Shown here: positions 1 to 64,000 of the stretch, piece after piece | How positions within the stretch are numbered: the stretch's first letter is position 1 | How the letters are laid out: each line of letters begins with the position of its first letter | Source: Candidatus Bathyarchaeia archaeon | Lineage (GTDB): Archaea; Thermoproteota; Bathyarchaeia; Bathyarchaeales; Bathycorpusculaceae | NCBI GenBank assembly: GCA_050015395.1 | Contig: JBEKBM010000001.1 | Coordinates: 96,001-160,000, forward strand | Direction: 5' to 3' | Length of the DNA: 64,000 bases | Notes under the pieces: model-generated | Seen by the model: only the letters and a program-made list of their open reading frames with translations | What the model was told of the DNA's origin: nothing | Database searches by the model: none | Made by a program: the position numbers and the translations under genes

Positions 1-1153
1 AAGTCGCTGTTTGACATGAACACATGTTTGCTCTTATCCACTCTCTGAAAAGCACATCTTCTATGAAGTAAACACCGTCCGAATGCTCCACAAGAGACCC
101 CTTTTCTAGAGAATGAAGCGACTTCATGATGTGTGAAGCAGAAATCAAAGCATGCTTAGCCACAAAATCCACCGAAGAAATATTTTTAACCTGTACCTCT
201 TTCGCAATAGCCAACAGCAATCTTTTCTGGCCTGAAGATAAAGAATCCCAAATACCTGAGAAATAATCCCCATGTTGCGAGAGAATTGTATTCAGCGCCA
301 CCGCAATGTCTTCCTGAGCCACCTTTTTCCTTTCGGTACTCATGCTCCATAGCTCATGGCATAGTTGTTGTGTCAGATAGGGATGACCTTCAGTAAAGTC
401 GAGAATGGACTGTACAATTTCTGGCCTTATGGAAATATTGGTTGCTTTGAATTTGCTAGATATAAACGCGGAAAATTCTGGCAAAGGGATTCTTTCAAGA
501 GGAAAGGGCTTGGCAAATTTATAGAAGGGTCGTCTCTCTTGACCGAACATTTCAGTCATAATATGCTGCTTGCTTCCAGCGAAGAGATACGTAACATCTT
601 TATGCCTCTGAAAACTGCTCCTCACGGTTTTCTCTAAACTTAACCCATCCATAGTTGTTATCTCCTGAAACTCATCAAAGGCGACAACCAGCCGCTTCTT
701 TTTAGCTTCTGCTAACTTCTGTGGCGCATCAATTATTTTGGCTAGAACTTTTTCGGTTCCTTGAGCTATTGCCTCTTTTTTGAAGCTAACGCTTATGCTG
801 CCATCGCTGTTTAGCGTAACTTCAGGGCTAAGACCCGAAATTTGTTCCCTCAAGAAATCGCCAATTCTTTGCAAAGACCCTTGTGAAGGTACAACCGTTT
901 CCTGAATTATTTTATCTATAAAATCGGGTACGGTCAAACAGCCGTAAACATCAATATAGGCAGTGACGAGTCCATCTTTTTTTAATTGATCAAGTACTCT
1001 AAAAATCAGCGATGTTTTACCATAGCGCCGTGGAGAATACAACAGTACATTTTGTCCACTTTTTAGATCTTCAAAAAGTTGCTTAGTTTCCCTCTCTCTA
1101 TCTGCAAAATTATCACCTGAAACAATCTTTCCGTACGTGAAAGGATTTATCAA
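1..1153 (-). CDS. Archaeal AAA-type (STAND-like) ATPase, 3' end outside the window
   Basis: Not in the ORF track. Manual translation from TTG at 1153 gives MINPFTYGKIVSGDNFADRERE..., Walker A YSPRRYGKTS and Walker B LVVAFDEFQE. Confidence 0.85.
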   Translation of the reverse strand, partial: MINPFTYGKIVSGDNFADRERETKQLFEDLKSGQNVLLYSPRRYGKTSLIFRVLDQLKKDGLVTAYIDVYGCLTVPDFIDKIIQETVVPSQGSLQRIGDFLREQISGLSPEVTLNSDGSISVSFKKEAIAQGTEKVLAKIIDAPQKLAEAKKKRLVVAFDEFQEITTMDGLSLEKTVRSSFQRHKDVTYLFAGSKQHIMTEMFGQERRPFYKFAKPFPLERIPLPEFSAFISSKFKATNISIRPEIVQSILDFTEGHPYLTQQLCHELWSMSTERKKVAQEDIAVALNTILSQHGDYFSGIWDSLSSGQKRLLLAIAKEVQVKNISSVDFVAKHALISASHIMKSLHSLEKGSLVEHSDGVYFIEDVLFREWIRANMCSCQTAT

Positions 1154-1176
1154 TGTTGTTACCCAGATTTTAAATT

Positions 1177-1220
1177 ATACCTCTGGGTATAATACCTTAC
1201 GGTATAATACCGTTAAGTAA
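1177..1220. promoter_or_regulatory. Three tandem ATACC-N4-GGTAT palindromes, 15-bp period; putative operator
   Basis: ATACCtctgGGTAT (1177-1190), ATACCttacGGTAT (1192-1205) and degenerate ATACCgttaAGTAA (1207-1220), just upstream of the ATPase start. Confidence 0.6.
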
Positions 1221-1291
1221 CATTTTTTCGAACTAAACAGGGACAACAGGCCAATTAATATTGTGGTTACCTACAGAATAAACCAAAGAGC

Positions 1292-2737
1292 TCAGCGTTT
1301 TGATTCCTGAAAAAGCTCACCTATGTACTCGTTGACTGCTTTGCCGTGTTTTTTGGCTACCCGCTTTATAGCGTCATTTATGCCTGTTGAGTACTGCACC
1401 GCTTTTTTGGGTTTATCCACCATTGAATTTGGCATGCCAACATTCAAAGCAACCTTCCTCAAAACGAGCTTTCGCAGCGTGTCTGGTTTCTGCTCAATTT
1501 TACATTCCAGTGGCAAGCTTAAAGCAAACTCGGCAAGCTCAAACGATGCAAACGGCAAACGCAGCTCCACATCATGAAAACCCGTGATTTTGAGGTCGCG
1601 TTCAAGATTGCTCTCATGAATCCTAACCACGTCATTAAACATTGTTTTTCGAACTTTTTCGCTTCCCTCTTTGCAATACTCGTTGACGTAGCGTTGGTAG
1701 CCTCCGAACAGTTCATCCGCACCCTGCCCAGCCAACATCACCCGGAAGCCTGCTTCAGCCGCTTTTTCTGCTGCCCAATAAAACGGCAATCCAACGCTGG
1801 CTTTAATCGGGTCAGGCTCCTCAATTAGCTCTACTGCTTTGGGCAAAGTCTTTTCCACGTCAGAATCCTTGAACAAATGCACTTGAAGGGGCAGATTCAA
1901 TCCGTCTGATGCTTTGATTGCCTCTTCAGTTTCTGCTTGGTTTTCCATGCTTACATGGAGCAGGTTAACTTTCACTCCAAGCTTACTTGCCAAAAAAGCA
2001 ACTAAGCTGCTGTCTAATCCTCCTGAAAACGCGACCGCAACCTCCTTCACGTCATATGTGCGCCTTCGGATTGATTCTTCAAGAAGAGCTTGAAGCCTCT
2101 TTGCCGCCTCATCCAACGTTATCGGCGTAGGTTCTGCGTAAGTTAGCGTTTTGACGGGTTTGAACTGGAAGCCTTCACAATTCACAAAGGCTATGTTTCC
2201 AGGCGGAAAAGACGTTGGTTTTTCTATTCCCAGTTTCCACAGTGCTTTTCGGTTTGTAGCAACGGCGGCAACGCTTTGGTTTTCGCCGTAATAGAGCGGC
2301 TGAACTCCTACTGGGTCTCTTCCCGCCGCAATCCAACCATCCTTGAGCATTAGAAACGAATAATCCCCATCCGCATTCGCGATTAGTGTTTGCAGGAGGG
2401 CTTCGCAGTGGAGCGGTTCCTTAGCAACCTGTTCCAAGACGGCGGCTTTCGGTATAGGCGAGTAGACTCTTCCTTCGAAAACAAGCGCTGAGTCCTCCAA
2501 CTGCAAAAACTCATAACCGCCCGCCGACTTAGGTTTCGAGGAAACATAGCCAACCATAGCTGATGAAACTAAACCTTGCCTGCTCATGATGTCAAGGTTT
2601 TTGTCTAAAAGACTCTTCGTCGGGGAAACTAACCCAAAATGGCAAGTCCGCACATCACCGAGCGCTTGAAGTAATTCAAGAACCCGCTCAACTACGTTAT
2701 TGCGCTGCTTATCTAATACTGCAACAGTTACCTTCAT
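1292..2737 (-). CDS. asnB: Asparagine synthetase B-like protein (Ntn-like domain plus ATP-pyrophosphatase domain)
   Basis: Motifs RDPVGVQPLYY, PP-loop AFSGGLDSS and GQGADELFGGY. No N-terminal Cys. Confidence 0.8.
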   Translation of the reverse strand: MKVTVAVLDKQRNNVVERVLELLQALGDVRTCHFGLVSPTKSLLDKNLDIMSRQGLVSSAMVGYVSSKPKSAGGYEFLQLEDSALVFEGRVYSPIPKAAVLEQVAKEPLHCEALLQTLIANADGDYSFLMLKDGWIAAGRDPVGVQPLYYGENQSVAAVATNRKALWKLGIEKPTSFPPGNIAFVNCEGFQFKPVKTLTYAEPTPITLDEAAKRLQALLEESIRRRTYDVKEVAVAFSGGLDSSLVAFLASKLGVKVNLLHVSMENQAETEEAIKASDGLNLPLQVHLFKDSDVEKTLPKAVELIEEPDPIKASVGLPFYWAAEKAAEAGFRVMLAGQGADELFGGYQRYVNEYCKEGSEKVRKTMFNDVVRIHESNLERDLKITGFHDVELRLPFASFELAEFALSLPLECKIEQKPDTLRKLVLRKVALNVGMPNSMVDKPKKAVQYSTGINDAIKRVAKKHGKAVNEYIGELFQESKR

Positions 2738-3011
2738 ACTTTCATACCCTCACACACTCAAGTACTACGTACATTCTGCAATAGGTATTGGTAAAACATT
2801 AATCTTTAACGATTTTAACGTATTTTTTTGCCTTACCGTTTTAATTATGAATGAGACATTTATTATAACCGGCATTTCTAGCAACTTGTAAGCGAAGAAC
2901 AATTGGAAACTTTTAACTCAAGGTTGGCATGTCGCGGCTGTGTCTGCCGAGCGGAAAAATTGTTGTCAGCAACGAGCATAGTTAAGAAAAAGACTTATAC
3001 GTAATGAGAGA

Positions 3012-3176
3012 GAAGTTAGAGGTAGATATTTGCCCGCAGAAAAAGAGTTTGAGCCTCATTCGTATCGCTTGGAACGGCAATGACTTTGCCAAGGACTACC
3101 CAAAGTCACTGTCGCCGTCCATGTTTGTCGGCTGTCGGCTCTCCTTTCTACTTTAGGCTATCTGCCCTCAAACTTC
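3012..3176 (-). ncRNA. Long imperfect hairpin (~165 nt), candidate structured RNA or 3' UTR element
   Basis: Nested complementary blocks on the + strand: gaagtt/aacttc, gtagata/tatctgc, gagcc/ggctc, tgg(a)acggc/gccgtcca and tgactttg/caaagtca around a 12-nt loop. Most mismatches become G-U pairs on the minus strand. Confidence 0.4.
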
Positions 3177-3178
3177 AT

Positions 3179-3466
3179 CTATTGTTTCTTCTTATCACTT
3201 GGATTTAATATGTACAGCTTTTTGATACCGTTAGGCTCATTCGTTGGTCTCAGAACAATGTTTTTGAATTCTCCTCTCCGTTGCAATCGCCTAATTCCGC
3301 CTCTGACAGACTCCAAATTGACATCTTCAGAAGAAAGAACTACAGCATAACCCTTTTTTATGCTACCAAGTATTTCTCGGTAAGGCGTATATCTTTTCGT
3401 CTCTGGAACAACTTCTTCTGGTACAACAGTTAGATTAGCTATATCAAGTGCTGATTTCTTTGCCAT
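3179..3466 (-). CDS. Small basic hypothetical protein, possibly nucleic-acid binding
   Basis: 95-aa ATG ORF, rich in K/R, with an AT-rich TATA-like element upstream. No family recognised with confidence. Confidence 0.7.
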   Translation of the reverse strand: MAKKSALDIANLTVVPEEVVPETKRYTPYREILGSIKKGYAVVLSSEDVNLESVRGGIRRLQRRGEFKNIVLRPTNEPNGIKKLYILNPSDKKKQ

Positions 3467-3544
3467 TAGTCATCGCTCTTCTATATGCCTTGCACTGGTA
3501 TTTATAGTTAGTGTCTGCGATGCTTTGGCTGTCTGGTTAGTAAC

Positions 3545-3810
3545 GGCTATTACAGGTTACTATAGGTTACTATAGCAACAGATACTTTTTTGTACCTTTT
3601 TAGTACTTTGCAGTAACTGAATTGGTACCGCTGAAATACTCACTCACTATAAAGCACTCTAACGCACTGCGAAGCACCTATGCTGCACCTATGCGCACGC
3701 TATGGGCACGCTATGCGCTTGCATGTACATAAATATGAAAAGATACGGAAAAGTAGGATAGTTCACAGATTGTACAGCTTAGTGCATTGAGTGCATTGAA
3801 TGCATTTTTT
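3545..3810. repeat. Consecutive degenerate tandem arrays with 9-11 bp period
   Basis: GGTTACTATA x2-3 (3545-3574); TAC-phased units (3583-3637); GCAC at 3654, 3664, 3674, 3685, 3695, 3706; TGCATT at 3783, 3792, 3801. Confidence 0.7.
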
Positions 3811-3954
3811 GTACACATTTGACACAGACACAAACGGTAAATTAATTAGCTCATTTTTGTAAAAAGTTAAAACAAAACATACGTATTGTGAGTTTTTTAC
3901 GGACAAAACATTAATCTTTAATCTGCATATCCTTCACTCTGAGGAAACACTAAC

Positions 3955-5289
3955 TTGCCTATCCTACCTATAGATACTGGTCGTTACGGAACACCAGAAA
4001 TGCTAAAAATCTTCGAAGAGGAAACTCGAGTTCAAAAATTGCTTGATGTTGAAGCTGCTTTAGCTTTAGCACACGCTGAAGTGGGCAATATTCCAAAGAA
4101 AGACGCGGAAAAAATCGCCGCCATGGCTTCAACCAAGTACGTAAAAGTTGAACGAGTTAAAGCTATTGAAAAAGAGATAAAGCATGATATTGCCTCGCTG
4201 GTTCGTGCGCTCTCCGAAGCTTGCGGTCCAAGCGGCGCCTACGTACATTTGGGCGCAACAAGCTACGACATCGTAGACACTGCTAACGCCTTGCAACTAA
4301 AGGATGCTTTAGGGCTTATCGAGAAAAAGCTATCCGATTTGAAGGAAATATTGAAAAAGCAAGCGGCTCAGCATAAAGGAACGGTGATGATTGGCAGAAC
4401 CCATGGGCAACACGCCTTGCCGATTACTTTGGGCTTTAAGTTTGCGGTTTGGGGCTACGAGGTTAACAGGCACATTGAACGGTTAAACGAGTGCAAAAAA
4501 CGCGTCTTAGTGGGAAAAATAAGCGGCGCAGTGGGTACGCAGGCTGGTTTAGGTGAGCATGCCACGGTGATTCAGGAGCTTGTAATGGAAAGGCTTGGTC
4601 TGCGTGCAGCCGAGATTTCAACACAGATTGTTCAGAGAGACCGTTACGCTGAACTTGTTTGCGCTTACGCGATGGTTGCTTCTTCGCTGGAGAATTTTGC
4701 AACCGAGATACGGGAGCTCCAAAGACCTGAAATCGGCGAGCTCTCTGAGGCGTTTGAAGCGGACAAGCAGGTCGGCAGCTCCACGATGCCGCATAAACAG
4801 AACCCTGAAACATGCGAGAGAGTTTGCGGTTTAGCCCGAATCGTCCGAAGCCTCAGCACTCCCGCATTGGAAGACATGATTACGTGGCATGAACGAGATT
4901 TAACGCAGTCATCAGCTGAACGCTTCATTCTGCCAGAATCAAACATTCTGCTTGACTACATGCTCAACTTAATGTGCAATATTATCGCTAACCTGCGGGT
5001 CGATAGCCAGCGGATGCTGCAGAATCTATCGTTGACTCAGGGACGCGCCATGTCTGAAGCGGTAATGATGGCGTTGACAAAGAAAGGCGTGAACAGGCAG
5101 GAAGCACACGAGTTACTGAGGAAACTGACAATTCAAAGTGCGCTGGAAAAGCGGGACTTCAAGCAAGTTCTCCTCCAAGACAAATTCGTAAGCAGCAAAA
5201 TGAGCGAAAAAGAGATAGATGAAGCATTAAACCCGAAGAACTATTTGGGCACGGCAATCAAACAGGCTGAAAAATTTGCTAAAAGCTAA
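3955..5289 (+). CDS. purB: Adenylosuccinate lyase
   Basis: Motifs HLGATSYDI, GRTHGQHA and the fumarase-family signature GSSTMPHKQNP. Confidence 0.96.
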   Translation: MPILPIDTGRYGTPEMLKIFEEETRVQKLLDVEAALALAHAEVGNIPKKDAEKIAAMASTKYVKVERVKAIEKEIKHDIASLVRALSEACGPSGAYVHLGATSYDIVDTANALQLKDALGLIEKKLSDLKEILKKQAAQHKGTVMIGRTHGQHALPITLGFKFAVWGYEVNRHIERLNECKKRVLVGKISGAVGTQAGLGEHATVIQELVMERLGLRAAEISTQIVQRDRYAELVCAYAMVASSLENFATEIRELQRPEIGELSEAFEADKQVGSSTMPHKQNPETCERVCGLARIVRSLSTPALEDMITWHERDLTQSSAERFILPESNILLDYMLNLMCNIIANLRVDSQRMLQNLSLTQGRAMSEAVMMALTKKGVNRQEAHELLRKLTIQSALEKRDFKQVLLQDKFVSSKMSEKEIDEALNPKNYLGTAIKQAEKFAKS

Positions 5290-5292
5290 GAA

Positions 5293-7539
5293 CTAAAAAT
5301 CTGAAAGCGCTCTCTGCTTAAATTCTTGCTCTCTATCGAGTTTTTCCCATGTGTCCTTTTTTACGAATCCGCCGACTTGTTCCTTAATTTTCTTAGCTAA
5401 CCTTGGCCCCACAAGCGGCAAATTAGTCAAGTCCTCGACTGACGCGTGCTTTATGTCTTCTATGGTTTTGTATCCTGCGTTATACATTATGCGTCCGCGG
5501 ACTCTGCCTACCCCTTCCAGCCGGACAATGGGCAGTAGCTCTTTCTTTATGCCTTTAGAAACCCTCTCCACCAACTCGTTGGTGAGTGGCAAAACCTCTT
5601 TTTCTCCGAAAAGCGAAGCTAACTCGTCGGTAGCGTGAAGCAGCCACTTTGCATTCTCAATGGTTCGATACAGGTCGCCGGGCTGCACGTTGAACTGCTC
5701 GATGAGTTTTTCTTCGCTGACTTCCTCAATCCAACTCTTCATCACCAAGGCAGTTTTGATTTCGCCAAGAAACTCCTCGTATGAAAAGTGGTCGCCCCAC
5801 TCGTTTGGAACATCAGTGAAAAGTTCATCTTTGTGCTCTTCCAGCTGAACCGCCAGCGCATCACACTCTCGCGTGTAGGGTCTCATTACTGGCCCCATGT
5901 CGGGCGTGTGAGAAATCAAATGAAGCAAACCAAAATCTGTTAGAGAAGCAGGTTTGTTTCTTAGGGCGTCGCGGATTACAACTGCTGAGAGTGGGTCAAT
6001 GTAGAGTTCGCTTACTCGTTTCCCGAACTTTGTTGCGTAGATGTTGTCTCCGCTGAAATCAATCATTTGCTCGTCATAGAGGTACTTTAGGATTTTACCA
6101 ATGATGCTCTTAATGGCTTTCACGTCGTATTGGTAAGCGTAGAAGGTTTTGCCGAAGAACTCGTAAATACCATTCTCTGAATGAGCAAAATCTGACGCGA
6201 CAGTTGCCAACACATGTCCTCGGATTATTTTTTCAACCCCCAGCCTAGACCAAATCCGCTCAGGCTTAGCCAAAACGTAGCCTTCCATCAAATAGTCCGC
6301 TTCACCCGAGGTTTTGGCGATAAGGATTGATTCACCCACCTTATCGTATTTTGGTCTTCCAGCCCTGCCCGCCATCTGCTTATACTCCAACACGCTAATC
6401 GGGTAGTTCCCATAGCCTGGCTCAAAACGCCTGTAATCCTGAATAATAACCGTTCGCGCCGGAAGATTAACACCAAACGCTAACGTAGGCGTGGCAGTCA
6501 ACACTTTGATTTTTCCCTCCTTAAAGGAATCCTCAATCAGCTTACGATGCACACCCGCCAAGCCGGCATGGTGAAAAGCTGTGCCGCACCGAACAAGCTC
6601 AGCGAGAGTTTCGCTGATTTGGGTTCGCTCGCCGGCAGCGAGGATTTTTTGTGCTTCATGTTCCAGCGTTCGCTTCATAGGCTTAGATAAGACTTCGCCT
6701 GTATGTTGGGCAATGGTTTTTGCCGCTGAAACCGAGTTTTTCCTTGTTGAAGCAAAAACTAACGCTTGCCCACCAGTCTTCAGAGTGTTCAAAACCAGGT
6801 TTACTGTGGGGTAGCGTGTTTTCTTTTCGATTTTTCTTGCGTCTCCATCCTTGTACTGGATTTCCTCATTCAAAATCACGCCTTCCTTAAGCGAGACTGG
6901 ACGCCACTCAGTCACAACGTAGCTGGCTTTTAGCCACGATGCGATTTCGTCAACATTGTTTATGGTGGCGCTTAACGCTAAAACCTGAATGTCAGGATTA
7001 ACCTGCAACAGCCTTGCAAGCACCACTTCAAGGGTTGGACCGCGCCCCGCATCGTTTAAAAGGTGAACCTCATCCGCAACCACCAGGGAGATGTCGTCCA
7101 TCCATTTGGCACGGTGCCGCAAAAGCGAATCGGCTTTCTCGTTCGTTGAAATTATGACATCATAGCGCTCGAGCCATGTGTCGGCGGTGTCAAAGTCGCC
7201 TGTGCTGATGCCCACGCTGACTTTTCTGCCATCCGCCTTTCTGATGGACGAGTATTTTCTGAATTCTTCAAACTTTTCACTTGCCAACGCTCGGAGTGGC
7301 GAGAGGTAAATTACTTTGCCGTTCTTCTCCAGCACATGTTTGAGACCGCAGAGTTCAGCAATCAACGTTTTACCTGAAGCGGTTGGGCTAGCCAAAACGA
7401 TGTTTTTGCCGTCTAGCACTCCTGCCCGTATGGTTTCTTCTTGAGGAGGAAACAACTCTGTAATCCCCAAGTTAAGCAGTATTTCCTTGACTTGTTCTGG
7501 AACGGGCAACTCTGCAATCTTCAACTTTAAACTCGCCAT
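5293..7539 (-). CDS. hel308: Ski2-like SF2 DNA helicase Hel308/Hjm
   Basis: Motifs PTASGKT, DEVH, LSAT, HHAGL, QMAGRAGRP and a C-terminal HhH (GVGRVRGR). Confidence 0.93.
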   Translation of the reverse strand: MASLKLKIAELPVPEQVKEILLNLGITELFPPQEETIRAGVLDGKNIVLASPTASGKTLIAELCGLKHVLEKNGKVIYLSPLRALASEKFEEFRKYSSIRKADGRKVSVGISTGDFDTADTWLERYDVIISTNEKADSLLRHRAKWMDDISLVVADEVHLLNDAGRGPTLEVVLARLLQVNPDIQVLALSATINNVDEIASWLKASYVVTEWRPVSLKEGVILNEEIQYKDGDARKIEKKTRYPTVNLVLNTLKTGGQALVFASTRKNSVSAAKTIAQHTGEVLSKPMKRTLEHEAQKILAAGERTQISETLAELVRCGTAFHHAGLAGVHRKLIEDSFKEGKIKVLTATPTLAFGVNLPARTVIIQDYRRFEPGYGNYPISVLEYKQMAGRAGRPKYDKVGESILIAKTSGEADYLMEGYVLAKPERIWSRLGVEKIIRGHVLATVASDFAHSENGIYEFFGKTFYAYQYDVKAIKSIIGKILKYLYDEQMIDFSGDNIYATKFGKRVSELYIDPLSAVVIRDALRNKPASLTDFGLLHLISHTPDMGPVMRPYTRECDALAVQLEEHKDELFTDVPNEWGDHFSYEEFLGEIKTALVMKSWIEEVSEEKLIEQFNVQPGDLYRTIENAKWLLHATDELASLFGEKEVLPLTNELVERVSKGIKKELLPIVRLEGVGRVRGRIMYNAGYKTIEDIKHASVEDLTNLPLVGPRLAKKIKEQVGGFVKKDTWEKLDREQEFKQRALSDF

Positions 7540-7686
7540 TAATTAGTTAATTTATCACTTATTTGAACGAGCTAATTAATAGAATTAGCCGTAGCGAAAA
7601 CTGTTTTTTCAGCTACATTTTTCTATTTGAACTAGATAATAGCAAGGTGACGAGTTATCTTATCCCTCAAAACAGGAGGATACTGT

Positions 7687-8910
7687 ATGGTTGAAAACGT
7701 GAAAGAACTCCTTAAACTGCATGAAGGTATAACACACGAGGTTTACCTTGACAACGAGAACTCCAGCATAGTTCCCCAAGAAATAGTGGACGCTATGCTG
7801 CCCTACTTTAACCAGAAAGCTTACGGCAACCCCACATTAACCCACAAACCCGGCTGGGAAGCCTTCGAAGTAATAATGAACAGTTTCCAGAAAATCAGCA
7901 AGTTCATGGGCGCAAAAATCCTGGAGGAAATCACTTTCACTCCTAGCGAAACAGAAGCCAACAACCTAGCCATCATGGGCTCAGCGTTCGCCCAAAAAAG
8001 CAAAGGCAAAAAAATCATCATATCCGAAATTGAACCAATTAACGTGTTGCAGGTTGCTGAGATGATGCAGAAGTTCGGTTTCACAACCACAAAAATCCCA
8101 GTAAACCAAGAAGGCTTCATCAACCTTGAAAAACTCAAAGAAGCAGTTGACAACGAAACCATACTGGTCAGCGTTTCAGCTGTGAACAATGAGATTGGGA
8201 CAGTGCAGCCGATTAAAGAAGCTGTTGACATTGTTAAAGCCAAAAACCCCCAAGCACTTTTTCACACAGACGCGTCAGACGCTTATGGCAGAATTCCCTT
8301 TAACGTGCAAAACCTAAAGGTAGACTTAGCCACAATCAGCAGTTACAAGATTCAAGGTCCACGCGGCATGGGAGCAATGTACCTGCGTGACGGCGTAAAC
8401 ATGGAACGCATTCTTGAAGGGCAAATTGGAACACAGAAACTTTGGCCAGGAATCGAAAACACACCCCTAATCGTCGGTTTTACTAAGGCTTCGGAGCTTG
8501 CATTCCAAAACTTCGAAGCAAACACCGCTAAAATGCGAATGTTACGCGATAAGCTTGTTGACGGCATATTTAGCGAACTGGATGACCTGCGTTTTAATGG
8601 TCCAAAAGGTGAGAAACGATCACCAGACAACGCTAACGTTAGCATTTTACGAGCTGAAGGCGAAGCCTTAACCATAGAGTTAAGCCTCAAGGGCGTTTAC
8701 GTTTCCAGCGGCAGCGCATGCAGCCGAAGACTGCTTCAGCCAAGCCACGTTCTTGTCGCAATTGGCCGCAGATTCAGTGAAGCACACGGCAGTATACTCA
8801 TGAAAACTACGCGTTATCTTACAGAAGAGGATATAGCTTACGTTTTGAAAGTGTTACCTCCGTCTGTGAACCGTATAAGAGGGATAGTTGGCTCAACAGG
8901 AGTTGATTAA
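7687..8910 (+). CDS. iscS: Group I (IscS/NifS-like) cysteine desulfurase homolog with a divergent active site
   Basis: Motifs YLDN, YGNP, TEANNLAI, VNNEIG, SSYKIQGPRG (PLP Lys) and SSGSACS. Directly upstream of iscU. Confidence 0.8.
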   Translation: MVENVKELLKLHEGITHEVYLDNENSSIVPQEIVDAMLPYFNQKAYGNPTLTHKPGWEAFEVIMNSFQKISKFMGAKILEEITFTPSETEANNLAIMGSAFAQKSKGKKIIISEIEPINVLQVAEMMQKFGFTTTKIPVNQEGFINLEKLKEAVDNETILVSVSAVNNEIGTVQPIKEAVDIVKAKNPQALFHTDASDAYGRIPFNVQNLKVDLATISSYKIQGPRGMGAMYLRDGVNMERILEGQIGTQKLWPGIENTPLIVGFTKASELAFQNFEANTAKMRMLRDKLVDGIFSELDDLRFNGPKGEKRSPDNANVSILRAEGEALTIELSLKGVYVSSGSACSRRLLQPSHVLVAIGRRFSEAHGSILMKTTRYLTEEDIAYVLKVLPPSVNRIRGIVGSTGVD

Positions 8911-8912
8911 AA

Positions 8913-9419
8913 ATGTCGCGTATACCACTACCTTACAATCCGAAAGTGATGGATTTATTCAGGAACCCCAAGAATCTGGGAAAAATGGAAGACGCCACTG
9001 TCGTAGCAGTCGCTGGAAACCCAGCCTGCGGAGACATGATAACCTTCTACCTAAAAATAACCAGTCAAGAAATTATTGAAAGAGCAAGTTTCGAAAGTTA
9101 CGGTTGCGCAGCAAACATCGCCACATCCAGCATAGTTACAGAAATGGTTAAGGGCTTAAGCCTTGAAGCTGCATGGAGAGACATAACTTGGAAGAAAGTC
9201 ACTGAGGAAATCGGTGGATTACCAAGCGTCAAATTCCACTGCGGAGTACTCGCTGTAGGCGCACTAAAACGTGCAATAAGGCAATACTACAAAGAAAAAG
9301 GTGTTGCCGTGCCCAGTTGGTTGCCAGCAGAACACACTTTTGAAGAAAAACAGGCGCTGGAAGAAGAAGAGCTAGCAAAGATGCTGTCCAAGAGGCTAAA
9401 GACAGAGGCAGAGAAGTAA
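8913..9419 (+). CDS. iscU: Fe-S cluster scaffold IscU/NifU-N
   Basis: Motifs NPKNLG, GNPACGD, YGCAA and KFHC. Confidence 0.93.
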   Translation: MSRIPLPYNPKVMDLFRNPKNLGKMEDATVVAVAGNPACGDMITFYLKITSQEIIERASFESYGCAANIATSSIVTEMVKGLSLEAAWRDITWKKVTEEIGGLPSVKFHCGVLAVGALKRAIRQYYKEKGVAVPSWLPAEHTFEEKQALEEEELAKMLSKRLKTEAEK

Positions 9420-9421
9420 TC

Positions 9422-10654
9422 GTGGACATCCAAGCGGTTCGTCAAGATTTCCCAATATTAAAACGCCAAGTAAACAACTATCCCCTAATTTATTTTGATA
9501 ATGCTGCAACTACCCAGAAGCCCCGCCAAGTAATTGACGCCGTAAGCGATTTTTATGAAAACCACAATGGGAACGTGCATAGAGCAGTACATACGCTCTC
9601 TTTGGAGGCAACGGATTTTTATGAGAAGTCAAGGGAAAAAATCGCAAAATTCATCCACGCCAAAGAGTCTTCAGAACTTGTTTTTGTTAGAGGCACAACG
9701 GAAGCCATCAACTTAGTTGCGTACTCTTGGGGACTAAACAGCCTAAACAGGGGCGACGAGGTTTTAGTTTCCCTAATGGAGCATCACAGCAATATTGTTC
9801 CTTGGGAAATCATCTCTAAAATAAAAGGTTTCACAATAAAATATGCCAATGTAAATGCCGACGGCACGTTAGATTATGATGATTTTGAAAGCAAATTTTC
9901 AAGCAAAACAAAAATTGCCTGCTTAAGCCATGTTTCAAACGTTACAGGCGTAATTAACGACGTCAAACGAACTGCTAAGGTTGCACATGATAATGGCGCT
10001 TTAATGCTTGTTGATGGCGCTCAGTCTGTGCCGCATTTGACTGTTGATGTTCAGGATTTGGATATGGATTTTCTGGCTTTTTCAGGACATAAAATGCTTG
10101 GACCCACAGGCATCGGAGTGCTTTACGGCAAAAAGGAACTGCTTGAAAAGATGCCGCCATTCCAAGGTGGGGGAGAAATGATAAAGGAAGTAGCTTATAG
10201 CCAAGGCAAAGGCTGCAGCATAAGTTGGAATGACCCGCCGTGGAAGTTTGAAGCGGGCACGCCTAACATTGGCGGCGCCGTTGGCTTAGCAGAAGCCGTA
10301 AAGTATCTTGAAGCTGTAGGCATGGACGAGGTGCTAAGCCACGAGAAAGCGTTAACTAAGTATGCAGTTGAACGCATGCAAGAATGCAATAAAGTTACGA
10401 TTCATGGCTCCAGTGACCTTTCTAAGAAATGCGGCATAATACCCTTCAGCGTTAAAGGATTATCGTCACATGATGTTGCACTCATCTGTGACAACTACGG
10501 AATAATGATACGAAGCGGTTACCATTGTGCACAACCGCTGCATCAGCAAGTTTTAAAGCTTCACTCCTCTGACCGGGCAAGCTTTTACATTTACAACACA
10601 CGCGAGGAAGTTGACCGTTTCGTTGAAGTTTTAAAGGAGATCGAGCAGCTCTAA
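9422..10654 (+). CDS. sufS: Group II cysteine desulfurase SufS
   Basis: Motifs YFDNAATTQKP, EHHSN, DGAQS, SGHKMLGPTG and RSGYHCA. Confidence 0.93.
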   Translation: MDIQAVRQDFPILKRQVNNYPLIYFDNAATTQKPRQVIDAVSDFYENHNGNVHRAVHTLSLEATDFYEKSREKIAKFIHAKESSELVFVRGTTEAINLVAYSWGLNSLNRGDEVLVSLMEHHSNIVPWEIISKIKGFTIKYANVNADGTLDYDDFESKFSSKTKIACLSHVSNVTGVINDVKRTAKVAHDNGALMLVDGAQSVPHLTVDVQDLDMDFLAFSGHKMLGPTGIGVLYGKKELLEKMPPFQGGGEMIKEVAYSQGKGCSISWNDPPWKFEAGTPNIGGAVGLAEAVKYLEAVGMDEVLSHEKALTKYAVERMQECNKVTIHGSSDLSKKCGIIPFSVKGLSSHDVALICDNYGIMIRSGYHCAQPLHQQVLKLHSSDRASFYIYNTREEVDRFVEVLKEIEQL

Positions 10655-10923
10655 TGGCAACCGTTGAAGATTACGTGTCGCGAATTGAAGGAACATGCGG
10701 TGAAGAAAAAGACGTCATAGTAGTTTTCAAGTACGACAAGAAAGATGAAGCAATCGCACGTATTTTAAAGAAAGCCACATTGAAAAATACCATAGCTGGA
10801 ATAATTTTTGAATTAACTTTTCAAGACACATCTTTCCGCCTCTACACAAGTGGAAAAGCTATTTTTAGAAGCATCAAGAATAAGCAAGAACTGAATGACC
10901 TCCTTGCCAATCTTCTACTTTAA
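10654..10923 (+). CDS. Small hypothetical protein, last gene of the Fe-S operon
   Basis: 89-aa ORF translationally coupled to sufS (TAATG overlap). Confidence 0.75.
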   Translation: MATVEDYVSRIEGTCGEEKDVIVVFKYDKKDEAIARILKKATLKNTIAGIIFELTFQDTSFRLYTSGKAIFRSIKNKQELNDLLANLLL

Positions 10924-10937
10924 GCGCCAACGCAAGT

Positions 10938-12443
10938 TCAGCTTTTTACTTGTTTGGCTAAGCGATGTCTGAATCGCATCTTATTTCTGCTCGCCCAGTT
11001 CAAAACTGGAATAAGCGGACCCTTAAGCGACTGCGGCAAGGCATCTTTAAACTCCCTATGCAATCCCAAGCGTATAGCAACTCTGCCTTTCCATGTTACA
11101 GGCACGTAGTAACGTGTTATCGGAAACTTGACAAACCCATTGCTTTCTTTAAACTTATCAAGTGACGGGTGATTTCCTATTCTTCCGTACATAAGCCACC
11201 GCGTGCCGTTGGATGCGCAGACTTCAACCGCTTTAGCAAGGAGCGCGTTGTTTACGGCTTTATCCCAATGCTTCTGCATCGAAAGTATCTGGGAAATGAC
11301 AGCTATGTTCTCGCCATGGATTATTTGGATGAATCCCACAAGCTCTTCTTGCAAAAATGCGCCGATGAATGTGGAGTTTTGGGCTGCAAACATGTTTCCA
11401 GTAACTGTTTGAAGAGGCTCGCCATAATGTGGGAAAGCTCTCTCTTGCCTTATTGCGGTTTCATTGTAAATTTTCCACATACCTTCAGCGAATTTCTCGC
11501 TTGGCTGGGCAACAGTTACCTTTATGCCGCTTTTTTCTGCTCGTCGAACCATGTTGCGCGTTTTCTTTCCAACGTTGCTCCACCAACTTTCATAGTCTTT
11601 TATTTCAAGCAAACCAACGTTATCTTCAGTTTTTATCCATGTGCTTGGCGGATTAGGAATTGGGCAACACCATTTTCTCTCCAAAAAAGTGAAAATATCT
11701 ATGCTTCTTTCGCTTAGCTTCTCAATGAACTCATCCGTGGGAACAATATTTTTTTCGTACTCTTTGATGTCATGGGCTATTTTGACGAAAGCTTTCTTTC
11801 TTATCCGTAAAGTTTCAAGCTCTTTATCCACTTCTAAAATACTCTTTAATACATCATAAAATGGTCCTCTACAGTTATTTTCTCCCTTTTTAAAGAGCCA
11901 TTCAGGATGAATAGACAACACATAATTTTGATTAATCCATTTTTCTGCTTCTTTTTTAGCGTCGTCTAAACCAAATTTATAACGTCTAGTGTCTAAACTT
12001 TTAATGGTATTAATGGTAAAATCGTGGAAGGGTGTTAACGGGAAGTCGCTGGGAACCTTAGCTTGCCTGTCTCCAGGTTTTCGTCTCCACAATAGCTGGG
12101 CAAGTAATCGTGAGGTTCCATGAATGGTATAGTACTTTACTGTTCGGTTGGTTTCATTTTCTAAGATTTTCCATTCTCGATAGGGGTTGTTTGCAACGTG
12201 CAGAGCTACCTCATGCCTGTCCAGATTTAGCAAATCGAGCAGTTTTTTGTCTGGGATTGTGTATGGTGTAAAGAACCAGTAAGCCATAACTTGTTTTGGC
12301 GACTCATTAACCATTTTAGCAATGACTCGAGCATTTTTCAAGTAATCTTTGCCTTTTCTTTTTTTGATTCCTAAAGCTATGTATAGAAAGCTTTTAGCCC
12401 TTGATGGGTAAGGGTAATCCACATCCAATCTTAGCTTTATCAT
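10938..12443 (-). CDS. Fusion of a polysaccharide-deacetylase-like domain and a GNAT/FemAB-like domain
   Basis: N-terminal half: LRLDVD, HEVALH, TIHG, SIHPEW. C-terminal half: KKTRNMVRRAEKSG and LDKFKESNGF. Confidence 0.65.
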   Translation of the reverse strand: MIKLRLDVDYPYPSRAKSFLYIALGIKKRKGKDYLKNARVIAKMVNESPKQVMAYWFFTPYTIPDKKLLDLLNLDRHEVALHVANNPYREWKILENETNRTVKYYTIHGTSRLLAQLLWRRKPGDRQAKVPSDFPLTPFHDFTINTIKSLDTRRYKFGLDDAKKEAEKWINQNYVLSIHPEWLFKKGENNCRGPFYDVLKSILEVDKELETLRIRKKAFVKIAHDIKEYEKNIVPTDEFIEKLSERSIDIFTFLERKWCCPIPNPPSTWIKTEDNVGLLEIKDYESWWSNVGKKTRNMVRRAEKSGIKVTVAQPSEKFAEGMWKIYNETAIRQERAFPHYGEPLQTVTGNMFAAQNSTFIGAFLQEELVGFIQIIHGENIAVISQILSMQKHWDKAVNNALLAKAVEVCASNGTRWLMYGRIGNHPSLDKFKESNGFVKFPITRYYVPVTWKGRVAIRLGLHREFKDALPQSLKGPLIPVLNWASRNKMRFRHRLAKQVKS

Positions 12444-12447
12444 TGCT

Positions 12448-13299
12448 TCATGAATCTCCCAAACTTTTGCCTTTCAGATAACCCATAAGCGAGTAGAAAC
12501 TGACGGCTGGATAAGCAACTAGCAACCGGACATCATGCATTTTCAAGCTCATCTTGAAACTTGTTGCAGGCGACTTCATAAACTTCAAGAAATAGTATAA
12601 CCGACCCTGATTCTGGTAAGCACTACTGAATATAGATAATCGCTTATTAGATTCTGGAAGGCTTAAACCGTAAAAATACCAATGCTTAAGCTCGCCAAAC
12701 AAGCTAGGACGCAAGTGCAAGCTTTGAACATCATAATCAACCAGCCACCTGTAACCTTTAGCATCAATTAAATTCCACAAGTAAGTGTCGATGCTACCGT
12801 ATTTAAGCTTCGGAAACCCTCCTAAACCACGCAAAACATCTGTATTCCAAATGGTGTTATCTAAGGTTTTACCGAAACCGCCAAGATAGTCAACATGACG
12901 CCTAGTCAACCGGTAAGGTACAACGTTAAAGAACAAATTGTTTTTAGGAAGAAACCTTAGACCACAAGCAGCAGCCACATCGTCTTTGCCTAAAATTAAC
13001 CGTGAAATCCTATTCCACCAAAAAGGTGAAAGCAAAATATCCTGCTCAAAACTGCAAAAGTATTCAGTTTCCACATGCTTTAAAGCTGTGTTGGCGCCAT
13101 CGCCAATCCCTTTTCCTTCGTTACTAAATACATGCCAACCAAAACTTTCAGCAATCCTAACCGTGTCATCAACGCTGCAATCATCAACAAGAAGCCTCTG
13201 ATTAACAACCTTACCTGGCACAACATGATTAATCCTGTTTAAAACAGACCCTAAAGTTTCAGCGCCATTCTTAGTCCACATAACCAAGTCAAGCTTCAA
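12448..13299 (-). CDS. Glycosyltransferase family 2
   Basis: Motifs LLVDDCSVDDT, GIGDGANTAL, SFEQD and LGGFP. Confidence 0.85.
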   Translation of the reverse strand: MKLDLVMWTKNGAETLGSVLNRINHVVPGKVVNQRLLVDDCSVDDTVRIAESFGWHVFSNEGKGIGDGANTALKHVETEYFCSFEQDILLSPFWWNRISRLILGKDDVAAACGLRFLPKNNLFFNVVPYRLTRRHVDYLGGFGKTLDNTIWNTDVLRGLGGFPKLKYGSIDTYLWNLIDAKGYRWLVDYDVQSLHLRPSLFGELKHWYFYGLSLPESNKRLSIFSSAYQNQGRLYYFLKFMKSPATSFKMSLKMHDVRLLVAYPAVSFYSLMGYLKGKSLGDS

Positions 13300-14078
13300 C
13301 CGAAACAGTCCTCCTCACCTGAAACATGCATGTGATCTACACCTACAAAACTGTAATCCACAGACTTAGTCTTTTGAGAGTTTTTTTCTTTATGTTTTAC
13401 GTCCTCCCACATGCCAAATTTCGCCAGCGGGATTAGTCGCGGTCTGTGCAGGAAGCAGTCAAACTTTCACTTTTAGCGCTTTAACTGGCTGAAGAATATA
13501 TTGTTAACCAATTATTTAACATTAGACCTCACCGACGCATAGTTCTAGCACTTTCTTTTCGTTTTCAGCTAAAATCGGGTTTTGCAAGTTTTCTTCAGTC
13601 TTCAGCTTCTTCAATAAATTGTAGATGTCTTCAGCATTGTTGCGTTGAATCTTCCGTGAGTTTCTGTTCTTTTACATCCTCAACTTAGAAACTCTCGCTT
13701 TGATTTTAACGCTAGATACATTAGTTTTGAAGAAGCAAAACAAATCTTAGAGTTTCAGGCTGTAACTAAGGCCCTAGAGAATGCTAAGAACTTTGAGCCT
13801 TACAAAGTTGGCAAATTCATTTTCTATCGCAGAGGCACAGGGGGCCTATGGTTATATGTAGTACTCACTCCTTACAGCGTGGACAACTCATTTTTTTTGC
13901 TCCTTGTTTAACTGCTAAACTTACTGCAAAAGGAATTTTTGCTCTCTTACTTGGCGGTCTGGGCATTGTAGCATTTGAACTAAGCCAGTGTTGTTTTGAA
14001 TTTTGAGCTTTCACCATTGGCAGAAATATAGTTCCCCAGAAATCAGTATTTTTCTGGAAAAGAAGTTCAAAATCATAA

Positions 14079-14249
14079 TCAGAATGCCGGTTGTAGATTT
14101 TCCTTCAAAGGCAAATGGCGGACATCAGCGCAGATAGTAGGCCTAAACTTCTTTTCGACATCTACCGTAACAACTTCATAATCTTCTTTGAATGCCTGGC
14201 TGAAACCTTCTTCACCGCTACAGAGGTCTACACAAAGAGGTTTAACCAT
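14079..14249 (-). pseudogene. Truncated N-terminus of a DNA cytosine-5 methyltransferase-like protein
   Basis: Manual translation MVKPLCVDLCSGEEGFSQAFKEDYEVVTVDVEKKFRPTICADVRHLPLKENLQPAF* resembles motifs I-III and stops before any PC motif. Confidence 0.55.
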
Positions 14250-14558
14250 TATTCTTTGCCTCTTATGCTATTTGCCGTTAAAGAATTAACTGAGTTATCC
14301 CACTTATTCCTTGTGCAAATTTTATAATCACCAGAAACACAAATCCAGCTGCCTTCATCGCATTCGTGCGCGGTGGAGCGAATGAAAGTCTCGTCACTGT
14401 CGTCATCTCTTCAGGACATTGTGGCAATCAAATAAGCGGGCGCACAAACTATAAAACGCTTATATAGACAGTTTATACGTAAGAAGAGGGACCTTGCGAT
14501 AACTAAAAAACAGAACTTCGAAGAGCTTCTGGAAGAAGAATCCAAGTATTGGGGCTAT

Positions 14559-15500
14559 ATGGCACACAAGGGACTCGAAGAAGGGAAACTTCCAGATCTG
14601 CAGGTCCATTTCAGAAAACAAAATGCTCAAGCTCTTTCGGATGATAGTGAAGTTAACTTTTTTGTTAGAGGCAAATATATCTCGAAGATATTGAATGCCT
14701 GTTGCGCTAAAAATGCTGCAAAGTGTTTAGAGTTATGCTGCGGCACAGGTTCATTAGCCCTTGAAGCAGCACGTAGAGGCGCAGATGTTACTGGTATTGA
14801 TATCTCATCTGAAGCTATCCAGATTGGGCAACAATATCAAGGGAAGATTTTAAAACATCTCACTTCGGGAAAGGTCAATTTATTTGTTGGCGACCTCAAT
14901 AGAATTAAACTTCCACAAAGAGAATATGATTCCGTCTTCGTTTGGGACGGTCTTCATCACATCAATAATATAGATCATTTAGTTTCTGAGGTCTACAAAA
15001 CATTAAAAGATAATGCCGTTTTCGCAGTCCACGATCACGTTTCCCCTTCAACTTCAAAGTGGAAGATCATTTTTGCAACTGTAACTTCTGAATTCCTTCT
15101 CCTCATCTTACCAACAAGCGATGACTTCTCTACAAAAATCAAACCGGCTTTGTCATTTATAATAAAAAAACTAAAAAGACAAAGTACCAAAAGAAAGAGA
15201 ACTAAAGAAGTTTTGACTTCGCCATTTGAGGATGTTTCTGGAGAGAACATAATCAACACCATAATGGGTACGTTCAAAATTACAGAGCTAAAAAGATATT
15301 CTGGCGGCATATCCCATCGTGTTGCTGCTAGGCTCAGACCGGATTGTAGATGTAAATTTGGCCTAATACGTTTTGTCTGCACCTTAGATACTCTCTTAAT
15401 ATCATTAAGAATTCTAAAACCCGAGTATTTCTTTCTTATAGCACATAAAAAAGAAGAAATCCATAATTCCAGGCTACTGCAAGCTACTTCAAGAGCCTGA
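14559..15500 (+). CDS. Class I SAM-dependent methyltransferase
   Basis: Motifs LELCCGTG, GIDIS, VGDL and LHHI. The frame stays open for more than 20 codons upstream, so the start is uncertain. Confidence 0.85.
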   Translation: MAHKGLEEGKLPDLQVHFRKQNAQALSDDSEVNFFVRGKYISKILNACCAKNAAKCLELCCGTGSLALEAARRGADVTGIDISSEAIQIGQQYQGKILKHLTSGKVNLFVGDLNRIKLPQREYDSVFVWDGLHHINNIDHLVSEVYKTLKDNAVFAVHDHVSPSTSKWKIIFATVTSEFLLLILPTSDDFSTKIKPALSFIIKKLKRQSTKRKRTKEVLTSPFEDVSGENIINTIMGTFKITELKRYSGGISHRVAARLRPDCRCKFGLIRFVCTLDTLLISLRILKPEYFFLIAHKKEEIHNSRLLQATSRA

Positions 15501-15749
15501 TTCTTTAGGTCAGCACGAACGACTAGCGCGCTTGTTTTTACAAAAAGATTCTCCGTTCGAGAAAAACATTAAGTTTAAAATAATGGTATAGAGGTGTGTA
15601 GCGCGCTGCCTTGTCCCGATATTATAAATTGAAGAATGTTGGGTGAGACTTCGGCCAAAACGTGTTCATCAACGAAGCCCGTTAGTGCTCAAACAAGCAA
15701 AAACGGACTTATAACCATTTTTAACCATTTATTTAATTCCCCTGCGCGC

Positions 15750-16000
15750 GCTTGCGCAGTACTCCGTCTCAACTAAGGAAAAAGCATAGCATGGGCATTA
15801 TTCAGTCCTCTCTTCTTGTTGTTAAAAACTTGCCAGCCTAAACTTTTCGCGACCGCTTTTGTACCGTCACTTGAAAAATCGTCAACGATGAACTTTCTGT
15901 TAATGGGTGGAATTACTCGACTAATCTGAGGTAGAACTATGGGTGACACTTCTTCACTATTATGAGTACACATCCACACATCAAACGGTTTTAAAGGCAT
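15750..16000 (-). pseudogene. Frameshifted, truncated GT2 fragment, paralog of 12448-13299
   Basis: MPLKPFDVWMCTHNS...IVDDFSSDGT...LGWQVFNN aligns to the N-terminus of the 283-aa GT2. After a frameshift it reads LVETEYCAS (compare HVETEYFCS), then ends. Confidence 0.75.
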
Positions 16001-16097
16001 TTCTCTATCACCACATAGACATCTTCTTCCGACACCGCCTTTTATGATGAAATAATATCTTTCCTTGTAAAGACATGGAATGTTCATACGTTCCATT

Positions 16098-17105
16098 TTA
16101 GCATCCCTCATTTTTAATCCCCGCATTTTGTTTTTCAAATACCACACTTGGATAAGCCAATCTTGAGTTATTTTCCACCAGTTTTTTAAACTCTTGCAGA
16201 GAGATATTCGAAGCAATGATCGGTAGCTTATTTCCAGCTTTCTTCAAAAGGAATCTAACAATTTCGTTTTCTTCAACCTTATCTTCAAAAACCGCAAATC
16301 GAACTCTGAAGTTATTTTCCTCCAGAATATGAAATATCTCATTCACTTTTCCAGGTTCAAGATATGGAATCTCGGGATGCAGCTCCATAAGAATTTTTAT
16401 GTCCCTATTAAGAGTCTTAACCATTCCCTTAATTATCTCGTATTCAGAGCCTTCTACATCCATGCGAATAAAGTTCGGAGGAGTTTTGTCTTTGAAGAAA
16501 GTATCCACCGTCGCCACAGGTACTTCTTCTTCACTAACGATTTTGCCAATTTTGCCACTAACAGCAGCGTTTCTGTTCATAGTGCATAAATTAGTCTTGT
16601 CTGAAACGTACATAGTCCCCGATTTTGCATCTTCATCGCCAAATGCAAACTGGAACGTAGAAACATTCTTCAGATTATTTAGTTGCACATTCCTTTTCAG
16701 TAACTCAAAATTGCTGCGAACTGGTTCGACAGCATAGACTTTTCCGCTTTTCCCTACAAGTTGTGATTCAATCAGCACGTAATAACCGATGTTGGCTCCA
16801 ATATCTAAGACAATATCACCATCTTTGAGGGCACCTGAGTGCATCAAGTAGTCCGTACAGTTTGGTTCTCTTTTTTTGTACAAAAATAGGTCGAAGTGAA
16901 TACAGTTAATGCCACCTTTTCTTGGAAACAAAAGCATCTTGGATTTGTTCACCTCTACAATAGCGCTTTCAGGGATGTGTTTTAGATACGGAAGAATACT
17001 TCTCTTCGATAGCGATAACGCCAAAAGCATAAAAACTGTCTTAACAAAGCCTTTCTCTTTAGCTTGTTTGATGGTTTTATGGAATGGTAGTTTCATTTTC
17101 CCCAT
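16098..17105 (-). CDS. FkbM family methyltransferase
   Basis: Motifs LDIGANIGYY, VYAVEP, RMDVEGSE and MELHP. Confidence 0.9.
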   Translation of the reverse strand: MGKMKLPFHKTIKQAKEKGFVKTVFMLLALSLSKRSILPYLKHIPESAIVEVNKSKMLLFPRKGGINCIHFDLFLYKKREPNCTDYLMHSGALKDGDIVLDIGANIGYYVLIESQLVGKSGKVYAVEPVRSNFELLKRNVQLNNLKNVSTFQFAFGDEDAKSGTMYVSDKTNLCTMNRNAAVSGKIGKIVSEEEVPVATVDTFFKDKTPPNFIRMDVEGSEYEIIKGMVKTLNRDIKILMELHPEIPYLEPGKVNEIFHILEENNFRVRFAVFEDKVEENEIVRFLLKKAGNKLPIIASNISLQEFKKLVENNSRLAYPSVVFEKQNAGIKNEGC

Positions 17106-17179
17106 CTCTTTAGAATGGACAATCTTGTTTTTCTCCTTTTCAAGTCTCCTATGACTTTCAGCCTGCAGACTATCCTTTC

Positions 17180-17380
17180 CTAATTAGTGATTCTCCAAGC
17201 GTCTATATCTCTACCAAAGAAAATAGATTGAGAGACAGCATATTTCTCTACTTTCCCTTCCGAAAGAAGTTCAAACAAATATACCTTACAAGTCATACGC
17301 GCAACTCCCATTTCTTCGGATATGTTGGACGTTGTATCGCCTTCTTTCATGTGAACCCCATTATTCTCCATATCTACCAT
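17180..17380 (-). CDS. Small winged-helix-like protein or fragment
   Basis: TTSNISEEMGVARMTCKVYLFELLSEGKV has an HTH pattern. Only 66 aa. Confidence 0.45.
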   Translation of the reverse strand: MVDMENNGVHMKEGDTTSNISEEMGVARMTCKVYLFELLSEGKVEKYAVSQSIFFGRDIDAWRITN

Positions 17381-17507
17381 AATTCTCTCCTTTTCTTTCT
17401 ACTTTATCTTCGTGTTTTCCCAAATTTATCACTTCTTAGTTTTTAACTAGTTTGCTTGCTAATATATCTTCAAAAAAATCGTTGATTTTAACTGATTAAG
17501 GTTCAGA

Positions 17508-17566
17508 GGCTTGTCACACCAAAAAGCATCCAAATTCACAGGTGGGTAAACAACAATTGGGTCTTT
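17508..17566. repeat. 59-bp copy of an internal segment (19266-19324) of the GT4 gene
   Basis: 55/59 identical, including an exact 32-bp match ttcacaggtgggtaaacaacaattgggtcttt. Confidence 0.9.
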
Positions 17567-17574
17567 ATTGTGTT

Positions 17575-18645
17575 TTAGAGTTGGTAAATAAAGCGTTTTC
17601 CATGAGCCATGTCTTCGAGTTTTTGTCTTCCCTGAAGATGGAATTTTCTTATTAAAATTCTTCGATGGAGTCGTGCCTGCCTAACACGTTCAATAAACAG
17701 CTTATTCATGGTGAACAAATCTTTAATTGCACTTGCATAGGTAGCTTTTCTTTGTCTTGTTCGAGCCAGCTCGTATCTGAGTAAACTCCGTTGGAAGTGA
17801 GCAAAAAATATATAAAGCCAAAAAGAATATGGGGCGATCTTTAAATACATGGCGTGGAGGTTAAGCATCTCAAGCCTCAGATTTCTGTCGCTTATCAGAT
17901 TGCTGGCAGCTCGGCTACCTTTATGCTTGGCTTTTACATGGGGAATAAAAAGTAGCTTATAACCTGCACATGTCATCCGCCATCCAAGATCAACATCCTC
18001 ATAGTTGAAGATGAAGGTGCTGTCAAATCCGCCGACCCCTAAAAACGCGTCTTTTTTGACGAGCATAAATGCGCTCCTTAAGGATGGAACTTCATCTGTT
18101 TGCAGATTGCTTAGAATTTTGAGCGGCACTCCAGCGTTCCTACAATATGCAGTGTATCGGGTTCTATCCACCTTTTTTATGAAGTCTCCAGCCGAATCAA
18201 CAATTTCTGGTGCAAATCTAATAAGTAGAGGCTGAAGGCCTTGACACTTATCGGTTTGCAAATACTGCAGTAAAGGGTTTATGTCATCCACAACCATCGT
18301 GTCATCATCAGCGAAGAGAAGGATTGAAGAATCAGCCAATAGTGCTCCAAGGTTTCTTCCAAATGCAGGTTCTTTATCGTTTTCAGTGTTAATCAATACA
18401 AGTCTTACTTTTGTTAGATTCGGCTTGCCTTTTGACATGTCAAGCAAACTTTGCTCGGCGTCTTTCTCCGATTCGATTAAGTCTGTTACCAAAATAACTT
18501 CATATTTTATTGATAACCTACTTGTTGAATCCAATAAAAGGGTGACATATTTGTTGGGAAACTTTGGGAAAACTACAATAATACTTACAGTGGGTTCCCC
18601 TGTATTATTGGCGATACTTATTGTTTTCGAAATTACTCCTCCCAC
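17575..18645 (-). CDS. Glycosyltransferase family 2
   Basis: Motifs GRNLGA, LFADDD, VGGFD and YEDVDLGWR. Confidence 0.9.
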   Translation of the reverse strand: MGGVISKTISIANNTGEPTVSIIVVFPKFPNKYVTLLLDSTSRLSIKYEVILVTDLIESEKDAEQSLLDMSKGKPNLTKVRLVLINTENDKEPAFGRNLGALLADSSILLFADDDTMVVDDINPLLQYLQTDKCQGLQPLLIRFAPEIVDSAGDFIKKVDRTRYTAYCRNAGVPLKILSNLQTDEVPSLRSAFMLVKKDAFLGVGGFDSTFIFNYEDVDLGWRMTCAGYKLLFIPHVKAKHKGSRAASNLISDRNLRLEMLNLHAMYLKIAPYSFWLYIFFAHFQRSLLRYELARTRQRKATYASAIKDLFTMNKLFIERVRQARLHRRILIRKFHLQGRQKLEDMAHGKRFIYQL

Positions 18646-18715
18646 TGAAGTTTGCTTTGGCTAAGGCTAACGCTTAATGCATAGTGCCATGAAAGGTCTC
18701 TATTAATCTTTTGGA

Positions 18716-19864
18716 TTAACCTAGCTGAGTTCCTGTTAGTAAAGTTTGAACGTGAGACCATATTTTGCTTTGAAATGTTTCAGGAGTTAGAACGGAAATT
18801 TTACTCCATAATTGTTTGCGTTTATTTTCCCAACTTGCGCTTTCATTCTCCGATTCCATGTACTTAACAATTTTTTCTTTCAAATCATCATAGCTTTCCC
18901 ATCTGAACTCTTCAGGGATAAACTCTTTTATTCCTCCGCTATTATGAACCAGCGTGACGCAGCCGCTTGCTAAACCCTCAACGGGAGCTATGCCAAAGTG
19001 TTCTCCTTCCATCAAATGCACGTAAACCCTTGAGTCATGCAGAATTTTAAGCAGGTCTGTCCCTGGCAAGTTAGTTTTCAAAGTATAATTTTGGGCAAGG
19101 TTCTCGGAAAATTTGTTGAACCAATCTTTTTCTGCTTCAATTAATCCGCCGACGCTTACAAACTCGTATGATGGCAAGTCAACGGCTAACTTTTTCATTA
19201 TTTCGTGTCTTTTCACTGGAATAAAACGCGCCACATAGGTTACTCTTTTGCGCCTCTCCGATAGCGGCTTATCACACCAAAAATTATCCAAGTTCACAGG
19301 TGGGTAAACAACAATTGGGTCTTTTACGCCGTGTGTTTTCCAGTAGCGTTCAATCATTTCTCTGGTGTAGTTGCTGTTGCAGAAAACCAAATCAAGTTTA
19401 CTTGCTCCTTGTTCAACCCACTTCTTAAATAGCCAGAGGTAAACTTTTCTTTTCAGCTTAGCCCTGTCATAGTCAAAGTGTATTTCTGGAAAGTGAACGT
19501 ACGCAATGTTCTTCTTAGCCTTATTTAAGAAAACAGGTTCAAACGGGGAGGATGATTGTGTGGAAAACAAGTAATCATATTCCAAGCGGTCTCTATACCT
19601 TTTTAGTAATTTTGCAAAGTTTTGGCGTCTTTTGTAAATGGTGAAGGGTGGTTTAACCTCAATTCTTTTTCCCAAAGAATGAATAGTGACATTTTTAGGA
19701 AATTCTTCGCCTACAATCTCTCTATACCTGTTAGCGTCAAAATCGAAAGTCAGCAACTCTACTTTTTGTCTGTGGACAACTAAGGTTTTGATTACGTTGT
19801 GACATACTCTTTCGCCCCCGCCGTAAATATCCAAGTACGGGTGAATCACGAGAAACGTTGCCAA
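18716..19864 (-). CDS. Glycosyltransferase family 4 (ALG11-like)
   Basis: Motifs HPYLDIYGGGERV, YVHFP, NSNYT, VVYPPV and EHFGIAPVEGLASG. Confidence 0.9.
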   Translation of the reverse strand: MATFLVIHPYLDIYGGGERVCHNVIKTLVVHRQKVELLTFDFDANRYREIVGEEFPKNVTIHSLGKRIEVKPPFTIYKRRQNFAKLLKRYRDRLEYDYLFSTQSSSPFEPVFLNKAKKNIAYVHFPEIHFDYDRAKLKRKVYLWLFKKWVEQGASKLDLVFCNSNYTREMIERYWKTHGVKDPIVVYPPVNLDNFWCDKPLSERRKRVTYVARFIPVKRHEIMKKLAVDLPSYEFVSVGGLIEAEKDWFNKFSENLAQNYTLKTNLPGTDLLKILHDSRVYVHLMEGEHFGIAPVEGLASGCVTLVHNSGGIKEFIPEEFRWESYDDLKEKIVKYMESENESASWENKRKQLWSKISVLTPETFQSKIWSHVQTLLTGTQLG

Positions 19865-20140
19865 GTCATTCCAGCCTGATGTCTTACTCTCTTGATTATT
19901 TGATAAGCGTATTTAAATGGCACCTAATGAAGTTTTACTCAAAAGCTACCTATGCGGTAAGCCCTCTAGAATGCCTCAAACTAAAATATGACAAGGCTTA
20001 CATATAGCACGCTTGGCAATAACGCTATACCGAACCATCTTCCAAAGCAGGTGAAGCCTCTGGAAAAGCAAAAATCCGTCGCAATAATAGCCGTTAACTG
20101 GAACCAAAAGAAAACTTTAGCTGCCTGCCTTAAGCTCTTT

Positions 20141-20164
20141 GAAAAATAAAAGAAAAGGGGGAAA
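20141..20164 (-). terminator. U-rich terminator of the surface-protein gene
   Basis: Minus strand reads tttcccccttttcttttatttttc shortly after the stop codon. Confidence 0.5.
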
Positions 20165-20188
20165 TTAGTTTTTTTTCCTTGCGTGTGT

Positions 20189-22987
20189 TTATGGTTTTTT
20201 CCTGAGCATCAATAGAGCTAGTACAATAGCTACTACGATGATTACAACGAATAAGCCGGCGATTGCGGGAACAAAGTACATGTTAGCGACAGATGTCGGA
20301 GTAGCTGTTGGTGCGGTAGTAGCTGCAGGTGCCGGGTTAACTACGAAGTTGGATTCTGAGTATGATGGCCAGTAAGCGTTAGTTCCGTGGAATGTAGCGA
20401 TGACCATGTACGTTCCTGGTACATTTACAGTAGCAGTGTTATAATCGAAGCTGTAGTGGCCGCTCGCATCGCTTGTGACAGTGCCGAGGTCATGGTAGTT
20501 GCCGTTAGGGTCAATAATGGTGATGTCAACTGGTACGCCAGTAGTGTTTGACGGAATAGGATTCTGCATATACACGTATTCCATGTATGGAGTCATGCTT
20601 GCGTCAGAAACAGCTGCAACACCGTTTGGAAAGCGCGCCGCTATTGAAGACTGCGTAGTGCCAGCAGAAATGTCCAGTTCTGAGCCTTGTATCATTAAGC
20701 TTTGTCCCAAGGTGACACCTGATAATGGTGTTTCTACTGTTGTGGCTGTTGGTCCCATGCCGAAGGAGTAGATTTGGTTGTCGTAACCGTTTTCAGCTAT
20801 AAGGTAGCCGTCTGCCAGTGCGGTGCCACCAAGCATTCCAGCTGCATCCCAGAAGGTGATGTTCCAGATTGGTGCTCCGTTTGTTGCGTTCATGTCGCCT
20901 AGCATGAATCCGGCTTCAAGGTTTGGTCCTGGGCTGTGTTCCATTCCGTACCAGTACGCATTGCCTGATGCGAAAGCTCCGATGGTTGTGGGGAGGTTGT
21001 CCCAGTAGCCAGTATAGCCCATAGAAGGCGCTTTGTAGCTCCACAATAGCGCTCCAGTCGTAGTGTTGTAGGCGTATACGGTTCCGCCTTCGCCAATTGA
21101 GTCGCTGCTGTATAGCACGCCGTTATAGATGTTTGCTGAGGCGCCGTACATGTGGTTACTAACTTCAGATGCTGCTGATGTCCAGAGTAGTGCTCCTGTG
21201 GTTGCGCTATAGCCCATCCAAAGTGTTGTTTCTTTCTGGAATAATGTAAATACGCCGTTGCCTAGGGCTCCACCTTCGAGGGTTATGTTACCTGTTGGCC
21301 ATGGGTATGCTTGAGACCACACCACTTGGCCCATGGTAGCGGGGTTGGTGCTGATGGCAAATTGTGTGTAGCTAGCGGGTGTAGGATAACTTGTTTCACC
21401 GAGTATCGCTGCGGCTGTGCTGTATATGGCGAGTTGGTCTGCCTTGTCAAGGTATAAAAGTGATGCTGCAGATCCAGGCCCAAACATAGTCATAACAGTG
21501 GCAGTTGCAGCTGCAGGTAGAGTACCAGTGATATTATAAACAGTTGTGCCGACTGATGCGTCTACTTGTCCACCCAGTGGAGGTCTCCACATCCAGTAAC
21601 CGTTGGCAGCTACTGTTACGCTGTTTGAAGGATACGTGTCTTGGAGTGTTTTGGTGCTGTTCCATACGCTGAAGGTTTTGGCGAGGAGGTTGGCGGTGTA
21701 GATTATGAAACTACCGCTTGGGTCAGTAATCAGGCTTGAGGCCCCGAACATTGCTGAAGAGGCTGGCACATTCCAGAGATTGCATATCCAATTGCCGGTG
21801 AATGCGTCAAACATTGACCAGACGCTCGATCCGTTAGCGGCTGTCCAAATGCTCCAGAGATAGTCGATAGTACCGTGTTGATTGGGTGATTCGTAGTCAA
21901 GTTCCTGCCCCATGCTAAGTTGCGGATAACTCTGTCCGGCGAAGCCAAATCCTAATTGGAATGGACCTGTACTGTTTTGATACCAGACTTGTTGTCCAGT
22001 TTGTAAATTGACGTCAACGAAGCCGTACTCTGGTGGAGTAAGAATGTTATAGTAGAGTTGCCCACCCATGATTATTGGAGGCGCGAATTTTCCCTCATAT
22101 GAAAGACCTGTGTAGTAGTTGTCACCACCAGTAGCAATAGCACCTGTGTTACCTGCAACGCCTCCGAAGGTTATGGGTTTAGTCCATGCGATATGGGCGG
22201 TTGTTGGCGATTGTGTGTAGTCATTGAAGTTTGAGCCTATCTGGTTGATAGCTAGCCAGTCGCCTGTGATATAATCCCAGCTCGTGTGTCCACTTTGACT
22301 GACTGGATTACTCCAGTATTGAGTTGGTAACGGATAAGCGGGTGCGGATGGAATAGCCGTCGATTGCACGTTGACTGTAACTGCGCTGGATGTGTCAGGC
22401 TCGTAATAGTTGCCTATGCTACTGTAGCCTGTTACAAAAACGGACTCCCAAAAAGCCAATACCACAGAAGCCGGTGTGCCTGGGGGCATTCCTGCAGCGG
22501 CAGGGCCATATGCGGCATATTGCTGGGCTTCGGCGAGTTGTGCTGGGTTCAGATTATTGCCTGCGAGAAGTTGTCCAGGATAGACAAATTTGAATGTATA
22601 ATTACCTGTTGTTGCTGGAATGACGGTTTTGAAAATCGTGCCAACGGGGTCTGACGTGTAGGGTCCCAATGTTACTGTGGTGCCGTCTGGCTTCGTTTCG
22701 ATTATAGTTAGATTATACCATCGGTCACCGTATTCTCCGGTCGCGGTTGGTGGATAGTTGCTCATCCAAGCAAAGAGGCTGATTGTTTGACCGACGCCAG
22801 CGGGACTTGGGAAAGCATTAATGTAGGCATGTGATGGAATATCAACTTTGCCTGCAGCTGCTTGTGCGCCAACGAGTGGTACTAGAACTGCGAAAGAACT
22901 AGCAGCTAATATCAAAATTAAAGTAATTGCGCAAATTAATTTGTTTCCGCGGATTGTCAGTTTATTCATAGTGAAAGATTCAGACAT
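20189..22987 (-). CDS. Large secreted, C-terminally anchored protein with PQQ-like beta-propeller repeats
   Basis: Signal peptide; repeated 'AYN.TTGALLW'-type motifs; Ig-like C-terminal domain; Thr/Pro linker; TM helix followed by RKKP; many N-x-S/T sequons. Confidence 0.8.
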   Translation of the reverse strand: MSESFTMNKLTIRGNKLICAITLILILAASSFAVLVPLVGAQAAAGKVDIPSHAYINAFPSPAGVGQTISLFAWMSNYPPTATGEYGDRWYNLTIIETKPDGTTVTLGPYTSDPVGTIFKTVIPATTGNYTFKFVYPGQLLAGNNLNPAQLAEAQQYAAYGPAAAGMPPGTPASVVLAFWESVFVTGYSSIGNYYEPDTSSAVTVNVQSTAIPSAPAYPLPTQYWSNPVSQSGHTSWDYITGDWLAINQIGSNFNDYTQSPTTAHIAWTKPITFGGVAGNTGAIATGGDNYYTGLSYEGKFAPPIIMGGQLYYNILTPPEYGFVDVNLQTGQQVWYQNSTGPFQLGFGFAGQSYPQLSMGQELDYESPNQHGTIDYLWSIWTAANGSSVWSMFDAFTGNWICNLWNVPASSAMFGASSLITDPSGSFIIYTANLLAKTFSVWNSTKTLQDTYPSNSVTVAANGYWMWRPPLGGQVDASVGTTVYNITGTLPAAATATVMTMFGPGSAASLLYLDKADQLAIYSTAAAILGETSYPTPASYTQFAISTNPATMGQVVWSQAYPWPTGNITLEGGALGNGVFTLFQKETTLWMGYSATTGALLWTSAASEVSNHMYGASANIYNGVLYSSDSIGEGGTVYAYNTTTGALLWSYKAPSMGYTGYWDNLPTTIGAFASGNAYWYGMEHSPGPNLEAGFMLGDMNATNGAPIWNITFWDAAGMLGGTALADGYLIAENGYDNQIYSFGMGPTATTVETPLSGVTLGQSLMIQGSELDISAGTTQSSIAARFPNGVAAVSDASMTPYMEYVYMQNPIPSNTTGVPVDITIIDPNGNYHDLGTVTSDASGHYSFDYNTATVNVPGTYMVIATFHGTNAYWPSYSESNFVVNPAPAATTAPTATPTSVANMYFVPAIAGLFVVIIVVAIVLALLMLRKKP

Positions 22988-23211
22988 TTTTCTTTTTCTC
23001 CTATATTTTATGGTAATAAAATAATACCAGTACTTAATTGGCGCTTTTGGTACTTAACGCTTTGCTGATCGGACGCCGAGCGACAGAAAACATGTGCATG
23101 CGCAACAAGCTGGCAGAAAGTAAACAGGCTAATAAAGCCTACAAAAAATGAAAACGCAGCCAAAAAGTGGCACCGAAACATCCATATTAAAGAATTGGGT
23201 TGCTACTGATT

Positions 23212-24057
23212 TTACTCCAGCTGCTTCCACAGAGAGCTGAAGTACACTTGAGAGAGAGCTACTACATTAGGGCTATTTGACCACAGGTGCAGTCCAGACG
23301 TTAAGCTTGCTGTGTTGTTGAAGGCGATGGCAACTTCCACGTTGTCAAAGATGGCCATCACTGCTGAAGGTGGGGATGGAATGGTTCTTAGTTTAAAGTT
23401 CAGATTTTTTGTTAATGCTTTAGTTACCCAGTTTGGGAGAGAGTCAGGTTGCGGTTTTTCCGTCACTACTCTAAAGGCTACGCCTTGTCCGAGGACACTT
23501 CCTATTTGATCCTCGAATAGGATGCTTGCTTGTTTGAACCGTTTCCAAGTGGTGACGACTTCCACGCCATGAAGAACGTTTTCCAGTGCATATCGATATT
23601 TTTTACCACGATCGCCCTCCGAAACAACACCCAAACAAGGACTCCCCACAAACATATCCGTATGCAAGGGAATTTGGCTAAATTTTTCCACAAGATGCTT
23701 TGTTTTTGCACGGATACTTTTGAGCTCATGGGCTTTCCGTTGAATTAGAGTTTCTAGGGCTTCGCCTATAGGAGTTGCAGTGAAAGTAGTTGGCGCGGTT
23801 AATTTTCTTTGTATTAAGCCCATGTCTTGGAGACTAGAAATTATCAAGTATATGTCTTGTCGGTTGACAAGGGAAACCTCGGCGATTGTTTTTGCCTTCG
23901 AGCTTCCTATCATGAGAAGCGCAAGGTATACCCTAGCTTGGCGAGCAGTGAGACCTAAACTGACCAAGGCATCGACATCTTCCTCTTCAATCTCCACCGC
24001 CGTATTTGACAAATTACTGAGCGTGTTGGTATGCGGTGGTTTCGATAAATACGACAT
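23212..24057 (-). CDS. TrmB family transcriptional regulator
   Basis: N-terminal wHTH LGLTARQARVYLALL...RQDIY...LQDMGLI and a C-terminal AIFDNVEV...WSN effector-type domain. Confidence 0.85.
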   Translation of the reverse strand: MSYLSKPPHTNTLSNLSNTAVEIEEEDVDALVSLGLTARQARVYLALLMIGSSKAKTIAEVSLVNRQDIYLIISSLQDMGLIQRKLTAPTTFTATPIGEALETLIQRKAHELKSIRAKTKHLVEKFSQIPLHTDMFVGSPCLGVVSEGDRGKKYRYALENVLHGVEVVTTWKRFKQASILFEDQIGSVLGQGVAFRVVTEKPQPDSLPNWVTKALTKNLNFKLRTIPSPPSAVMAIFDNVEVAIAFNNTASLTSGLHLWSNSPNVVALSQVYFSSLWKQLE

Positions 24058-24527
24058 CTTTCACTACCCCCGATTTTACAGCCTATCCTCAACCGTTGGT
24101 ATCAGACAAGCATCGATTTGCTTAAGCGAGGACGAAAATAGCGAAACGCTGTGATATTCGAAGTTTTCCATGATGATTTCATCTAATTGGATCATGTAAA
24201 CCTTTAAAGCCATATTCTCTCTTTCTAACCATATTAGACTTTCTGTTTTTGGCTGGAAATTTCTATGCGTTGCCAACAGGCGAAGGGTGGCGACGGCTGC
24301 TGGCGGCTTTGCATCGGTAGTGGTCTTAACGTTTTTAATGAGATCTTGGTCTTCAAAAAAGTGTGTTGTTCGGTAAAGGCTATATCCTTTCTTAACAAAG
24401 CTGCCGCTCTCTTGTCTAATTAGTCGTAAAAGAGGTCGTTTACATAGATTCAGTAAGTTGGAGCTTCTTAACGTAAGCTTTATGTGTTATCGAACCGTTT
24501 AAATGCACAATAAAAAGGGATTCATTA

Positions 24528-25829
24528 ATGAAAAAAGCCTCCGAGCTTGAAAAAGGCAAGCTAGAAGTTTACGGCTCGCGTGAAAATTGGCCGCCTTACA
24601 CGTATAGGGATTACCCAGACATAAAACCAGAAACATACCAAGTCTTCATTGAGTTCCTAAATACGGAAAATACGTCAGGCAGATTAATGGAGCTTCAACC
24701 GTGGATTTCTGTTTGCGATTCAAAATGCGCTTTTTGCTATTTTCCAACAACTCCCACAAGCAAGGTCAAAATGGAGTCCTATCTTGAACTGCTCAAGAAA
24801 GAACTCGAAATGTACGCTAAAACCAAGTATGTTAAGACAAGCGTGTTCGACGAAATAGTTTTAGGAGGCGGAACCCCCAGTGTCTTGACTGCTGAGCAGA
24901 TGATCGACCTAATAGATTTTTGCAAGGCAAAATTCAACATTAACAAGGAGTACTTTATCAAAGTAACTGGTTCCTCAAAGACACTTGCGCTCAAGAAAAT
25001 TGACAAACTCGCCGAGTACGGCGTGTACCAAGTGGACATGGGTGCACAAACATTTGACGATAAACTAAGGAAAAAGCTTTGCTTGCCCGACAGCGCGGCG
25101 GACGTTGAAAAAGCCGTTCGACACGCACGAAAACTGAATTTATGTGTATGCGTGGACCTCATGTACAATCTTCCTGGGCAGACAATGGAAAGCTGGATCA
25201 GTACGCTAAAGAAGGCGATTGAACTGGATGTGGAGATTGACACTTACTCGTTACATGTGGATCCAGGCACTATACTTAAAAAAATGATTGAGACAGGAGT
25301 TTCTCCGCCACAAGGAGATGCAGAGTATGAGAAGCAAATGTACCTTACCGCCTACAAAATGCTGACTGATGCAGGCTATAAGGCAGTAGGTCACGACCGC
25401 TTTAGCCGAGTCGAATGGCACATGCGAGAGAACTGTCTCAACGGATGGCCATGGGGAGGCATTCTCACAACAGGAGCCGGATGCTTCATGGGATACCTCC
25501 AGAAATTCTCTTACTCGAACATTGAAAACATAAACGATTACATGGCAACTGTAAAAGCAGGGAAACTACCAATAAGTAGACTTTCAGAGTCAACGACTGA
25601 AGATATGATGAGACGGACAATGACCCGATTATATCTACGGTTGCCAGTAAACAAAAAAGAATTTATGCAAAAATTTGGCACCACACCAGAGAAAGTCTTT
25701 CCAAAGCAACTTCAAAAGCTAAAAGATAAGGGATTAATTGAAATTGACGACAAAGAGGTTAGAATAACAAAGTTAGGTGAGATTTGGAAAGGAAATATTG
25801 CTTGGGAATTCGCACCTAACCAAACTTAA
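24528..25829 (+). CDS. HemN-like (class C type) radical SAM enzyme
   Basis: Motifs CDSKCAFC, LGGGTPS and DLMYNLPGQT, plus a HemN_C-like tail. Confidence 0.85.
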   Translation: MKKASELEKGKLEVYGSRENWPPYTYRDYPDIKPETYQVFIEFLNTENTSGRLMELQPWISVCDSKCAFCYFPTTPTSKVKMESYLELLKKELEMYAKTKYVKTSVFDEIVLGGGTPSVLTAEQMIDLIDFCKAKFNINKEYFIKVTGSSKTLALKKIDKLAEYGVYQVDMGAQTFDDKLRKKLCLPDSAADVEKAVRHARKLNLCVCVDLMYNLPGQTMESWISTLKKAIELDVEIDTYSLHVDPGTILKKMIETGVSPPQGDAEYEKQMYLTAYKMLTDAGYKAVGHDRFSRVEWHMRENCLNGWPWGGILTTGAGCFMGYLQKFSYSNIENINDYMATVKAGKLPISRLSESTTEDMMRRTMTRLYLRLPVNKKEFMQKFGTTPEKVFPKQLQKLKDKGLIEIDDKEVRITKLGEIWKGNIAWEFAPNQT

Positions 25830-26030
25830 TTTTTTTTCCTTGGTGCCATTAACGTCATAATAAACGCTTGTTTGCGAAGCCGGCTTATCCAAAAAGACAT
25901 CCTCATTTGTATGTGATTAACTTAGCTGCAATTTTATCGCAAATAAATTAGTGTGTTTTAGCCTCAGTTCGGTCTCCCGTTTTGTAATTTGGTTTTTAAC
26001 CCTGCAGGTTCACTAACGAAAATGCCTTTT

Positions 26031-26070
26031 TTAGACTTTTCTGGACTTTTTTCAGACGTTTAGCGACGCA
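26031..26070. repeat. Short phased GAC/T-tract array
   Basis: GAC at 26034, 26044, 26055 and 26065, mostly separated by T-tracts. Confidence 0.4.
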
Positions 26071-26332
26071 ACTTGCAAACAGTTCAAGCCCTGAACCAAA
26101 AAAGCAATCTGAAAAGGCTTTCAGAAAACAGGGAGAAAGCCATCATTTTTGCAATATTTTTCCTACACATTAATGCAGCGCTATGAGAACATCGCCTAAT
26201 CATAACTAGTTCTTGGTCAAAAAGCGGGTAGCTAAATACACTCGTACCTTTTAATTTAAAACTGGATTATTGCAATCGCAACTAAAAAATTAAACGCTTT
26301 TGGGTTAAAAAAGAAAAGGAATTGGGATTTTA

Positions 26333-27007
26333 TTAATGCCTCATCGGCTGAAGCCCATACCAGGTCATCACTTTAGCAATAATAGGTACTATTACGCCTA
26401 AAGCAATGCTAGGAACGAATTCCAACACGAAGCCATACAATCCAGCTACCCCTAGAATAGATGTGTCTGCCCAAAGTCCATGATTCATGGACAGCGCCGG
26501 TGCGAGTGCAACAGTGGAGTTGAGATAAGCTTGGATTATTGCAGTTATCACCGCAGCTGTTAAGCCTGCACCTAGCATGCGTTTGAAATTCGTTGATTTA
26601 TTGCACAATGCTCCAGCCATATAACCGATGATAACAGCGTTAACGAGGTATCCTAGCATGCTCATGTCGCCGAAAAAGTTGTAATGCCCAGAGGAAGCTT
26701 CATAGTACCCTGTATAAAGCCCTGCGCTGGCTACGTAATACATGCCGCCCGTGATAAATCCTGCTGCGCCGCCAGCCCATTTGTTCCAGAGCAAGCCTAG
26801 CACTAGTGGGATGCCGAGAACGATCATTTGAGCAAAGCCAGAGGTTATAATGACACCAATGGTAGCGATTGTACCAGTAGTTCCGAGTATATGATGGGTT
26901 CCGCTGACGTTGACATAGATTGCTAGAAAGAAGATTAGTAGCACTAGAATGAGGGGTATGATTATGGCGTAGAATATGTCAGCCAGTTTAAATTTTTCTG
27001 TTTCCAA
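26333..27007 (-). CDS. Integral membrane protein (~6 TM), loosely ECF S-component-like
   Basis: Hydrophobic throughout. LGLLWNKWAGGAAGF resembles the Gly-rich S-component pattern. Confidence 0.7.
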   Translation of the reverse strand: METEKFKLADIFYAIIIPLILVLLIFFLAIYVNVSGTHHILGTTGTIATIGVIITSGFAQMIVLGIPLVLGLLWNKWAGGAAGFITGGMYYVASAGLYTGYYEASSGHYNFFGDMSMLGYLVNAVIIGYMAGALCNKSTNFKRMLGAGLTAAVITAIIQAYLNSTVALAPALSMNHGLWADTSILGVAGLYGFVLEFVPSIALGVIVPIIAKVMTWYGLQPMRH

Positions 27008-27299
27008 TTTTTATCCCTTGACTTATTTTACGTGGTGGCATGTTTATAAGCTTAATGCTTGCAAGCTTGGCATACAAGTGTTTCTGAAGCTAAAAATACA
27101 GCGCTGAACAAACGTGAGTATTTAGCTCTTGTTTTTTCTTATTTTCGTTTTAGTGATTTCTTGCTTAAATCAATCATGATAACGCTTCGCGGTACCCTTT
27201 TTACCTATGAAGACTGAAAAATATTTGGAGCAGATTTGAACATCTGACAGTAAAGTCTATGTTAATTGTGCCAAAAAAGTACATGGATAAAACACGTTT

Positions 27300-27367
27300 C
27301 TATGTTGAAAGTGCGGGCATTAATTCTATGTTGAACTATGTTGAATCATATTTGAAGCATATTAGAA
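27300..27367. repeat. CTATGTTGAA array with 10-11 bp period
   Basis: Exact CTATGTTGAA at 27300, 27326 and 27336, followed by degenerate tcatatttgaa and gcatattagaa. Confidence 0.7.
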
Positions 27368-27543
27368 GCATCTAGTAGACCGGGGGGTAGGCTTGAGCAC
27401 ACACACAAATACCCTAAGACAAAAGCCAGGAGCCAAATACATACGAACAAACAATAAAAGTACAAAGCTTTAAAAAAACGTCAATTTAAAGAAGCTTTTT
27501 ATTAAATGGCATAAAATAAAAGAAAAGAGAAAGGAAATGAAGT

Positions 27544-28908
27544 TTATTCTTGCTGTCGCAGCATAGCTTTTGATCGGAGCACAGCACCTTTCAGGTCAAT
27601 TCTTGCGGGGCAAACGTAACTACAGTGTCCACAGCCAGTGCAATAATCCGCATTTAGCTTGCTCATGGCATCGATGTTCATTTTATCAAACGCTTGCTTA
27701 ATCAGTATCGGGCTGAGATTGTGGCAGCATACACGCATGCAAGCACCGCATCTCATGCATTGGTATTCTTTGACTTTTTCAGGGGCGAATGCTTTGGCTT
27801 TAGGCAGTTTGGGCTCTTTCGATTCGGTGGTGGGTTTGAGCTTGCCAACTCTATCAAGTGCTGGTACAGTTAAGTTCATAATGACTAGCGCTACAAAGGA
27901 GGCGCCGAAGAACTGCATGTAGGTTATCATGAGCACGGTCAATATTGCCACGCCGACTCCGAAAATTACCTGTCCAGTATATGTTAACGGTGTAGTCGCA
28001 GGATCTGTTGCCATGAAGAAGGCCAGGAATATTGAACTTCCGATGAACAGCAAGAACAAAAGTCGTACAGTAACACCTGCATCACCATAAGCAAAAGACA
28101 AGAGCAATGACATTATGGCAACGGTCACAAAGTAAGCTCCAGTTATTCTCCATTTCACGTATTTGCGCGCTACGATAAAGAAGCCTATGCCAACGATGAT
28201 GACTGCAACGGTACAGGCTCCTCCAGGCCAAGCGTGGAACTTATCTAGAAACATTATTTGAAGCAAGTTGTTAGTTGTTGCTGCTGGAGCCTTGAGGTTG
28301 GCGTTAGAAAAACAGGCGATCATATAGCTACCAAATCCGGCTAGGCCATTGCCTTTTACTGCGCTGGCTAAGCCAATTGGACCCGCCAATGAAGGTACGC
28401 CAAGCAAAGAGCTTTTTAGATGATCTATTGCTATTAGCAACGTGTTAATGAAGGGTATCATAACGACTAGTTTTGCAGCTGCCGCAGGATTCACGTATTT
28501 TCTGCCTGTAAGACCGACGATTTTTTTGAAAACGACCAAACCTATGGCAGACATTAGGGCAACAAAGGCGAAACATTGAGGTGCCTCCAGAGGAAACAGG
28601 TCGACTGTGGCCATACTGGGGATGCCGAGTACGTAGATGTCAGTGACGATTAAGCCAAAAACGGCGGCGGACATGAGGTTAAGTGGGCTGTCAACTGTGA
28701 CTTTGTGCAGTAGAGCGTCAAGTCCTACGGCGATACCGACAGCGATTATGGCGTTGATAGCTAATGTAAGCCCTAGGTTCCAGCCATCTGGGCTTTTCTC
28801 AGCGGACCAGAGAACTGCTGATATGACGGTAATTATAACGAGTGAGACGAAGGTGTAAGTCATCAGTTTATCTTTAGTCATCGATGAATATTCTTTTGGT
28901 TTAGACAT
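27544..28908 (-). CDS. rnfD: RnfD/NqrB-family membrane protein fused to an RnfC-like 2x[4Fe-4S] domain
   Basis: Motifs VNPAAAAK and FFMATDPATTP. C-terminal CMRCGACMRVC and CTGCGHCSYVCPARIDL. Confidence 0.85.
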   Translation of the reverse strand: MSKPKEYSSMTKDKLMTYTFVSLVIITVISAVLWSAEKSPDGWNLGLTLAINAIIAVGIAVGLDALLHKVTVDSPLNLMSAAVFGLIVTDIYVLGIPSMATVDLFPLEAPQCFAFVALMSAIGLVVFKKIVGLTGRKYVNPAAAAKLVVMIPFINTLLIAIDHLKSSLLGVPSLAGPIGLASAVKGNGLAGFGSYMIACFSNANLKAPAATTNNLLQIMFLDKFHAWPGGACTVAVIIVGIGFFIVARKYVKWRITGAYFVTVAIMSLLLSFAYGDAGVTVRLLFLLFIGSSIFLAFFMATDPATTPLTYTGQVIFGVGVAILTVLMITYMQFFGASFVALVIMNLTVPALDRVGKLKPTTESKEPKLPKAKAFAPEKVKEYQCMRCGACMRVCCHNLSPILIKQAFDKMNIDAMSKLNADYCTGCGHCSYVCPARIDLKGAVLRSKAMLRQQE

Positions 28909-29159
28909 TATTTCTTAATCTCCTTGATTTCTCCTTTCAATTTAGCGCTGGTTGGTTTTATAAGACTTTCCCAAAGCCTATGCATGTTCTATATCTAAGA
29001 AGGAAAAATAAGAAAGCAAAAGCCAACGGGTTTTCTTTTGAAGATCAAAATTGCCTCACTTGATTGATTTCTGCAACCTTTGCAGAGAAATAGAAAGCTG
29101 GTTTCTAGGAGTAAGTTTTATATCGCATTAACTAATCTTATTTTCAACCGTGATATTAC

Positions 29160-30239
29160 ATGGCTCCAAATAAGTCACCATTGTACATGGTGGTTTGGCG
29201 GTGTACAAGGAACTGTGTTGGCAATTGCATGTACTGCAGTTATACCAAAGACTATGCTAAAGACACCGAGCTGGACACCAAAGGTGCCAAAAAGATGGTT
29301 GACGAAATCCATGACTTCGGTTCGCCATGGTTTGGCATTAGCGGCGGAGAACCCTTGATTCGAGAGGACATCTTTGAAGTTATTGCTTATGCTGAAGAAA
29401 AGTATGACATGGAAATTAGTCTTATCACAAGTGGGTTTGCGTTTGATGAGGAACGGTTTGATAAGCTTAGAAAGTATAATGTTCACACGGCAATCAGCAT
29501 TGATGGAAACAGGGAATCAAATGAAATTATTCGACGCAAAGGTAGCTATGACAAAGCAGTATATGCTATGAAGAAGCTCTCCGAGGTTGGATTACTAGAC
29601 TGCTTAGTCACAACCATGACCAAGTATAACATCAAGCACATGGCGCACCCTGCAGCACTTGCAGAGGAATACAAAGCCCGTATGCTTGTCTACCATAACC
29701 TAGTTCCAGTTGGCAGAGCAGGAAGCAATATGCCTGACTTAGCACCGACACCTGAACAATATGAGGAAACTTTTAACGAAATATACGACATCCAAAGAAA
29801 ACTTATGGGCAAAGTTAAAGTCAACGTTTACTCGCCTTTCTACGCCAGAATCGTACGTCAGAAAAACCCAGTTGACTTCTGGGACTGGTATCATGAGGGC
29901 TATCTCGGCAGATGCACCATCGGCGGCAACTACGTTGGCATAACTGAAAACGGAGACTACCGTAGCTGCGGTTTCCATGAAGGCTACCGTTTAGGAAACG
30001 TCAAAGACAAGAAATTGACTAAGGTTTGGGATGATCTGCAACACAGCGAACTGCACCTGAAGTTGCGTGACAAGAGCAACATTAAGGGCAAATGCGGAGT
30101 TTGTGAGTACCGAGAAATCTGTGGTGGATGCAGAACCCGCGCCGAATACTACACGGGCGACCTGTTCGAGTCAGACCCAGCCTGCAACTACATACCAAAG
30201 CTGCTTCAGGAAGACCCAAAAGCCCTTAAAAAACAATAA
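29160..30239 (+). CDS. Radical SAM/SPASM protein (NirJ/AhbC/AhbD-like)
   Basis: Motifs CVGNCMYC, SGGEPL and LVPVGRA. SPASM cysteines in C...ENGDYRSC...KCGVCEYREICGGCR...DPAC. Confidence 0.9.
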   Translation: MAPNKSPLYMVVWRCTRNCVGNCMYCSYTKDYAKDTELDTKGAKKMVDEIHDFGSPWFGISGGEPLIREDIFEVIAYAEEKYDMEISLITSGFAFDEERFDKLRKYNVHTAISIDGNRESNEIIRRKGSYDKAVYAMKKLSEVGLLDCLVTTMTKYNIKHMAHPAALAEEYKARMLVYHNLVPVGRAGSNMPDLAPTPEQYEETFNEIYDIQRKLMGKVKVNVYSPFYARIVRQKNPVDFWDWYHEGYLGRCTIGGNYVGITENGDYRSCGFHEGYRLGNVKDKKLTKVWDDLQHSELHLKLRDKSNIKGKCGVCEYREICGGCRTRAEYYTGDLFESDPACNYIPKLLQEDPKALKKQ

Positions 30240-30271
30240 ACACACCATTCTTTTCTTTCTGTCATTCCTGT

Positions 30272-30405
30272 GAACAAATGCTCAAGAACTATCCGCAACT
30301 AAAGAAAGAAGATGCGATCGCTGTTTTGAAATATGCCGCCTAGATTCTTACCGAAGAGAAGGTTTACCCGCTACCTTGACCCGTTTATAGCTAGATGAAA
30401 ACCCA
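30272..30405 (+). pseudogene. Remnant of a DUF433 / DUF5615 (PIN) toxin-antitoxin pair
   Basis: EQMLKNYPQLKKEDAIAVLKYAA*ILTEEKVYPLP* overlaps (TTGA) with MTRL*LDEN. Confidence 0.65.
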
Positions 30406-30499
30406 AAGAACCCGTTAGTGACACTGCACATACATACAAAGACGCTACGTGAAAAAAACGCTTATTCTGGGCTTTAGGAAAAAACATTCTTCTTTATTT

Positions 30500-32812
30500 T
30501 CAAGTTTGCGTTTGATTGTAATTGCTTAAGATTTTGAAGATGTCGTACCTATCGTTTGAATAAATTAGTTCTAAAAATGAGCAGCTGGCCATATTACTAT
30601 TAAGTTGGTTTTTGTCATAAACGATGAATTCTATGTTATTTTCTGCGATGTAGTCCTTAAAGTCTAAGGTGGATACTGTAAATTGGCCGGGTTTGAAATT
30701 GAAGAGGTTTTCCAGTTCGTTTGGCTGCAATGTTGGAAAACTGTTTTTTGAAAGGGTGAGAACTTGATACTGCCGTGTAACTGTCTGGTTGATGTTGAGT
30801 TCGTTGAATTGGTATTGGAATCTCACAGCATCTATTTGTCTACTTGCCAAGGCACCGATGTTTCCCCAATTGGGCAAATCAGTAAAGTTAAAAGCGAAAG
30901 CAATCTGGTCTTTGTCATCATAGAGGCCTATGTAGTTATCTTTTAAGTCTAAGTTTGAAAAATTAACAACTGCCCATTGTGTTCCATCAGTAGTTTTTGA
31001 AGGCACATCCCATGGGTTAACCCAGTTCATAAGTTGAGGTATCTGCGCTTCATCAAAGTTAAATTGAAGGTCAAAATAAGTGCTTAAGTATAATGTTACA
31101 TTAGAAATATCGTTATTTAAGGGAGTGACAGCCCAAGAGACATTAATTGGGTAACTATCATTCTGAACAAGCATCGTATCCGTTAATTCCACATAGTCAT
31201 TGGAGTACAGGAACTCTACCTTTGCGGGGTAACTTTGTTCATCAAAAGATACCTCCCTGCTTAAGTCAGAGAGAGCAAAATTGTAATTTGTGCCATTTTG
31301 GGTGAATGATATGAAATCTCCAGCTGTAGAAGAGTAGGAAACTCGATACCAGACCTGATTTATGGGTACGTAATTTTCGTCGGTAATATCACCGTTCGCC
31401 TCGTAAGCCTTCACCAAAGTTTGTGAACCCTGAATTTCGTAAGACAGACTCAAAACGGACTGGGCAATTTCATTTGTTCCCTCGGCAGCGTTGGTTTGCG
31501 CAATTACGGTTTTGCCAGAAAAGATTGAAAACCAAAAGCCGGGAATTTGGGTAACAACTACAGTTGCGTCACCAGGATAGTTTTGATTAAGCCAAACTCC
31601 AGCATCATACGCTTTTATGTCAGATGTCGAGTAGAAAACGCTGGCTTCCATTATTTTCCCGTACACAGTGTCTGAACGAAAAACAATTAGCAGACACATT
31701 AATACAATTAAAGAGACAGTAGCTATCTTTAACCAATTTTTGCGCAATCCTTGTTTGTTTTTGGCGTAGTAGGCTGAGAACTTTTCCACTATAAAGACAA
31801 CGGAAACAGCCGCGAAAATTGCCATCGGGGGCGTCAAATAGTAAATGAACCATTGAAAAGGCATGTACAAACCAAAAAGGTAAGACTCAGCGAAAAAAAG
31901 AGGAACAAAGAAACTAAGAAGCAATATCAAGTAAAAAAGCGGCTTCTTATTTACCCTCAACAACAGGTAATATGCAATGAAAATGCCACTTAAAGCCAAG
32001 AAAAATATGAACCCGAAATTAACCATGAAAGAACTGAAACTTGCAAATGGAATCTCGTAAGCATAACTTGTTTGCGCAAAAAACACGACATTAATAAGAA
32101 TGCCAAAGTAACCAATCATCACCGGGAGGTAATAGAGCAAAAACGCTATTCCTCCTCCTAAAATTAATGCAGTTAATACTTTAAGGTATTTGCCTCTAGA
32201 CTTTATAAGCATAAAAAGCATTATTGGCGGCAATATCATGACCGCGAGAAATGCAGCTAGTTGATGAGATAAAACAAGACCAAACCCCACAAAGAAAGTG
32301 ACCAGAAGGTATCCGGGTTTCTCTACTGCCAAAGGCAAATAAAGAAGTACCAAAAAAATAAACACTATGCCAAGCACGGTGGTATAGCCGCCCCATGCAT
32401 TAAGTTCATACATAGGAAAGCACATTGACAACAAAACAGCGGCTACTGCCCCGATTTTTTTGTTAAAAAATTTGCTGCCGATCAAATAAACAGAGAGGAA
32501 AAGGAGCCAATCAACTATTACAGCTAGAGCTTTCACTAAAAAGATCAGTTGCCCAATATTACTTGCACCACTAAGAGAAATAAACATCGCAAGCAAAATG
32601 TCGAAGAGCGGAGGCATCCAGCTTAAGCCGCTTAAAGAGATTTTTCCCGTTTGCAGGAAGATTTGGGCTTTTTCCAGATGGACAGAAGGGTCGTTTCCCA
32701 AGACTACGCCGTTCATTGATATGAGGGTATAGAAAATAGCGAAAATTAACACTGAGAAAACAATGATAAAGGTGATTTCAAGTTCTCTCTCTCTTATCAA
32801 TTTACCCATCAA
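30500..32812 (-). CDS. Multi-pass membrane protein, GT-C-fold glycosyltransferase-like, with a large extracellular domain
   Basis: GNDPSVH after TM1, WMPPLF, WGGY, about 12 TM segments and a C-terminal domain rich in sequons. Confidence 0.7.
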   Translation of the reverse strand: MMGKLIRERELEITFIIVFSVLIFAIFYTLISMNGVVLGNDPSVHLEKAQIFLQTGKISLSGLSWMPPLFDILLAMFISLSGASNIGQLIFLVKALAVIVDWLLFLSVYLIGSKFFNKKIGAVAAVLLSMCFPMYELNAWGGYTTVLGIVFIFLVLLYLPLAVEKPGYLLVTFFVGFGLVLSHQLAAFLAVMILPPIMLFMLIKSRGKYLKVLTALILGGGIAFLLYYLPVMIGYFGILINVVFFAQTSYAYEIPFASFSSFMVNFGFIFFLALSGIFIAYYLLLRVNKKPLFYLILLLSFFVPLFFAESYLFGLYMPFQWFIYYLTPPMAIFAAVSVVFIVEKFSAYYAKNKQGLRKNWLKIATVSLIVLMCLLIVFRSDTVYGKIMEASVFYSTSDIKAYDAGVWLNQNYPGDATVVVTQIPGFWFSIFSGKTVIAQTNAAEGTNEIAQSVLSLSYEIQGSQTLVKAYEANGDITDENYVPINQVWYRVSYSSTAGDFISFTQNGTNYNFALSDLSREVSFDEQSYPAKVEFLYSNDYVELTDTMLVQNDSYPINVSWAVTPLNNDISNVTLYLSTYFDLQFNFDEAQIPQLMNWVNPWDVPSKTTDGTQWAVVNFSNLDLKDNYIGLYDDKDQIAFAFNFTDLPNWGNIGALASRQIDAVRFQYQFNELNINQTVTRQYQVLTLSKNSFPTLQPNELENLFNFKPGQFTVSTLDFKDYIAENNIEFIVYDKNQLNSNMASCSFLELIYSNDRYDIFKILSNYNQTQT

Positions 32813-32837
32813 GGCGTCCAGTTATCTCCCGACTAGA

Positions 32838-35132
32838 TTAGCCATTAGCTTTAACCTTAAAGATGGCAACTTCATTGTTAATAAATACAAGGTTAAATGC
32901 GGGATCGTCAGCAAATTTGGGGTTTAATTCAAAATCGCGATTTGCAATGTAGGAAATTGAATATTCTTGTATAGCTGCTTGGTAATCGAACGTGGTCATA
33001 GGCAAAGCGACAGTTGGTTTTTGGGCGGTTTGAACATTATCGGTTAACGTTTGGTTGAGGCTTGCTTGGTTTTGTATTTCAGTTTCGGAAACTGGGTAGA
33101 TTCCAACTAAAATTTGAATTTCTGCCGTAGTTTTGCCTTGTAAATTGTAGGATAATTCTGTAATGCATGGATTTTCTGAATTAAATGAGTAAATTTCTGG
33201 CTGATTTTCAACAAAAATTAATTGGCCACACTCCTTCATGCCAACGTCTAACATTGCAACCGTATTTTCACTTGGTTGTAGAAATTCGCCTTGGGAGTTT
33301 AAAATGAAATTAATCCAATCCAAGGAATCATTCTGATTGTTACTCTGGATTGCTATGGTCATATTTGCGAAGGTGACTCCTTTTGAGACGGTTAAAATTT
33401 CTGAGTAATTGAAGTCGCTGTTTCCTTTGTTAACGATAATTGATGGATTATTAGTTTGCGCGCCGACAAGTTGCATGTTAGTTACAGGTATCTGTGTTAT
33501 GTCAGTGGATTGAACAGATTCACCATTCTGAGAAAGCAGAGTAATCTCGCTATCATTAAATTGAAAGAACGCGTAGGGGAAAGGGGTCCAGTTAAGGTCA
33601 GCTAAAAACTCGGGATTATGTCTACCAATGTATCCGCCGTCTTCCCTAACCTGAATGTAACCATTATCAATAATGTAATCCGTGTCAAGTAGATTAGCAG
33701 CAACTGTGGCTACTGGCAACTCTTGGTCGACCGTTAAATATTGTGGGGAAACCGCGCTTAAAGTTGGCCGCTGAGCAAAGCCGCCAAGCCACCACCCGTA
33801 AAGAGCATCGGAAACAAACACTGAGCCAACTGTCGTGTTTTGCTTAGCCCACTCTACTGCTTGGTAGCCAGGATTATTCATAACTTGGTAGAAACTTTGA
33901 ATCGTGACGCCTTCCCAAGGAGTCAGAAAAAGTGGAAAGCCTAAGAGTAAGATAAGCAAAAAGCCCAATAAAAAGGTAGAATAAACTGTTTTATGGGTTA
34001 TCCGAGTTAAGATTCTCGATCTTAGCTTGTTTACGGTCTTCTTTGTTTTCTGCATTTGGCTAGTTAAAGCACGGTAGGTATCTATTACATGCGCAAAGTA
34101 TCCTGAGGCGTGATCAATCATCACAGCGAAGAGTATTATGACTGGTAAAACTAAGAAGTATAGAAACCGATTATAATCCACATAAAGCCCAAACATGAAG
34201 CCCTGTGTTAACACTAAAGGAACTAAAAGCCACATGATAAGAAGAAACACTGGAAGCGACAAAAATCGTCCTTTGTATTTTTTCGATAACAAAAAATACG
34301 GCAAAAGACAAGCAAAAAGCGCTAACACTATATCAAGAGGAACCACTCGCGTTGCAAGCAATGCTTGGTTAATTTCGGTAACTTCGGTAAATGATGAGTT
34401 AGCACTTAAATATGCGGGCACTGCATTTGCTAGAAAAGGCGAAACAAGGATGGCTCCGCCAAATAGTGGTAGCAACCAATAGAGGACATTTTTTCTTGAT
34501 GTTCCGAACGTTTTAGGTGAGATCATTACACATAGCACAGTGCCCACTGTTATGCTAACGAAAACGGCGGCGCTTAAAGAGTGAGTTAAAAATATTGAGC
34601 CCACTAAAATAGAGGTTGATAAGAGAAAAGGCGTTAGCGAAAACCTGTCTCTTTGAAGAAACAGGTAGAAAGTTAAAGGAATCAGAAGTAATGTGATTAC
34701 GTTGGGGTAGCCTCCCCACATGAGCATTTCTATATCATAACTTGAGATTGCCACTAAAAACGCAACGATTAAAGCGGCTGATTCACTCCATACAGTTCGA
34801 GTTATCAAGTAAGCGCACAAAACAATAAGTGAAGAGAATAAAGCCACAATAATAGTCTGCGCCAGATAATCGGGCATTCCAGTCATAATTATTATTCCTG
34901 CTGCGAAAATGTGGTATCCTGGAAAAGTCAAGGACAAGCCTCCACCCATCTGGTAGAAATCCGATAGGAAATTTGTGTTGCCTGACTGTGTAATTGAGTT
35001 GATGATGCTGGCGTGTAAGCCGATATCAGCGCCTGGCGGGAATGTTTGCCAAAGCATTAGAATTATACGGTAAATAAACGAGAAAGCGAAAATCAGCAAT
35101 AGCAAGACATACTTTTTGGTTGCTTTGAACAT
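32838..35132 (-). CDS. Paralogous GT-C-like membrane protein
   Basis: PPGADIGLH, FPGYH, WGGYPN and RFLYF. Same architecture as the neighbouring gene. Confidence 0.7.
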   Translation of the reverse strand: MFKATKKYVLLLLIFAFSFIYRIILMLWQTFPPGADIGLHASIINSITQSGNTNFLSDFYQMGGGLSLTFPGYHIFAAGIIIMTGMPDYLAQTIIVALFSSLIVLCAYLITRTVWSESAALIVAFLVAISSYDIEMLMWGGYPNVITLLLIPLTFYLFLQRDRFSLTPFLLSTSILVGSIFLTHSLSAAVFVSITVGTVLCVMISPKTFGTSRKNVLYWLLPLFGGAILVSPFLANAVPAYLSANSSFTEVTEINQALLATRVVPLDIVLALFACLLPYFLLSKKYKGRFLSLPVFLLIMWLLVPLVLTQGFMFGLYVDYNRFLYFLVLPVIILFAVMIDHASGYFAHVIDTYRALTSQMQKTKKTVNKLRSRILTRITHKTVYSTFLLGFLLILLLGFPLFLTPWEGVTIQSFYQVMNNPGYQAVEWAKQNTTVGSVFVSDALYGWWLGGFAQRPTLSAVSPQYLTVDQELPVATVAANLLDTDYIIDNGYIQVREDGGYIGRHNPEFLADLNWTPFPYAFFQFNDSEITLLSQNGESVQSTDITQIPVTNMQLVGAQTNNPSIIVNKGNSDFNYSEILTVSKGVTFANMTIAIQSNNQNDSLDWINFILNSQGEFLQPSENTVAMLDVGMKECGQLIFVENQPEIYSFNSENPCITELSYNLQGKTTAEIQILVGIYPVSETEIQNQASLNQTLTDNVQTAQKPTVALPMTTFDYQAAIQEYSISYIANRDFELNPKFADDPAFNLVFINNEVAIFKVKANG

Positions 35133-35249
35133 TTATCCCCCGCCTTTCTGTAGTTATCCTTTCGCATTTGATGAAATTATTAGTCAAGCTTAAATATGAA
35201 ATTCGAGTATAAAAAGCCCAGAGTAATAAAAAGGAAAAAAGGTGTTTAA

Positions 35250-35678
35250 ATGTCATGGCTTAAATCTATGATGGAAAAAGAGCCTCCAGAACCAGAGAAT
35301 CCATTGGGGATAATCGTAATAGGCAACATTGAACCAGATATGCATGACACCGCAAAAGAAGCAGTTAGAAGGTCACTAAAACGCGCAGGATTCAAAACAA
35401 TAGACGTTGGAAAAAGCGTAGCACCGCAAGTTTTCGTTGATAAAGCAAGAGAAAACAACGCGGACATAATTGCAATTTCAGTAAACACGGTACCTGCAAA
35501 AAATAATCTGGCAAAACTAGATGAAGCATTGAAGGCAGCCGGATTAAAAGGCAAAATCGGAATAATCATGGGCGGCGCTGCAGTCAAAAAAGAAGATGCT
35601 GACGCATTAGGCGCGCTGTTTGGTAAGAACAAGGAAGAGGCCCCCGAGTTAGCAAAGAAAGCTATGGGCAAGAAATAA
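35250..35678 (+). CDS. Stand-alone cobalamin-binding (corrinoid) protein lacking the cap domain
   Basis: DMHDTAK (DxHxxG variant), IDVGKSV, ADIIAIS and IIMGGA. Confidence 0.85.
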   Translation: MSWLKSMMEKEPPEPENPLGIIVIGNIEPDMHDTAKEAVRRSLKRAGFKTIDVGKSVAPQVFVDKARENNADIIAISVNTVPAKNNLAKLDEALKAAGLKGKIGIIMGGAAVKKEDADALGALFGKNKEEAPELAKKAMGKK

Positions 35679-35697
35679 ATCCATCAGATGAGGAAAA

Positions 35698-36609
35698 ATG
35701 TCCTTTAAATTCAACACGAAACAAAATATCTACACTATAGGAAGAGCGAAAGTAGGCGGTCAGCCAGGGGAACTACCAACTTTTCTGATTGGTTCTATCT
35801 TTTGGCTAGGCCAGAAAATGGTTCAAGACGCAAACAAAGGCATTTTTGATGCGCAAGAGGCAGAAAAAATAATTAATACAATGCAAACTCAAAGTGACAT
35901 TACTGGTGTACAATTCGCTTTTGACATTGTTGGGACAACTGAGCTAGCTTTTGAGAAGTACATTGACTTCGTATCGAAGCACAGTGATGCACCACTGATG
36001 CTCGATGCTATGAGCCCTAAGACACGTATGGCAGCAGCTGTAATGGCTAAAAAAATGGGTCTTTCAGACAGATGCATATACAACTCAGTGTACAAAGGCG
36101 TCACCGACGCTGAATTGGCGAATTTGAAGGAAAGCGGAGTCAAAATGTCCATAGTGCTTGCTGACAATCCAAAGGACAACAGCCTCGAAGGAAAGATGTC
36201 TGTTATAGAAGAAGCATTAGCATTAGCTGACAAAGGTGGAATCACAAAGCCTCTGATCGACACAGCAATTCCCGCATTCGCTCCAGACATGGGCACTGCT
36301 GTAAGGACCATACCCATAATGAAAGAGAAGTATGGTCACCCCGTAGGATTAGGCAGCGGAAACGTTGTCACAACCATGGGTTGGATTAAAGCGAACATTG
36401 CAAAAGAATTCAGAAAAGGATGCGTAACCGCCACCAACTCGATAATGCAAACAGCAGGCGCAAACTGGCTAATGATCGGACCCGCAGAACAAGCAGAATG
36501 GGTATTCCCAGCCGTTGCAGTAACTGACATATACATTGCATCAGCCGCAGCCGATCTTGAAACAAGACCACTAGAAGAAACCCACCCAATCTACAAGGCC
36601 TTCATGTAA
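35698..36609 (+). CDS. mtrH: MtrH/MtgA-like pterin:corrinoid methyltransferase
   Basis: Motifs VGGQPGELPT.LIGSIF, IYNS, PLIDT, KEKYGHPVGLGSGN and GANWLMIGP. Confidence 0.88.
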   Translation: MSFKFNTKQNIYTIGRAKVGGQPGELPTFLIGSIFWLGQKMVQDANKGIFDAQEAEKIINTMQTQSDITGVQFAFDIVGTTELAFEKYIDFVSKHSDAPLMLDAMSPKTRMAAAVMAKKMGLSDRCIYNSVYKGVTDAELANLKESGVKMSIVLADNPKDNSLEGKMSVIEEALALADKGGITKPLIDTAIPAFAPDMGTAVRTIPIMKEKYGHPVGLGSGNVVTTMGWIKANIAKEFRKGCVTATNSIMQTAGANWLMIGPAEQAEWVFPAVAVTDIYIASAAADLETRPLEETHPIYKAFM

Positions 36610-36611
36610 AA

Positions 36612-36630
36612 CTCCTTCCTTTATTTTTTA
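36612..36630 (+). terminator. U-rich terminator after mtrH
   Basis: ctccttcctttatttttta directly after the stop codon. Confidence 0.5.
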
Positions 36631-36740
36631 TTGTTAAATTTTTGAAGTGTTAAAAACTGAAACCAGTTAGATGGCTTGAAATTATCGTTGGTTTTACAGT
36701 TTTAACCTTACTAGTAACTTATCTTATACCAAGCAACTCA

Positions 36741-37049
36741 TTGCTTGCCGTTTTTCGTTACGTTTTCGGTTTTGTTTTTGTCGCATTTTTGCCGGGGTAC
36801 TGTTTAGTTAATATTTTGTTTATGAATAGAAACAAGCTTGATTTCGTAGAAGAATTAGTGTTGTCGGTTGCGTTAAGCTTTGGCTTAGATGGGCTTGTAG
36901 GCTTATTCTTAGGTCTCTCACCTATCGGGATTAACTTCACTTCAATAACAATTTCGCTTAGTGCAGTAGTGTTAATTTTTGCTGTAATTGTTTTTATAAG
37001 AAGGTTAAGAGAGCTTCACGTGCAAACTCATCAAGAAGTAAGCGCCTGA
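36741..37049 (+). CDS. DUF1616-like small membrane protein
   Basis: FLPGY...LF...LDFVEELVLSVALS pattern with three TM segments. Confidence 0.75.
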   Translation: MLAVFRYVFGFVFVAFLPGYCLVNILFMNRNKLDFVEELVLSVALSFGLDGLVGLFLGLSPIGINFTSITISLSAVVLIFAVIVFIRRLRELHVQTHQEVSA

Positions 37050-37326
37050 GGTTTTACGGCGGAGATTCCGAAAGTTAAAAGCAGAAGTTTTTTCAGTTTC
37101 TGTGTTCCTTTTCAAGCAACAGTTCCAAGAAAAAAAGTAAATGTTAACACGAAGTTACCACATACATCCAACCTGTTTCTGTAGCTCCCACAACACAATT
37201 GGAAACTTATTGTTTCAACATTTTTCCATCTCAAACCCTCTTAACCCCTGTTTTCTCTACCAACTAAGAAAACAATATATTGTATCCAAACGTAGAAATC
37301 CACCTGCAGAAGGGGAACACATCAAC

Positions 37327-38712
37327 ATGAAAATTACGCTAGTTAATCCTCCTTATCCGCCAAGCGTACACTCACATCCACCATTCATTCCGCTGGGCAT
37401 TGCATATTTAGGTGCAGTTGCAGAAAAAGCAGGCCATGATGTCACAGTCGTCGACTGCCAAGCAGAAAAACTCACCTACGATGCCTTCCGCAGACGAATC
37501 AGCCAAGTCCCATCAGACGTTATCGGCGTAACAGCCACAACCTTGCTTTATAAATCTGCAATGCAGTTAATCAACATAGCCAAAGAAGTTCACCCAAATG
37601 CAGTAACGATGCTTGGCGGTTCACACGGCACCTTCTGGGACGAAAATGCCCTCAACGAATACTCAAGCTTAGATATAGTCGTGCGCAGGGAAGGCGAAAC
37701 AACCTTCATAGAACTCCTCGACAAGCTCCGAACAGAAAACAGCTTCGACGAAGTTTTAGGCATTACTTTTCGCAACAAAGAAGGCAAAATCAGCCGGAAC
37801 CCAGACAGACCCTTCCTTGAAGACTTGGATGCTCTGCCTTTTCCAGCACACCATCTTCTGCCGCTTGACTCACTAAAACGAATGGGCAAAGTGCTTTTCC
37901 CCCTAATCACAAGCCGAGGCTGCGTTTACTGGTGTGACTTCTGCAGCACCGTCCGCATGTTCGGCAGAGGATACCGCATGCGCAGCCCCAAAAACGTCGT
38001 TGACGAAATGGAAATTATCCACAACAAGTATGGTGTAAACCAAGTCACATTTTATGACGACGCCTTCACAGTCAACCGAGAACGAGTCGTGAAAATCTGT
38101 GAAGAACTCCACCAGAGAAAACTGAAGTTAATCTGGGACTGCGGAACACGCGTAGACATGGTAGATCGCGAACTCCTCAAAACCATGCAGGACGCAGGTT
38201 GCATAGCCGTTTGGCTAGGAGTAGAATCAGGCTCCGAAGCCATCCTAACCGCCATGAATAAACGTATAAAGTTGGACCAGACACGCTTAGCATACAAAAC
38301 CGCACATGACATTGGGTTAATGACTATAGCCAACACCGTACTGGGTTTCCCAGGCGAAACAGAGCAGACCGCACGAAAAACCATAAACTTCGTCAAAGAA
38401 TTGAATCCTGATGATGTGGGCTTCTACGTCGCAACACCTTATCCCGGCACGCCAATGTACGATCAAGTCATCAAGAACGGATGGTTAAGAGTCACTGATT
38501 TCAACAAATACGACACCGCCACACCAACCTTTGAAACGCCATGGCTTAGCATCGAGAAACTAGCAGAAATCCGCTACAAAGCTTACCAAGAATTTTACTT
38601 ACGCCCAGGCTACGTTCTGAAGATGATGCGCAGAGGCGGAACCTACGGCATCTCAGCCGTGAAAACATCAGCTGCCTACGCATTAAGAGCCATGCACATC
38701 AAACTCTCGTAG
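37327..38712 (+). CDS. Cobalamin-dependent (class B) radical SAM enzyme
   Basis: Start reassigned to MKITLVNPP. Motifs PLGIAYL, GGSH, TSRGCVYWCDFC, YDDAF, GVESG and TPYPGT. Confidence 0.92.
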   Translation: MKITLVNPPYPPSVHSHPPFIPLGIAYLGAVAEKAGHDVTVVDCQAEKLTYDAFRRRISQVPSDVIGVTATTLLYKSAMQLINIAKEVHPNAVTMLGGSHGTFWDENALNEYSSLDIVVRREGETTFIELLDKLRTENSFDEVLGITFRNKEGKISRNPDRPFLEDLDALPFPAHHLLPLDSLKRMGKVLFPLITSRGCVYWCDFCSTVRMFGRGYRMRSPKNVVDEMEIIHNKYGVNQVTFYDDAFTVNRERVVKICEELHQRKLKLIWDCGTRVDMVDRELLKTMQDAGCIAVWLGVESGSEAILTAMNKRIKLDQTRLAYKTAHDIGLMTIANTVLGFPGETEQTARKTINFVKELNPDDVGFYVATPYPGTPMYDQVIKNGWLRVTDFNKYDTATPTFETPWLSIEKLAEIRYKAYQEFYLRPGYVLKMMRRGGTYGISAVKTSAAYALRAMHIKLS

Positions 38713-39051
38713 CTCCGCCTCCATTATTTTATTTAAGTAAAATTTGGTGCTTTTTGTTGACGAATTTTGCCACAAATAGTAGGGTAGGTCTATCGGTAGG
38801 CAGTTTTAGGCAGGACTCGTTTTGGGTTGCTTTTAGTGTTCAGGGCTTGAAATGTTTGCTGGTTAAGTGTCTTGGATGTCTTTTTCCGTTTTTTTACTTT
38901 TCGGGCTTTCCCGAATACGTGTGACCTTCTGGGGCTGCGTCCAACTGTCGCCGCCTCTAAAAAGTTAAGTATAAGGTAAAAGCAAGAACACATATACCCT
39001 GAGAACCGCTTTTTCTATTAGTGACAGAAGAAAAAGGAGGATGTACCGCTT

Positions 39052-39315
39052 TTGGCGAAAACCGTGAATCTAGCCATCGATGCCCCAAAAATCGTTACTC
39101 AGATTGCCGAGCGATACGACTTGAATTTGCCCTCAAAAATAGTGATGTTTCACTACGATGATTCGGCAGATATTCTTTACGTACATTTTGAGTACCCCGC
39201 AAAAAGTGTTGACAGCAAAATCGTAGACAAATACGGTGAAATCGTTTTAGGGCTCAACAGCAAGAGGAAAATAGTTAACCTGACAATAATAAACGCAGCA
39301 ATATACAAAGGGTAG
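39052..39315 (+). CDS. DUF2283 family putative antitoxin
   Basis: YDDSADILYVHF...EIVLGLNSKRKIVNLTIIN. Confidence 0.75.
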   Translation: MAKTVNLAIDAPKIVTQIAERYDLNLPSKIVMFHYDDSADILYVHFEYPAKSVDSKIVDKYGEIVLGLNSKRKIVNLTIINAAIYKG

Positions 39316-39392
39316 GAATAGCAAAAAATAAGTAACCTTTCATCGTTAGTAGCAGCCAAGCGTTAGATAGAATCCTCCTTATAGCCGCAGCC

Positions 39393-39674
39393 TCATTTTT
39401 TTCTTAAGACGTGAGCATGATAAACAAAGACATGAGTATCAAACACTCGTATCTTAATTAGAATTGTTAGAGGTTTTATGCCGATGGTATCGTTGGTGTA
39501 AATCAGGAAACGAGATTGATCAGACTTATCAGGGATCCATTCATTGTATCGGATTTGGCTTTCAACCCATTCCCTGCTGGCAAAGCTTCTATGTTTTGCA
39601 ATCCATGTTCTGACCTGAGGACCTAATTCTATTTGTCCAGTGAAGATTCGTTTTTTCGGCTGGAAGAAAGCCAT
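39393..39674 (-). CDS. Small basic protein, possible BrnT/DUF4258-like RNase toxin
   Basis: 93 aa. IAKH helix pair followed by a beta-meander ending VFVYHAH. Adjacent to the DUF2283 gene. Confidence 0.5.
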   Translation of the reverse strand: MAFFQPKKRIFTGQIELGPQVRTWIAKHRSFASREWVESQIRYNEWIPDKSDQSRFLIYTNDTIGIKPLTILIKIRVFDTHVFVYHAHVLRKK

Positions 39675-39803
39675 GTGGTTCTTTTTGTGGGTTTCTAGTA
39701 TTTATCACTTAATTGTTTTGGAATATTCCAAAAAACTTATACCTTAAAAGCTCCTTTAATAATGCTATACGGTTAAGTACTGTTGATTTAAACCAAGGGT
39801 TAG

Positions 39804-40364
39804 ATGCAAGTTATGCAGGAATTAACTAGAAACAGAAGAGGGGTCGAATCAGACAAAGCCTTACTAGATGTCATAAAAGATTACCCTGGGCTTTCTCAGT
39901 ACGAACTCACAAAGAAGCTTAATTGGCAAAGCGGACGGGTTGATGGTGCCATTAGAAGACTATTCAACCAGAACCAGATCGTAATCAAGAGCATTGAGAG
40001 GACTGGTAGACGGGTGAATCTTATTTACCCAAAAGACACCAAACCCCCCGACATAATTGAAGTACCAGAAAATCTATTCCAATTTGAAAATGGGCAATGG
40101 CTCGACTGCGCATTTGTCTATGCACTAGACAGCACCACGATTGGAATAGCAGGCTGCGAAATACCAGAATGGAAAGAGTTCGCCTCCTTTACGGTAGAAA
40201 TTCCAATAAAAAGACAAGAAGGAAAAATAGTTTTGCAGATTCCAGAGAAATTCAGCGGCTTTTATGGCATCGGCAGAAGGCACATAGCTGTTTCTGTCAA
40301 TGGAAACGCTGTTCTAATAACAATCTCAGGAAACATCGTTGAAGAAAAGAAATATCCTGCCTGA
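39804..40364 (+). CDS. Winged-helix regulator with an AbrB-like C-terminal region
   Basis: wHTH YPGLSQYELTKKLNWQSGRVDGAIRRL. GKIVLQIPEKFSGFYGI...VSVNGNAVLITI resembles a swapped-hairpin domain. Confidence 0.7.
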   Translation: MQVMQELTRNRRGVESDKALLDVIKDYPGLSQYELTKKLNWQSGRVDGAIRRLFNQNQIVIKSIERTGRRVNLIYPKDTKPPDIIEVPENLFQFENGQWLDCAFVYALDSTTIGIAGCEIPEWKEFASFTVEIPIKRQEGKIVLQIPEKFSGFYGIGRRHIAVSVNGNAVLITISGNIVEEKKYPA

Positions 40365-40402
40365 TTAAACAAAGCACAAAAATTAATAAGAAGTGTGGGA
40401 TG

Positions 40403-41308
40403 CTATGCTTTTAGCATCTTTTCCCATCGGTTGAAGAGTTCTAGGACTTCGTCGCCGCCGTGACCTTTGAGGAATTCTCGTGTTTCTTTGTCTGCGACCG
40501 CGTTCTTTTGGAACTCTTGTATCCATTGGGCTTTTTCTGCTAGGAAGATTATGCCGTCTATGCCTGTTCTTGCTGCGCGTGTGGCTACTGTCATTATTTG
40601 TTTAGTTGGTGCCACGGTGTCCCAAGTCTCGTTTGGACCTCGGACGTAGAAGTTTACGAACACTGGCTTCTTTAGGAAGCTTTTGTAGCCTCTTGCGATG
40701 GTTTCCCAGTACCATGGGGTTGGATAAGCCTTGCTGAACATGGGTATAACGAAGTAGTCAGCGTATTCTGCCATGGCTTCGAAGTCGTAGCCGAAGCGTG
40801 CTTTGCCAAGCAACGGGTCAGGCAGGCAATTAACGAATAAGGGCTTGTTTTTGACGACGTCTCGGACTTCTTTGAGGAATTCTGTTACGGTTTTTGCTCT
40901 CCAATCCACCCAGTTCAAGCCGCTTTGGCGCCACTGTTCAACGCATCGTGGGCAGACGCAGAAGTCGCGTTCAGCAAAGTGTTGGCTGCTGATGCTTATT
41001 CCCGGCGTGGTTTTGGCGCAGTCAGCGATTAGTTTAAGGTTGTACTCTCGAACCTCAGGGTTAGTCATGCATAGAACATCCCAGCGCAAATTGTACTTCT
41101 TGTTCGTGCGGAGAGCAGGACCATCCTTAGAGATTGATATCAATTCGGGACGCTTCGCTGCTAAGGCGTTATCGCCAAAGCATGCGATGTTAGTGTACAT
41201 TTTAGGGTTTGGTTTCCCCACGGTTCCTGATTCTGGTTTAATGCGGTAGAAGTTATAATCGACGCCTTCAACAGGTTCAGGTTGGTAAAGAAATACGCCG
41301 AATTTCAA
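40403..41308 (-). CDS. Uncharacterised glycoside-hydrolase-like (probable TIM-barrel) protein with a Cys cluster, paralog A
   Basis: CMTNP, FCVCPRC, DWRA and PDP...RFGYD. Aligns along its length with 42913-43797. Confidence 0.7.
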   Translation of the reverse strand: MKFGVFLYQPEPVEGVDYNFYRIKPESGTVGKPNPKMYTNIACFGDNALAAKRPELISISKDGPALRTNKKYNLRWDVLCMTNPEVREYNLKLIADCAKTTPGISISSQHFAERDFCVCPRCVEQWRQSGLNWVDWRAKTVTEFLKEVRDVVKNKPLFVNCLPDPLLGKARFGYDFEAMAEYADYFVIPMFSKAYPTPWYWETIARGYKSFLKKPVFVNFYVRGPNETWDTVAPTKQIMTVATRAARTGIDGIIFLAEKAQWIQEFQKNAVADKETREFLKGHGGDEVLELFNRWEKMLKA

Positions 41309-41452
41309 GTTTGATACACCATTCTAACATTTGTTTTATAACCGAATAAAAGTGCAAGTTATTTAAGTCTTTTCAGTTAGCCGCCATACCGGCAGGTTTT
41401 TTTAAAGATTGAGAAATCCTCAGCTACGCGGTCGCCCAAATCTGCTTCTGCG

Positions 41453-41485
41453 AAGTGTATATCAAAGTGTATATCAAACTGTATA
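41453..41485. repeat. 12-bp tandem repeat AAGTGTATATCA, about 2.7 copies
   Basis: Exact copies at 41453 and 41465, partial aactgtata at 41477. Confidence 0.7.
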
Positions 41486-41567
41486 AGCTTTCAGACCACG
41501 GTCAATAGGTAGTCTACACACGTATATGTCGACCACCGAGAAAACTTCAGAACTCCTGCATCTACTG

Positions 41568-42614
41568 TTAATCCTTAGAAAACGCTTCTTTCACAATTTT
41601 GATCAATGCATGCTTAAGAAAAGGCGGCAGATCAACCGAATCATAACCTGGCACTTTAGAGCAATCCAACTGGGAGCGGGCAAGGTTGCCAAAGCATTTA
41701 CTTAACTCAACTGCATCCCCAAGCTCGGCAGGGAACAGGTTCTTTTTAAAGTCATCATCTAGCTTCGCCGCGGCTAACAAATAAGCACTAGCAAGAGGCT
41801 TATTTTTTAAAATCTCAGCCAAAGCCTTCTCATCGACAGCTATACCTTTGACTTTGGATAGTTCAGCAGCTAGTTTCTCCAGCGGAAGATGCCTTTCTTT
41901 AAGTCTATCTAAAACGGTTCGGCATGCCCAAATTGGCTCTTGCTTGATTAGGGCTTCACTAACGGCGTTCCTTGTGCAATACCCGACCAACTTGCCGAGT
42001 TTTGATGCTGGACCGCCATAACTGATTGTTTTGCCTTGGCTTGTTGAGGCTATGGTTACGCTGTCAGTTATTGAGCCTGTAGCTGAGTCACCAGTGTACC
42101 TGCTTCGGACGTCAAAATCCCTCAGCGCTGCCGTCTTCGCTTCCGTGGCGGTAATTAGCGAAGCGACCATGCAGCTTTCCGTTGGGTTCCCGTCGATTAA
42201 GACGATAATGTTAATGGTGCCTACGATTTCTTGAACATCCATCTCTTCGCCTGAAGATTCACCGTGCGAGCAGCCTGCGGTAGCGGCAACGCTGACTGAA
42301 AAATCACCCGTTTTCTTGGATACTAAACTGTAGTTAGTAATTTTTGCAGCGGTGACCATGGCAAGATAATCTTTGGTTAATCCAAGCTTCGCCGCCGATG
42401 AAGTGATAAGTTCCAGCGGGTCAAGGTGCAAGGAACGGTCATTATACCCTTCCGGCACGCCTACATTGAGGACAGCTTTAACCTGTTTGCTCCCGCCATT
42501 ATAAATTGCTGAACTTATAGTCATTAAAGCTTTATCCGAAAATACGGCTAGCACATTGTCTTTGATGATTAATTTAGCGCTGTCTGCAAGGTTAAACTGT
42601 TCCATGCCAGCCAC
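41568..42614 (-). CDS. cbiZ: Adenosylcobinamide amidohydrolase CbiZ with a C-terminal extension
   Basis: Motifs SSAIYNGG, VTAA, ATAG, GTINIIV, TATEAK and ATGSITD. Confidence 0.88.
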   Translation of the reverse strand: MAGMEQFNLADSAKLIIKDNVLAVFSDKALMTISSAIYNGGSKQVKAVLNVGVPEGYNDRSLHLDPLELITSSAAKLGLTKDYLAMVTAAKITNYSLVSKKTGDFSVSVAATAGCSHGESSGEEMDVQEIVGTINIIVLIDGNPTESCMVASLITATEAKTAALRDFDVRSRYTGDSATGSITDSVTIASTSQGKTISYGGPASKLGKLVGYCTRNAVSEALIKQEPIWACRTVLDRLKERHLPLEKLAAELSKVKGIAVDEKALAEILKNKPLASAYLLAAAKLDDDFKKNLFPAELGDAVELSKCFGNLARSQLDCSKVPGYDSVDLPPFLKHALIKIVKEAFSKD

Positions 42615-42623
42615 CCCTCGTAA

Positions 42624-42863
42624 TTATTTTACTTTTGAGGGTTTACTAGGATTTATAGTAATGGCTTTTGATGGGCACAGGTTTACGCAGACGCCACATC
42701 GAGTGCATGACACAACATCAATCGCTTGTGGTTTTTTGTTTTTGCCCTCCTCTAAAACGCCCTGCGGACAAACGCCGACACAGATAAGCCCTGCGCAGGG
42801 AGTACATTTAGCGGTATCAATGATAATAAAGGATTTATGCTGCTTGCTCATGCGAATCAACAA
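42624..42863 (-). CDS. 2x[4Fe-4S] ferredoxin
   Basis: CTPCAGLICVGVCP and CTRCGVCVNLCP. The start may be the Met at 42851. Confidence 0.9.
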   Translation of the reverse strand: MLIRMSKQHKSFIIIDTAKCTPCAGLICVGVCPQGVLEEGKNKKPQAIDVVSCTRCGVCVNLCPSKAITINPSKPSKVK

Positions 42864-42912
42864 TTAAATAAGCGCCAAGAATATATTGTTTGCGCGCATC
42901 TGGTAAGAGAAT

Positions 42913-43797
42913 ATGAAAGTAGGCTTAGTCACCTATACCCCGGAAAAAGTCGAGGGCTTTGATCTTCACGTTTACTATTCAAAATGGGCAGATGGACAAG
43001 TTTTCCCAACAGCAAAAGGCATGCAGAATGACGTTACAGTGTTTTGTGATGCTAAAGCTATCAGGGAAGACCCAAGCATAGTTGCTGTCTCAAACAGTGG
43101 TCCAGCGCTACGCAAAAATAGGAGATCTAATTTGGCTTTTGATTTTGTTTGCCCAACAAACCCAGGGTACAGAACCAAAGTGTTAGACTACATTGAGAGC
43201 CTAAGCAAAGAAGACAGTATGGGCGTAACCTTGAACCTATACCACTTTCCTGACCAAGAATTCTGCGTATGCCCTAGATGCGTCGAGTTGTGGAAGCAGA
43301 GCGGCTTAAACTGGACTCAATGGAGAGCACAAACAACAACGAAATTTGTTCAAGAAGCCAGAGCACGAGTGAAGCAGACTTTTGCGGTTGAAATTTATCC
43401 TGACCCAGTGCTTGCTAAAGAAAGATTCGGCTTAGACTTAAATGCGATAGCTGAATGTGTTGATTATTTCCATGTGCCGCTTTCGTCGAGAGATTATTTG
43501 ACTATGTACTGGGTTGACATGCTGGCAAGAGATTTTGCCGCGTCATTGAAGAAGCCTGTTGTTTTAGAATTAAGCGCCGAAATGCCAACCGACGAGAAAA
43601 TGGATGCGCTACTGAAAACGGTGGCTTACGTTTCAAGGCACAAGCTAGATGCAGTGCTACTTTTAGTACATGACTCAGAGAATGCTAAACAGATCTGCAG
43701 GTTTGCTGTTCAAAACATTGACTTCCGAAATTGGCTTGAAAAATACAATTTTAATGAAATGAGCCGAATCGTCGATGATTGGGCTAAGATTTACTGA
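42913..43797 (+). CDS. Uncharacterised glycoside-hydrolase-like protein with a Cys cluster, paralog B
   Basis: CPTNP, FCVCPRC, QWRA and YPDP...RFGLD. Confidence 0.7.
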   Translation: MKVGLVTYTPEKVEGFDLHVYYSKWADGQVFPTAKGMQNDVTVFCDAKAIREDPSIVAVSNSGPALRKNRRSNLAFDFVCPTNPGYRTKVLDYIESLSKEDSMGVTLNLYHFPDQEFCVCPRCVELWKQSGLNWTQWRAQTTTKFVQEARARVKQTFAVEIYPDPVLAKERFGLDLNAIAECVDYFHVPLSSRDYLTMYWVDMLARDFAASLKKPVVLELSAEMPTDEKMDALLKTVAYVSRHKLDAVLLLVHDSENAKQICRFAVQNIDFRNWLEKYNFNEMSRIVDDWAKIY

Positions 43798-44536
43798 GCT
43801 TTCTACGGTATTCTCTGAGCCGTCGCATGTCAAGATCCCGGGTTAATATGGAATCTTCAGGTGCGTCGGAGACTTCGCCAAGCATGCCCCATGGAGCAAC
43901 AATTGCGCTTCTTCCACCCCTCATGCTTGAGCACACGTTTCCAACTTTAAGCACAAACAAGCCATTGTCAGTGGAAACCTTCTCGGTTAAGGGGTGGCCT
44001 TTAACGCTTGGATGAGTGCCCATCGATGCAACGGGGAGAGAAATTATTTCAGCCCCTAAATTAGCAGTTTGTTTTACAAGGTCAGCGTCAAACATGTCAG
44101 CACAAACCAAAAGCCCGATTTTACCAATTTCTGTGTTAACGACAACGGGTTTTGCGCCTTTGGCGACGCCAGCTTTAATTTCAGCTTGAATAGGGTTTAT
44201 CTTTTTGTATTTGGCTAAAAGAGAACCGTTTTTCCACAAAGTGCTCGTATTGTAATATTTTCCGCTGTCTTCCTCAAGCACTGAACCGCCCAACAGGTAA
44301 ATATTAGGTATTTCTTTAGAAATTTCAGCCAGAAAATCTAGCGTTTCTTTGCAGGTTTCCTTCGAAACACTTGATGCATCGGTGAAGTCTGCCATGCAGT
44401 TTGGAACTGTGAAATATTCTGGGAGAGCGATTAGGACTGGTTTTTGCTTAGCGGCTTTTTGGATTGCTATTTTGGCTGCTGTTATATTACCTTGTAGTGA
44501 GTCGCGTATTTTCATGTGGAGTAGGCTTGTTTTCAA
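43784..44536 (-). CDS. Carbon-nitrogen hydrolase (nitrilase/omega-amidase family)
   Basis: E-K-C triad in ALPEY, YKKIN and LVCAD. Also GRSAIVAPWG. Confidence 0.9.
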   Translation of the reverse strand: MKTSLLHMKIRDSLQGNITAAKIAIQKAAKQKPVLIALPEYFTVPNCMADFTDASSVSKETCKETLDFLAEISKEIPNIYLLGGSVLEEDSGKYYNTSTLWKNGSLLAKYKKINPIQAEIKAGVAKGAKPVVVNTEIGKIGLLVCADMFDADLVKQTANLGAEIISLPVASMGTHPSVKGHPLTEKVSTDNGLFVLKVGNVCSSMRGGRSAIVAPWGMLGEVSDAPEDSILTRDLDMRRLREYRRKLSKS

Positions 44537-44757
44537 GGGATGAATCCTCCGAATGATTGTGTTATTGAGTTTCAGCTTTTAAGACTTTTAAATGTGGTGT
44601 TTTGATGCAGGCAGATTTTTGTGTAGTTGAAAATCTCGTCTGTTCAGTATTTTGCTCAGTTTCCTCACAGATGTTTATTATTTTTTTGCTTTTGTTTGCA
44701 TATGGAGAAACCTTAAATAGTGGATGGATGAAAAACAATGTATTACGAGGGAAAGAA

Positions 44758-45738
44758 ATGGCGCTAGACCCATCAGAATACAACAAACTTTTACCAGAAG
44801 TTAGAACTTTAGTAAGCAAAGTTGTTAAGAAAAATATGGCTGACGGCTTCTTGTTTTCAGCTGGAACAGACACTCAAATAATTGCTTATGAAGCAGTGAA
44901 GTACAAACCTGACATTCCATGCCTCACTTTAGCTTTTAAGCATGGAAACCCAAAAGACGCCGAATACGTAAAGAAAATGGTTGCTCTCCTAAAGCTAAAG
45001 CAGGAAACGTACGAGTTCGGCAAAGAAGATGTACTCAAATATTACCCGAAAGTTGTGGAAGCACTCAAAAAATTTGACCCCATGGAAATCAGAAACAGCC
45101 TACCCGTCTACATTGGCTTAACCATCTTTAAAGCTAAGGGAATAAAAAGCGTATTCACAGGCGACTCATTAGACGAGCTTTTCGGGTACCCATGGCAATT
45201 CCACCTAACTGAAGCGGAATTCGCAAAGAAGCAGGAAGAAATGTGGGCAGAAATGGGCTTCTCATCGCTCCCCATGGCCGCGTCTCTTGGAGAGACCATA
45301 TGCGCACCTTACATGGATCCATTGTTCATGAATTGGGCAAAGAAACTACCCATCAAATTCAAGATAAACATGTACAACGGAGTAAAATACAGCAAATGGA
45401 TACTTCGCAAAGCCTACGAAGATGTAATACCCAAAGACGTCATTTGGAGAACAAAAGCACCGCTTGAACAGGGAACAGGAACAGAAACTCTCAGAACATA
45501 CTTCAACGACATGATTTCTGACAAGGATTTTGAAGCGAAAAAGAAGTCAATTAAAGAAAAAGACGACGTCGAAATCCCAGACAAAGAACAATTACTCTAC
45601 TACGAGCACTTCCGCAAGAAATTCGGCAAACCAAAAGACGTCTTTCCAGATAACGGTGGAATACAGTGTCCAAAATGCAAAAGCTACATTAAAACAAAAA
45701 TCCAGTTCTGCAAGGTTTGCGGAGCTTACCCAATCTAA
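44758..45738 (+). CDS. Asparagine-synthase C-terminal (ATP-pyrophosphatase) domain protein with a Zn ribbon and no glutaminase domain
   Basis: Start reassigned to MALDP. Motifs FSAGTDT, GDSLDELFGY, KWILRKAY and CPKC...CKVC. Confidence 0.8.
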   Translation: MALDPSEYNKLLPEVRTLVSKVVKKNMADGFLFSAGTDTQIIAYEAVKYKPDIPCLTLAFKHGNPKDAEYVKKMVALLKLKQETYEFGKEDVLKYYPKVVEALKKFDPMEIRNSLPVYIGLTIFKAKGIKSVFTGDSLDELFGYPWQFHLTEAEFAKKQEEMWAEMGFSSLPMAASLGETICAPYMDPLFMNWAKKLPIKFKINMYNGVKYSKWILRKAYEDVIPKDVIWRTKAPLEQGTGTETLRTYFNDMISDKDFEAKKKSIKEKDDVEIPDKEQLLYYEHFRKKFGKPKDVFPDNGGIQCPKCKSYIKTKIQFCKVCGAYPI

Positions 45739-45847
45739 AACTCCCTTTTTATTATTTTGTATTCCCGTGATTATCTCGGTATTTTTTGGGAAAGACTTAA
45801 TTCCTTATTGTAGTATTTGTTTGGAAAATAACGAGAGGGCACAATAG

Positions 45848-46912
45848 TTGGCTAGTCTATCACAATTAAAGTGGGCAATGGCGACTTCTATTTTCTTAGC
45901 CGCGTTCATATTTGGTCTTCTCGTGTTTGCAATTGTTTTCTTCTTACAATTAGGTGTTTTTGCCGGTTTAGTTGTCGCCGTAGGCGGCACAGCACTCTTC
46001 ATACTCTTTGAGTACGCAATAGGTCCATTTATGGTTAAAGCCTCAACAAAACTGCATTACCTAAAGCCCGGCGAGAACCCCTGGCTTGAAAAAACAGTTA
46101 AAGAATTAGCGGACAAAAGCGGTTTACCAATGCCCAAGTTAGCTGTAGTTCCAAATAATACGCCGAACGCGTTTACTTTTGGCAGATCCCAAAGCAGCGC
46201 CACTTTAGCGGTGCATGACGGGCTTTTGAGGAGTTTGAAGGAAGATGAAATTAAAGGCGTAATAGCTCACGAGTTAGGTCACATTAAACATAAAGATTAT
46301 ATTGTAATGACTGTTCTTTCCGCGCTGCCGTTAATTGCATACTTAATTGCAGAGGTTGCGTTGATAACAGGCGCGTTTAGCGGCGGCGGAGGAGGAGGCT
46401 CGGGAAGAGGAGGAAAAAACCAAGGCAATTCAGGTGCAATATTAATCATAATCGGGATAATCTCGTTTATAGTTTATATATTAACATTCTTGATTGTTAT
46501 GAGGCTTAGTCGACTCCGCGAACATTTTGCTGATTCATACTCCGCTTACGTAACAGGTTCGCCTAGAGAATTGGAAAGTGCCTTGGCAAAAATCACTTAT
46601 GGCTTATCCATCTCGCCCAAGCCACCGGAAGGAGCCAGAGCGTTCTATATTGCAGACCCAGCAACGGCGAAACAGGAAGTTAAGGAAATCATGGATAAAA
46701 AAGACCAGTACGACTTAGACAAAGATGGCGTTTTGGATGAGCGTGAGTTGGAATTAGCGATGGAGAGAGAATCCAAAAGTACATGGCACCAAATAAACAG
46801 CTTGTTTTCCACTCACCCTCCGACGTTTAAGCGCATTTTGCTTTTGCGAGAAATCGAACAGGAAATGGACACAGGAAAATACACCAGCGACAAAATGTAC
46901 ACACACGTCTAA
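45848..46912 (+). CDS. htpX: M48 zinc metalloprotease HtpX
   Basis: Motifs PNAF, AHELGH, SRLREHFAD and STHPP. EF-hand-like DLDKDGVLDERE insert. Confidence 0.92.
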   Translation: MASLSQLKWAMATSIFLAAFIFGLLVFAIVFFLQLGVFAGLVVAVGGTALFILFEYAIGPFMVKASTKLHYLKPGENPWLEKTVKELADKSGLPMPKLAVVPNNTPNAFTFGRSQSSATLAVHDGLLRSLKEDEIKGVIAHELGHIKHKDYIVMTVLSALPLIAYLIAEVALITGAFSGGGGGGSGRGGKNQGNSGAILIIIGIISFIVYILTFLIVMRLSRLREHFADSYSAYVTGSPRELESALAKITYGLSISPKPPEGARAFYIADPATAKQEVKEIMDKKDQYDLDKDGVLDERELELAMERESKSTWHQINSLFSTHPPTFKRILLLREIEQEMDTGKYTSDKMYTHV

Positions 46913-47008
46913 GAATCACGATTTTTAGGTTAAAAGTATTCAAACCTATGCGAAGACTAATATCTCTGCAAAAGCGATTTACTATAAAACTTCCCTGAGA
47001 GAATATAA

Positions 47009-47212
47009 ATGAATTACTGTCCTGAATGCGGCGGAGAAATGCAGTACCTTATAGCCACCAAACACTACATCTGCAAAAGCTGCGGGTTATCAGTGACACA
47101 GCAAGAACTCATGGAACTGCGTGAAAAGAACAGGCCAAACGAAGAAACAGCGGAAGAAGAGAAAGAAAACCGCAGAAAAGAATACCTCAAATGGTGGCTT
47201 AGCAAGAAATAA
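47009..47212 (+). CDS. Small zinc-ribbon protein
   Basis: CPECGG...CKSCG followed by a charged helix. Confidence 0.8.
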   Translation: MNYCPECGGEMQYLIATKHYICKSCGLSVTQQELMELREKNRPNEETAEEEKENRRKEYLKWWLSKK

Positions 47213-47292
47213 AACTGGCATAGCCAAGCATTATACACGTTTAGTTAGCAAACACTATAAAACATATTTTTCTAATTACTTGGACCTATCGA

Positions 47293-48120
47293 GTGAAGGC
47301 TATGACTGTAGACATGGAAATAATTTGCGCAGGCAACGAGTTACTAATAGGCAAGATACTTAATACAAACGCTCATTGGCTCGGTAAACAGGCAACAAAT
47401 CTTGGAGCCAACGTTAAGCGAATAACAGTAGTACAGGATATTGTTGATGAAATCGCCAAGGTTATTTGCGAAGCCATTGAGCGAAAGCCACAGTTCATAA
47501 TTACTACTGGCGGGTTAGGGCCGACTTTTGACGATAAAACGTTAGAGGGCATAGCAAAAGCACTAAACCGCAAATTGGAAATCAACCAGAAAGCGTTAGC
47601 AATGGTTAAGGAAAAATGCGAAGAATACGCCAGAAAAAGGCAGCTCTCAACAATAATTGAATTAACACCGCCAAGAGTCAAAATGGCAACCCTACCAGAA
47701 AAAACAGAACCAATCAACAACCCAATCGGCACTGCACCAGGAGTACACATAGATTTGGAAGGGACTGTTCTGTTTGCCCTGCCAGGTGTGCCTTCAGAGA
47801 TGGAAGCGATTTTTACGGAAACTATAGCGCCTATGCTTAAACAAGCTGTGGGTGACAGGGTTTTTTGTGAAAAAAGCATGTTTCTGGATAACATAATGGA
47901 ATCGCATTTGGCGCCATTAATCGACAAAGTCATGAGTGCCAATAAGGGGGTTTATATAAAGTCTCATCCGATGGGTGTAGAAAATAAGCCGCATATCGAA
48001 ATTCACTTAACAGTTGCAGCCAAAGCCAAAGAAAGACCAATGGAAATGCTTGAGAAAGCCATGAGGCAACTTTCAATTTTGGTTGAGGAGAATGGTGGAA
48101 AAGCCATCGTCGAACAGTAA
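47293..48120 (+). CDS. CinA N-terminal-like (molybdopterin-binding fold) protein
   Basis: Motifs GNELLIGKILNTN, TGGLGPTFDDKT, NPIGTAPG and LPGVPSEM. The start may be a few codons downstream. Confidence 0.88.
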   Translation: MKAMTVDMEIICAGNELLIGKILNTNAHWLGKQATNLGANVKRITVVQDIVDEIAKVICEAIERKPQFIITTGGLGPTFDDKTLEGIAKALNRKLEINQKALAMVKEKCEEYARKRQLSTIIELTPPRVKMATLPEKTEPINNPIGTAPGVHIDLEGTVLFALPGVPSEMEAIFTETIAPMLKQAVGDRVFCEKSMFLDNIMESHLAPLIDKVMSANKGVYIKSHPMGVENKPHIEIHLTVAAKAKERPMEMLEKAMRQLSILVEENGGKAIVEQ

Positions 48121-48576
48121 CTATCAATGGCATGACTAAGTCCTTTTCCTCAAGAAACAGCCTACATGCATGTTGTAGGCGCATCAAAATATTCTTATTT
48201 TTTGCTTCATTAGAATTTTGAATAAGTTCTTGGCGATAATTGTAGTTTAACATTAGGAAAGCTTGAGGTTATGGGTTGATTCTCATGTTAGTTTTCAGCA
48301 GTGAAAATTTTAGGTCTAATCTACACAATAAGCAGGTGTTCTAGCGTTATTGTGCAGTTCGGAAACAAATTTTTCAGCGTGCAGGCAGAAGGGTCGGGTA
48401 AATTTTGCTAGCGGAAATTAGTAGCTAAATTGGGAGGGAGGAGGATAGTATTTGTTAGTGAATTTCTCCATCAAATACGAGGGGATAACTTTCGGTTAGA
48501 TAGATTCTCAAATAGTGTAATATGCTGATAACTGATAATGGAAGTATGAAAAAAATGAAAGTTAAAATGGGAGAGT

Positions 48577-49755
48577 TTATGCTTTTTTGGCTTTTTCTAG
48601 TTCTTTGCGAAGCACTTCTGCCATGTCGGTCTGTTCCCAGGTGAATTCTGGTTCTTCTCTTCCGAAGTGGCCGAACACCGCTGTTTTCTTGTATATTGGT
48701 CTTAGCAAGTTTAGTTGGTCAATGATTGCTTTAGGCCTCATGTCGAAATGCTTCTTCACTAACTCGAGAATTTGCTCATCCGGCAGTTTCCCAGTTTCAT
48801 AAGTATTCACCAACACAGAGATTGGTTGCGCAACACCGATAGCGTAGGAAATTTGGATTTCACATTGGTCTGCCAACCCAGCGGCGACAATGTTTTTGGC
48901 GATGTATCTTGCCATGTAACAGCCTGAACGGTCAACTTTTGATGGGTCTTTACCGCTGAAGCATCCGCCACCGTGGCTTCCAACTCCGCCGTAAGTGTCA
49001 ACGATGATTTTTCTGCCAGTTAATCCTGAATCTGCAAGTGTTCCGCCGATTACGAATCTGCCTGTGCCGTTAATGACGTATTTTATGTCTTCAGCTATCA
49101 TATTGGCAGGTATGACATTCTTGATTACTTTTTCAATAATATCTTTCTTTAAGGTTGCATCGTCGACTGTTCCGTTGTTTTGAGCAGCAATAACAACAGC
49201 TTTAACGCATTTTGGTTTGTAACCGTCATATTCCACTGTAACCTGAGACTTGCAGTCAGGACGCAGATAAGGCATAATTTTGGTTTTTCTGCATTCAGCT
49301 AAGCGTTTAACAAGTTTATGCGCCAGCATGATCGGCAAAGGCATAAGCTCCTTTGTCTCGCTGGTTGCGTAGCCGAAAACCATTCCTTGGTCACCAGCGC
49401 CCTGCTCGTGTCCTTTGGATTCGGTTACACCCATAGAAATGTCTGGAGACTGCGCAGTTAATGAAACCAAGATGCCGCATGTTTCCCAGTCTAAGCCATC
49501 CTTAGCATTGTCGAACCCTATTTCTTTTAAGGTCTGGCGGACAATTTTTGGGATATCAATATAGGTGCAAGTGGTTATTTGACCCGTAATCATTACGGTT
49601 CCCTGCATTACTAGGGTTTCGCAGTCAACGCGTGCTTTGGGGTCGTTGCAGAATATTGCGTCTAAAACGCTGTCGGATATTTGGTCTGCCACCTTGTCTG
49701 GGTGACCTTCTCCAACTGACTCAGAGGTGAACAAGTATTTTCCGTTTTTTTTCAT
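48577..49755 (-). CDS. metK: S-adenosylmethionine synthetase, bacterial/eukaryotic type
   Basis: Start reassigned to [21 protein letters not shown]. Motifs [20 protein letters not shown] and GGGCFSGKD. Confidence 0.96.
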
Positions 49756-49917
49756 GGGAATCTTTCCGTTCAGGTTGCAATAAGGACATAAGTAACTTTG
49801 CGTTTTTCTTAAAAGGTTTTCTGTTAAAAATATTCCGCTAAGAAATATCAATAGGCATATACCTTCTTGCAAAAATGATTTTAACCCCCAAACAACACAG
49901 ACAGAAAGATGAATGAC

Positions 49918-50295
49918 ATGAAGGCACCTGTATTTAGTGAGAAAGCGCCAAAACCGGTAGGTCCATACAGTCAAGCGGTGAAAGCAGGCAAATTCCTATT
50001 TGTCTCAGGGCAACTTGCAATTGATCCAAATGAAGACAAAATCGTTGCCAAAACCGTGACGCTGCAGACAAGACAGGTTATGGAGAACATAAAAGCCATC
50101 TTGGAAGCTGCAGGTTATGGTCTGAAAGATATTGTTCTTTCCAATGTGTATCTTTCTTCGATGGCCTTATTTGACGAGTTCAACAATGAATATGCTAAGT
50201 ACTTTGATGGAGAATTTCCTGCTCGCGCCACAGTCGGTGTAGAATTAAAGGCAGATGCGCTTGTTGAGGTTTCAGTTGTTGCTTACAAAGACTAA
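49918..50295 (+). CDS. ridA: RidA/YjgF family enamine deaminase
   Basis: Motifs [17 protein letters not shown] and FPARA. Confidence 0.92.
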
Positions 50296-50360
50296 TCTGC
50301 ATCAATCTTTTTGGCAAATTATAAAAGCCTAACCAACGCTTAGTTAGAGCAGGGCAAAAT

Positions 50361-50987
50361 ATGGCTACATCGCTGAAAAAGTTGATACAAGAAATCGCTG
50401 GAAAAAAAGCTTCAGGACCATCAACCACCTTCACCGTATTCCATATTTTCTACGCTTTAGAGCTTATGGCGCAGAAACCTCTTGGCAGAAACAAACTGGC
50501 TAAGAAACTCAATGTTGGTGACGGAGCAGTACGCACAATAATAAGCAGACTTAGAAATGCCGGTTTAATTGAAACGTCCAAAGAAGGCTGCAGTTTAACA
50601 AAAAAAGGCTTAGACGTTTGGGGGCAATTTGAACAAGTTTTTCCTAAACGGGTCGAAATTCCAAAATCAGAATTGAATGGATCCGAATTTAATTTTGCTT
50701 TTTTGGTGAAAAACAGCGGGCAAAAAGTGGGGTCGGGGATTGATCAGAGGGATGCATCCATCATTGCTGGTGCACGTAAAGCTTTAGTTATTGTTTTCAA
50801 AGATGGCCATTTGCGTATTGAATCAGTCAGTAACTCTATAGAGAAGGATTATCCGAAGGCAGCGACCCAAATTCTTAAGGAATTAACGCCTGAAGATAAT
50901 GATGTTATTATTGTCGCTGGTTCTGATTCAGCTTTGAGGGCTAAGCGTGGAGCCTTTGCAGCAAGCTGGTCACTGATTAGCGCTTAA
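50361..50987 (+). CDS. Archaeal wHTH protein (DUF4443-like)
   Basis: LGRNKLAKKLNVGDGAVRTII HTH and GIDQRDA motif. Confidence 0.75.
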   Translation: MATSLKKLIQEIAGKKASGPSTTFTVFHIFYALELMAQKPLGRNKLAKKLNVGDGAVRTIISRLRNAGLIETSKEGCSLTKKGLDVWGQFEQVFPKRVEIPKSELNGSEFNFAFLVKNSGQKVGSGIDQRDASIIAGARKALVIVFKDGHLRIESVSNSIEKDYPKAATQILKELTPEDNDVIIVAGSDSALRAKRGAFAASWSLISA

Positions 50988-50990
50988 GCT

Positions 50991-51752
50991 TTAGGTTGTG
51001 TATTTTTCTCCTTCGTTTAAGATTCGTTCAAGTGTTGTGTTAATGTTAGTCATGCCTTCGTTTGTTTTGGAGGAAAGGGGCATCAACAAAAATTTTAAGC
51101 CAAGCTTGTTGATGGCTTGCATCATGTTGCGGCTGAAGAGGCGTTTTGTGCCTTCAAGTTTCTCTTCAATCGCGTCCTCCAGTGCTCTAGTGTTCGCTGA
51201 CCAAGTGACAATTGCCTGTGCATCCTTTTTTGGTATTAAATCAGTTTTTGAGAGAACATGCAACTGCGGCTGAAAGAACCTGTTGTAAACTGCGGCTGAA
51301 AGAAACATGTTTGAAACGTAGTTAAGCGGGTTGATTGAGAAAACGGCGTCAAAGAGGTAAATTAACGCTTTAGGCTCCTTTGTTAACTCATCAACTATGT
51401 ATGGTCCACTTGCTCTGAAAGCAAACAGCTCCATCTGCCCAGGAGTATCCACTAAGACGATGTCAGCGTGGGCTTCTTCGATGTCGCGGGTTAAATTTTC
51501 AATTTCATCAGCGATTAAATCAGCCGCCATAATCAATGCACCGTTAGGTCCTAAACCATATTTTTCCATTAAATCGCCAACATCCACATAGTTGCGCACG
51601 TCAACATCCGGCGAATAAGGAAGTTTCAATGCACCAGGATCTAAATTGACAACGGCAACATCTTGCTTTGACATTTTTAGCCATTCACTGAAGGCTGCAG
51701 TGAAAAGGGATTTACCAGAACCAGCAGTTCCAATAATAAACGCGAGGGGCAC
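50991..51752 (-). CDS. GPN-loop GTPase
   Basis: Motifs GTAGSGKS, NLDPG, GLGPNG and DTPGQME. Confidence 0.93.
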   Translation of the reverse strand: MPLAFIIGTAGSGKSLFTAAFSEWLKMSKQDVAVVNLDPGALKLPYSPDVDVRNYVDVGDLMEKYGLGPNGALIMAADLIADEIENLTRDIEEAHADIVLVDTPGQMELFAFRASGPYIVDELTKEPKALIYLFDAVFSINPLNYVSNMFLSAAVYNRFFQPQLHVLSKTDLIPKKDAQAIVTWSANTRALEDAIEEKLEGTKRLFSRNMMQAINKLGLKFLLMPLSSKTNEGMTNINTTLERILNEGEKYTT

Positions 51753-52038
51753 CTTTTTTTCTCTCCGCTTACGAGTGAATTACTCTAAAAGTAATAACCT
51801 TTCTGCTTATTATCAGTGGTTCTACAACTACGAAATAGTCTTCTGCCCCGTCTGCGGATTAGACCATCAAGTTATCAAGAAAACAACCACGTTATAGTCA
51901 AATCTATCCAGTGTACATAAATCAAACACACAATCATCATTCTTTTGTCCTTTAAATCTCCAAGCATATCTCTAAAAATTAAACTGAGAATGGTGACATA
52001 GCACAAGTTTTTAACTGCCAAAAGCTTCCTTAGATTTT

Positions 52039-52575
52039 ATGAAAGAACTGGAAGTCAAAATTTTAGAAGTCAACAGAATAAAGATTGAGGAAACCCTCAC
52101 CAGCTTGGGCGCCAAAAAGGTTTTCGACGGCGACATTCAAACCTTGTTTTTTGACTTCAAAGATGGCACAATAATTAAAGCAAAAAACGTGTTACGCTTA
52201 AGGAAAGAACGAGATAAGACCGAATTAACATACAAAAAAGTTCACGTTACCCAAACAGCCAAACTGGCGGAAGAATATTCCGTTGAAGTTTCAAACTTGG
52301 AAGCAATGAAGAAAATCTTGGAAAACATAGGTCTATCCATAACCGAAAGTATGCAGAAACACAGAGTCAGTTATACGCTCGACCACGCACGCTTTGACAT
52401 CGACCGCTATGCTGGCAACTATGGATATATTCCTGAGTTTCTAGAAATAGAAGCTGAAAACATTGATTTAATCCACAAGTACGCTGCTCTTTTGGGTTTC
52501 AAAGCCAAAGATTGCTTGCCATGGTCAACTAACGAAGTGATCCAGCATTATTCTTTCAAAAAAGCTAAAGCGTAA
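52039..52575 (+). CDS. CYTH domain protein (CyaB-like / triphosphate tunnel metalloenzyme)
   Basis: Motifs ELEVK, LRLR, LTYK, KHR and FLEIE. Confidence 0.9.
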   Translation: MKELEVKILEVNRIKIEETLTSLGAKKVFDGDIQTLFFDFKDGTIIKAKNVLRLRKERDKTELTYKKVHVTQTAKLAEEYSVEVSNLEAMKKILENIGLSITESMQKHRVSYTLDHARFDIDRYAGNYGYIPEFLEIEAENIDLIHKYAALLGFKAKDCLPWSTNEVIQHYSFKKAKA

Positions 52576-52587
52576 GTTCGCGCTGTC

Positions 52588-53058
52588 CTACGGCGCAGAC
52601 TTGACAGGTTGTTTACGAGCGGGACGAGATTTGGCAACTTTTGGGGCAACTTTCGACGTTGATTGAGAATTTACGGAGGTCTTCTTCGAGAAGTTCCACG
52701 CAGGGTATTCGCCATGTTCTTTCTTAAAGCTTTCCAGAAGCCCTTCTTGCGCTGCCTTCGGATTGTCACTTAACATCCAGCTGACCGCGACTTTTTCAAT
52801 ATAACCGTCGTCAAGCAGCCTTGAACTGATTTTCTTAGTGGCTTTTCCGCCGTATCCAGCTAAGTATCCTCCAAAGATTCTTCTAGTTGGTTTCTTTGAT
52901 CTACCAATGTACAAAATATCGGAGGTGGGTTTTCCAGCAAGTGTGCTGTCAACTAAGACCAGAACGCTGGCCTTATTGAAAGGGAGACTGGAAAAGGGAA
53001 GCCCTTTTAAGGGAACGAAATCGGCAAAGCCGTTTTCTTTAAGAGTTAAAGAATTCAT
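52588..53058 (-). CDS. Hypothetical protein with a GIY-YIG-like segment and a basic tail
   Basis: ILYIGRS...RRI and EHGEYPAWN, followed by a K/P/A-rich C-terminus. Confidence 0.6.
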   Translation of the reverse strand: MNSLTLKENGFADFVPLKGLPFSSLPFNKASVLVLVDSTLAGKPTSDILYIGRSKKPTRRIFGGYLAGYGGKATKKISSRLLDDGYIEKVAVSWMLSDNPKAAQEGLLESFKKEHGEYPAWNFSKKTSVNSQSTSKVAPKVAKSRPARKQPVKSAP

Positions 53059-53403
53059 GCGTTTTAGTAATCTGACGCGGGATTTAACCTTTCCTATATA
53101 GCCTATTTAGGACTATAGATTCTATTTTCGGAGTCCTTATTGACAACTTCCTTTCAATTGAAATATAGGTAACGCCAGATGGACAAAAAAATTCCCCTCT
53201 TCGAATATGAGACGTTTACAGTTCGCAAAGCGAAATGCGTCGAATCTCACGATTTGCCAAGGAAGCGCGACCGCTGAAGCTAAATATCTCAGCTATGAAT
53301 GATTTATTTTTTAACAGATTGCTTGATAAGTCACGAATCCCTTTTTTAGCCCAAGGTAGTTAAACCACCCCAAAACAAATGAAAATCTATAAGGTAAAAG
53401 CTC

Positions 53404-55545
53404 TTGTCAGCTCCAAATACCCTTGATTCAGAAGCAAACAATGCCTTAAGCCAGAAAAAACTACTAGATAACCCAAGCTATTTCCTCAACAGGGAACTCA
53501 GCTGGATAAGATTTAACGCACGCGTCCTTGAGGAAGCACGAGACCTGTGGCATCCCCTGCTGGAAAGGGTTAAATTCATCGCCATCTGCGGCAGCAACCT
53601 AGACGAGTTCTTCATGACACGAATTCCTCGACTTATGAAAAAAATCAAAACTGGGACTGACGAGAAATCCATGGATGGAATGACCCCCATCGAACAAGTC
53701 GAAGCCACACGGAAGGAAATAATCCCACTTATCGAAAACCACGCAAATTGCTGGAGAGAGGAACTTCTCCCTGCCCTCGCAAAAGAAGACATAGTCATCG
53801 AAAAGTTCAACGACTTATCCCAAAAAAGTAAGGAAAGTTTGCGTGAACTCTTCAAGAAATCGATTCTTCCAGCGATGGAAATTCCTAAAGAAGGATTAAA
53901 CAGCGCCGCAATCGAGAATCTGCACATAAACCTCTTCGTTTCAGGCTTTGGTAAACAAGATTTTTGCTACGTGGTTGATATTCCCACCGAAAAGTTTGGG
54001 AGACTAATAAAGATTCCAAGAAGTAGATATATTCAAGAAACAGACAAAGAAATAGAAAGCATAGAATACGGCTTCGTTTTTTTGGAAGATTTAATCTTGA
54101 ATAATCTTGATCTAATTTTCCCAAACGAAAAAACGCTGAAAGCATATCCATTCAGGCTGACACGCAACGGAGAAATAGATATTCTGATGGATGAGTCCTC
54201 AGACTTCCTCAATTCCGTAAAGAAAAGCCTTTCCAGCAGAAGAGTTGGGTTTCCCAGCAGACTCGAATTTGATAAAAAAACGCCTTTACTCATTAGAGAA
54301 GCAATAGCCACGGCATTAGGCTTGCCAGGCTATTTAATCTACGAGTTTGACGGACCACTTGGGCTCGTTGACCTCTGGCAACTGCTTAAAATAAACCGTC
54401 CAAGCCTCAAAGACAAAACCTTCTTTCCAGCCATCTCGCCTCTGTTGACCTCTGGAAAGAACATATTTGAAACAATCGCCGAACGTGACTTCGTCCTCTA
54501 TCACCCCTATGACGGCTTTGAAGTAATCATCGATCTGCTAAGAGAAGCATCTCAGGATAGCAATGTTTTGGACATCTGCATAACAATGTACCGGATGGAC
54601 CATAAATCGCCAGTCGTTGATACATTGATAGAGGCCGCCAAGAATGGTAAAAAAGTAACCGCGATAGTTGAACTGAAAGCCAAATTTGATGAAGAAAACA
54701 ATATCCTTCTGGTTTCAAAACTTATGGAGGGCGGCGTAAATACAGTTTACAATTTTCCCAAGTTAAAAGTTCATGCAAAACTATGCCTAGTAGTTAGAAA
54801 AGAAAAAACTGGTCTCGTGAGATACTCGCATATTGGCTCAGGTAACTATAATGCCGTGACAGCAAAAATTTACGGCGATATAGGTTACATTACTGCAAAA
54901 CCCGAAGTGGGACTGGAACTGGAAGAGCTGTTCAACTTGTTAATAAATGGGCTTCAAGAAAAAGAATTCAAGCATCTACTTGTTGCACCTAAAACGCTGA
55001 AGAGCGAAATTCTCAGGCGAATAGATAGGGAAATAAGGTTTCACCAAAAAACAGGCAAAGGCTACTTAGCTTTTAAACTCAACAATCTAGAGGAAAAAGA
55101 GATTATTCAAGCCCTATACAAGGCATCCATGGCCGGAATCAAGATTGACCTAAACGTCAGAGGCTTGTGCTGCTTAAGACCAGGAATAAAAGGAATAAGC
55201 GACAACATTTCAGTCATATCCATAGTTGGACGCTTCCTTGAACACGCCCGAATTTATTACTTCCGTGATGATACTGAAGAGGAAGTACTTATTGGCAGCC
55301 CAGACATGATGTTCAGAAACCTCAACGAAAGAATTGAAGTTCTCTTATCAGTGCCTGACCCACACCTGCGCCACGCTATCCTTGAATACATGCTTAAAAT
55401 CCACCTTCACGACAACGTTAAAGCAAGAAGATTACTGCCCGATGGGACATACGAGAGAGTAACACCTAAAGAAGGCGAAAAAGTCATCAACTCTCAAGCG
55501 TGGCTTATTCAGAACAGAGGCATTTGGAATGAACGCTCCAATTAA
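53404..55545 (+). CDS. ppk1: Polyphosphate kinase 1
   Basis: Motifs NRELSWIRFNARVL, SNLDEFFM, YHPY, KVHAK, GSGNYN and GRFLEHARI. Confidence 0.96.
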   Translation: MSAPNTLDSEANNALSQKKLLDNPSYFLNRELSWIRFNARVLEEARDLWHPLLERVKFIAICGSNLDEFFMTRIPRLMKKIKTGTDEKSMDGMTPIEQVEATRKEIIPLIENHANCWREELLPALAKEDIVIEKFNDLSQKSKESLRELFKKSILPAMEIPKEGLNSAAIENLHINLFVSGFGKQDFCYVVDIPTEKFGRLIKIPRSRYIQETDKEIESIEYGFVFLEDLILNNLDLIFPNEKTLKAYPFRLTRNGEIDILMDESSDFLNSVKKSLSSRRVGFPSRLEFDKKTPLLIREAIATALGLPGYLIYEFDGPLGLVDLWQLLKINRPSLKDKTFFPAISPLLTSGKNIFETIAERDFVLYHPYDGFEVIIDLLREASQDSNVLDICITMYRMDHKSPVVDTLIEAAKNGKKVTAIVELKAKFDEENNILLVSKLMEGGVNTVYNFPKLKVHAKLCLVVRKEKTGLVRYSHIGSGNYNAVTAKIYGDIGYITAKPEVGLELEELFNLLINGLQEKEFKHLLVAPKTLKSEILRRIDREIRFHQKTGKGYLAFKLNNLEEKEIIQALYKASMAGIKIDLNVRGLCCLRPGIKGISDNISVISIVGRFLEHARIYYFRDDTEEEVLIGSPDMMFRNLNERIEVLLSVPDPHLRHAILEYMLKIHLHDNVKARRLLPDGTYERVTPKEGEKVINSQAWLIQNRGIWNERSN

Positions 55546-57868
55546 GTCTCAAACATGCCAAAGCGACACAAGCTACTGCAACTTCGGCTCTGAAACGCTC
55601 CTGAAACTCCTTGAAGATTTCGAAGACCAAATCGATGGCGTAATGAAAAACAACGATGACATCGAATATGTTCATAAAATGCGCGTTACCTCCCGAAGAA
55701 TCAGAACTGCGCTATCTCTTTTCAGATTTTGCTTCCCTGGAAAAGAATTCAAAAAATGGTCACGCCAAATTAAGAAAATCACACGTCTCCTAGCCGAAGC
55801 AAGAGACCTTGACGTGCAAATAGCTTTCATAGAACAGTACGTGAAAAAACTGGATTCAACCGCGAAAAAGACAGACATGGACTTACTGCTTAAGCATCAT
55901 AAAGACCGCAGAAACAGCATTCAATCGTCCGTTGTCAGCGGATTGGAAAAGCTAAAGGCAACCGGCATTTTGGATGATATTCGCAAGTTTTGCGAACAAG
56001 CCACTAAGGAACATTCAAAAACGACTTTTGATTCCTCACAGGTACTAGAAAAAGCCCACTGGTACATATCCTTTAGACTAGACGATTTCCTGGCGATGGA
56101 AGACTGCGTTTACTTGGAAAATGAAATCCTAAAGCATCATGAGATGAGAATCTATGCGAAGAAACTCCGCTATACCATGGAAGCCTTTGCACCGCTGTAC
56201 AAAAATAAACTCGTTAAAGAAATAGAAACAATGAAAACTTTTCAAGATGTACTGGGTGAAATGCATGACTGCGATGTCTGGATAGAGTACATACCTAAAT
56301 TCATAGAAGAAACAAAAGCTAAAATCAAATCCCAAGAAAAGAAAAAAGCAGACACCGCAAAAGTACAGCAGGCACTTTTGAACTTCTCAACTTACGTGAA
56401 AGAAAAAAGAAAAAACCATTACAAACAATTTGTTCAGCTTTGGAACGAAAACAAAAAGAAAGGTTTTTTTGTTAAACTTAGGAAGACAACCAACGCTGGA
56501 TCAATCATAACTGAGGAAAAAACAAAACAAGTGCTTGCATATCCCGACGTTAAAATTGCTGTTCTGTCGGATGTCCATGCTAATTTGCAAGCTTTGCAAA
56601 AAGTAATTCAAGACGCCGAAGGACGGGGTGTAAAAATTTTTCTGAATGCAGGTGACTCCATAGGTTTTGGTCCTTACCCAAACGAAGTCATAGAAATGCT
56701 CTGCGAAAAAAACGTGCTAAGCATCTTAGGTAACTATGATTTGGAGGTTATTGAGGGCAAAGCCAAAGCTAAAGGCGAAAAAAAACTTGCTTTGGAATTT
56801 GCCAGGAAAGAGTTGGCAAAGTCATGCGAATGTTATCTTTATTCCTTACCTCGTGAACTTAGGCTTGAGGCAGCAGGCAAAAAACTGTTTGTAACACATG
56901 GGAGTCCCCAGTCGATTGAAGAGCACATTTACCATGACACACCGGTTGAGAGGCTGAAAACCCTTGCTGATGCCTCCAAGGCTGATGTGATAATTGTGGG
57001 GCATTCTCATGATCAATTCTGTAGACAGACAAACGGGTTCTGTTTCGTCAACCCTGGAAGTGTGGGAAGGCCTGACGACGGAAACCCTCAGACTGCTTAT
57101 GTAATCTTGAGCTTTAACCCCTTCAATGTTGAGTTGATCAGGTTAGACTACGATGTCACCGCTGCTGTAGACGCTCTTAGAAAAAAGGCGCTGCCTGAAA
57201 GTTTCGCTCAGATGCTACTTCGCGGCGTATCTCTCGAAACAATCATCGAAGAGGATCACACCAAAGAAGATTGCATGGTTCAAAACTGCAAAGAAATCGC
57301 AGAAGCGTCTCAGAAGATTTCGAAAACCTACTGGCAAGATACTGAACATTACACGCAGGTTACCAGACTTGCTTTAGAGTTCTTTGACGGCTTAATCAAT
57401 GTGCATCAGCTGGACAAGCGGGAACGATGCTGGCTTGAATGCGCCGCAATTCTGCATGATGTAGGCTTGTCAAAAACTAGAGGCGGTCACCACAAAGAAT
57501 CAGCCAAGCTCATCCTCAACGACACGAATCTTCCATTCACCTCCCAGGAAAGACGGATAGTAGCAAGCATAGCCCGATACCACCGCAAAGGTTTGCCCAA
57601 ACAGAAACATTACAACCTTGCGACGTTGGACCGCGTAACCGTCCACAAAGTAAAGATTCTGGCCAGTATTCTCCGTGCGGCAGATGGCTTAGACTACACT
57701 CACCAGTCAATCGTAAAAAGTTTAAAAATCAAAGTGGGCACGCAAAGAATAATTGCTGAATGCGTATCCGAAACTGAATCGACACTGGAAGAGCAGGCTT
57801 TTAATAAGAAGAAGGATTTGTTTGAAAAGGTCTTCGCTAGAAAATTGGTGCTGGTATGGAAGCGATAG
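55529..57868 (+). CDS. CHAD + calcineurin-like metallophosphoesterase + HD domain fusion
   Basis: CHAD: VHKMRVTSRR, HEMRIYAKKLRY, QDVLGEMHD. Phosphoesterase: SDVHAN, AGD, GNYD, HGSP, GHSH, NPGSVG. HD: ILHDVG, IARYHR. Confidence 0.88.
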   Translation: MNAPIKSQTCQSDTSYCNFGSETLLKLLEDFEDQIDGVMKNNDDIEYVHKMRVTSRRIRTALSLFRFCFPGKEFKKWSRQIKKITRLLAEARDLDVQIAFIEQYVKKLDSTAKKTDMDLLLKHHKDRRNSIQSSVVSGLEKLKATGILDDIRKFCEQATKEHSKTTFDSSQVLEKAHWYISFRLDDFLAMEDCVYLENEILKHHEMRIYAKKLRYTMEAFAPLYKNKLVKEIETMKTFQDVLGEMHDCDVWIEYIPKFIEETKAKIKSQEKKKADTAKVQQALLNFSTYVKEKRKNHYKQFVQLWNENKKKGFFVKLRKTTNAGSIITEEKTKQVLAYPDVKIAVLSDVHANLQALQKVIQDAEGRGVKIFLNAGDSIGFGPYPNEVIEMLCEKNVLSILGNYDLEVIEGKAKAKGEKKLALEFARKELAKSCECYLYSLPRELRLEAAGKKLFVTHGSPQSIEEHIYHDTPVERLKTLADASKADVIIVGHSHDQFCRQTNGFCFVNPGSVGRPDDGNPQTAYVILSFNPFNVELIRLDYDVTAAVDALRKKALPESFAQMLLRGVSLETIIEEDHTKEDCMVQNCKEIAEASQKISKTYWQDTEHYTQVTRLALEFFDGLINVHQLDKRERCWLECAAILHDVGLSKTRGGHHKESAKLILNDTNLPFTSQERRIVASIARYHRKGLPKQKHYNLATLDRVTVHKVKILASILRAADGLDYTHQSIVKSLKIKVGTQRIIAECVSETESTLEEQAFNKKKDLFEKVFARKLVLVWKR

Positions 57869-59436
57869 TGAAAACTGCTGGGCATGTAGTTGGGTTTGTC
57901 GACATCGGGACAAACGCAATGCGTCTTTTAGTGGTAAGGATAAACCCCAATTTCTCTTACACCATAATCAGCCAAGAAAAAGAAGTTATCAGACTTGGCG
58001 AACAAGAATTCAAAGACAACATTCTAAGACCAGAAGCCATGGAACGCGCCATTTTTGTCTGCGGAAAATTCTCTGAGCTCGCCAAAACTTACGGCGCCAC
58101 TGAAATAATAGCCGTCGGAACCTCTGCCATTCGAGAAGCGCTAAACCAATCCGATTTCCTTCAAAAACTTCTCAGCGAAACAGGACTCAAGGTGCACGTG
58201 ATTTCGGGACAAGACGAAGCCCGCCTGATTTGGTTGGGCGTTTCAAGTGGAATAGATATCGGCGAAGAAAAGGCTATTTTCATAGATTTAGGCGGTGGCA
58301 GCACCGAAATTGCCATCGGAAACCAGCACGAATGCTTTTATGTGAACAGTCTTAAGTTAGGGGCAATTAGGCTAACAACTCAATTCATCGGCGAAGGCTG
58401 GACTGGACTCATAGGAAGCAACACCTATAAGGAGATAAAAAATTACGCTTGCAGCAAGGTTCACGTGGTTAAAGCGACAGTACTCGAGTACGGCGTCAGG
58501 CTCGCGTGGGGTTCATCAGGGACAATCATAAACTTGGCAGAAATCGCGAACAAACTTTTCAAGAAAAACGGCAATGGAGGCGTTCTCACTCTATCAAGGA
58601 AGAACCTGAAAAAGTTGGCGCAGATTCTTTGCTCTCTTTCGCTCGAAGAAAGAAAAAAGCTGCCTGCTATTAATCCTGACCGAGCCGACATCATAATTGC
58701 TGGAGCAGCCATAATTGAGGCGGTCATGGAAGAGTTCGGTTTGGAAGAAATCTGCATTAGTCACAGAGAACTGCGGGATGGTCTGCTTGTTGAATATTTG
58801 TCGAATTTTGAGGGTTTTCGAGAACTACAAAAGACGCCGATGAGGAATAGGAGCGTTTTGCACTTAGGTAGATCTTGCAACTTCGATGAGAAACATTCGG
58901 AAACTGTGGCTTCTTTGGCGTTGCAGCTTTTTGATAGCGCAAAACAAATTGGGCTACACAATTTGGGTGAGACAGAGAAGGAACTATTGAAGCATGCTGC
59001 AACGTTGCATGATGTCGGCGATTTTCTTTCGTTTAATGGCCATCAGCTTCATTCCCACTATATCATTAGCAACGCTGAACTTCTGGGTTTTGACCAGAAA
59101 GAAACCCAAATAATGGCTAACATAGCACGTTTTCACAGGAAAAAGTTACCTTCCAAAAAAGCACTGAAAATCACAGGATTGGACGAAAAAACGAATGACG
59201 CCATTGCCATTCTTTCCACGTTTCTCCGATTCGCCGAGAAACTCGACCGAAGCCACTGTGGACTTGTAAAGAAAGCAGAATTTGTCAAAGTTAATAAAGA
59301 CCAAGTGCTGCTCTCGTTTTATTCAGACTCAGACTGCAGTTTTGAAGAATGGAGTATCATCCAGAATCAGCAGGCGTTCTATGAAGCGTTCGAAAAACAG
59401 CTGGATGTTCACTGCATAGTTACGCCAAGCACGTAA
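57856..59436 (+). CDS. ppx: Exopolyphosphatase Ppx/GppA with a C-terminal HD domain
   Basis: Motifs VDIGTNA, TSAIREA, EARL, DLGGGSTE, RADII, LRDG and LHDVG. Confidence 0.93.
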   Translation: MEAIVKTAGHVVGFVDIGTNAMRLLVVRINPNFSYTIISQEKEVIRLGEQEFKDNILRPEAMERAIFVCGKFSELAKTYGATEIIAVGTSAIREALNQSDFLQKLLSETGLKVHVISGQDEARLIWLGVSSGIDIGEEKAIFIDLGGGSTEIAIGNQHECFYVNSLKLGAIRLTTQFIGEGWTGLIGSNTYKEIKNYACSKVHVVKATVLEYGVRLAWGSSGTIINLAEIANKLFKKNGNGGVLTLSRKNLKKLAQILCSLSLEERKKLPAINPDRADIIIAGAAIIEAVMEEFGLEEICISHRELRDGLLVEYLSNFEGFRELQKTPMRNRSVLHLGRSCNFDEKHSETVASLALQLFDSAKQIGLHNLGETEKELLKHAATLHDVGDFLSFNGHQLHSHYIISNAELLGFDQKETQIMANIARFHRKKLPSKKALKITGLDEKTNDAIAILSTFLRFAEKLDRSHCGLVKKAEFVKVNKDQVLLSFYSDSDCSFEEWSIIQNQQAFYEAFEKQLDVHCIVTPST

Positions 59437-59516
59437 TCAAGCGCTGAAGCTCTAAACGAGTTTTTTAACCCTGCATTGCAAACAGGATTCCGCTTGGTTT
59501 CCTGCCGGATACACGT

Positions 59517-60419
59517 TTATTCTTTTTCCAGTTCAACCTTTGCCTTTTCCAAAGCTGCATATTGCTCTGGGCTCAGAACAGGATATTTCAAATCCAGCTT
59601 CTTAATTTGGGACACTATAATCTCAGAGATTGATGCATGGGTAACCCATTTCTTATCTGCAGGGATAACATACCAAGGCGCCCATTCAGTACTTGTCTGG
59701 TTAAGCACGTCTTCGTATGCTTCCATATAATCTGCCCATTTTGAGCGTTCTGAAAGATCCGTGAGCGAAAATTTCCAATTTTTATCAGGGTCTTCGAGGC
59801 GTTTAAGCAGACGCTGTTTCTGCCGCTTTTCTGAGACGTTGAGGAAAAATTTCAGCACTATCGTGCCGTTCCGAACTAAGTGCCGTTCAAACATGTTTAT
59901 GTCCTCATACCGTTGATTCCAGAACAGTCTTCCTTCCACCTCCGCAGGCAGCTTCTGCTTTTCCAAAACCTCTGGGCGAACCTTAACTATCAGCACGTCC
60001 TCATAATATGAACGATTGAAAATGCCTATGCTTCCCCTTTCTGGAAGAGCTTTCATGTGACGCCATAGAAAATCGTGATTTAGTTCCTCTTCAGATGGAG
60101 TTTTGAAAGCAGTAACTTGGCAACCCTGAGGGTTAACGCCCGACATTACATGCCGGATTGTACTGTCTTTTCCCGCTGCATCCATCCCTTGGAGAATTAT
60201 CAACATGGAATAAGTGTCGCTTGCCCAAAACAACTCCTGCATTTCAACCAGTTTCTGCCTGTTTTCCTCAAGAATAGCTAATGCCTGTTCTTTTACTGCT
60301 TTTTTGCCCTCTTTTTCTTCCTGTTTCTTAGCCCATTTTGGAATCCAACCTGAATCGTAAGCCTTCAAGCTAGTCTTTTTGCCAGGCGGCACTTTGAAGT
60401 CTTCTGCATCCATTGACAT
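59517..60419 (-). CDS. ppk2: Polyphosphate kinase 2 family, class III-like
   Basis: Motifs QGMDAAGKD, HDFLWR, FNRSYYEDV, KNWKFS and APWYVIPAD. Confidence 0.93.
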   Translation of the reverse strand: MSMDAEDFKVPPGKKTSLKAYDSGWIPKWAKKQEEKEGKKAVKEQALAILEENRQKLVEMQELFWASDTYSMLIILQGMDAAGKDSTIRHVMSGVNPQGCQVTAFKTPSEEELNHDFLWRHMKALPERGSIGIFNRSYYEDVLIVKVRPEVLEKQKLPAEVEGRLFWNQRYEDINMFERHLVRNGTIVLKFFLNVSEKRQKQRLLKRLEDPDKNWKFSLTDLSERSKWADYMEAYEDVLNQTSTEWAPWYVIPADKKWVTHASISEIIVSQIKKLDLKYPVLSPEQYAALEKAKVELEKE

Positions 60420-60718
60420 ACTAAAACAGCCTCATTGAGAATAGGTTATGCTGCCTAATAATAGCTACTATAGCATTCAAAGAGCCGCACGATTGAGATA
60501 ACCAACCCTATGAAATCCATTGAAGAAAGTTAAAGAGCCTTTAGCCTGCAACGTCAACTTCATGACTAGGCAATTAGGACATAAACAGCCAGCAGCTTAG
60601 CTTTTTCTTTAGCTTTTCCAATAACGCAAAAAAATTGTTTGTTAATTTTGATTTCTTGCATATTGGGATAAAGAGTTGTTGTTCCCAAAAAAGCCTCTTA
60701 AAAACAGGCATTCGGGCA

Positions 60719-60939
60719 CCCACAGACCTCAGAACAGCTGTTCTCCTAATATTTTTCAGATCAGTCAAGTTTTTAGCTAAGAAACAACTACCTAACTATT
60801 GAAGTTTTTAATTATGGCTAAACCAAATCAAATTCTTTGGCCCAGTCGATATGAACCCGCAAATTGCCCAATTCACATCCGAAACGAGCTTGCAATGACG
60901 TCTACCCCCAGAAACGGTGTGGGCATGACTGATACGCGC
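60719..60939 (+). repeat. Copy 1 of a ~220-bp diverged direct repeat; holds a dead 5' fragment of the SRPBCC gene
   Basis: Aligns with 62970-63190. ATG at 60814 reads MAKPNQILWPSRYE..., then a frameshift and TGG->TGA. Confidence 0.92.
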
Positions 60940-61059
60940 TGGCTTGTCCCTTTATTATGTGTTAAAGTATGTGGGTGAGACTGCTTTGTCTGCTCTTCCG
61001 AGGTTTTCGCTATTCTCTCTTCCTTTTATTGTTTAGCGTGAGGGCTTTAAATCTCATAG

Positions 61060-61827
61060 TCATGATGCCATTTTCTTGAGTGACCTCAATCCCCACAGGA
61101 ACACGAGGATTGCAAGTACGCTGATGACGACGAATCCCTCTGCAATTCCGATGTTTTGAAAATTCCCTGCGAATAATGCGCGAGCAGCATTAACTGTGTA
61201 CGAGAATGGGTTAATCTTCGCCAGGTCCTGAAGCCAGATAGGTGCAAGCGCGAGAGGAAGGATAATACCCGATAGCAGAGAAAGAGGCAGTGTTATTGTG
61301 TTCAGCGTAGGAGCGAGGGGATCTTCAATTTTGTAAATAAGAGCGAAACCGTATGAAATAGATGCCATAGTAATCCCGATCAAAGCGTATAGCAGTAGAG
61401 AGAGCAAAAATCCGTCTACGTTTACATTCAGCCCAAATGGAACAGCAACTAATGTAATCAAAACACATTGAAGAAGAAGGACGATTGCATCCCTCAGAAC
61501 CCTGCCTAAAAGGATTGCTGGGCGTTTCACTGGAGTTACTAAAAATCGTTCTATAACTCCTGTTCTAATATCATCAATAAGTGAGAATCCAACGAACGCT
61601 GTGCCGAAGAGCGCTTGCAGAACCAAAAGCCCGGGAATGAAAACATCTACTGTTTTCCCAGCGGGCAGCCCGGGAACACTACCGAGACCGTTCAGGAGCG
61701 GCATAAACAAGAGCAAGTACATGAGGGGCTGGAACATGCTCACGAAAACAAAAACGGGACTCCTGAGCGTATGCTGCATGTTGCGGATAAACATCAGTTT
61801 GGTGTCGTGTAGCATTTTCATTTTCAT
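61060..61827 (-). CDS. ABC-2 type exporter permease (DrrB-like)
   Basis: About 6 TM segments. Motifs FIPG, GVIERFLVTP and INPFSY. Confidence 0.9.
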   Translation of the reverse strand: MKMKMLHDTKLMFIRNMQHTLRSPVFVFVSMFQPLMYLLLFMPLLNGLGSVPGLPAGKTVDVFIPGLLVLQALFGTAFVGFSLIDDIRTGVIERFLVTPVKRPAILLGRVLRDAIVLLLQCVLITLVAVPFGLNVNVDGFLLSLLLYALIGITMASISYGFALIYKIEDPLAPTLNTITLPLSLLSGIILPLALAPIWLQDLAKINPFSYTVNAARALFAGNFQNIGIAEGFVVISVLAILVFLWGLRSLKKMAS

Positions 61828-62807
61828 TTTCTTTCATCCTCCCTCAGTGAACGGCCTGTGTACTTTAGGAAGACATCATCTAGGCTTGGCCTGGACAGTG
61901 TTACGGTTTGTGCCTCCAAGTTTTTTGCGTCGAGTGAGCGCAGGAGTTCAGGCATCATTCTTTCTCCATCTTTAATGTTCAGATAGACTGAATTGTTGTT
62001 GGTTTGGATTCTCTCTACTTGAATCTTTTCGGTTAACAAAGTTTCGGCTTTGCGTGCGGTTTCTTCTGATAGAAAAGTAAAAACTATCGTGTCGCCGCCA
62101 ACGGAGCTTTTTAACTCTCCCGGCGTTCCAGTTACAATAATTTTTCCGTTATCTATAATTGCTATTGTGTCACAGAGCTTGTCAGCTTCATCCATGTATT
62201 GAGTGGTTAAAAAGATGGTAACGCCCCCAGCTTTCAGTTTTTTTATTTCTTCCCACAGATATGCTCTACTTTGCGGATCAAGGCCTGATGTCGGCTCATC
62301 GAGAAGAAGTAGTTGTGGATGGTGAATCATCCCAAGCGCAATATCTAAACGGCGCTTTTGGCCTCCAGAATAGGACTGGGCTGGTCTCTCTATGAATGAG
62401 CTCATCTGGAGACGCTCCACGAATTCGGCCGCGTATTTCTTTGCAGTCAAAGTATCCAAGCCATATAGTTGAGCTTGGAGGACTAGGTTCTCAACACCTG
62501 TAGAACTCAGATCTGCTCCGCCTACTTGACTCACGCATCCAACGTTCTGTCTAATCTGTTCCTGCTGTTCTGCTAAGTCATATCCAAGAACCTTGGCTTC
62601 CCCACCAGTCGGACACAGCAATGTGGAAAGCATTTTCTGTGTGGTAGACTTGCCAGCACCATTTGGACCGAGAAAACCGAAGATTTCCCCTTTCCTAACA
62701 GTGAGATCTATACCCTTAACTGCCTCTACCTCTTTTTTTCCGCCCCTCTCTTTAGAAATGAAAGTCTTTCGAAGCCCTTTTGTCTCAATTACCAAATCTC
62801 CAATCAT
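61824..62807 (-). CDS. ABC exporter ATP-binding subunit (DrrA-like)
   Basis: Motifs GPNGAGKST, YSGGQ, LLDEPT and PSLDDVF. Confidence 0.93.
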   Translation of the reverse strand: MIGDLVIETKGLRKTFISKERGGKKEVEAVKGIDLTVRKGEIFGFLGPNGAGKSTTQKMLSTLLCPTGGEAKVLGYDLAEQQEQIRQNVGCVSQVGGADLSSTGVENLVLQAQLYGLDTLTAKKYAAEFVERLQMSSFIERPAQSYSGGQKRRLDIALGMIHHPQLLLLDEPTSGLDPQSRAYLWEEIKKLKAGGVTIFLTTQYMDEADKLCDTIAIIDNGKIIVTGTPGELKSSVGGDTIVFTFLSEETARKAETLLTEKIQVERIQTNNNSVYLNIKDGERMMPELLRSLDAKNLEAQTVTLSRPSLDDVFLKYTGRSLREDERK

Positions 62808-62969
62808 GTTGAGTCACCTATGAATAATGCATCTAATTTCATCACCATGAAAAATGATAAACTCATCTTTTCGATGTCGCCTATCGATATCGAATTATAA
62901 CTTTTATTCCCCAAAACCAAACCTTCCTCCCCCTCTTAGAAAAGAGGACTATATAAGAATTCGCCCGAG

Positions 62970-63190
62970 CCCACAGACCTCAGAACAGCTCGTTTTCCTA
63001 ATATTTTTCAGATCAGTCAAGTTTTTAGCTAAGAAACAACTACCTAACTATTGAGGTTTTTAATCATGGCTAAGCCAAACCAAATTCTTTGGCCCAGTCG
63101 ATATGAACACGCAAATTGCCCAATTCACATCCGAAACGAGCTCGCGATGGCGTCGGCTCCAGAAACGGTGTGGGCATGGCTGATACGCGC
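62970..63190 (+). repeat. Copy 2 of the ~220-bp direct repeat
   Basis: Matches 60719-60939 with scattered substitutions and single-base indels. Confidence 0.92.
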
Positions 63191-63560
63191 GCAACTGTGG
63201 CCAACTTGGTATCCTAACTCAGCGAACATCGCGTTTCTCAGCGGTCCACCTCCAGACCTCACTTTAGGCACTCGGTTTCGCTAGAAAACATTTGGAATCA
63301 CTATCGAATCAACGGTGCTTGAGTTTTTGCCCTACGAGCGACTTGCTTGGGATGCTCACGGCACTGGTCTTGCTGCTTATCATGGATGGCTCATCCAAAA
63401 AACAAACCAAGGCTGCAACGTCATCATGGAGGAGACACAGCGGGGCTGGGTCGCCAGACTGGGAAAAACCTTGAGGCCAAAACGTATGGAGCAGCAGCAT
63501 CAAGTTTGGCTTGAAGGGTTGCGTGACAAAGCTAGCCGCGGTTTGCCGCCTTCACCGTAG
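63066..63560 (+). pseudogene. SRPBCC/polyketide-cyclase family gene interrupted by one in-frame TAG
   Basis: APETVWAWL...WPTWYP...GTRFR*KTFGITIESTVLEFLPYERLAW. TAG at 63282-63284; both halves are in the same frame. Confidence 0.85.
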
Positions 63561-63813
63561 GCGTGGCATTTTGCTTATGGCTATTGACTTCTTGCTTTTT
63601 TCCACATTCAGGGCAAAAATTTGCTGTTACTGGAATCCGGGTGTTGCATCGGGGGCAGATTTTTAGCAAAATTGGTTGACGCAGGGGTGCACCGCAGAAG
63701 TTGCAGTAGTTAGAGAACGATGCCACTTGTGACCTGCAATTTGGGCACGTTAAGTACTGGGAATAAGATGGAACAGGAACCATAATAAAAGCTGAAAGCA
63801 TAGTTAACACCAC
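63532..63813 (-). CDS. Double zinc-ribbon protein
   Basis: CPNC...CNFCG and CPRC...CPECG. Start uncertain. Confidence 0.7.
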   Translation of the reverse strand: MVLTMLSAFIMVPVPSYSQYLTCPNCRSQVASFSNYCNFCGAPLRQPILLKICPRCNTRIPVTANFCPECGKKQEVNSHKQNATPTVKAANRG

Positions 63814-64000
63814 ATTGAATATGCTGCAACTTACTCTTTTCTCTTTTGTGTTGTAATCACTAAAACAAGTCAGCGTAGAGAAGGAATATTGCTTGCATTT
63901 GATGGAAGGAGATTGGCGCGTACAAACAAACTAACGAGTGATTGATTCATTTCTAGGTTTTTTGGTGTACTGGCTGAAACAGTGAATCCTGCTATTTTTT

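Follow-up and report, generated by a model that had tools for sequence, protein, structure and literature searches.

What do two paralogous, glycoside hydrolase (GH)-like proteins do on either side of a ferredoxin gene and cbiZ in an archaeal genome? The pair, here termed parA and parB, lies in a contig stretch of 64,000 nucleotides (the window) from a Candidatus Bathyarchaeia archaeon, and was first read from the sequence alone as a cobamide-hydrolysing set that rebuilds the cofactor with CbiZ for nearby B12 enzymes. The locus is re-examined below through its genes, the fold of the paralogs, and the neighbourhoods of their relatives.

The locus and its genes

Table 1. Genes of the locus, with window positions, strands, and the basis of each assignment.
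Feature	Position	Strand	Basis
B12-binding domain protein, 142 aa (MtgC-like corrinoid protein)	35250..35678	+	PF02310, 55.3 bits
MtrH-family methyltransferase (MtgA-like MT2)	35698..36609	+	PF02007, 258.3 bits
Small membrane protein, counterpart of the mtg-cluster transmembrane protein	36741..37049	+	Hydrophobic stretch common with L020:7513-8082, by eye
parA, 301 aa, GH-like TIM barrel with Cys4 site, parA-like clade	40403..41308	-	ORF, alignment, model
CbiZ (adenosylcobinamide amidohydrolase family), 348 aa, C-terminal extension	41568..42614	-	PF01955, 165.6 bits
Ferredoxin, 2x[4Fe-4S], 79 aa	42624..42863	-	Fer4 dicluster families (Pfam)
parB, 294 aa, divergent paralog, separate clade	42913..43797	+	ORF, alignment, tree
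Nitrilase-superfamily C-N hydrolase, 250 aa	43784..44536	-	PF00795 (CN_hydrolase), 95 bits
AsnB-like ATP-dependent amidoligase, 378 aa	44602..45738	+	PF00733 (Asn_synthase), 103.8 bits

The positions, motifs, and bracketing of ferredoxin-cbiZ by two paralogs given in the first-pass annotation were borne out by the open reading frames. The two paralogs share 34% identity across 299 residues (E 3e-67), and their alignment contains GPALRxN, CxTNP, FCVCPRCVExWxQSGLNW, PDP, and LKKPV. The head-to-head gap between the ferredoxin and parB starts, put at about 50 bp, measures 49 bp; the ferredoxin ORF lies 9 bp upstream of cbiZ, and the nitrilase-family gene converges on parB with a 14-bp overlap. The nitrilase and ATP-dependent amide-ligase domain reported next to the paralogs were likewise recovered (Table 1), the AsnB-like gene comprising the synthetase domain only, with a C-terminal Zn ribbon and an alternative start at the ATG at 44728. 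The PF01955 domain of CbiZ is matched over its full length (positions 5-191 of 191, above the cut-off), being the single match in the whole genome and hence its sole cbiZ. The protein aligns end to end with CbiZ from canonical cob/salvage clusters, and a sequence search for solved structures found none. parA stands 4.7 kb from the MtrH gene, small ORFs and a B12-radical-SAM gene occupying the interval; the corresponding gap is under 1 kb in the loci of relatives. A RACo/RamA-type activating enzyme is encoded on contig C24, near a second MtrH gene (PF14574, 326 bits), and the proposition that the genome is devoid of such an enzyme was rejected on this match.

Across the whole window, Rfam yielded no match at gathering score, and a sigma-70/terminator scan, uninformative for an archaeon, returned 12 promoter-like sites where 8.4 +/- 2.8 were expected. 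The stretch is present in 24 sequencing runs from peat and wetland metagenomes, none recorded as RNA.

Fold, cysteine site, and active-site residues

Pfam and NCBIfam searches gave no match for parB, and parA scored 24.7 bits against PF13200 (DUF4015), under the gathering cut-off of 27. The structural model of parA (pLDDT 96.6) is a glycoside-hydrolase-like TIM barrel, with Cwp19 (Z 20.9), the PgaB C-terminal domain (Z 20.5), and GH42 (Z 15-17) as its best fold matches. C80, C117, C119, and C122 of parA are invariant in all 33 family sequences, and all four family cysteines align with the Cys cluster of GH42 (3TTS); the Cys4 site probably binds Zn and stabilises the barrel. The N-termini of both paralogs enter barrel strand 1 directly (residues 2-7 in the model), no signal peptide being seen on inspection, and both proteins are cytoplasmic. 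The annotated picture of cytoplasmic GH-like barrels with a GH42-type Cys cluster is thus upheld by the model, the fold matches, and the cysteine alignment. Beyond the Cys4 site, no ATPase or redox-cofactor sequence feature was found in parB. In a complex prediction for parA, parB, and CbiZ, the score with CbiZ as partner was 0.00, the mark being 0.32, a value without bearing on binding or on a heterodimer.

The position of the GH42 "NE" acid/base reads F-P/A in the family alignment, the GH42 acid/base being absent family-wide. Most members carry a D-x-x-x-F-P motif at strand 4 and retain acidic residues at strands 4 and 6. In the four paralogs of the window's genome and the copies of family f7, S or N replaces the strand-4 Asp (C in f7 parB) and the strand-6 Asp is missing. 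parA has N, and parB has E, at the strand-7 position, where GH42 carries its nucleophile Glu; among these copies only the parB lineage keeps this Glu. In single-copy relatives linked to btu or pduO genes, strands 4, 6, and 7 still end in acidic residues.

Distribution and gene neighbourhoods

The count of two paralogs holds for the locus and falls short for the genome, which encodes four; the others lie in unrelated neighbourhoods on contigs C14 and C15 and are 45% and 43% identical to parA, respectively. In the tree, the paralogs of families f1 and f7, both of the window's order, belong together in one clade (99/99), which divides into parB and parA-like subclades and shows three groupings: parB, a separate clade on a long branch; parA with f7-parA2; and par3, par4, and f7-parA1. 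This multi-copy clade is restricted to f1 and f7, and family matches per genome number 0 or 1-7. Relatives are also found in Halobacteria, in Bacillota, and in further families of Bathyarchaeia. Public records label every homolog "hypothetical", ESM Atlas matches fell solely into "hypothetical" clusters of Bathyarchaeota and GHL10 clusters of bacteria, and family members gave weak Pfam matches to the putative glycosyl-hydrolase families DUF4015, DUF4838, and GHL10. The fused forms found were 19 distant relatives of 645-950 aa with 19-25% identity, one carrying PF02449 (GH42); the sole one with a taxon-informative name is bacterial, and no informative fusion was found among the 19.

In a relative's locus, L020, the genes run B12-binding protein, MtrH, membrane protein, parA1, parA2, CbiZ, ferredoxin, parB, and nitrilase, with the same 142-aa B12-binding gene standing ahead of MtrH as in the window and the tandem copies parA1 and parA2 being 46% identical. 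The mtgC-like, MtrH, membrane, and par genes are directly adjacent in L020, L009, and L033, and MtrH stands beside the cluster within the fetched locus in 12 of 14 loci. The ferredoxin is kept in all 21 f1/f7 loci, as is its divergent pairing with parB. All five genomes of the genus that lack the family are jointly missing parA, ferredoxin, parB, and nitrilase at the locus and retain MtrH, cbiZ, and the AsnB-like gene, the last still divergent from cbiZ. The ferredoxin and the nitrilase-family gene therefore travel with the par genes and not with cbiZ, and cbiZ with the AsnB-like ligase gene forms the stable core of the locus. The four absent genes are thus not needed for CbiZ, which counts against the proposed hydrolyse-and-rebuild partnership with it.

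Single-copy relatives were found between btuF and btuCD inside cob/cbiZ clusters in two families (L022 and L024), and others stand head-to-head with a PduO adenosyltransferase gene in 67 of 80 metagenome loci. The btu-linked homolog of L022 (9543-10337) scores 34.1 bits against PF13200, above the cut-off of 27; btuD is followed there by a DUF71 gene and an AsnB-like gene. Between the AsnB-like genes of the window and of the L022/f14 salvage cluster, identity is 34-37%. Haloarchaeal relatives lie after pyrBI, with cobamide-gene neighbours in 0 of 80. CbiZ occurs in 37 of 46 genomes with the family versus 29 of 255 without it, the genomes being related and the comparison not a statistical test. 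Corrinoid genes accompany the family in four Bathyarchaeia contexts, in keeping with the corrinoid link first suspected, and what is new here is this wider family with single-copy relatives in B12 uptake and salvage contexts.

Probable identification as MtgB-family methyltransferases

Taken as a whole, the locus is best explained by parA and parB being MtgB-family methyltransferase 1 (MT1) proteins of a corrinoid-dependent O-demethylase, with cbiZ co-located, a reading to which we give a probability of about 0.7; the likeness to MtgB was drawn from its published description and from synteny rather than from alignment to MtgB_1 or MtgB_2. MtgB was described by Yu et al. 2023 as methyltransferase 1 of a Bathyarchaeia O-demethylase system, MtgB_2 methylating Co(I)-MtgC using guaiacol or vanillin (PMC10989822). 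Its length of ~300 aa is common to parA (301) and parB (294), and its copies are 44.85% alike, comparable with the 43-46% identity seen here. Its genes cluster with mtgA, mtgC, and that of a transmembrane protein (PMC10989822), and an MtrH-type MT2, a small B12-binding protein, and a membrane protein are neighbours in the window and in relatives. In the accessible text of that study, MtgB is confined to one order (60 of 172 MAGs) and falls into three groups, the third distant, a pattern matched by the f1/f7 multi-copy clade. Bathy-6 MAGs contain 2-5 MtgB homologs or none (PMC11697101), resembling the all-or-none distribution found here. We infer that the three tree groupings would map onto published groups 1-3; parB, a separate clade, is probably "group 3", the function of which is doubted by its authors (PMC10989822).

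The O-demethylase cluster named in PMC10477458 comprises WGM89983-84 and WGM89986. WGM89984 is the MtrH of L020 and WGM89987 its parA2, so that WGM89986 falls on parA1 by consecutive numbering and not by sequence match; the ORF call of L020 parA1 has no letter-for-letter match among protein records. In the relative G040, the family member stands at the place where the published O-demethylase accession falls by numbering.

The two descriptions also differ. MtgB was published as having "no homology" and occurring "only in Bathyarchaeia" in the accessible text of PMC10989822, whereas the family described here shows a GH-like fold and a Cys cluster of the GH42 type, and its relatives extend beyond Bathyarchaeia. 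Linkage to cbiZ, ferredoxin, and nitrilase genes is not mentioned for MtgB in the same text, and the conserved bracketing of cbiZ-ferredoxin by two paralogs across two families exceeds what O-demethylation alone explains. Because they fit the published MtgB family, parA and parB would themselves be B12-using enzymes, in place of the helpers of nearby B12 enzymes originally envisaged.

Competing explanations

A division of labour, in which parA transfers the methyl group and parB with the ferredoxin is auxiliary (in corrinoid docking, cofactor loading, or reductive reactivation of Co(II)-MtgC), would suit the long-branch position of parB, its conserved pairing and joint loss with the ferredoxin, and the Bathy-8 cultures in which no activating enzyme was reported (accessible text of PMC10989822; PMC10477458). 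It is nevertheless unlikely, given the activating enzyme encoded in this genome and the Cys4 site as the only candidate feature of parB, a site that in GH42 holds structural Zn (PMC8573354).

The first-pass proposal that parA and parB, possibly as a heterodimer, are hydrolases opening the nucleotide loop of cobamides or acting on another cofactor, in salvage with CbiZ, draws on the GH-like fold, the relatives in btu/cob/cbiZ clusters or beside PduO with their acidic residues intact, the co-occurrence with CbiZ among these related genomes, and the precedent of CbiR, a TIM barrel recruited to cobamide remodelling (PMC7733943). We consider it distinctly improbable: the strand-4 and strand-6 Asp residues are lost in precisely the copies concerned, the GH42 acid/base is missing family-wide, CbiZ persists without parA and parB in five of five relatives, and the closest described proteins are methyltransferases (PMC10989822).

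Ordinary sugar-active glycosidases with corrinoid neighbours by chance, which the fold, the weak Pfam matches, and the haloarchaeal neighbourhoods might suggest, can scarcely be credited in view of four different corrinoid contexts in Bathyarchaeia, no signal peptide being seen, the missing clan-A acid/base residue, and, if the MtgB identification holds, a family member demonstrated to be a methyltransferase (PMC10989822).

Proposed mechanism and origin

If parA and parB are MtgB-type methyltransferases, by extension from the published enzymes the methyl group of methoxylated aromatics would be transferred to the Co(I) of the corrinoid protein whose gene lies at 35250-35678, and then to tetrahydromethanopterin by the MtrH-type enzyme (35698-36609). 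parA would represent the ordinary catalytic type and parB the long-branch paralog, both barrels presumably being derived from glycoside-hydrolase-like ancestors. That cbiZ lies between them probably reflects both the family's origin in a corrinoid uptake/salvage cluster gene and the co-location of cofactor supply with cofactor-using enzymes.

A more tentative and on balance doubtful suggestion is that MtgB is an offshoot of a wider, hitherto undescribed Zn-Cys4 GH-like family whose original job was the processing of free corrinoids after uptake. The ancestral reaction was possibly a methyl transfer from or to cobalt, for example the dealkylation of imported methyl-corrinoids to cob(I), which would feed PduO adenosylation and CbiZ cleavage. 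Such an ancestry would explain why single-copy members are flanked by btuF and btuCD or face pduO head-to-head, and why duplicated copies still bracket cbiZ with a dedicated ferredoxin.

Should the identification hold, MtgB would be a barrel of glycoside-hydrolase-like fold whose metal site is of the GH42 type. Its relatives would extend to further Bathyarchaeia, Halobacteria, and Bacillota, the nearest ones without duplication being built into operons for vitamin-B12 uptake/salvage. This would trace an abundant lignin-demethylating enzyme to a concrete evolutionary origin and indicate an uncharacterised archaeal corrinoid-salvage step. For annotation, Bathyarchaeia proteins of ~300 aa labelled "hypothetical" or "GHL10-like" should not be counted as carbohydrate-active enzymes.

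Comparison with known systems

GH42 (3TTS, 1KWK) and GH151 (6TVK) share the (beta/alpha)8 barrel with parA (Z 15-20), and GH42 shares the Cys...CxCxxC cluster after strands 3 and 4. GH42 proteins are, however, 650-690 aa long against ~300 aa here, the trimerisation and C-terminal domains being missing from the family, and profile E-values between the family and GH42/GH151 reach only 0.013-1.1. The DUF4015/GHL10 group offers the best sequence match (4S1A, E 4e-6) and the best fold matches to parA (Cwp19, 5OQ2, and the PgaB C-terminal domain), and the D-x-x-x-F-P motif at strand 4 is common to it and most family members; its proteins are secreted or cell-wall and devoid of the Cys cluster, in contrast to the cytoplasmic, Cys-containing parA and parB.

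The cobamide phosphodiesterase CbiR of Akkermansia, a hydrolytic-superfamily TIM barrel encoded beside cobamide biosynthesis and transport genes (PMC7733943), may serve as a functional analogy for the btu-linked relatives. It belongs to the AP endonuclease 2 superfamily, which is absent among the matches listed for the parA/parB family from Pfam, fold, and profile searches. Lastly, the DUF71-B12 PP-loop proteins, ATP-dependent and amide-forming, cluster with btuCDF and are tied to B12 salvage (PMC3541065); in the window, the AsnB-like gene is adjoined by a nitrilase-family gene in place of DUF71, the roles of both being putative.

Gene content of the locus

The two Cys-rich paralogs, parA and parB, lie either side of a ferredoxin-cbiZ pair, the ferredoxin and parB starting head-to-head with 49 bp between them. 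They share 34% identity (E 3e-67), and both the ORFs and the shared motifs of the first-pass annotation were borne out by the ORF coordinates and by this alignment, all of the motifs being common to the two proteins. Rfam, complex prediction, and RNA evidence yielded nothing usable for the window.

Features of the parA-parB locus and its surroundings (window positions)
Feature	Position	Strand	Length	Remarks
PQQ-like beta-propeller protein	20189-22987	-	932 aa	PQQ-like beta-propeller and MG2 matches
ORF	30500-32812	-	770 aa	neighbour of the next ORF; no Pfam match at E<=0.001
ORF	32838-35132	-	764 aa	closely precedes the mtgC-mtgA pair; without a Pfam match at E<=0.001
B12-binding protein	35250-35678		142 aa	upstream of parA
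MtrH-type methyltransferase	35698-36609			upstream of parA
Small membrane ORF	36741-37049			upstream of parA
B12-binding radical SAM protein	37141-38712	+		between MtrH and parA
parA	40403-41308	-	301 aa	
CbiZ	41568-42614	-	348 aa	Pfam/NCBIfam CbiZ, 165.6 bits
2x[4Fe-4S] ferredoxin	42624-42863	-	79 aa	confirmed by Pfam/NCBIfam
parB	42913-43797	+	294 aa	
Nitrilase-superfamily protein	43784-44536	-	250 aa	CN_hydrolase, 95 bits
AsnB-like synthetase-domain protein	44602-45738	+	378 aa	Asn_synthase, 103.8 bits; C-terminal zinc ribbon
DUF4443/PH0730-like wHTH regulator	50361-50987	+		4.6 kb downstream of the AsnB-like gene

As listed, the AsnB-like ORF opens with a TTG start and 42 hydrophobic, Cys-rich residues (44602-44728) ahead of an in-frame ATG at 44728, and since homology starts only past that ATG, the TTG-initiated version is probably spurious. 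The true start of the radical SAM ORF probably also lies later because about 60 extra N-terminal residues precede its domain; in relatives, this place is taken by either one such gene or two. Membrane-associated PQQ-domain proteins were put forward as candidate lignin-modifying proteins in Bathy-6 (PMC11697101). The window CbiZ bears a 130-aa C-terminal extension (residues ~219-348) with a counterpart in a protein of family f17 (L024:15505-16662), aligning with the region that scores as PgpA-like there and giving a partial match to the bifunctional CbiS model (126.6 bits, cut-off 250); possibly the extension is a CobZ-like phosphatase domain that has degenerated.

Near-identical database proteins carry names that assign the window to Bathyarchaeia. 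The window's genome (98.9% complete) encodes one CbiZ, two CbiB, two CobS, two CobY-like proteins, and CbiC; it lacks a recognisable BtuF, a BtuC scoring above cut-off, and a recognisable PduO- or CobA-type adenosyltransferase. A RACo-type activating enzyme adjoins a second MtrH on contig C24, and its presence weakens the idea that parB and the ferredoxin replace an absent activase.

Fold and metal site of the paralogs

Neither parA nor parB gave a Pfam or NCBIfam match above cut-off. The structure predicted for parA from an alignment of 33 family sequences is a (beta/alpha)8 barrel (pLDDT 96.6) that begins at residue 2, and C80, C117, C119, C122, and G173 are invariant in that alignment. The PgaB C-terminal domain and Cwp19 ranked first in Foldseek (E 7e-11 to 2e-9), while a second, Foldseek-independent fold search returned Cwp19 (Z 20.9), PgaB/BpsB (Z 20.5), a GH151-type fucosidase (Z 19.9), and GH42 enzymes (Z 15-17). 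Among PDB sequences, profile searching retrieved the uncharacterised DUF4015-like 4S1A (E 4e-6) and, more weakly, the GH42 enzyme 3TTS (E 0.013) and 6TVK (E 0.039), whose Cys...CxCxxC cluster lines up with all four family cysteines in the profile alignments. This cluster binds a structural zinc in GH42 (PMC8573354). The GH42-like metal site envisaged in the first-pass annotation is supported by the four aligned cysteines together with the fold matches, and the Cys4 site would hold a structural Zn. The acid/base "NE" of GH42 is aligned with F-P/A in the family, and parA and parB fall outside GH42.

The window's genome holds four paralogs in all, the other two being located on contigs C14 and C15 amid unrelated neighbours. 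On C14 (L005:3467-9569), NAD-binding and Rieske genes fill the 2.3 kb between the paralog and an ECF-type transporter module, which consists of a CbiQ-family T component and a fused double ABC ATPase.

Probable assignment to the MtgB family

MtgB was described by Yu et al. in 2023 as a Bathyarchaeia-specific methyltransferase 1 of about 300 aa (about 32 kDa), with two copies 44.85% similar, whose genes share a cluster with mtgA (MT2), mtgC (corrinoid protein), and the gene of a transmembrane protein; MtgB was reported to be limited to one order (60/172 MAGs) and to form three phylogenetic groups, the third being distant (PMC10989822). Locus L020, from a genome (G040) of another family of the window's order, comprises successively a B12-binding protein, MtrH, a wHTH-membrane protein, two tandem family members (8187-9095 and 9319-10221; 46% identity to each other), CbiZ, ferredoxin, parB, and nitrilase, and its layout is exactly that of the published mtg cluster. 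Three proteins of this locus are letter-identical to NCBI records: MtrH to WGM89984, the second tandem family member to WGM89987, and parB to WGM89990. The putative O-demethylase cluster of that organism, which was placed in Bathy-8 within a genus-level group with lignin-enrichment MAGs, was given as WGM89983-84 and WGM89986 (PMC10477458), and WGM89986 is by consecutive numbering the first tandem family member. Genomes examined here carried either no family match or one to seven, with matches in 19 of 24 genus relatives, a none-or-several pattern shared with the Bathy-6 MAGs, some of which were described as having 2-5 MtgB homologs and others none (PMC11697101). In our tree, every paralog of f1 and f7, the families with multi-copy paralogs, fell into one clade (99/99) with parB and parA-like subclades. 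As size, copy similarity, layout, accession numbering, copy pattern, and clade all agree, parA and parB are assigned to the MtgB family with a probability of roughly 0.85, the comparison being with the published description and gene layout rather than with an MtgB sequence.

Conservation and co-loss of the module

The block parA-CbiZ-ferredoxin with divergent parB was present in 14/14 fetched loci (13 of the same genus plus that of G040), accompanied in 13 by the nitrilase gene (in the one exception the contig ends there) and in 12 each by the AsnB-like gene and by an MtrH inside the locus; seven additional loci, taken from f7 and from f1 genera other than that of the window, likewise had the four core genes (7/7). 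Five genomes of the genus (G164, G128, G006, G017, and G018; 88-97% complete) have no family member. They retain CbiZ divergent beside the AsnB-like gene, followed by an M48 peptidase gene in 4/5 (the fifth contig is 3.1 kb) and with MtrH upstream in 3/5 (the other two contigs are short), and none of the five loci contains parA, the ferredoxin, parB, or the nitrilase gene. This joint loss of the four genes marks them as one accessory module beside a stable core of cbiZ and the divergent AsnB-like gene; the ferredoxin, missing along with parA and parB where CbiZ stays, belongs with the MtgB genes and not with CbiZ.

The wider family and its corrinoid neighbourhoods

A library of 1.84 billion representatives contained 167 relatives at E<=1e-3, and a species-genome scan seeded with haloarchaeal members yielded 456, the best 80 of which are all Halobacteria by record title. 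One cluster of relatives comes from Bacillota MAGs. In a Bathyarchaeia sample of 301 genomes, 51 matched at E<=1e-8, and 46 were left after dropping five (G309, G167, G238, G147, and G158) with partial matches in 350-720-aa ORFs (E 1e-9 to 1e-19).

Outside the multi-copy clade, the bathyarchaeial gene is single-copy and lies within corrinoid clusters. At L022 (family f14), one arm carries cobY-like, cobS, cbiZ, DBI_PRT-like, and cbiB genes, and the divergent arm btuF, the homolog, a radical-SAM gene, btuC, and btuD, then DUF4443 regulator, DUF71, and AsnB-like genes; at L024 (f17), the homolog (9643-10545) follows btuD and btuC and precedes btuF, while the divergent arm carries cobD, a Cys-rich zf-like gene, cobQ, cbiB, cbiZ-PgpA-like, and cobS. 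At L025 (f35), the homolog (9534-10406) and the gene of a PduO-type adenosyltransferase (213 bits) are arranged head-to-head, a pair recurring in 67/80 metagenome loci, the other 13 having <200 bp upstream of the match. CbiZ was found in 37/46 genomes with the family versus 29/255 without, which are descriptive counts only given the relatedness of the genomes, and all nine family-bearing genomes without CbiZ belong to the PduO-linked lineage. With such neighbourhoods, the corrinoid link first proposed for the window locus is real. The DUF4443 regulator directly after btuD in L022 (13570-14223) is of the same family as that of the window, and this family is a possible common regulator of corrinoid genes. 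The DUF71 (diphthamide-synthase-like, PF01902) gene and the AsnB-like gene immediately after it, at the end of the btuFCD cluster (L022:15092-16666), are reminiscent of the "DUF71-B12" subgroup predicted in 2012.

A universal corrinoid link is argued against by the haloarchaeal loci, in which CbiZ, CbiB, CobS, CobY, BtuF, BtuC, CobD, and CobQ occurred within 10 kb in 0/80 and PduO in 1/80. Their conserved upstream neighbours are pyrB (65/80) and pyrI (67/80); about 0.6 kb separates pyrB-pyrI from the co-oriented family member that follows, an arrangement spread over many genera (L037-L116; e.g. L077:7882-10864). An archaeal-type SAM synthetase is within 6 kb in 38/80.

Catalytic positions and proposed mechanism

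Most family members, including the btu-linked, PduO-linked, and haloarchaeal ones, keep acidic residues at three places: the Asp of R-L-D where strand 4 ends, Y-D following strand 6, and the Glu of E-L-Y within strand 7. The strand positions are those of the predicted parA structure. The four paralogs of the window's genome and the f7 copies have S/N at the strand-4 position (C in f7 parB) and F-S or S-S at strand 6, and the strand-7 Glu is kept among them only in the parB lineage. The replacement of the strand-4 and strand-6 acidic residues argues against conserved glycosidase-type hydrolysis in parA and parB; a changed chemistry in the duplicated clade is compatible with these substitutions. 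The paralogs had been proposed as cytoplasmic GH-like proteins acting on the cobamide nucleotide loop or another cofactor in a hydrolyse-and-rebuild pathway with CbiZ. Such a pathway is unlikely for parA and parB and possible for the single-copy relatives.

As an MtgB-family protein, parA would move the methyl group of methoxy-aromatics to Co(I)-MtgC in concert with the upstream MtgC/MtgA pair, and parB would be a diverged paralog. The family may have originated as a gene of a btu/cob cluster; the position of the duplicates on either side of cbiZ would then be a remnant of that origin. By analogy, the nitrilase-family enzyme may feed ammonia to the AsnB-like ligase, nitrilase-derived ammonia passing to a ligase being the logic of NAD synthetase.

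That an MtgB can pass methyl groups of methoxy-aromatics to Co(I)-MtgC is itself a literature result, obtained with recombinant MtgB_2 and guaiacol or vanillin (PMC10989822). The available text of that description mentions neither "TIM barrel" nor "zinc", and our literature search found no paper joining DUF4015/GHL10 to cobalamin. The most fitting classification of parA and parB is as new members of the family described in 2023, to which the present analysis adds, relative to the available text of the MtgB papers, the fold and Cys4 site, a range outside Bathyarchaeia, and a place in clusters for B12 uptake, salvage, and adenosylation.
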